A stretch of 64,000 nt of DNA from IMG/VR virus record IMGVR_UViG_3300029305_003072, one strand, 5' to 3'. Under the pieces are notes generated by a model. That model worked only from the letters and a program-made list of their open reading frames with translations, searched no databases and had not been told where the DNA came from. The translations under genes and the position numbers were made by a program. Positions 1 to 64,000 of the stretch are shown piece by piece; within the stretch, counting starts at the first letter, position 1, and each line of letters opens with the position of its first letter. The stretch is from a virus. Taxonomy: Duplodnaviria; Heunggongvirae; Uroviricota; Caudoviricetes.

Positions 1-237
1 GGCACTGAAACATTTACTTTGGGATGCATGTATGTTGATAATGGGGGATTAGTTTTTGAAACTCCAAGAAGTGGTAATAGTACAGCTTATGCCCCTTTAC
101 CTTTTCGAGTAGCTAGTCGAGGTGGTTGGTAGAGTGGAAATTATGCTCCATTATATTGTCAAAAAGTTATTGTTCAGAACTATGGTAGCTCTCTCCCTTC
201 TTCTGGTGCAACTGGAGAGATATTTTATAAAACTTAA
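1..237 (+). CDS. 3' end of a probable virion/tail-associated protein (partial); one in-frame TAG
   Basis: Frame 1 is open from base 1: GTETFTLG...RGGW(TAG 130-132)SGNYAPLYCQKVIVQNYGSSLPSSGATGEIFYKT, TAA 235-237. Ends at a convergent terminator. Confidence 0.55.
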
Positions 238-251
238 AACTAAAAAAAAAT

Positions 252-289
252 AAGGCGAGATAGATGAAAATAATCATCTATCTCGCCTT
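252..289. terminator. Bidirectional rho-independent terminator
   Basis: 16-bp inverted repeat AAGGCGAGATAGATGA/TCATCTATCTCGCCTT with A/T tracts, between convergent genes. Confidence 0.8.
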
Positions 290-302
290 TTTGTTGTTTA
301 AT

Positions 303-647
303 TTATCCTGCAGCGTTATCACTAAATGACTCAGTTAATGGGTCATCATCATTCGTTTGCAACTATGCCATAACTGTTTCATATTTTATACCGCCTTGAG
401 TATTTTCTTTTTCTGCTTTTCGGTAATAGAAGCCTTGGCCGACAGCATATGCTCCCCAAGGAGCCATAGCCATTGCAGTTAACCAAGGTAATTCACCAAA
501 ATATTGATTTGAAATACATACAAAAGCGAGTATAATAAATGCAAGAGTCACAACCCATAAGAGAAGTGACTCTTGAATCAATAATCTTTTAGAGAATTCA
601 GTGTCTTTTTTAGGTGCGGGCTTTTGAGCAGTTTTGTTTTTATTCAT
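303..647 (-). CDS. Holin-like membrane protein, 114 aa if TAG=Gln
   Basis: Two hydrophobic segments, directly downstream of the endolysin. TAG 363-365 read-through gives an acidic tail ending at TAA 303-305. Confidence 0.6.
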
Positions 648-649
648 AA

Positions 650-3175
650 TTAAATTTTCTTAGTATAGTTAAGTGAAATCCAACCGGCGCCAGATTTCAA
701 TTTGCCCCAACCAGACTATTCTCCTACAATAGTATAAACTTGACCTTTTTTAACCTGAGTATTAATACGATACTAAACGCCTGCTCCCGCACGAACATTT
801 AATACATCAGCAACAATTTTAACTAAATAAGATTCAAACTCCGGTACTTTTGGAGCTGCTATACTATCTCCGTTATAAGGTAATAAATTAGTAGCATAAG
901 TCACACCAGTAATATCTCCAGAAGCTAAAGTAGAAAATACGACTTTACCGTCATCACGGATTTCACGCACATATAATTTCTTACCAAATAACCAAGAAGG
1001 AATGGAAGCACCAGAAGAATATTTTGCTCCATTTTTTAAAGATACTGCCTAACCTAATTGTAAATCATTTACAGCCTCAATGACTTCGTTTTTCTTTGGC
1101 TGTTCAGGATAAATAACTTCTCCTTTGGAATTGAAGACATAATATCCAATACCAGCTTTATCACAAGCATTTTTTGCATTTTGTAATTGACTATATGCTC
1201 CAATTTGACTTTTTGAATCTTCCCATGACTTTCTTACACGATACATTTCATTAGAGGGTGCGGCCGCAGGTACATCGTCCTTTTTATCGGGCTCAGCTGG
1301 TTCGATTACAGATACTTTAGTTCCCATTAAATCAGCAACATCTTGACGAGCAGTTTCCATTGATTTACCAAATTTAGGGAACCAATGATTAATATCACCA
1401 TGATTGGAGCCTAATCCTAACTTATAAGAATCTGCATGACATAAGATAGTTGGAACGTCAATACCATTAACACGGACGGTACCAAAAGGATCAATATCAA
1501 ACATATCACATAAATATGCAGTAATTTCACATGCCTCTTTATAGACTTTATCAAAATAGGTTTTATCAGTTAATCCATCTTCACAAATTTCAAACTGAAT
1601 CCAACCACTATTACAAGACCCTTTAGAACCACTACCACAACCCCAAGGCTTATAATCCCAAGGCATTGTCTATATAGTAGCAACAGTTCCATCAGCTAAT
1701 TTACCGATCCAACAATTTAATCCTGCTTGACGTTCAATATGATTCCAATCATTTTTATATTGATTTATACCTAATAATGCTAACATTTCCTCTTTATCAG
1801 AAGCATTGTCACTTGGTTGCACATAACGCTTTAAATTAGGGTTATTAGCACCAGTAGAATGCCATAAAACGCCTTTAACAGTCATTTTACTTGTTCCTTT
1901 ATAACAAGTGCTTTGAGTTTGCATGCATACAAGGGGTTTATTAGAAGCAGAATACTTCATTTTTCCGTTTCCTCCTTCTTTTGGGATTTCAATTTTAACT
2001 TCTTCTTTAACAGCATATTTGTCATAATATTTTTGACCATATCCTGCTCTCTTGTTTTGTGCGGCCTCGCTTTGATCGGCGGGACGCTCAAATTTTAATA
2101 ATACTGCATTAGAAGCTTCTAAAACAGATTTTGCTGTTTGTAAAGTAGTCCATACAGATTTGTAGCTAGTTGACAATTGGTGACATAGGAATTCCATCTG
2201 AGTAGTACCATCACCAATAGATTTTTTATTGGCTTGGAAATAAGTGAGCATTTCTTGCTTCAAACTCCAATAGGTCCATTGAGCCAAACCATAACCAGCT
2301 TTATCATTAATAAAGTTAGTATAAATTCCTGCATCTACTGCGGCAGTATATTCAGCATCACTCATACCAAGAGATTTTTCATAGGTCTGCTGTAAATTGC
2401 AAGGACGTAAACCAGATTCAGCAAAAAGATTTCCCATTAAACCAGCAATACCATAATCATTTAAGCCTTTAGATTTAAAATAATTCCACATTACTTTTTC
2501 ATCAATGGCATTTGTATTAACCTTAGAGGTATCAATGATTATAGCATTTTCTTCTTTCTCTTCTTTTGCTACTGGATATACAATTTCCCCCTTTGAATTA
2601 AAAACATAATAACCAACACCAGCTTTATCACAAGTCTTCTTTGCATTATCTAAAATGCTATATGCACCTAATTGAGATTTACTATCAGCCCAAGTTTTTC
2701 TTACTCGGTATAATTCTTTTTGAGGAGTAGCGGTTGTTACTGCGCCTCCAAAAGTAGTGCGTTTAGCTTGCGCTTGACCATACCAAAAAGATTTAGTAGT
2801 TCTAGTATCCACATGGACGAAGTGACCATCTTTATCAGTTTCATACAAACCAATGCCTAAAATACCAATAGATTCAGCATATTTGGCAATTTCGGCAGGT
2901 TTTACTCCTGTAATATAAATATCTGCAGCTTGGCCTTTCATATGACGAGAGCCAGTTGCTCCACCAACATTTTTATTATGTGTAGTACAACGATAAGCAG
3001 AACTTACATTTACAGGCTTGCCAAAATGGTCTCTGATTTTTTGTAAATATTCCACTAATTTGTCATCAACTAAAGTTTTAGAACAGCAACCAGATCCATG
3101 ACAGTCAAATTCAGTAGACTTAAAATTTGTGCTTAATTTAGTTGCAATTCCTTTTGTGTAAGTTTTTACAGCCAT
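650..3175 (-). CDS. Modular endolysin (peptidase M15, tail-lysozyme-like, amidase_2, C-terminal SH3b), 841 aa with 4 in-frame TAGs
   Basis: Track ORFs 1670-3196, 1049-1666 and 773-970 share one frame, separated by TAGs at 1670, 1049, 773 and 716. Read-through gives GKLADGTVATI-Q-TMPW (amidase) and VLNVRAGAGV-Q-YRI...GE-Q-SGWGKLKSGAGWISL (SH3b). Confidence 0.9.
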
Positions 3176-3246
3176 AAATATTCTCCCTTCTCTCAAAATT
3201 GATATGAAAAAACTAGGGTAGAAAAATCTACCCTAGTTGACATATA

Positions 3247-4503
3247 TTACATTTTCTCTGCAATTTTTGCAATTTTAGAACGGTGAATGTTTTTCAATGT
3301 AATTTCACCATATACATCTTCTCCGCGATATACTTGAGAGGCTCGTTTCATACCATTACTACTACCAGCGAAATGGATATCATCGACCTGTGCCTTACAG
3401 TCACCATCAATGATGCATACGCTATCTTCGCCAATTCGTTGTAGTGTTAGTTTCATCAATTCAATATCTAAGTTTTGAGCTTCTGAAATATAAATACCAG
3501 CATTCATACCAGAAGTGTCATAACCTCGAATATCAGATAAAGGTAATAAAACTAATTTCTCCTATTCAATCATTTGCTCGACCGCAACACGACCGCCAAA
3601 TTTACTAATTAGCAAATTACCGATCTGTGAGTCAAGTAATTTTTCATCGCGAGTACCAGGATAATAACCCAGTTTTGCAGAGTTTTTAGTTGCAACAGTG
3701 TTGCAAAATACAATAATACGGTCAATGCGGTTGCGCTCGAGTTTGTGCAACAGGAAGCCCAGACTAATGTAGGTTTTACCGGTTCCCGCAGGACCTTTTA
3801 TCATTGTGATTTTATTGTTATTCAAACTATCAAATGCCAACGCTTGATATACATCGCCCTTCATTGGTTTGACAGTTCCAAAATAATTGGAGTTGAAGTT
3901 TTCATAAGATAGACGACGATAGCCTGAACCAGTCCAACATAGTCTATCTGCGGGTTCTTCTGGAGCATCTGCATTATAAACGAGTAAATATTCATTGATA
4001 TGTAAATCAAACATATTTTTATCCATATTAGAATAAAACTCGCTCATTTTATCAGTATCCAAATAAACCTCTTTATAACCATCATAATCATATGATTCTT
4101 CTTCATATGATTCAACAGGCATATTTAAGCATACACGAGCTAAATGTTTGCAACATAAATCATTTGTTACAAATATGATTTCGTCTTCTGGCTTTAGCGA
4201 CTCCATAAAGGCATCTGCGCAAGCGAGAATTTTACTGTCTTCATTTACGGGTAATTGATATTCGTCAATGAAATCAGTAAGGGTATTATTCCAAATCATA
4301 ACTTTATAACTATTATAATGTTCATCTAATTCATGTACTACTTTTCGAGCAGCAAACTTTACATCGGGATCTTTGTTTGCAGAAGTCTTAATATGTTCTA
4401 ATTCTTCTAAAGTAATTGAAGAAATTACTATTTCAGAATCATCGTCCCATAAGTGATTAGCCTTCATCAACAAAGAGCAGGTATCATAAAACTTATACTT
4501 CAT
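3247..4503 (-). CDS. phoH: PhoH-family ATPase with N-terminal PIN domain; one in-frame TAG
   Basis: FYDTCSL PIN start and GPAGTGKT Walker A. TAG 3562-3564 read-through joins ...EQMIE-Q-EKLVLLPLSDIRGYD...ISEAQN...GDCKAQVD. Confidence 0.9.
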
Positions 4504-4744
4504 CATCATCGTCCTCTTCTTCTTCGTAGTCGTCCTCGCGGCAGAAACCGATCAGTCTCTTGGGAGTATCATCTTCGGCAGAGGCAGCCGCCTGACGCAT
4601 TTTGATATTGGTTAGGTTGATAATTTCGCTTTGTTTGGCTTTTTTCGCTTCCATCCAGGTAAGTACTAATCCGCTCAACCCATCAAGAAGTGGTATCGCA
4701 TAAGATACAAATAAAATACCAAGGATAAAATATAATAACTCCAT
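4493..4744 (-). CDS. Small membrane protein with acidic tail
   Basis: ORF with N-terminal hydrophobic helix and RBS. Confidence 0.6.
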   Translation of the reverse strand: MELLYFILGILFVSYAIPLLDGLSGLVLTWMEAKKAKQSEIINLTNIKMRQAAASAEDDTPKRLIGFCREDDYEEEEDDDDEV

Positions 4745-4787
4745 ATATATCTCCCCCTTATGTTATATGAGTATTAGGGGTTGATAA

Positions 4788-5216
4788 TTATTGATTTCTG
4801 GCCCGTAATCTTTGATAAAATTTATCTTTCTTGTCGATATATTCTTTGAGATATTTCTTTTCTTCTGCTAAATCCTAGCTAATTGTAGCTAATTCTTTTT
4901 CAATCGCCCCAATCTGACTTCGCAACATTTTCGCTTCGTAAGATTTTGGATTGAAATGTTTACTGGTTTGCATATTACTATATAAATGACGCAAAACATC
5001 GAGCTTAGGTTGAATCTCATGGTCGCGCTTGAAGCGCAATGCCTTGATATATGCGCGAGCCTCTGCAATGCAGCAACCAGTACGCTCGCTAATCATATCC
5101 ATATCATCGGGGTGACATTTAGCACCACCTTCAAATGCCTATCCATTACAAATCATCAGACATCTTGCATATCCCAACTTTTCATCAAAAGCAAATTCAA
5201 TATATTCGTGTTTCAT
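4788..5216 (-). CDS. Hypothetical protein with 2 in-frame TAGs
   Basis: ATG 5216 follows an AGGAGA RBS and promoter; TAGs at 5139 and 4875; TAA 4788. Confidence 0.7.
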
Positions 5217-5486
5217 ATAAATCTCCTTTATTATAAGATATAATTATTATACCCAAAAAAATAGGAAAAGTCAAATTAGAGCATTTTGGAGAAAAAATTC
5301 CTATGGGCGATCGGAATCCCAGAAACGACCGACAACGAGAACCAACGACAAATAGCCCCAGGAATTTCTTCCTGGGGCTGGGATTCTATATTTACTTAGT
5401 CGTTAGCGGACACGAGGGCGATGATAGCCATGCCCAATCCCGCAGATAGCGGGATAATCCATAATAAATGGAGGGCACTAATCATA

Positions 5487-7007
5487 TTACACGTTATCAG
5501 AGTTGTCAGCCAACTTTGCACCCAACATACCGCTAATTACGGAAGTGGGATCAATGCCGGTGGAACCCTTGAAGCCTTCGATGATCTGGGTGATGTTAGC
5601 CATCATGTTGCCAGCCAGCTGACCGGAATCGTTACCAATCAGGTGGATGTTAGCGCCGTTGTAGCCCTGACCGATTGCCTCAGCAATCTTAGGCAGCTGC
5701 TCGTACAACACCTTAGTGGCTTCCAACTCCATCTGCTGACGAGCGGCGTCGCCGTACTGCTTCAGAGCTTCAGCCTTCTCAAGCATACCCTTTGCTTCAG
5801 CCTCAGCCTTAGCACGGATAGCTTCTGCTTCTGCCAGACCCTGGGCCTGTGCGGCAGCAGCCTTAGCCTTACCTTCGGCCTCGATAGCCTCAGCCAGGCG
5901 CTTCTGAGCCTCTGCCTCAGCAGTTGCCAGAGCAAGGTCGGCCGCAGCCTTCTTCTCAGCTTCGATACGAGCAGCTTCAGCCTGGCGCTCACGCTCATAC
6001 AGCTCGGCTTCCGCAGCCTTCTGTGCGGCGTAGGCCTTAGCATCAGCAGCCTGGGCTTCCGCATACTTCTTAGCGTCAGCAGTCTTCTTCACTTCTGCTT
6101 CCAGCTTACGCTCCTGGATAGCAACCTCACGCTCCTGCAGTTCAATTGCCTTCTCCTGACGAGCCAGGTTTGCCTCAGCTTCTGCGATTTCGCGAGCCTT
6201 ACGCTGGTTCTCAGCCTCGATCTGCTTTGCAGCGTCAGCCTTTGCCTGCTCGGTGTCAGCCTGGGCCTGCATAGCAGCCTTCTTTACGGCGAACTCAGTC
6301 TGCTTCTGAGCGATCTCGGTAGCAGCCTCAACCTTGGCGTCGTTAGCAGCCTTGTCAGCCTTTGCAGCCTCGATAGCAACTTCAGCCTTAGCCTTGGCGG
6401 CAGCGATCTGAGCTTCCTTCTTGATCTTCTCGATGTTCTCGATACCCAGGTCACGAATTACACCATTCTTATCAGAGAAGTTCTGAATGTTGAAGGTGGT
6501 CAGGTCGATACCCAGGTCAGCCAAGTTGGGAGTAACGTTCTCCTGGATCTTCTCCGCAAATGCTTTCTTATCGCCACGAATCAGATCTTCGAACTCGGTC
6601 TGGGAAATGATTTCACGGATGTTACCTTCCAAAACGGGGATAACAATGTCACGGATCTGCTGAATGCTGTAACCTGCAAACTTGGAAGCAGCGACTGCCT
6701 GGCGTTCGGGGTCCTTGGAGATAGCCATGTTCGCAACTGCGTCAACCAGCACGTGAATAGCGTCCTTGGTGGGAATTTCATTGCGGGAAGTAAAGTCAAC
6801 CTGGATATTTTCCAAGGTCATCTTCTGCGTCTTCTGCACCAGGGGGATAACGAAGATACCGCCGCCGGTCTTCTTCTTGACCTTACCCAGGCCGGATACG
6901 ATCAGAACCTCGTTGGTGCCCGCAACTTTCCAGCAGGACTTGATGAGGATGATGACGAAAATGACTGCGACCAGCACAATGCCGGCTGTGATAATAGTGG
7001 GAATCAT
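5487..7007 (-). CDS. Flotillin-like SPFH/band-7 protein
   Basis: N-terminal TM, SPFH core (EGNIREII...LADLGIDLTTFNIQNFSD) and long EA-rich coiled coil. Confidence 0.9.
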   Translation of the reverse strand: MIPTIITAGIVLVAVIFVIILIKSCWKVAGTNEVLIVSGLGKVKKKTGGGIFVIPLVQKTQKMTLENIQVDFTSRNEIPTKDAIHVLVDAVANMAISKDPERQAVAASKFAGYSIQQIRDIVIPVLEGNIREIISQTEFEDLIRGDKKAFAEKIQENVTPNLADLGIDLTTFNIQNFSDKNGVIRDLGIENIEKIKKEAQIAAAKAKAEVAIEAAKADKAANDAKVEAATEIAQKQTEFAVKKAAMQAQADTEQAKADAAKQIEAENQRKAREIAEAEANLARQEKAIELQEREVAIQERKLEAEVKKTADAKKYAEAQAADAKAYAAQKAAEAELYERERQAEAARIEAEKKAAADLALATAEAEAQKRLAEAIEAEGKAKAAAAQAQGLAEAEAIRAKAEAEAKGMLEKAEALKQYGDAARQQMELEATKVLYEQLPKIAEAIGQGYNGANIHLIGNDSGQLAGNMMANITQIIEGFKGSTGIDPTSVISGMLGAKLADNSDNV

Positions 7008-7052
7008 TTACAGTTCTCCTTTTTCATTATTGTTTTTTTCAAGGTACATATT

Positions 7053-7322
7053 TTAGCAGTGCCATTCGCACTTAACTAACCAATTGATTTTACGACCATC
7101 ACGATATCTCACCGCATGATCGTCATACCAACCGCGATCCATATTTTCAATCGCAGCCAGCGCTTCAGCCCGGTTCTTATACACAGGCTCTTTGTGGAAT
7201 GTCAAGTTGCCGTGATAGCCACTTGACTCTTGTGGGTCATAAGCGAAACGATTCAAATCTTTTTGAATTGCGTGTTCGCTAGTTCGGCAGGGATAGTCAA
7301 TATACTAAATCTAATGACTCAT
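7053..7322 (-). CDS. Hypothetical protein with 2 in-frame TAGs near the N-terminus
   Basis: AAAGGAGG RBS, then ATG AGT CAT TAG ATT TAG TAT..., in frame with track ORF 7053-7256. Confidence 0.7.
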
Positions 7323-7336
7323 TTTACTTCCTCCTT

Positions 7337-8050
7337 TCACCCGTAGTATCCGCCATCTGGCGGATCTCTTTTATATTTTTCACATCGTCTATCTCTAAAT
7401 AGACGATCGTGGCAGGTAAATTCATAGAGGCAGTGATGGCAGGTTTTCTATTCCTACGCAGTGGGATCGACAGTGACCGGAGCCTCATCAAGGAACTCTA
7501 GGCACTTAATTGTTTCCTGCTTCATAATTTCAATGGCATCATCCAGAAGAACTGGCTTATTGCCGTTGGAATCAAGTCCCACATGGAACATAAAAGGAGT
7601 GTCGTCATAGAACATCTTTTGCTGATGTGTATGACCGAACAGGTTGATAAGATGCATCTTGAGGTAAGGTGCCTTATCAAGGTTGGAAGTCATCGTAGGA
7701 TGATGACTCAGATAGAACTGGTACTTCTTGTACTTGATAACCTCAGCCCAGCCAAGCAACTCAACATTGGGAAGAGTCGCATATAGCTTCCAACGAGCGT
7801 CGGTGTCGTGATTTCCTCGGATCAGCTTAATCGTACCGTTGAGGCGCTTCACGCACTCAATACCATAAGCATTATCTCCGAGCATTAAGTCGCCGCAGTG
7901 ATAGACGATATCGTCCGGTCCGACAATCTCATTCCAGTTCTTGATAATTGCTTCATCGTGTTCTCTCGAACTTGTAAAGCCTCTTGGACCCCACAGGAAC
8001 TCTCGGTCATGACCGAAATGGGTGTCCGATGTAAGGTAGATCTCTCCCAT
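7337..8050 (-). CDS. Calcineurin-like metallophosphoesterase with Cys-rich C-terminal extension via 2 TAGs
   Basis: SDTHFGH, GD, GNHD and GHTH motifs. Read-through gives Q-E-Q-KTCHHCLYEFTCHDR...CEKYKRDPPDGGYYG, TGA 7337. Confidence 0.85.
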
Positions 8051-8052
8051 AC

Positions 8053-8547
8053 TCACACCTCCTTTATAGTACCATTTTCATCAACCACAAGGATGTGATC
8101 GAAGTGTTCTTGGCTCTTATCGGGATGCCGGTAAGAGTTATACATATTGTCAATTGCGGAAGCCGGTACTCGGGATCGGCCGGACCGCAAATTGTTACGA
8201 GCGTGGCAAACTGCCAAAGGAACATCGAAGCACACGCAAGTCAAATCGCAGATATTGTCCTTACGGATTCTTCGCAACACCTTATCACGAGAACGCTTGT
8301 TCAAGTGAGTAGCGTCGATGTAGATGGTATGAATTTCGTCCTTTTCCAAAGTCTGATTGATGTAATTGATAAAGGTATCAAACACATCATCCTCGTGGGC
8401 GAAATAGTCATCTTCGTCGGTCAGAATTGCAAATCTCACATTGTCTCGCGAGATCCACTCTGCACCAGGCACCAATCGACTTCTGATCCAAGTCGACTTA
8501 CCGGCTCCCGGCACACCCGACAAAAGAAATACTTGCTTCTGCTTCAT
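8053..8547 (-). CDS. AAA_33/PNKP-like polynucleotide kinase
   Basis: GVPGAGKST P-loop, ISRD, IDATHL and RxxRxxRxVP motifs. Confidence 0.8.
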   Translation of the reverse strand: MKQKQVFLLSGVPGAGKSTWIRSRLVPGAEWISRDNVRFAILTDEDDYFAHEDDVFDTFINYINQTLEKDEIHTIYIDATHLNKRSRDKVLRRIRKDNICDLTCVCFDVPLAVCHARNNLRSGRSRVPASAIDNMYNSYRHPDKSQEHFDHILVVDENGTIKEV

Positions 8548-8764
8548 TCTTATACACCCCGTTTGCAAAATTGTTCCGAAACTCTTCAACCTCATCAAAT
8601 GTCTTACATTCGATGTGATTTACCTCTTGCTTACAGTGGACACAGTAGAGCTTCTTTCAGTGCATCCCCTCGTGCTTGAAGCCTTGATTACGCATCAAGG
8701 GGATGCCCTTATTACCGCAATTGATACAGTAAAAACTGTGTTCCGCATAGCCACGCCGGGCCAT
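8498..8764 (-). pseudogene. Zn-ribbon protein interrupted by an in-frame TGA
   Basis: MARRGYAEHSFYCINCG...EGMH(TGA 8657-8659)KKLYCVHCKQEVNHIEC...; the two CxxC halves are in one frame. Confidence 0.55.
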
Positions 8765-8997
8765 TAGGAATTACTCCTAACAGTCACGGTATGACCGAAC
8801 AGAATGTGGCACAGCCACTGCAGACCAAAAGCCTGCCAGTAGCCAATCACCGGAAGTCCGAACAGACTCACTGCAATCCAGTTCCACAACCACATCGTAA
8901 TGGCGGGACCCAGGAACAACAGGGCAATCAGACCGATGATGATGAGAATAACAGTACCGCAACCGATATCGCTATTGCTCCAAGCATTTCTACTCAT
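8764..8997 (-). CDS. Small membrane protein
   Basis: Hydrophobic ORF, first gene after a promoter. Confidence 0.65.
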   Translation of the reverse strand: MSRNAWSNSDIGCGTVILIIIGLIALLFLGPAITMWLWNWIAVSLFGLPVIGYWQAFGLQWLCHILFGHTVTVRSNS

Positions 8998-9035
8998 TTT
9001 TTATTCATTCCTTTCCTCTCACATCTTACATATAT

Positions 9036-9064
9036 ATTATATCATATTTTTTTATAAAAATCAA
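9036..9064 (-). promoter_or_regulatory. Representative of a repeated strong sigma70-type early promoter (TTGATT-17nt-TATAAT, extended -10)
   Basis: Minus strand TTGATTTTTATAAAAAAATATGATATAATATATA. Near-identical copies lie at about 10560, 14896, 18333, 22409, 23752, 25947, 27624, 30700, 33296, 37227, 41356, 42498, 43132, 47985, 49526, 51389, 55818, 57708, 58214 and 58679, with variants elsewhere. Confidence 0.9.
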
Positions 9065-9066
9065 TA

Positions 9067-9780
9067 TTATAGAAATGGATCAGACATGAAGACATCCTCA
9101 TCCCAGGTATCCAGGTTCAGCAGAACGCAGATTCCCGTAAAGACGGCGCCGCAATCAATGCAACATTTGCGGCCATCCGCATACCAAAGTGCACCAGGTT
9201 CAATATCTCCCATCTTGCAACAGGGATCAATATCATCGAGCAGATATGGAATAGGCGTATGTCCATGAATGACGATTGCCTTCTGGAACATTTCATCTTC
9301 GGGCCAGGGGTCAAGGAAGTGATCTCTGTCCCAAAACAAATCTGTACCCCACGGCCAGCGCAGATTACCTTGATGATCCAGCGAAGGAGTAAATCCTGCG
9401 TGGGAGAGGTAAACAGTTTCACCTTGAGTGTTGACATATGTTGCCTTAGTGGGAAGGTCGGCTAACTTAGCCTTCCACTCTTTCCAATCGGGTTCTTCCA
9501 TAGCCTGTTCACAGGTCTTTTTACCTCCGTTACTACGAAGCAACGCCCAGGCAGAACCATAGCCATGACCCATAGCATTTACGAGCATATCCTCGTGGTT
9601 GCCTTTGAGGTAGATAAATTGAGGATCGTTCAAAACTGCCTTGATAGTTTCCCAGGGATGCGGACCACGATCACCAGCATCACCAAGAAAGTAAACCACA
9701 TCTTCGGGTTTCAACTGTTCTTTTATAGTTTTATAGAAGTGTAGCATACCATGAAAGTCGCTACACGCGTAAGTAGCCAT
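9067..9780 (-). CDS. Ser/Thr protein phosphatase-like metallophosphoesterase
   Basis: SDFHG, GDAGDRG, KGNHEDM, HAG, HGHTP and CIDCG motifs. Confidence 0.85.
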   Translation of the reverse strand: MATYACSDFHGMLHFYKTIKEQLKPEDVVYFLGDAGDRGPHPWETIKAVLNDPQFIYLKGNHEDMLVNAMGHGYGSAWALLRSNGGKKTCEQAMEEPDWKEWKAKLADLPTKATYVNTQGETVYLSHAGFTPSLDHQGNLRWPWGTDLFWDRDHFLDPWPEDEMFQKAIVIHGHTPIPYLLDDIDPCCKMGDIEPGALWYADGRKCCIDCGAVFTGICVLLNLDTWDEDVFMSDPFL

Positions 9781-9937
9781 TATTTCACCTTCTTCAAAAT
9801 AAACATATAGTGTTCGATTTTCATTTCCTTCATTACCTCATGGACTTCTTCATATCCAGAGGTCATAACACCACCAAATGGATGCTTTGTAATTTCTCCA
9901 TCTTTTTCGTGGAAAACAAATCCTTTTGCCTCGTACA

Positions 9938-10501
9938 TCACTTTGCCTCCTTGATATAATTCAAAATCTCATTTTTGAAAATCATAACAAAGGGCGGAAG
10001 GACTGCCTCGAGCGCCGCATCGGGCACGCTCGGATTCTCCAATAAGGCACGAACCGCAGTTGCACTGATATTCTGATAGCGATCGAGGAATTTGAAGCGC
10101 AAGCACCAGCGCTCGTCAGCACTGAACCAGCTCAGCATAATCTGCGGATTGTCACTGTAATAGATTGTCATATCGGTGTCGCGTGTCTTACTCAACATCT
10201 TCATATACAGATAACGACCCCAATCGTGAGTGTTATTGGTCTCATCACTTAGATCGTCCAGGGGAAAGATATGAATATGCTTCATTTCATCGGAACTGAA
10301 GACTTCGTGAATCGCACCCTCGATCAGCATCAGACGGAAATCAATAGGGATTGGATTTCGCACAGTACCTTTCTTATCAGCAGAGCCGACGAAGATATAG
10401 AGTTCTGCGCCATTTGCTCGACTATCTTCAAATGCCTTTTGGACCATATTCAAATGTCCTTTGTGAAACGGCTGTGCTCTAAATAAGATTACACCTGTCA
10501 T
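9938..10501 (-). CDS. NMN/NaMN adenylyltransferase-like nucleotidyltransferase
   Basis: RAQPFHKGH (HxGH) and ISATAVR motifs; lies in the NAD cluster. Confidence 0.8.
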   Translation of the reverse strand: MTGVILFRAQPFHKGHLNMVQKAFEDSRANGAELYIFVGSADKKGTVRNPIPIDFRLMLIEGAIHEVFSSDEMKHIHIFPLDDLSDETNNTHDWGRYLYMKMLSKTRDTDMTIYYSDNPQIMLSWFSADERWCLRFKFLDRYQNISATAVRALLENPSVPDAALEAVLPPFVMIFKNEILNYIKEAK

Positions 10502-10596
10502 TTATATCAATTCCTTTCTTATCCTTTATATATATATTATATCATATTTTTTTATAAAAATCAATAATACCCCCTCGAGTTGCGAGGGGGTATTTT

Positions 10597-10878
10597 TTAT
10601 TCTACATTTTCTAAATGACCTTCCCAGTCATCTTCTCCGTATATTACAATTTTATTTGTGGCATTGAGATATCCACCATCATAGTATAGGATACATTCTT
10701 TGATTGCGACGCCGAAAGCTTTACAATATTCCTCATAACTATCATACATTGTATCAACATAAGAGTGAAGAAATCGCTCAGCAGACTCTTTTGTATCAAA
10801 TTCTAGAGCCTTACCATCCCAACAAAGTGGTCCATTAGATTCATTAAAAATGTGCCACTTAAGTGATTGTATTGCCAT
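10597..10878 (-). CDS. Hypothetical protein
   Basis: ORF in operon context. Confidence 0.55.
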   Translation of the reverse strand: MAIQSLKWHIFNESNGPLCWDGKALEFDTKESAERFLHSYVDTMYDSYEEYCKAFGVAIKECILYYDGGYLNATNKIVIYGEDDWEGHLENVE

Positions 10879-11308
10879 AAATAAGCTCCTTTCTCAATTC
10901 CATGAGAAGCATACCCAACATATTACGACCAGGGATATTAAAACAAGCATCGCAATGACATGAACCCCAGGTATTGTCATGCCACCAATTGCCCTCAATT
11001 AACTCTTCATCACCAGTATCGATGAGCTTTTGAGCTAATTCTTGATCGGCAAATTTTAAGCGCAATCCAAGTTCCATGTAATAAACTTTTACTTTCTCCC
11101 AATCAGAGCGCAACTTAACTGTACGACCCATGCGCTTGGCTTTGCCGGGAGTATCAGCGGCCGCAATAGCCTTACGCTCAGCAATATCCAAAGTCTTCAT
11201 TGCTTGAAAGAAATGTTCGTTAGTGGGATACGTAATTCCATCATGGGTAAAGGGAGAGGGATAAAAATTGCTTAAAAATGCGTATTTATTTTCAAATTCG
11301 CAAATCAT
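10859..11308 (-). CDS. NADAR (YbiA-like) protein
   Basis: FLSNFYPS, TNEHFFQAMK, AKRMGR, LRSDWE, WHDNTWG and GRNMLG motifs. Confidence 0.9.
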   Translation of the reverse strand: MICEFENKYAFLSNFYPSPFTHDGITYPTNEHFFQAMKTLDIAERKAIAAADTPGKAKRMGRTVKLRSDWEKVKVYYMELGLRLKFADQELAQKLIDTGDEELIEGNWWHDNTWGSCHCDACFNIPGRNMLGMLLMELRKELIYGNTIT

Positions 11309-11332
11309 TCCGAACCCTCCTTGTAAATTAAT

Positions 11333-12148
11333 TTAAAAAACTTCGTAAACACCGCCATGTCTGTTCTGGCGGTGCAGGCAATAACCATAGCGCTGAGGCG
11401 CAGGTAGATTGATAACTTCCTTGTGAGTATTTCTCTCATGTGCGGCAGACATCTTTTCCCAAATCTCCATGCTGGGCATAATGCCATCCAGAAGGAAATC
11501 GTCAATGGCATCATAGGGAATACCAGTCTGCTCTTCATCAGTCTTGCCAGTCATACCGTCTGCAGGATGCTTATGAACCAGATCCACAGGCAACTCCAAA
11601 TAGTCACCAATAGCATAAATCTCTCGAACGGTCAGATTACGCAGAAGCGCAAAGTCACCAGCCAAATCACCATATTTGGTGGTGTAACCGATATGGAACT
11701 CAGAGGCATTACCGGTATTGCAGACACGACCACCAATCATACCTGCAACAGCATATAGAGTAGTCATACGCAGGCGGGCGGGGGTGTTGCAGAAATAGAT
11801 GCTGTTGTCGTCGTGGAGGTCAAACAGGTCGGTAGGCAGATCTTCAGTCAGAGTATCGAAAGTTCGACCGATATCAATTTCGTAAGACTTGATACCCAGA
11901 TACTCGCATACTCTGCGAGAATCCTCAATATCAATCTGTACGCCCTGGGGCATCAGTACACCGATCACTCGATCTGCGCCCAGTGCTCGGACGAGCAGGG
12001 CGGCCGCTATTGTGGAATCCTTGCCGCCGGAAATGCCGATAACAGCCTTGGTATTGGGGGTGCCGTTGTCAGCAAAATAGGTCTTGATGAAATTCTCAAT
12101 GAGCTTGACCTGCTCAGCAGGATTGAACTCGTAATCCTTAGTTCTCAT
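11333..12148 (-). CDS. nadE: NH3-dependent NAD+ synthetase
   Basis: GISGGKDST, NTPARLRM, TGNASE, GYTTKYGD and PADG motifs. Confidence 0.9.
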   Translation of the reverse strand: MRTKDYEFNPAEQVKLIENFIKTYFADNGTPNTKAVIGISGGKDSTIAAALLVRALGADRVIGVLMPQGVQIDIEDSRRVCEYLGIKSYEIDIGRTFDTLTEDLPTDLFDLHDDNSIYFCNTPARLRMTTLYAVAGMIGGRVCNTGNASEFHIGYTTKYGDLAGDFALLRNLTVREIYAIGDYLELPVDLVHKHPADGMTGKTDEEQTGIPYDAIDDFLLDGIMPSMEIWEKMSAAHERNTHKEVINLPAPQRYGYCLHRQNRHGGVYEVF

Positions 12149-12621
12149 TTCTCTTCTCCCTCCAAAACATAAATATATACATCATAGTCCTTATATAAGA
12201 CTTCTTCGATCATAGTGGAAATAACTTCCCAATTTGCTCCACCCAGGCCGCAACCAATACCCATAGGAAATCCAATTTTACTTCCTTTTGGAACAGTTTT
12301 AGTAATTTGTCCCAGACAACTCCAAAAGGCGTCATAGGAAGTGTATCTTCGGCCGTCATATCCATAATGCTCTTGGGCGAACATATTTATAACTGTTTGT
12401 TCGGGACTGACTTCGATATACTGACATTCTCCCAGTAATGCTCTTGGACCGCCCCGACTACTGTGATAATCAACCCAACACTCGTATCTGTCAAATACGA
12501 GGGGCCATTTATCATGAATTTGCTTGGCGATGCCAGAGCGCATACGACCCTGGCAATTCACCTGATGACAAATATATTCAACATCTGCTTCGAGCAGATT
12601 TCCAGTTTTATACTGAACCAT
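12145..12621 (-). CDS. Macrodomain (ADP-ribose processing) protein
   Basis: GNLL..ICHQVNCQG..GIA and IGCGLGGANW motifs. Confidence 0.85.
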   Translation of the reverse strand: MVQYKTGNLLEADVEYICHQVNCQGRMRSGIAKQIHDKWPLVFDRYECWVDYHSSRGGPRALLGECQYIEVSPEQTVINMFAQEHYGYDGRRYTSYDAFWSCLGQITKTVPKGSKIGFPMGIGCGLGGANWEVISTMIEEVLYKDYDVYIYVLEGEEK

Positions 12622-14366
12622 TAGAAGCCCTCCGGATACATATTCTTACGAACTTCATCCAGAGTAAACTCCTTAAGCATCTTACCATTGAGGAACACAG
12701 GCTGAAGCAGGTTGCCGTTGCCATATGCATGAGCCTCTTCAAAGGTGTGACCGTCGGTATAGCTCATACCATCGGGGGCAACGATAACACAACCGCGCTG
12801 ACTCTTCTTCCAGGCCAGAGCCTTGGGGTTCTTGTAAATCATAACGGGGTTGCCATCCTTATCTTCGCCATATGTAGCCTTGATGGCGTAGCCGAAGGTA
12901 TCGCGGGTGTAGGGATTGTAATGTGCGTTACCATCTTCGTCGATGGTTTCCAGGCACATGAAGCTGAAAGAGCCAACGCCCAGAATAACATTGTTGATAG
13001 CGTAACCCTGTGCGGTCAGACGCTTGTAGATCGCTTCGCAGCGCTGAGGGGTGATGGAGTCACCATACAGAGCGCGGATGTAATCAGGCAGAACCTTGAA
13101 ACCCTTAGAGTTGATAGTATGGCCGAAAGTCTGATCGAGCGCCCAAACAGTGCCGAGCAATTCCAGGCTGGGGTCGATCTGCTCCCAGGAGATCTCCCAA
13201 TCTTCGATGAACTCATACTTGCAATCGGTCCATGCACCGCGCTCATTGGTCCAGTTGGGAACGAAATGAACCTTGTAGAACTTGCCGTCCTGTGCAAAAT
13301 ACTTATCGCATTCGCACTCAATATGCTCATCACGAGCATAGTCGTCCAGCCAGTTCCAGGTTTCGTCATGGTCGTACCATTCGACTTCATCGCTAGCCAG
13401 CCATTCGATCTTCTTACCGGCCATGACTTCAACGGGATCGCCGGAGTCGCCACGAACGGCAAAGTAACCCTTGTGGTTCATAATCTCCTGCTTACACTGA
13501 GGAATGATATTGGTTACGACATTGTCGTAATCATAAGAGTCACTCACGAAAGAGAAGCTGGTATTGGGATAAATCTCAGTCAGCGCTCTCTTAATGAGGG
13601 TAATCTCGTCACCATCCACAGCAAAGTTGGAGGTAACGGTAGAATGTTCGAAGGAAACTGCACCATAACCGACTTCATCGACATCGGTATTGCAGTTGTA
13701 AATATCTTCCAGCCACTTGATAGCAGGAACGGTGGCAGTGTTGAGGAAGCTCAGCAGCCAGCCCGCAGAAGAAGTCATAGCGGATTCGGGACAGTGCTGG
13801 CCGCGCATGGAGAAGTCACCCAACAGCTTGGGAACACGGATACTGTCGTCACAACTCAGATCTCTGTACTTCTGGACGATCTTGCGATAACGCTTGCCGA
13901 CTTCAACGGAAATCTGGATATGCCAGATATAGCTGGAGAAAGAAGTTTCCAGAGTGTTAGTCAGCCAGGCAAAACCGGGGTGGGTATTGACGAACACAGA
14001 CTGAGGTACGCCGATCTTGGTTTCAGTGCCCTCGGGAACTGCATACATAGCGATAGGCAGATAACCCAGGCGATGCAGGTTGCGAATTTTCTCTTCGCCA
14101 TATGCACCGTGACCCAGGGGATTACCAACGCAATGATTGTACTCGGTCATAACTTCCTCTTCGCTACGGTTGAAGAAGTAGTTGTTGAAAGCATCGATCA
14201 GAATAGTCTTGCAGTAACCTTGACCGCCCCAGTAGGTAACGCGGTCAATGTCATCCAGACGGCTCATACGAGGGGTGCCAGGAGAGTAGATTCGTGTGAA
14301 ACCTTTGGGATACTGTTCTGCGTGAGTTGCCTTATAGAAGTCGATCAAAATAAGAGGATTATACAT
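12621..14366 (-). CDS. Nicotinamide/nicotinate phosphoribosyltransferase (NAMPT-like)
   Basis: IDFYKATH, GDFSMRG, SFEHS, VSDSYD, VRGDSGDP, LYGDSIT and RDTFGYAIKATY motifs. Confidence 0.9.
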   Translation of the reverse strand: MYNPLILIDFYKATHAEQYPKGFTRIYSPGTPRMSRLDDIDRVTYWGGQGYCKTILIDAFNNYFFNRSEEEVMTEYNHCVGNPLGHGAYGEEKIRNLHRLGYLPIAMYAVPEGTETKIGVPQSVFVNTHPGFAWLTNTLETSFSSYIWHIQISVEVGKRYRKIVQKYRDLSCDDSIRVPKLLGDFSMRGQHCPESAMTSSAGWLLSFLNTATVPAIKWLEDIYNCNTDVDEVGYGAVSFEHSTVTSNFAVDGDEITLIKRALTEIYPNTSFSFVSDSYDYDNVVTNIIPQCKQEIMNHKGYFAVRGDSGDPVEVMAGKKIEWLASDEVEWYDHDETWNWLDDYARDEHIECECDKYFAQDGKFYKVHFVPNWTNERGAWTDCKYEFIEDWEISWEQIDPSLELLGTVWALDQTFGHTINSKGFKVLPDYIRALYGDSITPQRCEAIYKRLTAQGYAINNVILGVGSFSFMCLETIDEDGNAHYNPYTRDTFGYAIKATYGEDKDGNPVMIYKNPKALAWKKSQRGCVIVAPDGMSYTDGHTFEEAHAYGNGNLLQPVFLNGKMLKEFTLDEVRKNMYPEGF

Positions 14367-14383
14367 TGTATCAATTTCCTTTC

Positions 14384-14596
14384 TTATACATAAATCTTTT
14401 TGCCGTCAATGATTTTCCAATATAGCCGACCAGATTTGGGATAGGCTCCAGAAGAAGCAAGCCATTCCTCTTTACTGTAAGAGCAAATGATTTTTGACTC
14501 TCCCAGCAACAGTCTTTCCGGAGTTGTAAAAACTGGAACAAAATCTACGCCATCGGCGTCAGCTTCTTCCATTTCTTTCAAAATGAAATCTTCCAT
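14384..14596 (-). CDS. Hypothetical protein
   Basis: ORF in operon context. Confidence 0.5.
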   Translation of the reverse strand: MEDFILKEMEEADADGVDFVPVFTTPERLLLGESKIICSYSKEEWLASSGAYPKSGRLYWKIIDGKKIYV

Positions 14597-14844
14597 TAGT
14601 TGCCTCTTTTCTTTCTTGCGATGCGGATACGCTTGCTTTCCTGCTTGTTGGGGATATGCTCGCGAGTTGCCAATTCGACTTTTACTCGAGCCTGATAGGC
14701 GTGCAATGCCTGGAAATCAGCATCATTCCAGTCATAATCACCCCAACGGTAGGTCTGACGCAGATGTGCCAAAAGCTGGCGAGTTTTCAAATTTTTCATC
14801 TGCTCTTCGGTAAGTAAATCGCATTCTTTTTCAAAATTACTCAT
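14596..14844 (-). CDS. Hypothetical protein
   Basis: Starts MSNFEK after promoter and RBS; the track N-terminus is promoter sequence. Confidence 0.55.
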   Translation of the reverse strand: MSNFEKECDLLTEEQMKNLKTRQLLAHLRQTYRWGDYDWNDADFQALHAYQARVKVELATREHIPNKQESKRIRIARKKRGN

Positions 14845-14936
14845 ATAATCACTTCCTTTACTTTCTATATATATTATATCATATTTTTTTATAAAAATCA
14901 ATAAATCCCCTTGGAAGTTAGTCCAAGGGGATTTAG

Positions 14937-15341
14937 TTATTCAGTAGCATCGTAAATTTTGAGTCCAGTAGAACCATCTTCCCAGTAGGAAATAGAAGTG
15001 ATAACTCCATCATAGTCTGTATAAATAACAAACTCAACGCCATCACTCATTACAAGGAAATAAGTCCAACACGCACATCGAATTTCACTTAGCATAAATA
15101 TGTCGGGAACCTGCGCGAGGACTGTGGGAATAAACGACTCATCCCAGGATTGAGTCTCGCCGCATTCAACCAAAATCGCTTCTGCGCCTGCGGTCAAATC
15201 TTCAACCGGATTGTCAGACTCAGTTACCACAGTTGTCTCAGTGGGATCGAGCGAAGGGGCGATAACTTCGGGTGTGGCACAAGCGCACAAGTTAAGAACC
15301 ATGAGCAAGGCAAATAACATCGCGATAAATCTTTTCATCAT
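14937..15341 (-). CDS. Putative lipoprotein
   Basis: Signal peptide with lipobox-like LCAC. Confidence 0.6.
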   Translation of the reverse strand: MMKRFIAMLFALLMVLNLCACATPEVIAPSLDPTETTVVTESDNPVEDLTAGAEAILVECGETQSWDESFIPTVLAQVPDIFMLSEIRCACWTYFLVMSDGVEFVIYTDYDGVITSISYWEDGSTGLKIYDATE

Positions 15342-16110
15342 TGATTACCTCGTGGATAGATTTTTGTACTTGGTGAGGAATGCGGATATTTTCAAACACT
15401 TCTTGAATATCATCGTGGAATACCAGTTCCGCATGACTGTCCAGGGGAGTAGGATCTCGATTGATGATGACTAATTTATCATCACGACCGAAATAATGAG
15501 GAAGCATATTTGCGGGCGCTACACTCAGAGAGCTGCCAACTACGATGAAAAGGTCGGCATTTCTCGTCCATTGAAGTGCAATATCCCACTCAGTTGAATG
15601 TAATCCCTCGCCATATAGGACAATATCGGGGCGCACAATACCTTGACATTCGGTGCATAGTGGAATGCCATCGTCATCAAAAATATAGTTGCCGTCATAC
15701 TCGGCTAAGCAATCAACACAATAGGCTCGGTTCATCGTTCCATGAATCGCCGAAACCGCGTAGGAATGTGCGTTTTCGTGTAGTCCGTCAATATTTTGTG
15801 TAATGACAGACACAGTCCTTGTTAGCTGTAACAAAGAGATTTTTTCATGGGCGATATTCGGTGTAGCCTTGCGGAAATCCATATTTTTTTGGATATACTT
15901 GAAAAACGCCTCCGGATCCTCTTCGAGACAGGCATTACTCAGATAGTATTCGGGATCATAGAGGAAGTCCTGCTGATTATATAATCCATTGGTACTGCGA
16001 AAATCCGGAATGCCGGAACCGGTAGAAATACCGGCCCCGGTGAAGAATACGATGTGGCGGGCATCCGCAATCATTGTATTCAATTTATCAATTCTATCGT
16101 AGAACTCCAT
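15292..16110 (-). CDS. Sirtuin (Sir2/CobB) NAD-dependent deacylase
   Basis: GAGISTGSGIPDFR, TQNIDGLH, HG, two CxxC, RPDIVLYGE and VGSSL motifs. Confidence 0.92.
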   Translation of the reverse strand: MEFYDRIDKLNTMIADARHIVFFTGAGISTGSGIPDFRSTNGLYNQQDFLYDPEYYLSNACLEEDPEAFFKYIQKNMDFRKATPNIAHEKISLLQLTRTVSVITQNIDGLHENAHSYAVSAIHGTMNRAYCVDCLAEYDGNYIFDDDGIPLCTECQGIVRPDIVLYGEGLHSTEWDIALQWTRNADLFIVVGSSLSVAPANMLPHYFGRDDKLVIINRDPTPLDSHAELVFHDDIQEVFENIRIPHQVQKSIHEVINDEKIYRDVICLAHGS

Positions 16111-16111
16111 A

Positions 16112-16630
16112 TTAGGACCCCAGCTGTGCCTGGATGCAGGCATCGCCCGTAGCCATAGCTTCCTTGAGTGCCTCTTGGGCGACCTTCATATCACAGCTCT
16201 TGGACTTCAAAAATGGCATCACATTTTTCATAATAATGCCCTTATTACCAGAGCAGATAGAAACTGCATTGCAGACGCCCCAGTACATAATCATCTTAAC
16301 GATTTCATCCTTATCGTCAATAACTTGAGGAGCGTATTCCGTTGCGATGGAGAGCTTCATCAGATATTCAGCCTTACGAGCCTTTAATTCTGCATCTCTC
16401 TTGGGATCGGCCGCTCCGTCGGGACAGGTATCGACCATCTCCTGGACGGTCTTCTTATACCTCAATAGCACTTCATCAACGAAGGCGTCAGTGATTTCCA
16501 CTCTCTTTTTGCCAGAGGTGGCAGCTTTGTCGATTGTGGCGACCATATCAGCGAGAGTCAGTCGTCTCAGCTTGTCGCCTGCCTTCAAGGCCGCAGTCAT
16601 ATCAGCCTTGATGGTTTCATACTTATTCAT
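16112..16630 (-). CDS. GatB/YqeY-domain protein
   Basis: IKADMTAALKAGDK...EYAPQ pattern. Confidence 0.7.
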   Translation of the reverse strand: MNKYETIKADMTAALKAGDKLRRLTLADMVATIDKAATSGKKRVEITDAFVDEVLLRYKKTVQEMVDTCPDGAADPKRDAELKARKAEYLMKLSIATEYAPQVIDDKDEIVKMIMYWGVCNAVSICSGNKGIIMKNVMPFLKSKSCDMKVAQEALKEAMATGDACIQAQLGS

Positions 16631-17471
16631 CGGAATTACTCCTTTCTTCATCAAAAATAGTAATCCATTCTCTCCAATAGGGATCATAGCCGTCCTTAAA
16701 CAGCTCTTCGGGGAAGATGGATTTAGTTGTGTAAATGTGATCGACCAGACCATCGGTGCTGGCCATCTCACCCAGAATCACAGTCTTTTCCAGGTGTGTG
16801 ACATACAGACTCACACTCTTGGCGCCGGCAGCCTTCAACGCCTTAGCAGAGTAGAAGAAAGTGCCGCCCTTGGAGCAGATATCGTCGACGATAAGCACAT
16901 TCTTACCGGCAACAGCCTCAGCATTGATAATATCCAGACCCTGGATCTTACCGGTCGACCAGTCACGCTTCTTCATGCCAAAAGCGTAGGGAATGTCGAA
17001 TTCACCAGAATATCTCTTCATAGCGCCTTCATCGGGGAAGAAGAGTACATCAGCCTGGGCGCTGAAAATCGCGTCCAGAACATAATTGGTGATAGGCATT
17101 TCTCTGACATTATTCAGCAGGGCCAGGCTCACGTTACTATGAGCGTCGCGCACCCATACCACGGGAAAATTCAGCGAATTGATGATTTCGCAAAAGTATT
17201 TCAGAGTGAATACATCCTCCTGGGTCTTGGTGCGGTCCTGGCGAGCGTGGGGAATATAGGGCATAAACAGGCGGAAACTGTCTGCGAAGAAGTGCTGATC
17301 CAGGTGTCTCTTGAGGCAGACTAGAGTAAAGAGTTCTGCATCATTTTCATAGAGCCACCAAATTTCGATATCATTCCCGTCGTCAGGAATGGAATCAGGA
17401 TCGAATTTCATCAGCAGCGTATTGTCAGGGAAGTTACCCTGGGTCACTTTGATTCCGTTTACTGTAATCAT
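16623..17471 (-). CDS. PRPP-synthetase-like pyrophosphokinase (possible ADPR-PP synthetase)
   Basis: MPYIPHARQDR, DAHS, FPDEGA, KKRD and LIVDDICSKGGTF motifs; in the NAMPT cluster. Confidence 0.85.
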   Translation of the reverse strand: MITVNGIKVTQGNFPDNTLLMKFDPDSIPDDGNDIEIWWLYENDAELFTLVCLKRHLDQHFFADSFRLFMPYIPHARQDRTKTQEDVFTLKYFCEIINSLNFPVVWVRDAHSNVSLALLNNVREMPITNYVLDAIFSAQADVLFFPDEGAMKRYSGEFDIPYAFGMKKRDWSTGKIQGLDIINAEAVAGKNVLIVDDICSKGGTFFYSAKALKAAGAKSVSLYVTHLEKTVILGEMASTDGLVDHIYTTKSIFPEELFKDGYDPYWREWITIFDEERSNSDE

Positions 17472-17699
17472 AACTTTTCCTCCATGATGGTCCCATTCCA
17501 AGTTCTAAATCAGCACTACCGGCCCATCCAAATACTCGAAATGCTCGTAATTTGATATATGCTTTATATTTTTTGAAATTGCCATTACAGCGAATAAACG
17601 CAGAGGGGCAATAGGGTAAATTTTCGTCTCGTAATTCAAACATCTATTCATCAGTCATTACATAACTGAATTTTTCTGCTTGAAGTTGAGAGTCAGAAA

Positions 17700-18275
17700 T
17701 CAGATGATATTGATCTGACACAGCTTCATCGCCTCCAGAGCAGTCTTATGACTTGCAGGGGTGACACAGGCACAGCAGTCAGCCACAATATTGACAGGAA
17801 CTTCGGGCAGAGTTGCCTTACACAGAATAGCGTTGGAAAGAACGCAAATGCCGGTGCAGAGACCCATCAGCGTAATCTCTTCGATCGGTTCATTGTCATT
17901 CATAGTAGCCAGAATGTTCTGCAACTCAACAGAGCCGAAGCTGGGCTTCTCGATACGCAGGGGATTGGTAGTAGCCAGAGGATAAACCTCCCAGGGGTCT
18001 TTGAAATCCTTGCAACAGTAGGCTTCAAAAACCTCGTCAACGATGGAATGGCCGGCAGTTCCGGCGATGCAGTGCTCTACGGGCAGGTTCTTGCCCTCCA
18101 GGGTGTTTAGATAGAAATGTTCGTGGGTATCCTTAGTGAAAATACAGACAGTATTGGGATCAGCCATCTGCTTGATAGTTTCTGCAACCAGGGGCACAAT
18201 TGCCTGCGCCTCCGGGGTGCCGAGGGAACCATCCACGAAGTCTTTCTGCATATCAACGACGATAAGAACTTTCAT
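17700..18275 (-). CDS. pncA: Nicotinamidase/isochorismatase
   Basis: VVDMQKDFVDGSLG, DTH, HC, K and GLCTGICV motifs. Confidence 0.85.
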   Translation of the reverse strand: MKVLIVVDMQKDFVDGSLGTPEAQAIVPLVAETIKQMADPNTVCIFTKDTHEHFYLNTLEGKNLPVEHCIAGTAGHSIVDEVFEAYCCKDFKDPWEVYPLATTNPLRIEKPSFGSVELQNILATMNDNEPIEEITLMGLCTGICVLSNAILCKATLPEVPVNIVADCCACVTPASHKTALEAMKLCQINII

Positions 18276-18351
18276 AACTATTCATATCCTTTCTTTTACT
18301 TTCTATATATATTATAACATATTTTTTTATAAAAATCAATGGAGGAGCATT

Positions 18352-18600
18352 TTACTGCTCCTCCGGGTATATTAGTCTGGCGCCACAGTAGAAACAGTAG
18401 CGCTTTTCGGGTTTATAAATGGCACAGGCACCGGGTAATGAGTCGGGTTCGAGCATTCCGCATTCGGAACATACTCGATTTCCGTCTTTCGTCCATTTCC
18501 AAAAGCCATACTTGCGTTCGGTACTCGCTACACCGTCCGCAAATCCTTTTTCATAGCCATTTTTATAAGAGAGTTCGCTAATAGTATATTCATCCATCAT
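18352..18600 (-). CDS. Small Zn-ribbon protein
   Basis: CSECG...YCFYCGARL. Confidence 0.6.
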   Translation of the reverse strand: MMDEYTISELSYKNGYEKGFADGVASTERKYGFWKWTKDGNRVCSECGMLEPDSLPGACAIYKPEKRYCFYCGARLIYPEEQ

Positions 18601-19249
18601 TTTTCGTGTCCTCTCTCTTATAGATGCAATTCCATTTGGTCCATTCACCGTAGCACTGGGGCTTGACCGCATCACACAAAGTGGTTAGGTTGATACGCAG
18701 TATAAACAAAATGTCCGCTAAGTCAGCATACTTTTCTTTTGCTTTCTTCAAAATAGGAAGCAGAAGAACTTCGGTCTCTGCGATATTTTTTGCCAACCCA
18801 TCAGTAGTAAAATGAACGGGCATATCTGCAAGATTATTGTAACGATCCAGAGCCTTGCATATGAGAGCCTCTCGGCAATCCAAAAGTTCATTGAAATAAC
18901 GGCATTTTGTTTCGATTTTGCTCGTGTCAGTATCGAAAGTTGTAATCGTCATATACTTGACAGCACGCTTGATAGTATCGTTTACAGGCAGATACTCGAC
19001 CTGTTTGTCGCAATCTTCTACGACATCGTGCAGGAGAATGGTTGCAATAACATTATCATCCTTTACGCCAAGCGCAACTGCGTAGCAGGCCATACTCAGT
19101 GGATGAATAACATAGGGACTGCCATCTCCTCTGCGAGTTTGACCCTCATGAGCCTTACGAGCATATTGCAATGCTTTGATAGACTCGGTCATTCCCGCAC
19201 CGACTAAAAAACCTCTCAAATAGGTATACATTTTTTCAACGTTAGGCAT
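18590..19249 (-). CDS. HD-domain RelA/SpoT-hydrolase-like protein
   Basis: AHEGQTR..G.PYVIHP, LLHDVVED and KALDRYNNL motifs. Confidence 0.8.
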   Translation of the reverse strand: MPNVEKMYTYLRGFLVGAGMTESIKALQYARKAHEGQTRRGDGSPYVIHPLSMACYAVALGVKDDNVIATILLHDVVEDCDKQVEYLPVNDTIKRAVKYMTITTFDTDTSKIETKCRYFNELLDCREALICKALDRYNNLADMPVHFTTDGLAKNIAETEVLLLPILKKAKEKYADLADILFILRINLTTLCDAVKPQCYGEWTKWNCIYKREDTKNDG

Positions 19250-19263
19250 AACTCATTCTCCTT

Positions 19264-19416
19264 TCATTGAAGTGTTGGTAAATCAGATACTTTTTGTTTT
19301 CCATCGCCAATTTTGAGCCAACAAAAATCTTCGGCGTGTAATCGGAAAATAAGTACCTATCCTCTTTCGAGGATATCATCGGAGTGGCTACATAGCCACT
19401 CCGCATATTGGCTCAT
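19264..19416 (-). CDS. Small hypothetical protein with one in-frame TAG
   Basis: MSQYAEWLC...ERG(TAG 19357)VLIF...PTLQ, TGA; fills the operon gap. Confidence 0.45.
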
Positions 19417-19426
19417 ATCTCGGAAA

Positions 19427-20854
19427 TCATACAGCTTCGGCCTCATCATCGAGTCCATCGGCCTCCTCCATGTCAGGCGCATCGGCAGTATCCTTGATGA
19501 TACCCTCCAATACCTTGAAGAAGAAATTCTTATGCTTGTAGGCAGTGAAAGTAGGACGATTGATGATACGAACCACACAACCCTCGCGGATATGAGTGGG
19601 GTCCAGGGGCTCGGGGCCATCGTAGAACTGCTCGACCTTCTTCATAACCCACTCACCGGCGGTGATAGTGGGATCTTCGTAAGAGCCGGGGTTCTGAGGA
19701 ATGATACCAGACCACTCAACAGGTACGAAGTCGACCCCCATATACATACAACGATGACGAGTGAATTCGGGAGTGTACTCGACAACCTCACCATCTTCAT
19801 TAGTCATAGTCATACGGTAGACGAACATACGAGACTGGTGCTCGATATTCTGGAAGGTAGAGTTGGGGTCTGCAGGATCTGCGACACCAGCCACCTGCTT
19901 AGGATTGGGAACACAACCGTAAGAGAAGGTAGTGGTCTTACCGTACTGCTTGACGAAGTCCTTATCCTTTACCTTATCGTTGGAACACTGACCCATGATA
20001 GACTTACCATCGTGAGTGAAGCCAACGATTTCGTAGTAAACAGTCTCGCCCTTCCACAGCTTACCCTCGAAGAAATCGTGGTACTGCTTACGGAACTCAT
20101 TAGAGCCGTAGAAACCGCCCTCAAAAGTATCCATTACAGTACGACGAGTACCGGAAACAGTGCCCCAGTCGTAGATGGGAGTACCCTCACGACGAAGCAG
20201 CCAGTCCCAGAAAGTACGCTTCATACCACGGAAGGTCTTGACATATGCGGTCCGGCCGGAAGTGCCGTGCAACTTACGGGTGATTTCGATCTGGTCGCCA
20301 GGCTTGAACTGATCCAGGTAGTACTGAAGCTGTTCGGTATCCTTATGCTCGAAGAACTGGGGCGCAATAGAGCGCTTTGCACGACGCTTTACACGCTTAC
20401 CAGCGCCGCCGGCCGCAGTCTTAGGTGCGTTGGTGTTAGGAATGAACTTACGGCAGATTTCGTGTCCGTTGACAGTAGTAATCTGCTCGCCCACCTTAAA
20501 CTCTTCCAACTTAGCACCGGTATATGCCAAACAATCCAAAGGCAGGAACAGACCATCGGACTGCTCACCACGCAACTTGATTGCTCGCACATTTCTCTTG
20601 GCGGGATCCATATAACCGCCAGATACATTGACGCCATTCTCGTAAACGGCCAAGAGTCCATTCTTCTCACAGAACTCCATAGAGAGCTGCAGGTCGGTCT
20701 CGAAGTACACACCGATCTGGCCCTCGTAATACTTATCCTTGGCAACGCAGACAGTGCTTTCGAAGCAGGTAGCCAAGACCAACTTATCTGCGTTGGGGTG
20801 CTCGCGCACATTCTTCAAAGTAGTAATAAAACCACAATGACCCATTATTTTCAC
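19427..20854 (-). CDS. ATP-dependent RNA ligase (DRB0094-like, N-terminal OB fold)
   Basis: HPNADKL OB fold, RKLHGTS motif I, YYEIVG, REGCVVR and KHKN motifs. Confidence 0.8.
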   Translation of the reverse strand: MKIMGHCGFITTLKNVREHPNADKLVLATCFESTVCVAKDKYYEGQIGVYFETDLQLSMEFCEKNGLLAVYENGVNVSGGYMDPAKRNVRAIKLRGEQSDGLFLPLDCLAYTGAKLEEFKVGEQITTVNGHEICRKFIPNTNAPKTAAGGAGKRVKRRAKRSIAPQFFEHKDTEQLQYYLDQFKPGDQIEITRKLHGTSGRTAYVKTFRGMKRTFWDWLLRREGTPIYDWGTVSGTRRTVMDTFEGGFYGSNEFRKQYHDFFEGKLWKGETVYYEIVGFTHDGKSIMGQCSNDKVKDKDFVKQYGKTTTFSYGCVPNPKQVAGVADPADPNSTFQNIEHQSRMFVYRMTMTNEDGEVVEYTPEFTRHRCMYMGVDFVPVEWSGIIPQNPGSYEDPTITAGEWVMKKVEQFYDGPEPLDPTHIREGCVVRIINRPTFTAYKHKNFFFKVLEGIIKDTADAPDMEEADGLDDEAEAV

Positions 20855-21177
20855 TCTCCAATCAAATTGATTTTTGCGCCATTGAACTCTTCTCGGCAGT
20901 AGCTGGTCTCGCGCAAATAGACCACAGGACCTACGCCATTTTCACACCAGTGACGATCTACAATACTGTCGCCCTGGCATCCATGAGGGGGATAGTAGAA
21001 GGGAGCATCATCTTCATCTTCGGGAGGCATACATTCAAATGGACCCTCAAGATATTCTGCAACTTCCAGCGGAACGTCGCATTCGTCTACATAGCTATAT
21101 GCAAACACTGGAGCATCTTTTGGGAATTTGGATAGAGCCTCAATGAGGTCACCAACAGTTGCTGTTACCTTACGCAT
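20851..21177 (-). CDS. Hypothetical protein (paralogue of 21170-21454)
   Basis: TVGDLIEALSKFPKDAPV versus TVAELTRALSEYPPDLPI. Confidence 0.6.
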   Translation of the reverse strand: MRKVTATVGDLIEALSKFPKDAPVFAYSYVDECDVPLEVAEYLEGPFECMPPEDEDDAPFYYPPHGCQGDSIVDRHWCENGVGPVVYLRETSYCREEFNGAKINLIGE

Positions 21178-21454
21178 TTTTATTCTCCTTTGGGTGTAAT
21201 TCTCGTAAGCAGAGAATAGGACAAAATCCATTCTCCGCCCAATATTCTTCAATAGAAGAATATCCTTTGCAATAGTAGGGGGTATGATGCTTAAGATATC
21301 CGCCATCATCTACTTCTATACGAGAGCCATTTAGCTCTAAAATTTGAAGACAAGAGTCTCGCTCTTTATCGAAATCATAGAAGAAAATGGGTAAATCCGG
21401 CGGATATTCAGACAATGCCCGAGTCAGTTCGGCAACGGTCATTGTTTTAGCCAT
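21170..21454 (-). CDS. Hypothetical protein (paralogue of 20851-21177)
   Basis: Shared N-terminal motif and C..W.ENG..P motif. Confidence 0.6.
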   Translation of the reverse strand: MAKTMTVAELTRALSEYPPDLPIFFYDFDKERDSCLQILELNGSRIEVDDGGYLKHHTPYYCKGYSSIEEYWAENGFCPILCLRELHPKENKNA

Positions 21455-22349
21455 TTTCATTCTCCTTACTCATACACATGATTGCACCTTCGGGATTATA
21501 CTCCCAATAGCAGTTATATCTACACTTACCAGTTTGAGGTGCAGAAGTGATTGCGGATTCGATCTTGCGGACGGCATCCGCATTCTTGGGGCTGACATTG
21601 CGGGCGATATACTTGATAACCCACAGGGCAGCGGTTTCTGCGGAATTGAAATACTTGATGTCTCCACTATGCTGATCCTTACATTTAAACATCCAGCTAT
21701 GCTCGTCCGCACGAGTATTTGCTTCCCACTTAGGAACTGCATTCCACTCCTGGAACATAGTCGGAGCTTTCTTGGTCTTAGGCTTAGGCTGAGAGGGCAT
21801 TGCCAGAATAGTGGTTCTGTCCTCGGGGTGACACTTCGTTTCCAGATTCTGCACGACATTCTGAAGCATTTTTGCATCTTCCAGTGCATCGTGCTTCTGG
21901 ACCAGTTCTGTCTTAGACTGGATCAACATATATACCTTACGCAGAGCCAAATCATTCTTTACAACGAAGAACTTTTTGACCGTTGCAGCGAAGTCAATCA
22001 GATTGCCAGCAACTGCCTGGGCGCACACACAAGCGCGAGTATCTTCCATATGCTGAATGGTGTGCATCAAAAATGCTGCATCGGAATCACCATAGCAGTA
22101 ATACTCCGGAGCTTCATCATCATTGTTGGCTTCCAAGTAGTCCATAAAAGCATTGAAAGCTTCATCAGCACTAGGGGCATCTGCCAGCATTTCATTTGTA
22201 ATGCCAGTCAGCTCAGTGATGAACTTGTCGATCTTCTTCTTACCGGGCTTTACCAGCGAATAGAAAGTAGCGCCATTCTCGGCAACACAACCAATGCTGA
22301 TGATACGATTTGAGAATCGTGCTGCCTCGAAGTCCAGAAAAAATTTCAT
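21447..22349 (-). CDS. DEDDh 3'-5' exonuclease-domain protein
   Basis: LDFEA...IISIG, YGDSD and HDALEDA motifs. Confidence 0.8.
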   Translation of the reverse strand: MKFFLDFEAARFSNRIISIGCVAENGATFYSLVKPGKKKIDKFITELTGITNEMLADAPSADEAFNAFMDYLEANNDDEAPEYYCYGDSDAAFLMHTIQHMEDTRACVCAQAVAGNLIDFAATVKKFFVVKNDLALRKVYMLIQSKTELVQKHDALEDAKMLQNVVQNLETKCHPEDRTTILAMPSQPKPKTKKAPTMFQEWNAVPKWEANTRADEHSWMFKCKDQHSGDIKYFNSAETAALWVIKYIARNVSPKNADAVRKIESAITSAPQTGKCRYNCYWEYNPEGAIMCMSKENENG

Positions 22350-22453
22350 AAATATCAATTCCTTTCATTTCTTACTTTCTATATATATTATATCATATTT
22401 TTTTATAAAAATCAATAAAGACCCCTTGACACTATATCAAGGGGTCTTACGAA

Positions 22454-23356
22454 TTAGGCCATAGCTTCCTTCAACATACGAGCGCGCATAGGATTACGCA
22501 ACTTACGAATTGCCTTATTTTCCACCTGGCGAATACGCTCACGAGTAACGCCATAGTGCTTACCAACCTCTTCCAAGGTCATAGGCCTATCAGCGCCAAT
22601 ACCGAAACGCATACGCAGAATTTCGGCTTCTCTCGTAGAAAGGGTAGAGAGAACAGATTCAACGATCGCAGAATTAGCTTCCTTGATGAGATTATTCATC
22701 GGATTCTCTGCGGAATGATCGGCTACGAGATCACCGATACAAGTTTCACCCTCATCATCGACAGGGACATCGAGAGAAGTGGTAACCTGGGACATATCCA
22801 GTGCGGTCTGAACCTTATCCAAATCGATTTTGAGGTAATCCGCAATTTCCTCGTCAGTCGGCTGACGATTGGTGGCCTGCGTCAGCTCGGCAGTTGCCTT
22901 CTTGATTTTACTCAGCAACTCGACCATATTGGACGGGATACGAATGGTACGAGACTGATCGCTCAGCGCTCGGCTAATCGCCTGCCGCACCCAATAGGTA
23001 GCATATGTGGAGAAGCGGAAACCCTTAGCTCCATCATACTTTTCAGCCGCCTTAATAAGACCGAGATTGCCCTCCTGGATGAGGTCAAGAAGCGGCAGGC
23101 CGCAACCATAATATCTCTTAGCGATAGGTACGACGAGCTTCAGATTGCAGTTTACCAAACGGTTGATTGCTTCCTGGTCGCCCTGGAGTGCCAGAACGCT
23201 CAGTTCTTTTTCTTCTTCGGCAGTCAAACGAGGATGATTGCCGATAGACTTCAAATATGCCTTGACGCCATCGAGAACTACGCTGTCGTCATATGCATAC
23301 TCTTCGTTGAGTGCCTCCTGGGCCTCTTCTTCCATAATGAGAACTTCATTTTCCAT
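22454..23356 (-). CDS. RpoD/SigA-like sigma-70 factor
   Basis: DLIQEGNLGLIKAAEKYD..GFRFSTYATYWVRQAI and TLEEVGKHYGVTRERIRQVE. Confidence 0.95.
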   Translation of the reverse strand: MENEVLIMEEEAQEALNEEYAYDDSVVLDGVKAYLKSIGNHPRLTAEEEKELSVLALQGDQEAINRLVNCNLKLVVPIAKRYYGCGLPLLDLIQEGNLGLIKAAEKYDGAKGFRFSTYATYWVRQAISRALSDQSRTIRIPSNMVELLSKIKKATAELTQATNRQPTDEEIADYLKIDLDKVQTALDMSQVTTSLDVPVDDEGETCIGDLVADHSAENPMNNLIKEANSAIVESVLSTLSTREAEILRMRFGIGADRPMTLEEVGKHYGVTRERIRQVENKAIRKLRNPMRARMLKEAMA

Positions 23357-23693
23357 ATCGCATATCCTCCTCATCCCACACTCTTACATCTTCAACGATA
23401 AAATTATTCATTGCCCACCACATATGTGAGCCATTAAAGTATCTCCAATGATTTACAGTTTCAGCAACTTCTTTGGTGATACCAGTTTTCTTGTCATAGA
23501 AACGGAGAACTACCCACAATTCGGCACCACTCTTATCCTCATATTCGGACCATTGAGAAGCGATTTGTCGGACATAAAATCGACCTTTCCACAGCGGGTC
23601 ATTTTCAACATTGCGATTGATTTGACGCATAATGTCATTCATTGCTCTTTGGTGTCGCTTACGATCTTTAGATGTTAGCCAACCATATCTCAT
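23346..23693 (-). CDS. Hypothetical protein
   Basis: ORF after promoter and RBS. Confidence 0.6.
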   Translation of the reverse strand: MRYGWLTSKDRKRHQRAMNDIMRQINRNVENDPLWKGRFYVRQIASQWSEYEDKSGAELWVVLRFYDKKTGITKEVAETVNHWRYFNGSHMWWAMNNFIVEDVRVWDEEDMRYGK

Positions 23694-23793
23694 ATCGCCT
23701 TTTCCTCCTTTTCTCACTTTCTATATATATTATAACATATTTTTTTATAAAAATCAAATAAGTCCTTCCGGTCGGGAAGGACTTATCATTTAT

Positions 23794-24093
23794 TTAGTCA
23801 TCTATAAAACTGCCACTGGATAGCGTTCCAGCAGTATCTTTGGGTTCATCATCATCTTCATCGGGCCAGCACGCTCGGAAACCTTCGTTGAATCTGGCCC
23901 ATGATTCTGCATATTCTTTACGCATTTTATAATCACGAAAACGATTGATGGCATTTGTCAAATTCAAACCAAAAGCAAATCCGCAGATAGGCAGACCGGC
24001 CCAATTGGCATTGACACAATTGACGACAATGCAAAATACCATTAGTAGGGCCAGAGCAATGAATACCCAGCCCATTACCAAATCCTTTTTCAT
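23794..24093 (-). CDS. Small membrane protein
   Basis: Two hydrophobic segments. Confidence 0.5.
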   Translation of the reverse strand: MKKDLVMGWVFIALALLMVFCIVVNCVNANWAGLPICGFAFGLNLTNAINRFRDYKMRKEYAESWARFNEGFRACWPDEDDDEPKDTAGTLSSGSFIDD

Positions 24094-24214
24094 GCGGAAG
24101 CTCCCTTCAGCGCCCGGCGACACTGGAGCCACAGGCGGAAATGATTGATGGCATTATAGCCGTCCAGACTGAAAACGAACATTGCAACGGGAATGAGAAT
24201 ATTGTGTAACATAA

Positions 24215-25024
24215 TTAGCCTCCTACAAAAATTAGTTCATCAACATACTTACGATCTTCACCTTTGAGAATGGGCATCTCATTGTCAATACCCAATTCTT
24301 TAGTCCAGGCTCTGCCTCTTTTCCAGCGAGTGGGATAATCATTCCAATTGATACCACGCTTTTCATAGAGCATATCCTGGATCATATTACAACTCTTGCC
24401 CTGGAGTTCATTGTGAGAGAAGTTTGCCTGACCCACCATCTGAATAGAGTTGCGGGTAGCGTCTAACTGACGCCAGTAGATCAGATTGCAAACCTCTTCT
24501 TTTGGAATGTTGAAGCACCGAGCATCGAACATGGCAGTCCGCATTTTCTTACAATACAGCTTCCATCGTTCGCAATTTTCGGGAGAATCCCAGCTATCAG
24601 CACAGTAGCCCAGATGCTCATCAATCTTGCAGTGGTTATTTAGGAAGAAATGCACTTCTTCCATGAAGAATTTGTTGAAGGCCATAGTTGCCATAGAGGC
24701 AGCTACAGAGCAAATCTTTTGAAGTTCGTAATCGAACCAGGCATCAGTCTCAAGAGTCTGATAGTCGATTAAGATAAGGGTAATTTCATCAGATTGAGTA
24801 TATCCAAATACACAACCTTGAATATTTTTACAGAGATACTCCATAGTAGAAGCCATAGCATTACCTAACACTTCGTCAAAAGGCTTGGCGAAGCCTCGAG
24901 TGAAGGTGTGGAATGCCTTGCCGTCGATGCGAATAGCAACCGGAGTGCGTCTATATAGTTTGAATTTTGGCACTTGTTCGTAATACTGTTTCATACGAGT
25001 GCCGAGATCGTCATGCACGGGCAT
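24215..25024 (-). CDS. Thg1-like protein (tRNA-His guanylyltransferase / 3'-5' polymerase)
   Basis: RMKQYYE, IRIDGKAFHTFT, YTQSDEITL, FDAR and WRQLDATRNS motifs. Confidence 0.92.
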   Translation of the reverse strand: MPVHDDLGTRMKQYYEQVPKFKLYRRTPVAIRIDGKAFHTFTRGFAKPFDEVLGNAMASTMEYLCKNIQGCVFGYTQSDEITLILIDYQTLETDAWFDYELQKICSVAASMATMAFNKFFMEEVHFFLNNHCKIDEHLGYCADSWDSPENCERWKLYCKKMRTAMFDARCFNIPKEEVCNLIYWRQLDATRNSIQMVGQANFSHNELQGKSCNMIQDMLYEKRGINWNDYPTRWKRGRAWTKELGIDNEMPILKGEDRKYVDELIFVGG

Positions 25025-25739
25025 TGATTTTACCTCCTCTTTTCTTCTTACGCTCCGTGGCGTTGTCAATGGTTTCACGATGAATGGTAGTAATTGCAGA
25101 CATCAGACCATTCTTCAGTCTCTGGGTCAGGTTGATGGGTTCATAACCGATAACATCGGAGCAAACATTGAGATGACCCTTACGCTTCTTGCCTGCGTGG
25201 TCGTGGCCGTGGATATTGAAGAGCCAGGGAATGTCGACAGGCTCGTGGGACAGAATCAGCTTCTCGCCCACAATCAGCGCACCCTCATATACCTCATCAA
25301 ACAGCAGGTTATCAGCATATGCAACCCAGCGCTTGAAGGGTGCGTGCATCTCCCAGGACTCTTCAATACGAATGCGCCAATTGGGGAAGTTAGCTTCCAT
25401 AATTGCGCGAGCCTCGTCCATAGAAACTTTGTCCTGATCGAAAATCTTCTTCTCAACCACACGCTTGTAATTAGATGCGCCAGAGTCATGGTTACCCATG
25501 ATTAGGATCTTCCGACCGGCGCGCAACTGCCGCACGCACTCAATGTCGCCCACGTCACCCAGAATAATCAAGGTATCACGGCGACCAGCTTTTGCGTTGA
25601 TACGACGGATCTGCTCGTCGGCAGAGGGGCGATTTTTAATACCGCATTTCAGATCTTCATCATTGAAGTGAGGGTCGGAATAAATCCAAACCGTCTGTTC
25701 GCCCCAGTGCTGAAATGCATCATAAATACCAGGCAACAT
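25011..25739 (-). CDS. Metallophosphoesterase-like protein
   Basis: SDPHF, LGDVG, GNHD, SHEP and HGHDH motifs. Confidence 0.8.
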   Translation of the reverse strand: MLPGIYDAFQHWGEQTVWIYSDPHFNDEDLKCGIKNRPSADEQIRRINAKAGRRDTLIILGDVGDIECVRQLRAGRKILIMGNHDSGASNYKRVVEKKIFDQDKVSMDEARAIMEANFPNWRIRIEESWEMHAPFKRWVAYADNLLFDEVYEGALIVGEKLILSHEPVDIPWLFNIHGHDHAGKKRKGHLNVCSDVIGYEPINLTQRLKNGLMSAITTIHRETIDNATERKKKRGGKINARA

Positions 25740-25986
25740 ATCTACCCCTCCTTATCTGTAAGTTAAATTCGTAGTTTCTACATAGAGAGGAATGAAACCA
25801 AATAAGAACCAGCCTCTCCAGGTTCGTTCTCTGTGCTGACGCCAATGCTTATTGTAATGATCGGTACACCAGACATACTTTACAATCATTTTTATCAATT
25901 CCTTTCTTTCACTTTCTATATATATTATATCATATTTTTTTATAAAAATCAATAATTCCCCTATGAACGCTCATAGGGGAATTATT

Positions 25987-26274
25987 TTACCAGTCAATAT
26001 CTTCAATATCGTTATCAATAGAACTCTTTTTCTTCTTCTGCTTTTCTTTGAAATAGTCGTCTACTTCTATACAGAAGTCACTCAAATCCATACAGTTAGT
26101 ATCTCGCCAGAATTGAATAACCTTCATTCCAAGAGGAACAAATGCGAAAGCAAATACCGCCCATACGAGAGCCCAACTAATGAGAGAGAGTAGCCAGATT
26201 ACAAACATCAGAGCCAAGCCCGCAAACGCAGACAAAGCAACAGAAATTGTATAATCTCTTCCGTTCATTACCAC
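25987..26274 (-). CDS. Small membrane protein
   Basis: Hydrophobic N-terminal half. Confidence 0.55.
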   Translation of the reverse strand: MVMNGRDYTISVALSAFAGLALMFVIWLLSLISWALVWAVFAFAFVPLGMKVIQFWRDTNCMDLSDFCIEVDDYFKEKQKKKKSSIDNDIEDIDW

Positions 26275-26425
26275 ACCTCCTTACTTATACGCAACCAATC
26301 GGGGTTACACATTGCAACCTCATAGTGGTCATCTTCTGGATCGGTGGAGTAAAATACTTCATGAATTGCGAGTTGAATACTTGCAATATAGTTTTCTAAT
26401 TCATCCTCATCAATATCTTTGATTT

Positions 26426-27319
26426 TTATGACGAGATTGATGGGGACACGGAACTCAACCATGCTTGACCCTCCTCACTGTTTTCCCAAATACTCATATA
26501 GGGACTCTTGGGTAGCCACCACTCTTTGATATAGGTTTTTCCACCATGATACCGATTCCACACGACTTCCATATCTTCATAGTCCATATAGAACTGCTCA
26601 ACACAGGGCCGCTCAACCCGATCTGCGTGATAATGGCCGAAGCACCATACACTCCAAGAGCACCGATCCTTAATATCATCAAGGAAGGTTTCCATAAACT
26701 TATCAACCTGGCTCTGGTCGATACCACCAAGGAACAGGTCAGTGGGTTCCCAAGAGAGGGGGCAAGTATGAGTCAAAATAAAATCATAATGCCGACCAAT
26801 GACTTTGTCCCAAATATCAGCCACTTCTGCGGCAGTAAGCTGCTCGTCCTTGAACCAACCACACTTCTTAGGATTTGCGGTTTCCGCCTCTTCGGGCGCA
26901 TAACCGGCCCGCGCAAGCCGATACCATTTGTCAATGGAATAAGCACCGCCAATAACCAGAGCAGAGTGCTCACCAAACCAGTACTCTTCGCCATCAATCA
27001 AATATTGGATATTTTCAAAACTTGGGTCAAGGTATACCAAACCTTTTACTTCGGGGTCATAGTCTAGCTCATAGCCCAGATTTTCGGGCCGCTCTTCGTG
27101 GTTACCCCGAACGCAGTAGATATGATAACCCTGACTATTTAGAAGCTTTTTATACTTCTTGTCTGTGTTATTGAGATAGAAGTTCAGACCGGCATCACCA
27201 AGAATGATAATACCAGTTTCTTCGGGAATACAATCCATATTCCGATTGATATTGCCTACCCGGGAGATAGTAGCCATACCGCCATGAGTATCGCCGGTCA
27301 AAATCCATTTCTTAATCAT
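26426..27319 (-). CDS. Metallophosphoesterase
   Basis: GDTHG, LGDAG, RGNHE, THTCP and GHYH motifs. Confidence 0.85.
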   Translation of the reverse strand: MIKKWILTGDTHGGMATISRVGNINRNMDCIPEETGIIILGDAGLNFYLNNTDKKYKKLLNSQGYHIYCVRGNHEERPENLGYELDYDPEVKGLVYLDPSFENIQYLIDGEEYWFGEHSALVIGGAYSIDKWYRLARAGYAPEEAETANPKKCGWFKDEQLTAAEVADIWDKVIGRHYDFILTHTCPLSWEPTDLFLGGIDQSQVDKFMETFLDDIKDRCSWSVWCFGHYHADRVERPCVEQFYMDYEDMEVVWNRYHGGKTYIKEWWLPKSPYMSIWENSEEGQAWLSSVSPSISS

Positions 27320-27575
27320 ATCTTGGTGCCTCCTTTCTATCAGAGCTCCACATTACTTCAATCCAAATGGTGAGGTCCATATCGCCATGCCACTCATAAC
27401 GTTCTACAACATCACCAAGGTAATAATTATCACCATCGCCACTGACTAACTCTTCGCCAGTCCAAATGGCGAAACCAAAGAGCATATCTTCTTCATCGTC
27501 CATTTTAGGAGCATTACAACGATATTCAACTTTTACCTTTTTACCCGCAGGCAATAAATCTCGTAAGTACAACAT
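27312..27575 (-). CDS. Hypothetical protein
   Basis: ORF after promoter. Confidence 0.55.
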   Translation of the reverse strand: MLYLRDLLPAGKKVKVEYRCNAPKMDDEEDMLFGFAIWTGEELVSGDGDNYYLGDVVERYEWHGDMDLTIWIEVMWSSDRKEAPRYD

Positions 27576-27662
27576 CTTATATTACCTCACTTTCTATAAA
27601 TATTATAACATATTTTTTTATAAAAATCAAAAAATGGGAGCCATTACTGGCTCCCAATATAA

Positions 27663-27959
27663 TTATATAGAATCTATGACTTGATCGAAACAGGGTGACG
27701 GATCTTCGATAATGTACTCAGCTTTACGAAGATTGTTATTTTTCATATATTCCCAATAGTTAAGAGCCATTTCGGTCTCTCGTCTAGATTTTTCAGCCTC
27801 TTCTGCTCGTTTAGTGCGCTCACCGCTTACATATAGCGACAGAGCCTGCTTGATGAGGCATTCACCGGCGCCATCCGCAGCTAACGCACATTCTTCTCCC
27901 AGACAGGGTATCTCTTGGGCGTACTATTTTGCATATGACATTAGAGGACAATAATTCAT
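27663..27959 (-). CDS. Cys-rich hypothetical protein with one in-frame TAG
   Basis: MNYCPLMSYAK(TAG 27924)YAQEIPCLGEECA..., TAA 27663. Confidence 0.6.
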
Positions 27960-28834
27960 ACTTTTAGCTCCTTTTCAACAGCGATTTTCATAATGTTGTA
28001 AGAAACATCCTCTAACAGCTCCCGCATCGCAGGGTCTTCTTGGTTGGGAGTTTTCTCACAGAATTCATCGGCAATTTCAGAGGTGTGAGCGAGATACTTA
28101 TCAGCATCCACTCTGGCCTGTGCCAACGGGATTTTATGGAGCTTATAGTCCATAATAAGCGGCACCAACTCACCGGTCGGCCGCAAGCAACTTTCGTAGC
28201 TTTCGCCAGCGATATAGCGAGTCAGATAATCGTCAACACGAATCTGATGAGAGGTTTGCTTGCCATCATAGCCATATTTCTCGATAAGATCTATCTTACT
28301 GGGGTATCTCTTCTCCATTGCGTGGTACTTCTCAAGAGCGATACCTTTCATAGACTTTACGGCTCTGTGAGGGTTCATATGAGCGATTGCCTCTCGCTGC
28401 TCCACCAGCCGCATCCACTGGTCGTAATACATAGAGTTGATTACGAAGTAGGGAGTAAACAGAATTTCAAGGAAGTTGAGGTTCTGTGAACGGAAAGTAT
28501 CCATATACAGACGCACATCTTTCCAGTCAGTATGCTCGTCGTTTGCGCGCACATAAGTAGTAGAAATAGGTTTGCGGTTTAAGCAAATATCTTTGAAACT
28601 GGGTACTACGATTAACTTAGTGTCTACATCAGAGCCATCATAGTCCAGACCGTAGTTCTGGCTACCCTGTAAAAAACAGCCTACAATCTGCTCTCTTGGA
28701 AAATGCTCCAAAGCTTCTTGATAATGTTCGTTTACTCGGTATAGAATAATACCGTCGTGAATCTCTTGGGGACTGGCAGTATAGGGATTTGCAACCACCT
28801 GCTCCAAAGGAATTTCCTTATAGCCGAAGGGCAT
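27956..28834 (-). CDS. Pol-beta-superfamily nucleotidyltransferase
   Basis: GSQNYGLDYDGSDVD (GS...DxD) and NLNFLEIL. Confidence 0.75.
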   Translation of the reverse strand: MPFGYKEIPLEQVVANPYTASPQEIHDGIILYRVNEHYQEALEHFPREQIVGCFLQGSQNYGLDYDGSDVDTKLIVVPSFKDICLNRKPISTTYVRANDEHTDWKDVRLYMDTFRSQNLNFLEILFTPYFVINSMYYDQWMRLVEQREAIAHMNPHRAVKSMKGIALEKYHAMEKRYPSKIDLIEKYGYDGKQTSHQIRVDDYLTRYIAGESYESCLRPTGELVPLIMDYKLHKIPLAQARVDADKYLAHTSEIADEFCEKTPNQEDPAMRELLEDVSYNIMKIAVEKELKV

Positions 28835-29585
28835 ATCAACCCCTCCTTTCTCAATCGCTATCTGCGCGATATAATTTTAGTTCAAAAGTATGTCCGCAGT
28901 AATATAATACCAGGACAAAATCATAGTCATAATGGGAGAAATAAATCCAACAATCATGTTGCCAACCATTATCTTCGGATTCATCATCATCCCAACCCAT
29001 ATCTCGTAATGCGTCAATGAGATTTGCGGGACAGACATCGAGATGGGTAAAATTTTCTTCGTAGGACTTCTCACGACTTAGTCTGACAATTGCTGCGGAC
29101 AGCTCTTGTTTCCACTTTGCCATTTCCCAGTCCATCATATTCCATTTGCCTCTCATTATTCCATCACCTTTACACACTGGCGCCAGTGGCGTTTGCCACA
29201 AAAAGGACATTTTACATAAGCGTGACCGCTAATATGATTATGGAATAAGGTAAAAAACCATTGCCAAAAGCCAATCGTAAAATTGGAATTACAATCTTGG
29301 CAATGAAAAGTTGTTGTATTTTTATAATACTTTTTCAAAAAATTCATTATCCTACCTCCTTAATAGAAAGAATAACAATGCTCCAAGGGTCATGTTTTGC
29401 TTCCAGTTGCCGTTGTACGTCAGCCAATCCTCTGGCTTTTACATAGCAAGCCAAGGTTTCTACACAAAAACCGATACGTTTATAAACAACATAGTAGGTT
29501 GTTTTACTATGTAATAGGGTAATGCAAAAAATTACAGGAGCAGAAATAAGAAGTGCGAATAAAATAAATCCAATCCAGCCACTCA

Positions 29586-29897
29586 TTATCTTACCTCCAC
29601 CCAGCCATTACGCTGAATAATGGCACGCATATTCGCAACACCAACCGGATTCATAGAGTGAATGCGAATGGGATAATTGCGACCGGTCTCCTCAAGCCAG
29701 TCAAGCAGCTTGATATAGTCGCCACCCTGCTGAGCATAAACTCCAGCATCATGGTCGATATCAATAAGTTCAATGGGAAAATCTTTATTTACCACGGGGT
29801 CGCAAATAATTCTCTTTGCTTCACTAACGCTTCTCACCCAGTAATATCCGGCCGGAGCGGAGCGCACATCATCAATCCACAGCTTCATCGCATTCAC
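29586..29897 (-). CDS. Cyclic-phosphate-processing receiver-like (REC) domain protein
   Basis: KLWIDDVR, IDIDHDAG and RIHSMNPVG motifs. Confidence 0.65.
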   Translation of the reverse strand: MNAMKLWIDDVRSAPAGYYWVRSVSEAKRIICDPVVNKDFPIELIDIDHDAGVYAQQGGDYIKLLDWLEETGRNYPIRIHSMNPVGVANMRAIIQRNGWVEVR

Positions 29898-30064
29898 TCT
29901 CCTTTACTAATAATCTTGTTCTTCCCGGTTGTGACAATATCGGAACATAACGCCAACCCGATAATGTGAAATTATCGGGCTCTTTCCTCATTAAACCATC
30001 TCGCACAGCTTTTTCTAACTGCAAATGCCATTTCCAGGCTTCAGAAGTAATCAACGGTGCGTAT

Positions 30065-30640
30065 TTAGGCATTTTGCATCAGCCTTTCATATGCTTCTTT
30101 ACTCTCTTGGCGCATATCGTCAATCCAGTCCCACTCTGCGTGGCACCAGTAACGAGCACCATCATCATACTCGATAACAATGGCAACAGGATGGCGCATC
30201 GGCAGACCAATTCGAGGAGGCGCAGGATCGACAATGCCGATAATGAAGAAATCTTCATCCAAAAGCTCAATCAGCTGCTCTTCCCAAGTAGTCTGAATCC
30301 AACCGTTCCACATCTCGTGGCGAGCTTCACCAACCTGATACATATCATTATGCAGACCCATTAGATTCAGCTGATTGCGGCTTTGGCTCATATCTACGGC
30401 AGACTTATACCATGCATCACGCTCTTGCCAGGTCAAAGCTTGTCGGAAATAGGCAACCTTATCCATGTCTACAGGATTGCGGCCCCACTCACGAGCGATG
30501 CCATCTTCACCGACTTCGATATCCACAAAATGAGCCGTACGAGTGCCATTTGAATTTTTATGACCTTCGTAACCCTTATAATGATCTCCTGGCTTCATAT
30601 CCTTGGGGTCAATCAGTTTATACTCTGGCGGTTTCATATA
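30065..30640 (-). CDS. Hypothetical protein
   Basis: ORF after promoter. Confidence 0.6.
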   Translation of the reverse strand, partial: YMKPPEYKLIDPKDMKPGDHYKGYEGHKNSNGTRTAHFVDIEVGEDGIAREWGRNPVDMDKVAYFRQALTWQERDAWYKSAVDMSQSRNQLNLMGLHNDMYQVGEARHEMWNGWIQTTWEEQLIELLDEDFFIIGIVDPAPPRIGLPMRHPVAIVIEYDDGARYWCHAEWDWIDDMRQESKEAYERLMQNA

Positions 30641-30743
30641 TGTCAATCCCTTTCTTTTCTTATTCTTTACATATATATTATATCATATTTTTTTATAAAA
30701 ATCAAAAAAGGGGTGGATTGCTCCACCCCTTGGGAATATTCAA

Positions 30744-40909: not shown

Positions 40910-41082
40910 TGGTGGATACTCGAGGACTCGAACCTCGCTTTTTTCATGTAGCCTTCTGGAGAGACCCCATCCACGCTACACCGGTTTCGCGCACGCAAGG
41001 CGACAGTGGGCATTTATCTCCACATCGCAGTTTTTACTTCCATACTACTTACATTACTTATCCTCCCCGTGAGGAGCTATCC
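40910..41082 (-). ncRNA. 173-nt tRNA-like RNA ending in T-arm + acceptor + CCA
   Basis: 3' CGAGG-TTCGAGT-CCTCG-AGTATCC-A-CCA; 5' GGATA(G)CT pairs with it; no normal D or anticodon arms. Confidence 0.5.
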
Positions 41083-41159
41083 TGGTCCGCCCTCAGGGAT
41101 TCGAACCCTGGACACCCTGATTAAGAGTCAGGTGCTCTGGCCAGCTGAGCTAAGGGCGG
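41083..41159 (-). tRNA. tRNA-Lys(CTT)
   Basis: Canonical cloverleaf. Confidence 0.95.
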
Positions 41160-41774
41160 ATATTGAAGGTGAGGGGCCTATCGGTCGGTCGTAACTGCTA
41201 CCACCAGACTTCCGCTACGAGGGTTACCCTCAAAATGGAGCTTATTCTCTTGTTCTTCGCCCAAGAAGCAATGGTAGATTGTCTCGGACTTCTCAAGAGG
41301 AGAGTTTTCACATTTCCTTTACCTTACATATATATTATATCATATTTTTTTATAAAAATCAAAAAAGATTTTTGGATTAGAAAAAACAATGATTAAGGCT
41401 AATTTTAGGGCTTAGGTCGTGTCAGATTTCCTGTTACACGATTGCCACTTAGTCCCTACTGTAAAACCTTAATCGTACCCTCAGTATGAGGCGGTCTTGA
41501 GGAATTTCTCCCAGTGCACAAGGCAAGACCGGTTTAGATGGGATGCGGGGCGTACTATTCTTCGCACATAGTACCCCCGCTGTGTCGCTTTCTTTATTAG
41601 GAACTTAACGACAGAATTCCTCTTTCTTGATTGGCCTAACCAAGAAATCCGTTGCTCTTTAAGATTCTCCAACGACTGAACTACGAGATGCTTGCGCACT
41701 ATGCTACTTAGGCCCTTTCACATAGATTGCCATTTACCGTCAGCGATGCCAATGAACTTTCTCACACTTGACCC

Positions 41775-41853
41775 TGGTGCGCCGCCTGGGATTCGAACCC
41801 AGGACACCCGCCTTAAAAGGGCGGTGCTCTGAAACCTGCTGAGCTAGCGGCGC
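41775..41853 (-). tRNA. tRNA-Lys(TTT)
   Basis: Canonical cloverleaf. Confidence 0.95.
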
Positions 41854-41900
41854 ATATAAAGAGAAAAATTGGGTGAGGGCACGAATGCCCTACACCCTGC

Positions 41901-41992
41901 AAGGCACTAATAACTTATGTAAAGGCTTTGCATATTTTAATTCATCTAAAATTAGTAAATTCTTTTATAAGGTTATTTGCTGAATGTGCCTT
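41901..41992 (-). ncRNA. CAGCAA-clamp RNA copy 1 (AT-rich cargo)
   Basis: AAGGCAC-ATTCAGCAAAT...GTGCCTT. Confidence 0.75.
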
Positions 41993-42162
41993 ATTAAATA
42001 TTATGTCCGATTTAGCACTCCCCGGCCCCATATGCGATGATAAGTGTCGAGAGCCTCAACACATATGGGGCAGATGGGGAGCTGCTAAGCCGGTAAAGAT
42101 TAGTTTGAGTTTAAACCATTCTTCTTTCTTAAGTAAATCTATTATTGTAGATGTTTCATCAT

Positions 42163-42225
42163 AGAGCTACCGAAGTAGCGACAAGCTGTACTTGAAAGTA
42201 CAATTTAGATTTGCTGTATGGCTCT
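42163..42225 (-). ncRNA. CAGCAA-clamp RNA copy 2 (variant)
   Basis: AGAGC-C-ATACAGCAAAT...GCTCT with two internal hairpins. Confidence 0.55.
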
Positions 42226-42303
42226 CAGTATGAAGTTCTCAATCAATAACTACAACTCCGATAGACCTACGATTCTAACGGCCTCGTTTGTATTGATTGA
42301 AAA

Positions 42304-42378
42304 TGGAGCGGGTAACGGGAATCGAACCCGTCTATCCTGCTTGGAAGGCAGGCGCACTAGCCGATGTACTACACCCGC
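42304..42378 (-). tRNA. tRNA-Gly(TCC)
   Basis: Canonical cloverleaf. Confidence 0.95.
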
Positions 42379-42504
42379 AGAAAAGGTGGACTAACGAGGG
42401 GGTGTCAGCCCACCCGAGAAGATAGGAACTTTAAAGAAAGGGGAGAAGATTTTTTCTTTATTTCCTGTAAGTATATTATACAAAAATTTTTTGAAAAAAT
42501 CAAC

Positions 42505-42807
42505 TTATTTTCTTAGAAACCAACGACAGTATTCTTGATACGCTTCGTCTCGGTTTGGGTACGGATGTCCGCATCCCTTACGCCATCTGTGCCAGCTTTT
42601 GAGAAGACTATCCCAGTATTGCTCAAATGATATGCCGACTGTTTCGTAGTCGCAGATATTCCAACTACAAGTTACCTTTTTATAGGTCTTGTTGTTTAAG
42701 GGAAGCTCCTCGATGGGAAGCCGCCGCACTCGACGATTTGCGTATTTTTTGAAGAACTTATCTTTGGTGTCTCCGCTGCGCGGAGTGTGCTTGTAAGAGC
42801 GACTCAT
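42505..42807 (-). CDS. Small basic hypothetical protein
   Basis: AAAGGAGG RBS; Arg/Lys-rich ORF. Confidence 0.7.
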   Translation of the reverse strand: MSRSYKHTPRSGDTKDKFFKKYANRRVRRLPIEELPLNNKTYKKVTCSWNICDYETVGISFEQYWDSLLKSWHRWRKGCGHPYPNRDEAYQEYCRWFLRK

Positions 42808-42881
42808 TTTTCTAACCTCCTTTTGGATAGTTAGAAGATAATCACCTTGTACATTGGAATCAGTCCTTTCATTTAAGGTTG

Positions 42882-42968
42882 TGGTCCCGGTGACCGGACT
42901 CGAACCGGTACGGTGTCACCACCGAGGGATTTTAAGTCCCTTGTGTCTGCCAATTCCACCACACCGGG
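42882..42968 (-). tRNA. tRNA-Leu(TAA)
   Basis: Class II cloverleaf. Confidence 0.95.
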
Positions 42969-43000
42969 ATGTTTTCACTTCGTGAAAACGAAGTTTTCAC

Positions 43001-43091
43001 AAGGCTCGTCATTCACATCTGTAATATCTTGGAAGGATATATAATTTTCTATTTCTTTTAGAAAGTGTGTATGATTTGCTGTAAGAGCCTT
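43001..43091 (-). ncRNA. CAGCAA-clamp RNA copy 3 carrying a Gly(TCC) anticodon stem-loop
   Basis: AAGGCTC-TTACAGCAAAT...ATATC-CTTCCAA-GATAT...GAGCCTT, directly after a promoter. Confidence 0.8.
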
Positions 43092-43148
43092 TTTTATCTT
43101 ACATATATATTATATCAAAAATTTTTATAAAAATCAATTTTCGATACT

Positions 43149-43245
43149 TGGCTGGGGTGGAGGGATTCGAACCCCCACATCACGGGTCAGAGCCGTGCTT
43201 CCTGGAGTTTTAGAGACTCTTTTCTTACCATTAGAATACACCCCA
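43149..43245 (-). tRNA. 97-nt Gln-type tRNA with two anticodon arms (CUA and CUG)
   Basis: TGGGGTG..D-arm..GAGT-CTCTAAA-ACTC..CACGG-CTCTGAC-CCGTG..T-arm..CACCCCA-G-CCA. Confidence 0.8.
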
Positions 43246-43320
43246 TGGCGGGGGCGGTCAGAATCGAACTGACATCTGCGATTTTAGAGACCGCGGTCCT
43301 AACCTTTGAACGACACCCCA
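43246..43320 (-). tRNA. Amber suppressor tRNA(CUA), Gln-type
   Basis: GCGGT-CT-CTA-AA-ATCGC; U1, G73 and TGGGGTG acceptor resemble the Gln tRNAs in this window. Confidence 0.93.
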
Positions 43321-43323
43321 ATA

Positions 43324-43731
43324 TCATTCTTCAGCCTGGAATTCAGATAAGGGTAAGCTAAATACTTCAAATTCAGTATATTTATTCCCAACTGTGATTG
43401 TATTAGTAGCAGAAATTGCTTCACAAGGAATTAAATAAGTTTTATCATTCCCTGTTACAATAAATACATAATCACAAGAAGTGTTATCAAATGGTCGAAT
43501 TTTAGAGCCTTTACTGGTACCCCCACAGTTTTTTAACATTACTTCATAGGAAATACCATTTCTACTATATCGACTGGTTTTAACTTGAACTCTCTACAAG
43601 CCACCATTAAAATCAGCAATTAAATCATATTTTTGAGTATCATTAAGCGGAATCGCAACTGTGATACCATGACTGGTAAAATATTCAACGGCTTTACCAA
43701 AACCTAAATTTCCCTAAATTGACTAATACAT
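43324..43731 (-). CDS. PD-(D/E)XK free-standing endonuclease with 3 in-frame TAGs
   Basis: MY-Q-SI-Q-GNLGFGKAVEYF..IPLNDTQKYDLIADFNGGL-Q-RVQVKTS. TAGs at 43723, 43714 and 43594. Paralogous to 46242 and 53993. Confidence 0.85.
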
Positions 43732-43784
43732 ACTTATTCTCCTTTACAATAACTTGTTTTTTCGATAACTCGAACGGAAAACAC

Positions 43785-43979
43785 AAGACACGCATAAAAA
43801 ATGTTTAACGGCGCTCTACCAGCTGAGCTACTCCCCTATATTCAGGGAACCGAAGTTCCCCTAGTAGTTCACCTACGCCACCTTGCCAGGTGAACTGGCA
43901 GGGGAGGAAGGGACTCGAACCCACGACATCCGGCTTGGAAGGCTTAATTTTTTATAGTAGAATTTGCTGAAAGTGTCTT
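43785..43979 (-). ncRNA. CAGCAA-clamp RNA copy 4: circularly permuted tRNA (anticodon TCC)
   Basis: 3' half (43943-43896, ending GCCA) precedes 5' half (43837-43809), enclosed by AAGACAC/GTGTCTT. Confidence 0.85.
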
Positions 43980-44009
43980 TTTTCTTATATTATTATTATA
44001 GCAAAAATT

Positions 44010-44204
44010 TTATGAATTGTCAAGGAATCGCTTCTCGTCTCGGGCGATTTTTCTTTTAGTCCGTTGTTGCTCATAAATATAGGTTTTTAATCTTTTACAT
44101 CCAGAACAACCATTTCGATTTGGACAATCCCAACAACCATCTGTGTCATACCAATAGTACCAAGGTGGCTGAGGACGCGGCTTACGGCGTTTAGCACGAT
44201 TCAT
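44010..44204 (-). CDS. Small Cys-rich basic protein
   Basis: CWDCPNRNGCSGCK. Confidence 0.55.
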   Translation of the reverse strand: MNRAKRRKPRPQPPWYYWYDTDGCWDCPNRNGCSGCKRLKTYIYEQQRTKRKIARDEKRFLDNS

Positions 44205-44517
44205 ATTTACAACGATTAGGACGCCAAATGCGTCCAACATATTCCATTTCTTCTTCATCCATAGCCAAGAGTCTACGCAATTCAGAAGCCTTGTAATTCA
44301 AATTGCGATTGTAATTACCGGCTTTATGTCTGCGGTGACCCTTGTTACGAGTCTTTGTAGAGCAACAAGGACAAGAACAATGGATTTTATTTTTAGAAAA
44401 CTGATGAAGGTTATCGTAATACTCCCACTCGGGATTCCAACGGTAAATCTCCCTTGCAAGGCGTCTTTTACGAAGTGCCTTTCTAATAGATACATCACGA
44501 TTATATGCACCAATCAT
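44191..44517 (-). CDS. Small basic protein with CSCPCC motif
   Basis: RBS AAAGGATG; Arg/Lys-rich. Confidence 0.65.
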   Translation of the reverse strand: MIGAYNRDVSIRKALRKRRLAREIYRWNPEWEYYDNLHQFSKNKIHCSCPCCSTKTRNKGHRRHKAGNYNRNLNYKASELRRLLAMDEEEMEYVGRIWRPNRCKYESC

Positions 44518-44545
44518 AACACATCATCCTTTCTATTTAATTTTA

Positions 44546-44625
44546 GGCTCACTCGGCTCTGGCGGGTAGCACAGCGCAACTCTCCCGTTCCGGAACGAAG
44601 TGTTTTTCTCTTAAACTACGAGTGA
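44546..44625 (-). ncRNA. tRNA-like element with perfect acceptor and D-arm but degenerate T-arm
   Basis: TCACTCG/CGAGTGA-G-CC; D-arm GTTT/AAAC. Confidence 0.45.
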
Positions 44626-44713
44626 TGGCGGAGGCTCTGGGATTCGAACCCAGGGACCCTCGCGGGCCGGCAGTTTTCAAGACTGCTGCCTTAAACCACT
44701 CGGCCAAACCTCC
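44626..44713 (-). tRNA. tRNA-Ser(TGA)
   Basis: Class II cloverleaf. Confidence 0.95.
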
Positions 44714-44757
44714 ATATCGGGAGCATATGCTCCCATTGAATCGTAAGAGCTTAGCTC

Positions 44758-45120
44758 TTACATAGTTGCCAGAATATTAGCAACGTCAGCCTGGGCTTCA
44801 GCCAGTTCTGCAGTGGCATCAGTATGGTATGCGGTCATATCGGTCACATACTTCTGAGCCATAGCCAGCTGGTCCTGTGCCTTCTTCAACAGGCGGGCCG
44901 CACGAGCCTTACGCTTCTTGGCAATCTTTTCTGCGCAACGAGCAACAGCCAGCTTAACACCCTTATCTTCATCATAGGTATCGTTCAGATGGCAAATAGC
45001 CTTACCCTTAACGGTCTCACCAGCATAAGTGCTTCGTGCCAGAATTTCAGTAGTGTGGTAGTCAGGATGTTGATGAACCACAATCTGATACTTCTCAATA
45101 GGATATCTCATTTCATTCAC
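44758..45120 (-). CDS. Hypothetical protein
   Basis: ORF with RBS. Confidence 0.7.
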   Translation of the reverse strand: MNEMRYPIEKYQIVVHQHPDYHTTEILARSTYAGETVKGKAICHLNDTYDEDKGVKLAVARCAEKIAKKRKARAARLLKKAQDQLAMAQKYVTDMTAYHTDATAELAEAQADVANILATM

Positions 45121-45154
45121 CTTTTACTCTTTAATATATTTTTCCTTTTGGAAA

Positions 45155-45230
45155 TGGAGCCGGTAGACGGACTCGAACCCCCGACCTGCTCATTACAAGT
45201 GAGCTACTCTACCAACTGAGCTATACCGGC
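45155..45230 (-). tRNA. tRNA-Thr(TGT)
   Basis: Canonical cloverleaf. Confidence 0.95.
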
Positions 45231-45236
45231 ATACTC

Positions 45237-45303
45237 AAGACTCTTTTTTCTGGTCTGACAATTTAAAAGATTGTTCCAAAATTAAATTTGCTGTATGAGT
45301 CTT
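45237..45303 (-). ncRNA. CAGCAA-clamp RNA copy 5 carrying a Lys(TTT) anticodon stem-loop
   Basis: AAGACTC-ATACAGCAAAT...ACAAT-CTTTTAA-ATTGT...GAGTCTT, after a promoter. Confidence 0.82.
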
Positions 45304-46146
45304 ATTTTTTTTATCTTTATCTTATGTATATATTATACAAAAATTTTTTTTCAAAGTCAAAGAGTAGAAAAAATCCCGTATTAGAGTCAAGTCAAACCTA
45401 CTTTGTACGCGCTGAAACATCTCTTGGTCTCGCCGCACACTACCAACCTCTCCCGTTCCACCTACCCATATAATCTGTAAGCTAAATGGGGCAGTACTAG
45501 GGCCTCTTACCATCGGTTATCATATTTTCTAATACGGAATTTTCCACTTAAAATCAATCTTTTCGCTTTTCATCGCATTACCTCAGTATTGGGCTATTTC
45601 ACCGAGCGCTACTTCAATCAATAATAAGATTTTTAATACATTTAATCATATAACAGTTGCGAGTCTGCATTCAATTATCGTTACCCAATCTCACCTATCC
45701 ATTTCGCGATAGGGGCGCCTGGACTTAATCTTCGTATCCTATAACTCGACTTAGTTTATACTCCAGGGACCTAATAGCAGAGGGAAGAAGTATTTACATT
45801 ACAGACCGTAGACCGTAAAGAAAAGTTCTTCATATCAATAATACAACTACTACCATTTGACTTTTAGGTCAAACACGAAGGGAAAAGTCAACAAAAAACC
45901 TACCATATTAACGCATATGGAGCGTCAAACTAAATATCTGATACGTGTCAGCACGGGTCGGGATATATCGTTTCACCACAGTCACCAGGGGGAGTAACCT
46001 TATTTAGTCCAAATACCACCAGAAACCTTCAGCCATAGGAGCAGTTTCCACGTTTTACCCTACGAGGACTTTGGGAATGAAAGGATGCCCCGCCTATATT
46101 CGCAGCGAATGGTATTCATTTTAATTTTTGAATGCTTCGCATTCAA

Positions 46147-46233
46147 TGGTGGGCCAGGTAGGACTCGAACCTACAACCGCATTAAGCACCTGATTTACAG
46201 TCAGGGGTGATACCAGTTACACTGTACTGACCC
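46147..46233 (-). tRNA. tRNA-Tyr(GTA)
   Basis: CCTGA-CTGTAAA-TCAGG; long variable arm. Confidence 0.9.
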
Positions 46234-46241
46234 ATATGGTA

Positions 46242-46649
46242 TTAAATAGACACCATATATTGATAAGTTTGAAAACCTTGTCCATTGGCAGATTTTTGAG
46301 TGCGGAGAGTAATTTGTTTACTCACTCCATAATCTCGCAAATCTTGAACTGGAATGACATACATATGCATTTCCCCATCTAAACAGAATAAATAATCAAC
46401 AGGGTGGTTTAATATAGTATCATACACACTACCTTTTGTACCACCAGTGCTTTTAATTGAAACACTATTATCAGCACTACCAGTTGCTTTACATTGAACT
46501 GTTTTAAATACGCCATCTTTTTCAATGACTAAATCATACCATTGAGTATCGTTTAGAGGGACATTAATTGTATATCCATTGGCTCCAAAATAGGCGATTG
46601 CCATCGCCATGCCTGCGCGACCTTTATCACGATTTGTTTCAAATAACAT
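46242..46649 (-). CDS. PD-(D/E)XK free-standing endonuclease
   Basis: KGRAG..IAYF..PLNDTQWYDLVIE...VQCKAT. Confidence 0.8.
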   Translation of the reverse strand: MLFETNRDKGRAGMAMAIAYFGANGYTINVPLNDTQWYDLVIEKDGVFKTVQCKATGSADNSVSIKSTGGTKGSVYDTILNHPVDYLFCLDGEMHMYVIPVQDLRDYGVSKQITLRTQKSANGQGFQTYQYMVSI

Positions 46650-46984
46650 AGTAAAATCTCCTTTTCTTTTAGCTTCTACTATATTTCAAAACTAAATCAT
46701 ATAAATTAATCAACGCCGGCCACGGTGTCTGCCGAAATATAAATGCCTTGTCAAATATACATCCAACCTCAATTTTGACAGCCTACCGACGCAGATAATT
46801 ACTCGAGTTTAACCTACGATGCTTGGATGTTTCCATGCCTACCTTGAAAACGGGTCCGGTGCAGGCACCGGTCCTTGGAAGCTAGATAGGTTATGCCAGG
46901 ACTTTAGCGATAGCTTTGTTCAATCAAAAAAAGTTATTTATACGCAGTAGCGGCTAACTCTACTACAACAATAACCTTGGGCCG

Positions 46985-47123
46985 TGGTGAGCCGCCTTGG
47001 ACTTGAACCAAGATGCCAACTAAGGCGCCGGATTTTAAGTCCGATTTTACTTGCTGTTAGCGTTTTAGACCAAGACACTATTTCATTCCGGTCCGGTGCG
47101 TCTACCAATTCCGCCAACGGCTC
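46985..47123 (-). tRNA. tRNA-Leu(TAA) interrupted by an approximately 52-nt CAGCAA-type insert (copy 6)
   Basis: Insert 47042-47093 in the 5' anticodon strand contains GTGTCTT-loop-AAAACGC-TAACAGCAA. Confidence 0.85.
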
Positions 47124-47194
47124 ATATTTAGAATCTTGAAAAGTTTGCTGACCTTCGCCATACACTCTGTTTAACCTTCACCTATATTCAACCA

Positions 47195-47945
47195 ATGGGG
47201 AGACACGGTCTGAGCTTCGGGGAGCGACCCCTAACTTCCGGCCCCAGTCTTTCGACCAAGTCCCATGCAGGAATGATTGCCTGCAACTTTCACCCGCCAT
47301 TCAGAAATATTTGATAATAACCAACTAAATCATCAAGCATTAATGTTCTTTGCGATTGGGCTACTCGTACCACAACCTCGTCTTATAGGCCGGTCACCCG
47401 GTCATCAACGCAAACTTCCTTATTGGTCTACCATGGTTTGGTACAGTCACCAGCTAAACCCTAACATGGCTTATTCCCCACAGGGGCGTCTATTGCGGAA
47501 GCGACGAGACAGTGTTTTTAGATGCGGTTATGATTGCACACCCCTCCATCCAGGACCTCAGTTCTGAGGCGGAACTCACGCTTCACAACGCAAGCCCTCT
47601 ACCTATTGCCGGCTATCGTCGACAAAATTATTTCGGACTCCTGGCGCCCGCAGGCAGGATTGGGTTCTCGGCACGATGGGATTCGCTCTTCACCGAGATG
47701 CAAACTTTTCAAGGTTCAAACTGATATTAGTCGAAATCGCAACCACCAGGCTTATTCAGCGGAGGGTTATCAGTTATCGGTTGCTTAAAAAGGTTAAGAT
47801 TTTAGGAGAAACAAGTGTCAAAGAAACAGTCCTTCAACAGACCCTCTTACCGGCCGCCTTATCTTTCTCACTTATCGGCTTAAGCCACGAACCCGGCGCA
47901 CTTGGAATCATCATATATCCTCGAAAGGGAAGTGTACGCTTCTCT
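47195..47945 (-). ncRNA. GOLLD-like large ncRNA (about 750 nt)
   Basis: Non-coding block with its own promoter inside a tRNA array. Segments GGCAATAGGT, GGGTGTGCAA, TGGTGACT, GTAGAC..AAGTTTGC..GACCGGGTGAC.GGCC, GTAGCCCA, TCTGAATG..GGTGAAAGTTG and AAGCTCAGAC match GOLLD as I recall it; not searched. Confidence 0.7.
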
Positions 47946-48172
47946 TAACCTTACATATATATTATATCATATTTTTTTTGAAAAATCAAATTTTTTCTTT
48001 AAAAGGCGGTTTTTGGTCAGGTTGACCGCAAACCTGGGATAGTGTGTTTATACACCAAAGGCATTGTACCAAAGCCGCGGACCACTCTTTAAACGATGGA
48101 CACTTCTAATCCTACGTCCTATCCTTTTTCAGAGGCTTATATACGGTTTCCGTCCGTAATGCTCCTACTTTA

Positions 48173-48248
48173 TGGCTGGGGATAAAGGATTCGAACCTTT
48201 AACCATCAGAGTCAGAGTCTGCCGCGCTACCAATTGCGCCAATCCCCA
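48173..48248 (-). tRNA. tRNA-Gln(CTG)
   Basis: Canonical; U1-A72, G73. Confidence 0.95.
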
Positions 48249-48317
48249 ATATTGCGGTTTTTATTGTCGATAACCGCAAACGACTTCAATTACTTTTCCC
48301 AATCAGCGCCTAGCGCC

Positions 48318-48393
48318 TGGCTGGGGATAGTGGATTCGAACCACTACACACACGGGGTCAAAGCCCGCGGAACTGCCTTTATTCTAATCCCCA
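48318..48393 (-). tRNA. tRNA-Gln(TTG)
   Basis: Canonical; U1-A72, G73. Confidence 0.93.
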
Positions 48394-48400
48394 ATAAAGA

Positions 48401-48793
48401 TTATACAAGATAATCTTCTAATGTCAATCCCATCTTTTCAAAATGATGAAATTCTCGATGGCAATTAGCACATAAACAAACACATTTATCAATTTCTTTT
48501 TGTAGAGTTTCTTCTGAGCCTTTTTTCATTTTTCCAATTGTAAATGATTTTTCATCTGGGTCCATATGATGAAAATCTAAAACATAGGAACGAGTTTCTC
48601 CACATTTGGCACAAACTGTTCGTTGTGCATCAACAAATGCTCGTTTTTCCCAATATCGTTCAGTTTCTCGCTTATTTGCACAAGTTTTACAATAACCACG
48701 ATATTTTTGATTACCTTGTCTATCAAACCCATTTTTATGATATTCGGTGATGGGTTTTTCAACACCACATTTAGAGCAAATTTTAGTTTCCAT
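48401..48793 (-). CDS. HNH homing endonuclease
   Basis: CSKC..CKTC zinc finger; CAKCG..LDFHH...KCVCLCANCHREFH. Confidence 0.88.
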   Translation of the reverse strand: METKICSKCGVEKPITEYHKNGFDRQGNQKYRGYCKTCANKRETERYWEKRAFVDAQRTVCAKCGETRSYVLDFHHMDPDEKSFTIGKMKKGSEETLQKEIDKCVCLCANCHREFHHFEKMGLTLEDYLV

Positions 48794-48879
48794 ATACTCA
48801 ACTCCCTTCACTATATGTGAAAAGCACTGATTATAAATTAACTATTTTTGACTCTTTTCCGCCTAACGAACGGATTTAC

Positions 48880-48987
48880 AAGGCACTTAATTTGTTGCTT
48901 TACCCACTAAGCTATTCTCCAAAAATGGCTGGAAAAATCGGACTCGAACCGACGGTACACAAAAAGTGTGATTGCTGTGTGTGCCTT
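48880..48987 (-). ncRNA. CAGCAA-clamp RNA copy 7: permuted tRNA-like body with reduced anticodon arm
   Basis: AAGGCAC-ACACAGCAAT-ACAC(TTTTT)GTGT-T arm-TTTTCCA-GCCA-TTTT-TGGAGAA-D arm...GTGCCTT. Confidence 0.75.
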
Positions 48988-49163
48988 TATTTATAACTGC
49001 TGATACCACTCATGCAGTTTAGATAGTCTTTCATGAACCTCTTCGGGTTCTAACTGCTTAAAAATTTCAAATTGAGAAGGAACTTGGCATCCAAGAGCAG
49101 CCGCATTTAAGATGTAAGCATATGCCGCAAGAGCATTGCCAATATCCTTTTTTAGTTCTTCAC

Positions 49164-49469
49164 TTACCATACATCCTCCGAAAACAACTGATATGCATTT
49201 AACATATCGGGGTCTGCATTCATCTTCTCCAAGAGGTCGGAATCTGGTAAAATTTGTTTACTACGATAAGCCATCTGTGCGGCATCGTACCGGTCGACAA
49301 ACTGGTCGTCCTCAGTGAGGAAACCCTGGACCGCAGTAGCTTTTTCATATTCAATGCGGAGATTGTACATCATTTCAAGGACATTGCAGTGTCGCTTGCC
49401 GCACATAATTTGAAAATATTCACAGCCTTTTGGCTTAAACTTGATAGCTGCTGCTACTAACTTCGGCAT
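49164..49469 (-). CDS. Hypothetical protein
   Basis: GKRH...QGFLT..FVDR pattern; after promoter. Confidence 0.7.
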   Translation of the reverse strand: MPKLVAAAIKFKPKGCEYFQIMCGKRHCNVLEMMYNLRIEYEKATAVQGFLTEDDQFVDRYDAAQMAYRSKQILPDSDLLEKMNADPDMLNAYQLFSEDVW

Positions 49470-49546
49470 CTTTATCAATTCCTTTCTTTATCTTATGTAT
49501 ATATTATATCATAATTTTTTAAGAAAATCAATAAAGATTTAATTGC

Positions 49547-64000: not shown

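Follow-up and report, generated by a model that had tools for sequence, protein, structure and literature searches.

A phage amber suppressor tRNA with a second, glutamine-type anticodon arm in its variable region: a candidate identity element for the host charging enzyme

Why should an amber suppressor tRNA of a phage carry a second arm of the anticodon type, with a glutamine anticodon in its loop? The question is raised by a 97-nt gene at positions 43245..43149 (minus strand) of the window, which is the whole 64,000-nt stretch of Caudoviricetes DNA analysed here (IMG/VR record IMGVR_UViG_3300029305_003072). The window comes from a large uncultivated phage and contains 41 tRNA genes, all on the minus strand, together with a ROOL RNA. 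Stop-codon recoding in phages is well documented, and the charging of their suppressor tRNAs by synthetases of standard-code hosts is an acknowledged open question; it was left open for host GlnRS and TrpRS by Borges et al. (preprint). A spare anticodon loop built into the suppressor itself, if this reading of it is true, would be a simple and testable answer to the charging question.

The 97-nt gene (43149..43245, minus strand) encodes its CCA end and was identified as a suppressor tRNA by ARAGORN, by Rfam RF00005, and by a five-helix consensus with its relatives. ARAGORN drew a tRNA cloverleaf with the anticodon cta at position 33. The Rfam tRNA model scored 54.2 bits against a gathering score of 29 and was matched in full (model 1–71), with the CUG hairpin aligned as an insertion in the variable region. 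All five helices were present in the RNAfold minimum-energy structure; the z-score of −0.16 is uninformative, as is usual for tRNAs. The acceptor stem is UGGGGUG/CACCCCA (U1-A72), followed by G73 and CCA, and the D arm, UUCU-AAUGGUA-AGAA, is preceded by UA and followed by A26. The first arm, AGAGU-CUCUAAA-ACUCC (43204..43220, minus strand), is the putative decoding arm, with CUA at 43213..43211 and a stem of 4 bp plus an A27.C43 mismatch. Its loop, C-U-CUA-A-A at 43215..43209, has 7 nt, U33, and a purine at position 37. A purine linker, AGGAAG (43198..43203, minus strand), conserved in the subtype to which the window copy belongs, separates it from the second arm, CACGG-CUCUGAC-CCGUG (43181..43197, minus strand), which has CUG at 43190..43188 and five Watson-Crick pairs and occupies the variable-arm position. 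With the CUG arm taken as the anticodon arm, the 3' linker AUGU (43177..43180, minus strand) would act as a variable loop of 4 nt; the T arm is GGGGG-UUCGAAU-CCCUC. The pairs A47-U67 and G48.A66, drawn by ARAGORN, may extend the second stem; in a sibling gene on contig L275, A.G is possible instead at this position, as read from the alignment of the window subtype. A 7-bp class-II-like second arm would fit these extension pairs (A-U and G.A, or A.G in L275).

The sequence-only reading of this locus had described two anticodon-type arms, CUA and CUG, in a Gln-type body that could fold either as a class-II-like suppressor or as tRNA-Gln(CUG) with an extra hairpin. The layout was borne out by the sequence, ARAGORN, Rfam, and RNAfold, and both folds proved feasible, since a canonical cloverleaf is left when either arm is taken away. 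Removal of the first arm in silico gave a 74-nt tRNA-Gln(CUG) whose anticodon stem has five perfect pairs and whose variable loop has 4 nt, and removal of the second gave a 75-nt tRNA(CUA) with a 4-bp stem and the A.C mismatch; ARAGORN accepted both. The second arm has the loop CUCUGAC, exactly the anticodon loop found in the phage's own tRNA-Gln(CUG) at 48173-48248. This ordinary gene lies with an ordinary tRNA-Gln(UUG) at 48173..48393 (minus strand), and their anticodon loops are CUCUGAC and CUUUGAC, respectively.

The 97-nt gene adjoins a standard suppressor, as had also been noticed from the letters. This canonical 75-nt tRNA(CUA) at 43246..43320 (minus strand) lies directly upstream with no spacer and has a U1.C72 mismatch and G73. 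A gene for a PD-(D/E)XK endonuclease at 43324..43731 (minus strand; PF11645, E 3.6e-15 with TAG as Q) contains three in-frame TAG codons and is transcribed just ahead of both suppressors. A perfect sigma-70 consensus promoter, TTGACA-17-TATAAT with TG, was found by pattern match at 43995..44023 (minus strand) and probably drives the endonuclease gene and both suppressors as one unit. A promoter-like site, TTGATT-17-TATAAT with TG, likewise a pattern match, is located at 43109..43137 (minus strand), immediately downstream of the 97-nt tRNA and at the start of the next unit; on contig L038, a similar promoter-like site precedes the copy of the two-armed tRNA. TAG is a sense codon in this phage, in at least three genes of the window. 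Pfam domains were matched with TAG read as Q in an 848-aa multi-domain lysin (four TAG), a PIN/PhoH-like protein (one), and the PDDEXK_5 nuclease (three). Adjacent long frames of the window split by a single stop numbered 10 for TAG, 7 for TAA, and 5 for TGA; six-frame ORF totals under alternative genetic codes were not discriminating. No synthetase was found among the scanned window ORFs of at least 330 aa, a set drawn up with a vault-protein ORF and a few overlapping opposite-strand frames left out. Megablast of 12 kb against phage records returned no close relative, only tRNA-sized matches.

Several other RNA features of the window were recorded. A full-length ROOL RNA lies inside the tRNA array at 47130-47721 (minus strand; 312.6 bits, model 1-574). 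It is adjoined by a 136-nt match to the tRNA model at 46988-47123 (minus strand; 33.3 bits), uncalled by ARAGORN, which implies a putative tRNA with a large insertion. Between two tRNA-Lys genes, a partial match to OLE RNA was found at 41391-41474 (minus strand; 53.5 bits against 50), covering model positions 439-592 only. The tRNA-Cys(GCA) at 40022-40107 (minus strand), found also on L029 and L259, measures 84–86 nt; its variable arm is long and its D loop class-II-like, which is unusual for tRNA-Cys.

Several known identities were considered for the 97-nt gene and rejected. tRNA-Pyl is the name that ARAGORN gives to any CUA anticodon; the variable region measures 27 nt here vs. 3 nt in tRNA-Pyl, and no pyl-like gene turned up among the large window ORFs scanned. 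For an intron-containing tRNA, a group I intron of hundreds of nucleotides or a bulge-helix-bulge motif at 37/38 was expected; either "insert" measures only 22–23 nt, and no ribozyme family of Rfam matched in 39000-60000. A weak match to YrlA RNA (E 0.019, 21.7 bits against 69) runs across the junction of the two suppressor tRNAs and is due to chance. Assignment to class II (Ser, Leu, or Tyr) disagrees with the D region, 25 nt before the anticodon stem vs. 27–28 nt in class-II-like CUA tRNAs, with the Gln-like body, and with an extra loop that has 7 nt and is anticodon-like. The 97-nt tRNA fits a class characterised by a spare cognate loop: a hairpin between the anticodon and T arms, the cognate sense anticodon at its apex, and a covarying stem.

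The family of Gln-like long tRNA(CUA) genes was collected by two scans of viral contigs with a pattern limited to a CUA loop, a long gap, and a T loop, and by one metagenome and one genome scan. The extra-arm hairpin was centred on CUG or UUG, both glutamine anticodons, in 37 of 37 distinct genes. In the same hairpin test, none of 10 class-II-like tRNA(CUA) genes from the same scans and 16 of 148 Leu, Ser, and Tyr tRNAs from the same loci were positive. The spare loops take the forms CUCUGAC, CUCUGAA, UUCUGAG, CUUUGAA, CCUUGAA, a GCUGA pentaloop, and a UUGA tetraloop, nearly always with A after the triplet. In a gapless alignment of the 17-nt hairpin windows, the U and G of the triplet were invariant. 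The two loop-closing pairs were formed in all 28 distinct sequences, with CG/GC/UA/AU exchanges, and the covariation score was 0.441 vs. 0.179 in shuffles, none of 500 shuffles reaching the observed value. These data indicate that the two-arm feature is far beyond chance and recurs with covariation in dozens of independent contigs.

The window copy belongs to a long subtype, for which RNAalifold on nine sequences recovered five helices; in the second arm, every one of the five pairs was compensated and none was broken. Second-arm stems of this subtype include CACGG/CCGUG, UACGG/CCGUA, CUACC/GGUAG, CUAGGG/CCCUAG, and CAGGA/UCCUG, and the decoding loop CUCUAAA is invariant except for one relative with CUCUAAC. 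The five-helix architecture was found in the independent contigs L038, L275, L282, L288, L298, L033, and L274-L280. Short-type members of the family have spare-arm stems of 2–3 bp, some with loops of 3–5 nt (CUG triloop, UUGA tetraloop). Many short-type loops allow pairing of position 32 with 38 and of 33 with 37 (U.G, U-A), which leaves a CUG triloop; the anticodon loop bound by GlnRS is reported to have this shape (Rould et al. 1991).

Standard tRNA finders under-count the two-armed suppressors. ARAGORN labelled the gene on L033 "Phe(aaa)" and skipped the L274 group, that is, the two-armed suppressor at L274:2666-2765 with a 6-bp second stem and its identical copies on L277-L280. On L275 (JAEIGA010681906.1), a two-armed tRNA at 476-573 (plus strand) lies 150 nt upstream of a copy of the window type; its CUA-arm loop is CUCUAAC, and its second arm, CGCGA-UCUUAAC-UCGUG, can be read as UUA (ochre) or CUU (Lys) and contains no Gln anticodon. 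It is either an exception to the glutamine rule or a decaying paralogue. Beside another two-armed suppressor, L002 carries a 92-nt tRNA at 1713-1804 (minus strand) in which the anticodon loop is CCUGAAA (C33) and the extra arm is long; it is Ser(UGA) according to ARAGORN, yet its body looks Gln-like. Two Bathyarchaeota MAGs (L285, L297) contain archaeal tRNA-like genes in which a CUCUAAA loop is followed by an intron-like insert and which ARAGORN does not call in no-intron mode; they are possibly a CUA-anticodon tRNA of the archaeon, unrelated to the phage family.

The arrangement recurs for two other amino acids. In long tRNA(UCA) opal suppressors, the extra-arm loop was (G/C)UCCAAA, the anticodon loop of tRNA-Trp, in 9 of 11 genes, both exceptions being Sec-like. 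The tRNAs with the Trp loop measure 93–100 nt and are located on the viral contigs L068, L092, L098, L105, L110, L116, L128, L131, and L144; that of L098 has a 6-bp extra-arm stem with the exact loop CUCCAAA and is mislabelled by ARAGORN. Among long tRNA-Ile(UAU) genes, a GAU-centred extra-arm loop was present in 6 of 9. Those on the viral contigs L210, L223, L225, L236, and L254 measure 88–95 nt and have loops such as CAGAUUA and UAGAUGA, GAU being the usual Ile anticodon. The CUA, UCA, and UAU tRNAs share an anticodon that the host synthetase does not expect. The sole factor common to the Gln, Trp, and Ile cases is that the spare loop is the anticodon normally read by the cognate synthetase. 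An initiator-like tRNA(CAU) of 88 nt with C1.A72 (L054:5587-5674, minus strand) also has a CAU-containing loop in its extra arm; this may be due to chance, as two other long initiator-like tRNAs have no such loop.

A weak 1-72 pair and G73 are glutamine identity elements, G36 contributes to binding and recognition by GlnRS, and mutation of an identity element can cost up to 10^5-fold of activity (PMC9976931). The 97-nt tRNA has the acceptor set of E. coli GlnRS recognition, namely the weak U1-A72, G2-C71, G3-C70, and G73. Of the 35 tabulated family members, 32 have a weak or mismatched 1-72 pair (U-A, A-U, U.C, U.U, A.C, U.G), two have G.U, and one has C-G; N73 is G in 29. [quoted passage not shown] In the anticodon, the decoding arm reads C34-U35-A36 and has lost the G36 of the Y34-U35-G36 set, and the second arm supplies C-U-G in the identical loop CUCUGAC. 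In experiments of others, 28 of 29 phage tRNA(CUA) tested inserted glutamine, spare-arm status aside (PMC12636597).

Hosts were assigned through MAG bins, in which the binning of short phage contigs is unreliable. A GlnRS match was found in three of the eight bins with family members, including both bins with the window subtype (Acutalibacteraceae and Oscillospiraceae, each encoding GlnRS and having no GatB match) and one Eubacteriales bin. The other five had no GlnRS match, and GatB was present in all three of those that were tested. Unless the binning is wrong, GlnRS cannot be the sole reader of the spare loop; the reader in some hosts may be a non-discriminating GluRS, or the bins may be wrong.

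On balance, we consider it probable that decoding falls to the CUA arm and that the spare loop serves the glutamine-charging enzyme of the host as an identity element, compensating for the change of G36 to A36. TAG is read as glutamine in this phage, for which the 97-nt gene would then encode a working amber suppressor with glutamine identity. The CUA arm, joined to the D stem in the normal way, would be the arm used on the ribosome, and the second hairpin would be a deliberate copy of the tRNA-Gln(CUG) anticodon arm placed in the variable-arm position. The spare arm would offer C/U-U-G-A to the anticodon-binding domain of GlnRS or, in hosts without GlnRS, to that of a non-discriminating GluRS; the real anticodon has lost one such element, and the spare loop would supply the replacement. 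We infer both the reading of the spare loop by a synthetase and the route by which the enzyme would reach it. A role in amino-acid identity is suggested by the comparative data, in which the Trp loop of UGA suppressors and the Ile loop of tRNA-Ile(UAU) occupy the same site, by the glutamine marks of the acceptor ends, and by the CUG triloop that many short-type loops can form.

In the full-size subtype, the spare arm might come within reach of the synthetase if the two arms exchanged places beneath the D stem; after charging, the tRNA would return to the CUA-stacked form for decoding. Such a swap is conceivable because the spare arm has the size of an anticodon arm and is followed by a normal variable loop, and because the D stem UUCU/AGAA is weak. 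The stronger form of this idea is a two-state tRNA: in a charging fold, the CUG arm would lie beneath the D stem and be read by GlnRS, and in a decoding fold the CUA arm would lie there. The rule behind it would be that CUA/Gln, UCA/Trp, and UAU/Ile phage tRNAs carry a spare cognate anticodon loop. We regard the two-state form as possible, and rather doubtful.

Several observations speak against the identity-element reading. GlnRS is a class I enzyme that approaches the tRNA from the D-loop, inner side of the L, and the variable arm points to the solvent; in the complex, this arm would be reachable only via the postulated rearrangement. The 2–3 bp arms of the short type are geometrically unable to replace a full anticodon arm or to swap with it. 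The spare arm is dispensable for suppression in general, as a plain 75-nt CUA suppressor adjoins the gene. Position 10 is U and not the G10 of E. coli tRNA-Gln, the second-arm loop of L275:476-573, UCUUAAC, is not that of glutamine, and five of the eight MAG bins are without a GlnRS match.

The last observation also bears on a different possibility, that the spare loop is read by something other than the charging synthetase, such as a modification enzyme, an amidotransferase, or a phage protein that times suppression: bins without GlnRS, three of them with GatB, would need a reader other than GlnRS. We consider this unlikely, as no candidate protein was linked to the 97-nt gene in the window and amino-acid identity accounts for the Gln/Trp/Ile parallel better than a single modification pathway would; in E. 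coli, position 37 is modified differently in tRNA-Gln, tRNA-Trp, and tRNA-Ile. A further alternative is dual decoding, in which the tRNA has two folds, both arms serve as anticodons on the ribosome, and one glutamine tRNA reads CAG as well as UAG. The canonical cloverleaf left after removal of either arm, the perfect 5-bp/7-nt CUG arm followed by a 4-nt variable loop, a weak D stem (UUCU/AGAA) that might ease rearrangement, and the L275 sibling, in which the second arm UCUUAAC is readable with UUA as an ochre anticodon, are all consistent with it. It is nevertheless quite unlikely: most spare arms of the family have 2–3 bp and cannot reach the decoding centre, yet the triplet is kept, the phage has ordinary tRNA-Gln(CUG) and tRNA-Gln(UUG) genes, and a hairpin of 23 nt at position 26/27 would probably be sterically hindered in the ribosomal A site.

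The spare loop might also be a decoy or shield against a host factor aimed at the anticodon loops of tRNA-Gln, for example an anticodon nuclease or a toxin, and absorb the attack. In its favour, the window is an island of tRNAs and RNA repair, and a nick in the variable-arm loop would spare the tRNA body. Such a decoy is very unlikely, since it accounts neither for the match between loop and amino acid (Gln for CUA, Trp for UCA, Ile for UAU) nor for the attachment of spare loops to deviant-anticodon tRNAs instead of ordinary ones; we know of no nuclease specific for Gln, Trp, and Ile anticodons. That the second arm is a neutral relic, a recombination intermediate, or an assembly chimera, that is, a functionless duplicate of an anticodon arm, has a probability close to nil. 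The arms do resemble a local duplication, and the gene adjoins another suppressor, but independent assemblies, dozens of them and from different studies, show the same architecture, the stems are fully compensated and the triplet is invariant, and the design has arisen in parallel for Trp and Ile; we therefore rejected a chimera, a recombination intermediate, and a decaying duplicate alike. A recombination intermediate between suppressor and Gln tRNAs had been put forward in the sequence-only reading. Absence from related genomes together with no expression had been named there as refuting; the gene was found in related genomes, in independent assemblies. The design is conserved across many phage lineages with the loop kept and the stem compensated, which argues against an intermediate. 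The same reading had offered a conformationally switchable regulator of TAG read-through as a second option. A switch between conformations is a possibility for the long subtype; no evidence pointed to regulation of read-through, and the comparative data on Trp loops in UGA suppressors and Ile loops in tRNA-Ile(UAU) lead to amino-acid identity.

If the spare loop is an identity element, the questions of which amino acid and which codon are separated within a single tRNA, and this for three different class I synthetases. A two-state tRNA, if true, would offer a natural way around the chief obstacle to a change of the genetic code. Spare arms could also guide the design of efficient or orthogonal suppressor tRNAs for genetic-code expansion.

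The closest known relatives are the tRNA-Sup(CUA) genes of the "code 15" phages, which read TAG as glutamine (crAss-like, Lak, Agate, and other phages, including Phass-1, OQ749652). They share with the window phage the CUA anticodon, the Gln-type acceptor, and the location in a tRNA array, and these phages, like the window phage, have in-frame TAG in late genes. In Phass-1, we found the same tandem, a 72–75-nt suppressor followed by one of 88–91 nt with the extra-arm loop CUCUGAA; the window copy is longer, its second arm being full-size, with 5 bp and a 7-nt loop, in an extra region of 27 nt. The extra arm and its Gln loop are not mentioned in PMC10607447, 10.1101/2021.08.26.457843, PMC12636597, or PMC10879173, where the suppressors are treated as plain, and no description of a spare arm was found in full-text literature on phage suppressors and tRNA identity, subscription journals lying outside this scope. 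The spare-arm design thus seems to be undescribed.

Among cellular tRNAs, those of class II (Ser, Leu, and bacterial Tyr) and tRNA-Sec have, like the 97-nt tRNA, a stem-loop between positions 45 and 46, and in the Ser and Tyr systems the long variable arm is read by the synthetase. Class II arms are recognised by shape and orientation and have 3–5-nt loops without an anticodon-like sequence, whereas the two-armed tRNA combines a Gln-type body with a conserved loop sequence; the YUG loop was absent from the class-II-like CUA tRNAs (n = 10). The E. coli supE (glnV44) tRNA-Gln(CUA) resembles the 97-nt tRNA in the change of CUG to CUA in the anticodon of a glutamine tRNA and is still charged by GlnRS (PMC9976931, PMC12636597). 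It has 75 nt, belongs to class I, lacks a spare arm, and is recognised more weakly owing to the lost G36, whereas the 97-nt tRNA retains a CUG loop elsewhere in the molecule. Hairpin copies of a cognate anticodon loop are also found in the thrS mRNA operator, in mRNA elements of yeast HisRS and AspRS, and in viral tRNA-like structures, and anticodon-loop mimics in mRNAs are bound by the anticodon-binding domain of the synthetase (PMC9976931). Those mimics serve translation control of the mRNA or charging of viral genomes, whereas in the 97-nt tRNA the mimic is located inside a decoding tRNA, beside a different functional anticodon.

What the first reader, a model, noticed from the sequence alone, without database searches (positions are those of the whole stretch)
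46985..47123. tRNA-Leu(UAA) with the clamp motif inside-out as a 52-nt intron
Seen: a complete tRNA-Leu with an insert in the 5' anticodon strand, compatible with 29/30 (the boundary is ambiguous because of a CGGAC repeat). The insert reads GTGTCTT-loop-AAAACGC-TAACAGCAA, i.e. the same helix and motif with the backbone closed where other copies are open. It is too short for a group I or II intron. An uninterrupted Leu(UAA) exists at 42882. Inference: this links the permuted genes to a linear intron form and suggests a new protein-spliced bacterial-type tRNA intron.
Basis: partly seen in the sequence, partly recalled or inferred. Interest (0 to 1): 0.82.

Follow-up and report, generated by a model that had tools for sequence, protein, structure and literature searches.

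The report
Phage tRNA-Leu carrying a Y-RNA-type handle
A phage leucine-tRNA gene really is interrupted by a conserved 52-base module, and this design recurs in many gut and rumen phages. The module is the same "handle" that this phage puts on a dozen small RNAs next to a Ro60-like protein gene, so it is more likely a permanent protein-binding arm than a new kind of intron, although splicing is not excluded.

Summary
At 46985-47123 (minus strand) lies a well-formed tRNA-Leu(UAA) gene with encoded CCA. A 52-nt insert sits in the 5' strand of its anticodon stem, and a CGGAC repeat makes the insertion point ambiguous.

The insert is a closed hairpin followed by AA-CAGCAA. The same helix-plus-CAGCAA "handle" closes 12 other small RNAs in this tRNA array.

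The design is not a one-off:
- I found 15 further tRNA-Leu(UAA) genes with this insert, in at least four diverged lineages. In the 12-gene alignment, 15 stem pairs show compensatory changes.
- Tandem sets of handle-interrupted Lys, Thr and Pro tRNAs occur in other phage contigs.
- Permuted Leu(UAA) versions have homologous junction flanks.

In this lineage (7 loci) the gene always starts 4-9 nt after a ROOL RNA.

Nothing shows splicing. There is no bulge-helix-bulge motif, no ribozyme match, no splicing endonuclease or RtcB in the window, and no spliced RNA among the joints listed. The phage encodes a protein whose confident model matches Ro60 over its full length. My best reading (about 0.5) is an unspliced, Y-RNA-like tRNA chimera. 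A new protein-spliced intron stays at about 0.2.

The scan had already noted this handle family on other genomes.

The parts
46985..47123 (-). tRNA-Leu(UAA)-bodied gene with a 52-nt insert and encoded CCA (G1 = 47123, A73 = 46988, CCA = 46987-46985)
   Evidence: Rfam tRNA 33.3 bits. Cloverleaf pairs are 99.6% kept, with 15 compensatory pairs, across 12 homologous genes.
47040..47091 (-). 52-nt insert, drawn in the register after A31. Equivalent registers shift it by up to 5 nt because CGGAC is repeated (47095-47091 and 47043-47039).
   Evidence: Sequence; alignments.
47060..47078 (-). Closed handle hairpin: GUGUCUU (47078-47072), loop GGUCU (47071-47067), AAAACGC (47066-47060). One C x A mismatch and one G.U pair.
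   Evidence: In L040/L043 the helix is GUGUAUU/AAUACGC, which compensates the mismatch. In L148 it is GUGUCUU/AAGCCAC.
47051..47059 (-). UAA + CAGCAA, the single-stranded motif of the handle
   Evidence: CAGCAA is present in all 13 window copies. In group A it is as conserved as the tRNA body (0.92 against 0.90-0.93).
47028..47043 (-). Second copy of the stem strand (CGGA, 47043-47040), anticodon loop CUUAAAA (47039-47033, anticodon UAA at 47037-47035), and 3' stem strand UCCGG (47032-47028)
   Evidence: This copy is 100% paired with the 3' strand in 12 genes and covaries with it.
47092..47096 (-). First copy of the anticodon-stem 5' strand (CCGGA, tRNA positions 27-31)
   Evidence: 100% paired with the 3' strand in 12 genes; two pairs covary.
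47130..47721 (-). ROOL RNA, ending 6 nt before the tRNA
   Evidence: RF03087, 312.6 bits. The same ROOL-then-interrupted-Leu order occurs in L032, L062, L040, L043 and L045 and in L148.
47961..47989 (-). Promoter-like site TTGATT-17-TATAAT with extended TG; a member of a 12-copy promoter repeat in the array
   Evidence: repeat family D1.
46944..46966 (-). Conserved 7-bp hairpin downstream of the CCA, followed 11 nt later by U7 (46932-46926). Possibly the end of the transcription unit.
   Evidence: Read from the sequence. Compensatory changes in L032 and L040 (alignment A2). The terminator scan did not call it.
35556..37115 (-). Ro60-like protein (DUF2828 + DUF7788; HEAT-repeat ring plus vWA domain with a DxSxS MIDAS motif), the proposed partner of the handle
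   Evidence: Pfam. AF2 model pLDDT 91.7. The top 13 PDB fold matches are all Ro60/TROVE, full length, E down to 1e-7, TM up to 0.59.
42882..42968 (-). Uninterrupted tRNA-Leu(UAA) of the same array
   Evidence: ARAGORN; Rfam 55.3 bits.
43785..43979 (-). Sibling: open-handle RNA with a permuted tRNA-Gly(UCC) body, broken at 29/30
   Evidence: weak YrlA match at 43808-43932.
57993..58122 (-). Sibling: open-handle RNA with a permuted tRNA-like body
   Evidence: YrlA RF02553 48.2 bits, E 3e-8, below the gathering score of 69.

Best explanation
The locus encodes a stable chimeric RNA: a complete tRNA-Leu(UAA) body with a Y-RNA-type protein-binding handle looped out of the 5' strand of its anticodon stem. 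The handle is a short helix plus single-stranded (A)CAGCAA. The RNA is a topological isomer of the phage's other handle RNAs. In those, the handle helix is open (it holds the RNA's two ends) and the tRNA-like cargo is closed or permuted. Here the acceptor end is open and the handle is closed by a loop.

Proposed working (all steps inferred):
1. The RNA is co-transcribed with ROOL from the promoter at about 47961-47989.
2. RNase P cuts at G47123. This makes the tRNA 5' end and, at the same time, the ROOL 3' end.
3. The body folds as a tRNA, with the 52 nt as a flexible bulge.
4. The handle binds the phage's Ro60-like ring protein (35556-37115).
5. The tRNA body and its intact Leu(UAA) anticodon arm give that particle something to hold. 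Candidates are tRNA-binding enzymes, host anticodon nucleases (as a decoy or sensor), or the phage's RNA-repair enzymes.

In this reading the insert is not removed.
For: Shown:
- The handle is a real, repeated module: 13 copies in the window with helix covariation. A strict pattern finds 175 copies in 1.41 Mb around DUF2828 genes of related phages, all on the gene's strand, and 0 in shuffles or in 277 kb of unrelated loci.
- The handle is attached to cargo that cannot yield a tRNA, such as bare hairpins and bodies lacking an anticodon arm. It therefore has its own function.
- Sibling copies match YrlA (Y RNA-like) at 48, 26 and 26 bits.
- The neighbouring DUF2828 protein folds like Ro60. The top 13 PDB matches are all Ro60/TROVE, including a phage Ro60 that binds phage Y-like RNAs (PMC12135203).
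- Y RNAs with tRNA-like domains next to Ro60 genes are known in bacteria and phages (PMC4201824).
- The three anticodon-stem-attached cargo anticodons in the window (Leu UAA, Gly UCC, Pro GGG) all duplicate uninterrupted tRNA genes.
- The discriminator base is A or G in close relatives in three lineages: window A and L023 G; L046 A and L036 G; L063 A and L034/L059 G. At least 11 of the 12 uninterrupted tRNA-Leu genes checked have A73; one ARAGORN boundary was unclear.
- Within the lineage, helix strand a and CAGCAA are as conserved as the tRNA body (0.92-0.93), while the linkers are free to vary (0.52-0.65).
- ROOL ends 4-9 nt before the gene in 7 loci. In relatives ROOL is followed by other tRNAs.
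Against: - No binding of the handle to the Ro60-like protein has been shown.
- The co-occurrence data come from related, syntenic phages and are not independent.
- The target itself does not match YrlA, and the handle motif (CAGCAA) differs from the CGAA-type Ro site of known Y RNAs.
- The tRNA body is kept perfect: intact anticodon loop, A73 in most copies, encoded CCA, and a 5' leader like those of the true tRNAs. A real tRNA precursor would look exactly like this.
- Both copies of the stem strand keep complementarity to the 3' strand in four lineages. A static handle model does not explain this.
- In two sub-lineages the handle helix has a mismatch, and in L148 the motif reads CAGCGA.
Confidence: 0.5

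Rival explanations
1. A new kind of protein-dependent tRNA intron. The handle, or the duplicated stem strand, marks two cuts. A phage or host endonuclease makes them and a phage RNA ligase joins the exons into a working tRNA-Leu(UAA). Permuted siblings would mature through a circular or two-piece intermediate. The excised piece might itself be a small handle RNA.
For: - The tRNA body is perfect and under structural selection.
- Removing the insert gives an 84-nt tRNA whose D arm and anticodon arm match uninterrupted phage tRNA-Leu(UAA) genes.
- In every interrupted tRNA examined (Leu, Lys, Thr, Pro, Gly), joining the halves gives a perfect 5-bp stem and 7-nt loop.
- L046/L036 carry four interrupted tRNAs in a row, and ARAGORN calls no standard tRNA on either locus.
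- The fetched stretches of L045, L039 and L065 hold Leu(UAG) and Leu(CAA) but no uninterrupted Leu(UAA).
- Both copies of NGGA covary with the 3' strand. One structure-specific nuclease could therefore see both splice sites in the same helix context.
- The window encodes a PNK-like kinase, phosphoesterases, an RNA-ligase-like OB-fold protein, a Thg1-like enzyme and two small PD-(D/E)XK nucleases.
- A tRNA-Met in the array carries an ORF-bearing insert at 37/38 with no ribozyme match.
Against: - No BHB motif and no ribozyme family.
- No EndA, RtcB or Tpt1 in the window.
- No spliced joint among the listed RNA-contig joints (the list was cut short).
- The handle also sits on cargo that cannot become a tRNA.
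- Non-Leu interrupted tRNAs lack the duplicated strand, so a duplication-based mechanism is not general.
- The window and L148 both hold an uninterrupted Leu(UAA).
- The discriminator is G in four copies.
- The loci that appear to lack an uninterrupted Leu(UAA) are only partial contigs.
Confidence: 0.2
2. Mainly a processing element for ROOL. The tRNA-shaped RNA serves as the RNase P signal that cuts the ROOL 3' end, as mascRNA does for MALAT1. The insert is a tolerated, slowly decaying relic of a handle with no role of its own.
For: - ROOL ends 4-9 nt before the gene in 7 loci.
- In relatives ROOL is followed closely by some tRNA, either uninterrupted or interrupted.
- ROOL bins are far deeper in the RNA runs than in the DNA run.
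- Helix strand b is variable (0.63), two sub-lineages carry mismatches, and L148 reads CAGCGA.
Against: - RNase P needs only the acceptor and T arms, yet the whole anticodon arm, both stem-strand copies, helix strand a and CAGCAA are as conserved as the body.
- The mismatch is compensated in L040/L043.
- Interrupted Leu(UAA) genes in three other lineages have no ROOL upstream.
Confidence: 0.15
3. A dead gene: a recombination scar between two tandem permuted copies, or a small mobile insertion with a 5-bp target duplication, in a redundant tRNA-Leu gene.
For: - The insert is flanked by a direct repeat (CGGAC).
- An uninterrupted Leu(UAA) exists.
- The handle helix is imperfect here.
Against: - The same interrupted gene is kept in at least four diverged lineages.
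- Compensatory changes occur in all stems: 15 pairs, 99.6% of cells paired.
- The interrupted gene is syntenic in relatives at about 80% identity.
Confidence: 0.05

Closest known systems
YrlA-type bacterial and phage Y RNAs with Ro60/Rsr (Rfam RF02553; Chen et al. 2014, PMC4201824; Thermus phage phiLo Ro60 with Yrl1/2, PMC12135203)
   Same: Small RNAs encoded near a Ro60-fold gene. A protein-binding stem with a single-stranded motif on its 5' strand is joined to a tRNA-like module. Sibling copies in the window give weak YrlA matches. The neighbouring protein folds like Ro60.
   Different: The handle motif is helix + (A)CAGCAA, not the CGAA-type bulged helix. The protein is DUF2828/DUF7788, not Pfam TROVE. 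In the target the tRNA is complete, with an open CCA end and its own anticodon arm, and the handle is a closed side arm. The target itself does not match RF02553.
Archaeal and eukaryal protein-spliced tRNA introns, split tRNAs and permuted tRNAs (bulge-helix-bulge motif, EndA/Sen endonuclease, RtcB or Trl1 ligase)
   Same: One junction motif is used in three gene topologies: interrupted, permuted, and flanking. The inserts are short and lie in or near the anticodon arm, including stem positions. Joining the halves restores a perfect stem.
   Different: No BHB can be drawn. No EndA or RtcB is seen in the window. The motif also occurs on non-tRNA cargo. No spliced product has been seen.
Group I intron of tRNA-Leu(UAA) in cyanobacteria and plastids
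   Same: The same tRNA species is interrupted in its anticodon arm in a bacterial-type genome.
   Different: 52 nt against more than 200 nt. No Rfam group I match. The site is in the stem (27/28-32/33), not 34/35 in the loop.
mascRNA/MALAT1-type tRNA-like 3'-end processing elements, and the known closeness of ROOL and GOLLD to tRNAs (PMC5737381; bioRxiv 10.1101/2024.12.08.627333)
   Same: A tRNA-shaped RNA lies directly 3' of a long structured noncoding RNA, placed so that RNase P cleavage would make the upstream RNA's 3' end.
   Different: Here the body is a full cloverleaf with anticodon arm and CCA plus a protein-binding module. Cleavage has not been shown.
Class I RNAs of dictyostelid amoebae (PMC7919456)
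   Same: A short stem joins the 5' and 3' ends. The RNA starts with AAG. A conserved unpaired 11-nt motif follows the 5' stem strand, and its invariant positions (U3, C6, C9, A10, A11) fit ..U..CAGCAA as in the window's handles.
   Different: They are eukaryotic RNAs of about 60 nt with no tRNA cargo. Their function and partner are unsettled. The resemblance rests on motif letters only, and the lead came from an earlier scan note.

Membership tests
tRNA (Rfam RF00005), class II tRNA-Leu | Cloverleaf with conserved U8, A14, G18G19, a T loop of the UUCRANY type, and a 7-bp acceptor stem | tested here: met
   33.3 bits against a gathering score of 29 despite the insert. Pairs are kept 99.6% in 12 homologs.
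tRNA (Rfam RF00005), class II tRNA-Leu | Continuous 5-bp anticodon stem with a 7-nt loop | tested here: not met
   A 52-nt insert interrupts the 5' strand. ARAGORN does not call the gene.
tRNA (Rfam RF00005), class II tRNA-Leu | A73 discriminator, the LeuRS identity element in bacteria | tested here: inconclusive
   A73 in the window and 9 other homologs; G73 in L023, L036, L034 and L059. At least 11 of 12 uninterrupted tRNA-Leu genes checked have A73.
BHB-type protein-spliced tRNA intron | Bulge-helix-bulge (3-nt bulge, 4-bp helix, 3-nt bulge) at the exon-intron boundaries | tested here: not met
   An exhaustive search for h(>=2)-B3-H4-B3-h'(>=2) around the insert gave 0 hits in 12 genes.
BHB-type protein-spliced tRNA intron | Splicing endonuclease (EndA/Sen) and RtcB- or Trl1-type ligase encoded or available | tested here: inconclusive
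   None among 50 window ORFs scanned with Pfam. An RNA-ligase-like OB-fold protein, a PNK-like kinase and PD-(D/E)XK nucleases are present. The rest of the genome and the host are not held.
BHB-type protein-spliced tRNA intron | Spliced mature RNA exists | tested here: inconclusive
   No 52-nt skip among the 15 listed joints in three metatranscriptome runs. 338 further joints were not shown, and only assembled contigs were available.
Group I intron (RF00028) | P1-P9 catalytic core of about 200 nt or more | tested here: not met
   The insert is 52 nt. No Rfam match at E up to 10 on 46900-47200.
YrlA / Y RNA (RF02553) | Match to the covariance model at the gathering score | tested here: not met
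   No match on the target. Siblings score 48.2, 26.3 and 25.7 bits against a gathering score of 69.
YrlA / Y RNA (RF02553) | Encoded next to a Ro60/TROVE-fold protein gene | tested here: met
   A DUF2828/DUF7788 gene lies 10 kb away on the same strand. Its model has pLDDT 91.7, and its top 13 PDB matches are Ro60/TROVE.
YrlA / Y RNA (RF02553) | The RNA is bound by the Ro60 protein | not testable with these tools
   Needs EMSA or RIP. The only available evidence is co-occurrence in related phages.
CAGCAA-handle RNA family (undescribed; defined here and in earlier scan notes) | A helix of about 7 bp whose 5'-type strand is followed, after 2-4 nt, by CAGCAA; the helix covaries between copies | tested here: met
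   Target: AAAACGC-UAA-CAGCAA paired with GUGUCUU (6 of 7 pairs). Relatives differ by compensatory changes.

The most novel reading that the evidence does not exclude
Phages of gut Firmicutes have a protein-dependent tRNA maturation system unrelated to BHB/EndA. A Ro60-bound "handle" (helix + CAGCAA) marks tRNA precursors that are interrupted, permuted or flanked. A phage nuclease and ligase then excise the handle and join the halves. In the Leu genes the duplicated, covarying stem strand lets one structure-specific nuclease see both splice sites in turn. The excised handle would persist as a Y-like RNA. This would be the first non-ribozyme tRNA splicing and permuted-tRNA maturation in the bacterial world.
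Probability: 0.15. Interest if true: 0.92.

Novelty: new variant of a known kind. Interest (0 to 1): 0.68.

Why it matters
Bacterial and phage tRNA genes are thought to be interrupted only by self-splicing group I introns. Here a 45-60-nt non-ribozyme module sits in the anticodon stem of otherwise perfect tRNA genes. It occurs in many phage lineages, sometimes in four genes in a row.

Both possible readings are new. Either phages build whole tRNAs into Ro60-type particles, which would be a new architecture for Y-like RNAs and would tie Ro60, tRNA mimicry, RNA repair, a vault-like protein and the ROOL nanocage RNA into one phage locus. Or a new splicing chemistry exists in bacteria.

The conserved ROOL-tRNA unit also gives a concrete, testable idea for how ROOL 3' ends are made and what might be tethered to the cage.

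Tried and rejected
- RNA evidence: three metatranscriptome runs and one DNA run were laid on 40000-59500. Only assembled contigs were available and the tables were cut short. No skip at 47040-47091 was listed.
- MFE fold of the 139-nt RNA: z = -1.1, no cloverleaf recovered. Uninformative, as is common for tRNAs.
- BHB search: none found.
- Rfam at E up to 10 on the locus: only tRNA and the ROOL 3' end.
- Whole-genome searches: no genome is held for the window, and the metagenome loci are not searchable as records.
- A viral contigs pattern for unpermuted Leu with the GGTAGACRC D arm gave only coding false positives.
- Search for an uninterrupted ortholog (spliced-junction pattern) in viral contigs: 9 hits, all unrelated ordinary tRNA-Leu(UAA) genes with other acceptor stems.
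- Many metagenome hits to the Leu pattern look like tmRNA 3' ends (a tag ending ..ANAA-stop just before GGACUUAAAAUCC) and were discarded.
- My first loose handle detector had a high background, 3.2 per 10 kb in shuffles, and was replaced by a strict one.
- The single-sequence AF2 model of the DUF2828 protein was useless (pLDDT 39). Sequence and profile searches of the PDB gave nothing useful. The alignment-based model resolved the fold.
- I considered that the handle resembles the rrn boxA antitermination sequence or a k-turn. I dropped both: no conserved G.A pairs, and the motif also occurs inside tRNAs.
- The match of UCUUGGU in the insert to the T-stem strand is not conserved in L040, so I treat it as chance.

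Full report
**What is there.** The window carries a phage-type array of 41 ARAGORN-called tRNA genes on the minus strand (40022-59048), including two CUA suppressors. A ROOL RNA lies at 47130-47721 (312.6 bits). Six bases after ROOL ends, Rfam finds a tRNA at 46988-47123 (33.3 bits; gathering score 29) with 58 nt unaligned in the anticodon region. ARAGORN does not call it.

On the minus strand the gene has:
- a 7-bp acceptor stem (GAGCCGU/GCGGCUC);
- a Leu-type D arm and a long variable arm;
- a T arm, A73 and encoded CCA;
- the same AUAU leader context as the other tRNAs of the array.

It is 136 nt without CCA. The uninterrupted tRNA-Leu(UAA) at 42882-42968 is 84 nt, so the insert is 52 nt. 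CGGAC stands at both edges, so the break can be drawn anywhere from 27/28 to 32/33. The insert holds GUGUCUU-GGUCU-AAAACGC (6 of 7 pairs) followed by UAA-CAGCAA.

**The module is a family.** Twelve other minus-strand elements in the array have 5'-[A/U]AGRCNN, 3 nt, CAGCAA, a variable cargo, and then the complementary strand at the 3' end. The last two helix positions covary between copies. Cargo types are:
- permuted tRNA bodies broken at 29/30;
- a tRNA body opened at the variable loop;
- near-whole tRNAs held at the acceptor end;
- tRNA-like bodies without an anticodon arm;
- bare hairpins.

Three copies give weak matches to the Y-RNA-like family YrlA: 48.2, 26.3 and 25.7 bits against a gathering score of 69. 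A strict handle pattern finds 11 copies in the window, all on the minus strand. It finds 175 copies in 1.41 Mb around homologs of the window's DUF2828 gene in IMG/VR phages, all on the gene's strand and in 62 of 80 loci. It finds none in shuffles and none in 277 kb of unrelated loci. These phages are relatives of one another, so this shows that the family is real and syntenic. It is not independent evidence of co-occurrence.

**The interrupted tRNA-Leu is conserved, not an accident.** Pattern scans found 15 further tRNA-Leu(UAA) genes with the insert:
- Near-identical copies: L032, L062, L023.
- The same lineage at about 80% identity: L040, L043, L045, L148.
- Three more lineages with entirely different acceptor stems: L036/L046; L039/L065/L154; L034/L059/L063.

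In a 12-gene alignment the cloverleaf is 99.6% paired, and 15 pairs changed on both sides. No shuffle and no slid register comes near this. Within the window's lineage the tRNA body (0.90-0.93 pairwise identity), helix strand a (0.93) and AA-CAGCAA (0.92) are conserved. The two linkers (0.65 and 0.52), the hairpin loop (0.70) and helix strand b (0.63) vary. The window's C x A mismatch is compensated in L040/L043 (GUGUAUU/AAUACGC). L148 has a different mismatch, and its motif reads CAGCGA.

**Link to the permuted genes.** Other tRNA-array phages (L007/L051, L014/L022) carry a permuted Leu(UAA) handle RNA. Its order is: handle 5' strand, CAGCAA, linker, GGA-CUUAAAA-UCCCG, T arm, acceptor 3' strand, short loop, acceptor 5' strand, D arm, CG, linker, handle 3' strand. 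The sequences on both sides of the handle are recognisably homologous to the two ends of the window's insert. The target is therefore the same RNA with the backbone opened at the acceptor end instead of at the handle.

**Other interrupted tRNAs.**
- L046 and L036 have, after one promoter, four handle-interrupted tRNAs in a row: Lys UUU (break 28/29), Thr GGU (29/30), Pro GGG (with a CUGCAA variant) and Leu UAA. Open-handle small RNAs follow.
- L034 has a Gly GCC with the module at 31/32.
- L113-L115 and L121/L122 have a Pro UGG broken at 28/29.
- L077 has an interrupted tRNA right after ROOL.
- Lachnospiraceae and Bacilli MAG contigs carry more.

In every case, joining the halves gives a perfect 5-bp stem and a 7-nt loop.

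**A feature I cannot explain.** Only the Leu genes keep two copies of the stem strand. The first is a 5' copy N27-NGGA. The second is a copy NGGA directly before the anticodon loop. In four lineages position 28 of both copies stays complementary to position 42 (5' copy, 3' copy, position 42): C,C,G; U,C,G; U,U,A; A,A,U. Both alternative helices are 100% paired. The insert can therefore slide along the stem, or the RNA can switch between two folds. Both pairings appear to be under selection.

**ROOL context.** ROOL ends 4-9 nt before the interrupted Leu gene in the window, L032, L062, L040, L043 and L045, and in L148. A promoter-like site lies upstream of ROOL. A conserved hairpin with compensatory changes follows the CCA. 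In related phages ROOL is followed closely by other tRNAs, either uninterrupted or interrupted. The ROOL bin is very deep in the RNA runs and shallow in the DNA run. That ROOL lies near tRNAs is known (PMC5737381; bioRxiv 10.1101/2024.12.08.627333). A fixed ROOL-tRNA unit placed so that RNase P would cut the ROOL 3' end is my inference.

**Protein context.** The window encodes:
- a PNK-like kinase next to a phosphoesterase;
- an RNA-ligase-like OB-fold protein;
- a Thg1-like enzyme;
- a major-vault-protein homolog;
- Sir2, NADAR and Macro proteins, and NAD-salvage genes;
- two small PD-(D/E)XK nucleases of the I-Ssp6803I family;
- a DUF2828/DUF7788 protein.

With an alignment of 106 diverse homologs the last of these gives a confident model (pLDDT 91.7). 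Its 13 best PDB matches are all Ro60/TROVE proteins over the full length, including Deinococcus Rsr and the Thermus phage phiLo Ro60. The phiLo protein binds phage Y-like RNAs (PMC12135203). Tested YrlA RNAs carry tRNA-type modifications, and M. smegmatis YrlA is a substrate of tRNA enzymes (PMC4201824). I found no EndA, RtcB or Tpt1.

**Is it spliced?** Nothing I could test shows it:
- No BHB motif can be drawn in any of 12 genes.
- No ribozyme or intron family matches.
- No spliced joint is listed in the RNA contigs, but that test is weak.

Four points speak against a pure intron reading:
- The same handle sits on cargo that can never become a tRNA.
- The three anticodon-stem-attached cargo anticodons in the window (Leu UAA, Gly UCC, Pro GGG) duplicate uninterrupted genes.
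- The window and L148 both have an uninterrupted Leu(UAA).
- The discriminator switches between A and G in close relatives in three lineages, whereas at least 11 of 12 uninterrupted tRNA-Leu genes checked have A73.

Four points speak for it:
- The tRNA body is kept perfect.
- The duplicated stem strand covaries.
- L046/L036 have tandem interrupted tRNAs, with no standard tRNA called on those loci.
- The phage has an RNA-repair toolkit.

**Verdict.** My odds are:
- about 0.5 for an unspliced, Y-RNA-like tRNA chimera that binds the Ro60-like protein and also serves as the ROOL 3'-end processing signal;
- about 0.2 for a new protein-dependent intron;
- about 0.15 for a mere ROOL processing element with a relic insert;
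- about 0.05 for a dead gene.

The remainder is for explanations I have not thought of.

Earlier notes of this scan had already described the CAGCAA-handle family on other genomes and read it as Ro60-linked. Here I tested the fold of the protein, the family statistics and the YrlA matches myself. I checked the resemblance to dictyostelid Class I RNAs only against the paper's description (PMC7919456).

Noticed in passing
window:53943-54473 (-): A tRNA-Met(CAU) gene is interrupted after position 37 by about 453 nt, of which 414 nt is a PD-(D/E)XK (PDDEXK_5, I-Ssp6803I family) ORF at 53993-54406. The anticodon and A37 pair over about 10 bp with the 3' end of the insert. No group I intron match in Rfam at E up to 1.
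   Followed up: partly
window:30744-33224 and 35556-37115 (-): A major-vault-protein homolog (MVP shoulder and Vault_3 domains) lies close to the Ro60-fold/vWA protein in a phage that also makes many small panhandle RNAs. This recalls the eukaryotic vault (MVP + TROVE protein TEP1 + vault RNA). L148 keeps both genes, with other genes inserted between them.
   Followed up: partly
L046:6850-7500 and L036:1-620: One promoter is followed by four consecutive handle-interrupted tRNAs (Lys UUU, Thr GGU, Pro GGG with a CUGCAA variant, Leu UAA) and then open-handle small RNAs. ARAGORN calls no standard tRNA on these loci.
   Followed up: partly
window:47092-47096 and 47040-47043; alignment A1 columns 28-32, 88-91, 99-103: The Leu genes keep two copies of the anticodon-stem 5' strand, and both covary with the 3' strand in four lineages. 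The other interrupted tRNAs have no such duplication. This suggests a sliding bulge or a two-state fold. Unexplained.
   Followed up: partly
window:41391-41474 (-): A partial match to OLE RNA (RF01071): 53.5 bits against a gathering score of 50, model positions 439-592 only, between two tRNA-Lys genes.
   Followed up: no
window:43149-43320 (-): Two adjacent CUA (amber suppressor) tRNAs, one of them 97 nt long. The phage may read TAG as a sense codon in part of its genes. L014 and L148 also carry a CUA tRNA.
   Followed up: no
window:7454-20854 (-): A dense island of NAD and ADP-ribose genes and RNA-repair genes: PNK-like kinase + phosphoesterase, NMNAT-like protein, NADAR, NAD synthase, Macro (weak), NAMPT-like protein, Sir2, PRPP-synthetase-like protein, nicotinamidase-like protein, HD domain protein, RNA-ligase-like OB-fold protein. 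A Thg1-like enzyme lies at 24215-25078.
   Followed up: no
window:46944-46966 (-): A 7-bp hairpin just after the interrupted tRNA, with compensatory changes in L032 and L040, followed 11 nt later by U7. The terminator scan did not call it.
   Followed up: partly
L151:~6790-6920, L155:~1630-1760, L154:~7060-7200: Contigs binned with Lachnospiraceae and Bacilli MAGs carry handle-interrupted tRNAs. The L151/L155 version has an extra hairpin in the first linker. This hints at Firmicutes hosts or prophages.
   Followed up: no
window handle copies, e.g. 43074-43091, 59057-59074 (-): The handle (starts with AAG, short terminal stem, then ..U..CAGCAA unpaired) fits the published description of dictyostelid Class I RNAs: stem plus an 11-nt motif with invariant U3, C6, C9, A10, A11, and a start at AAG (PMC7919456). 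This lead came from an earlier scan note.
   Followed up: partly
window:47161-47811: The bin holding ROOL has a contig depth of 1744-9057 in three metatranscriptome runs against 33 in a DNA run. Many variant ROOL contigs from related phages are present.
   Followed up: no
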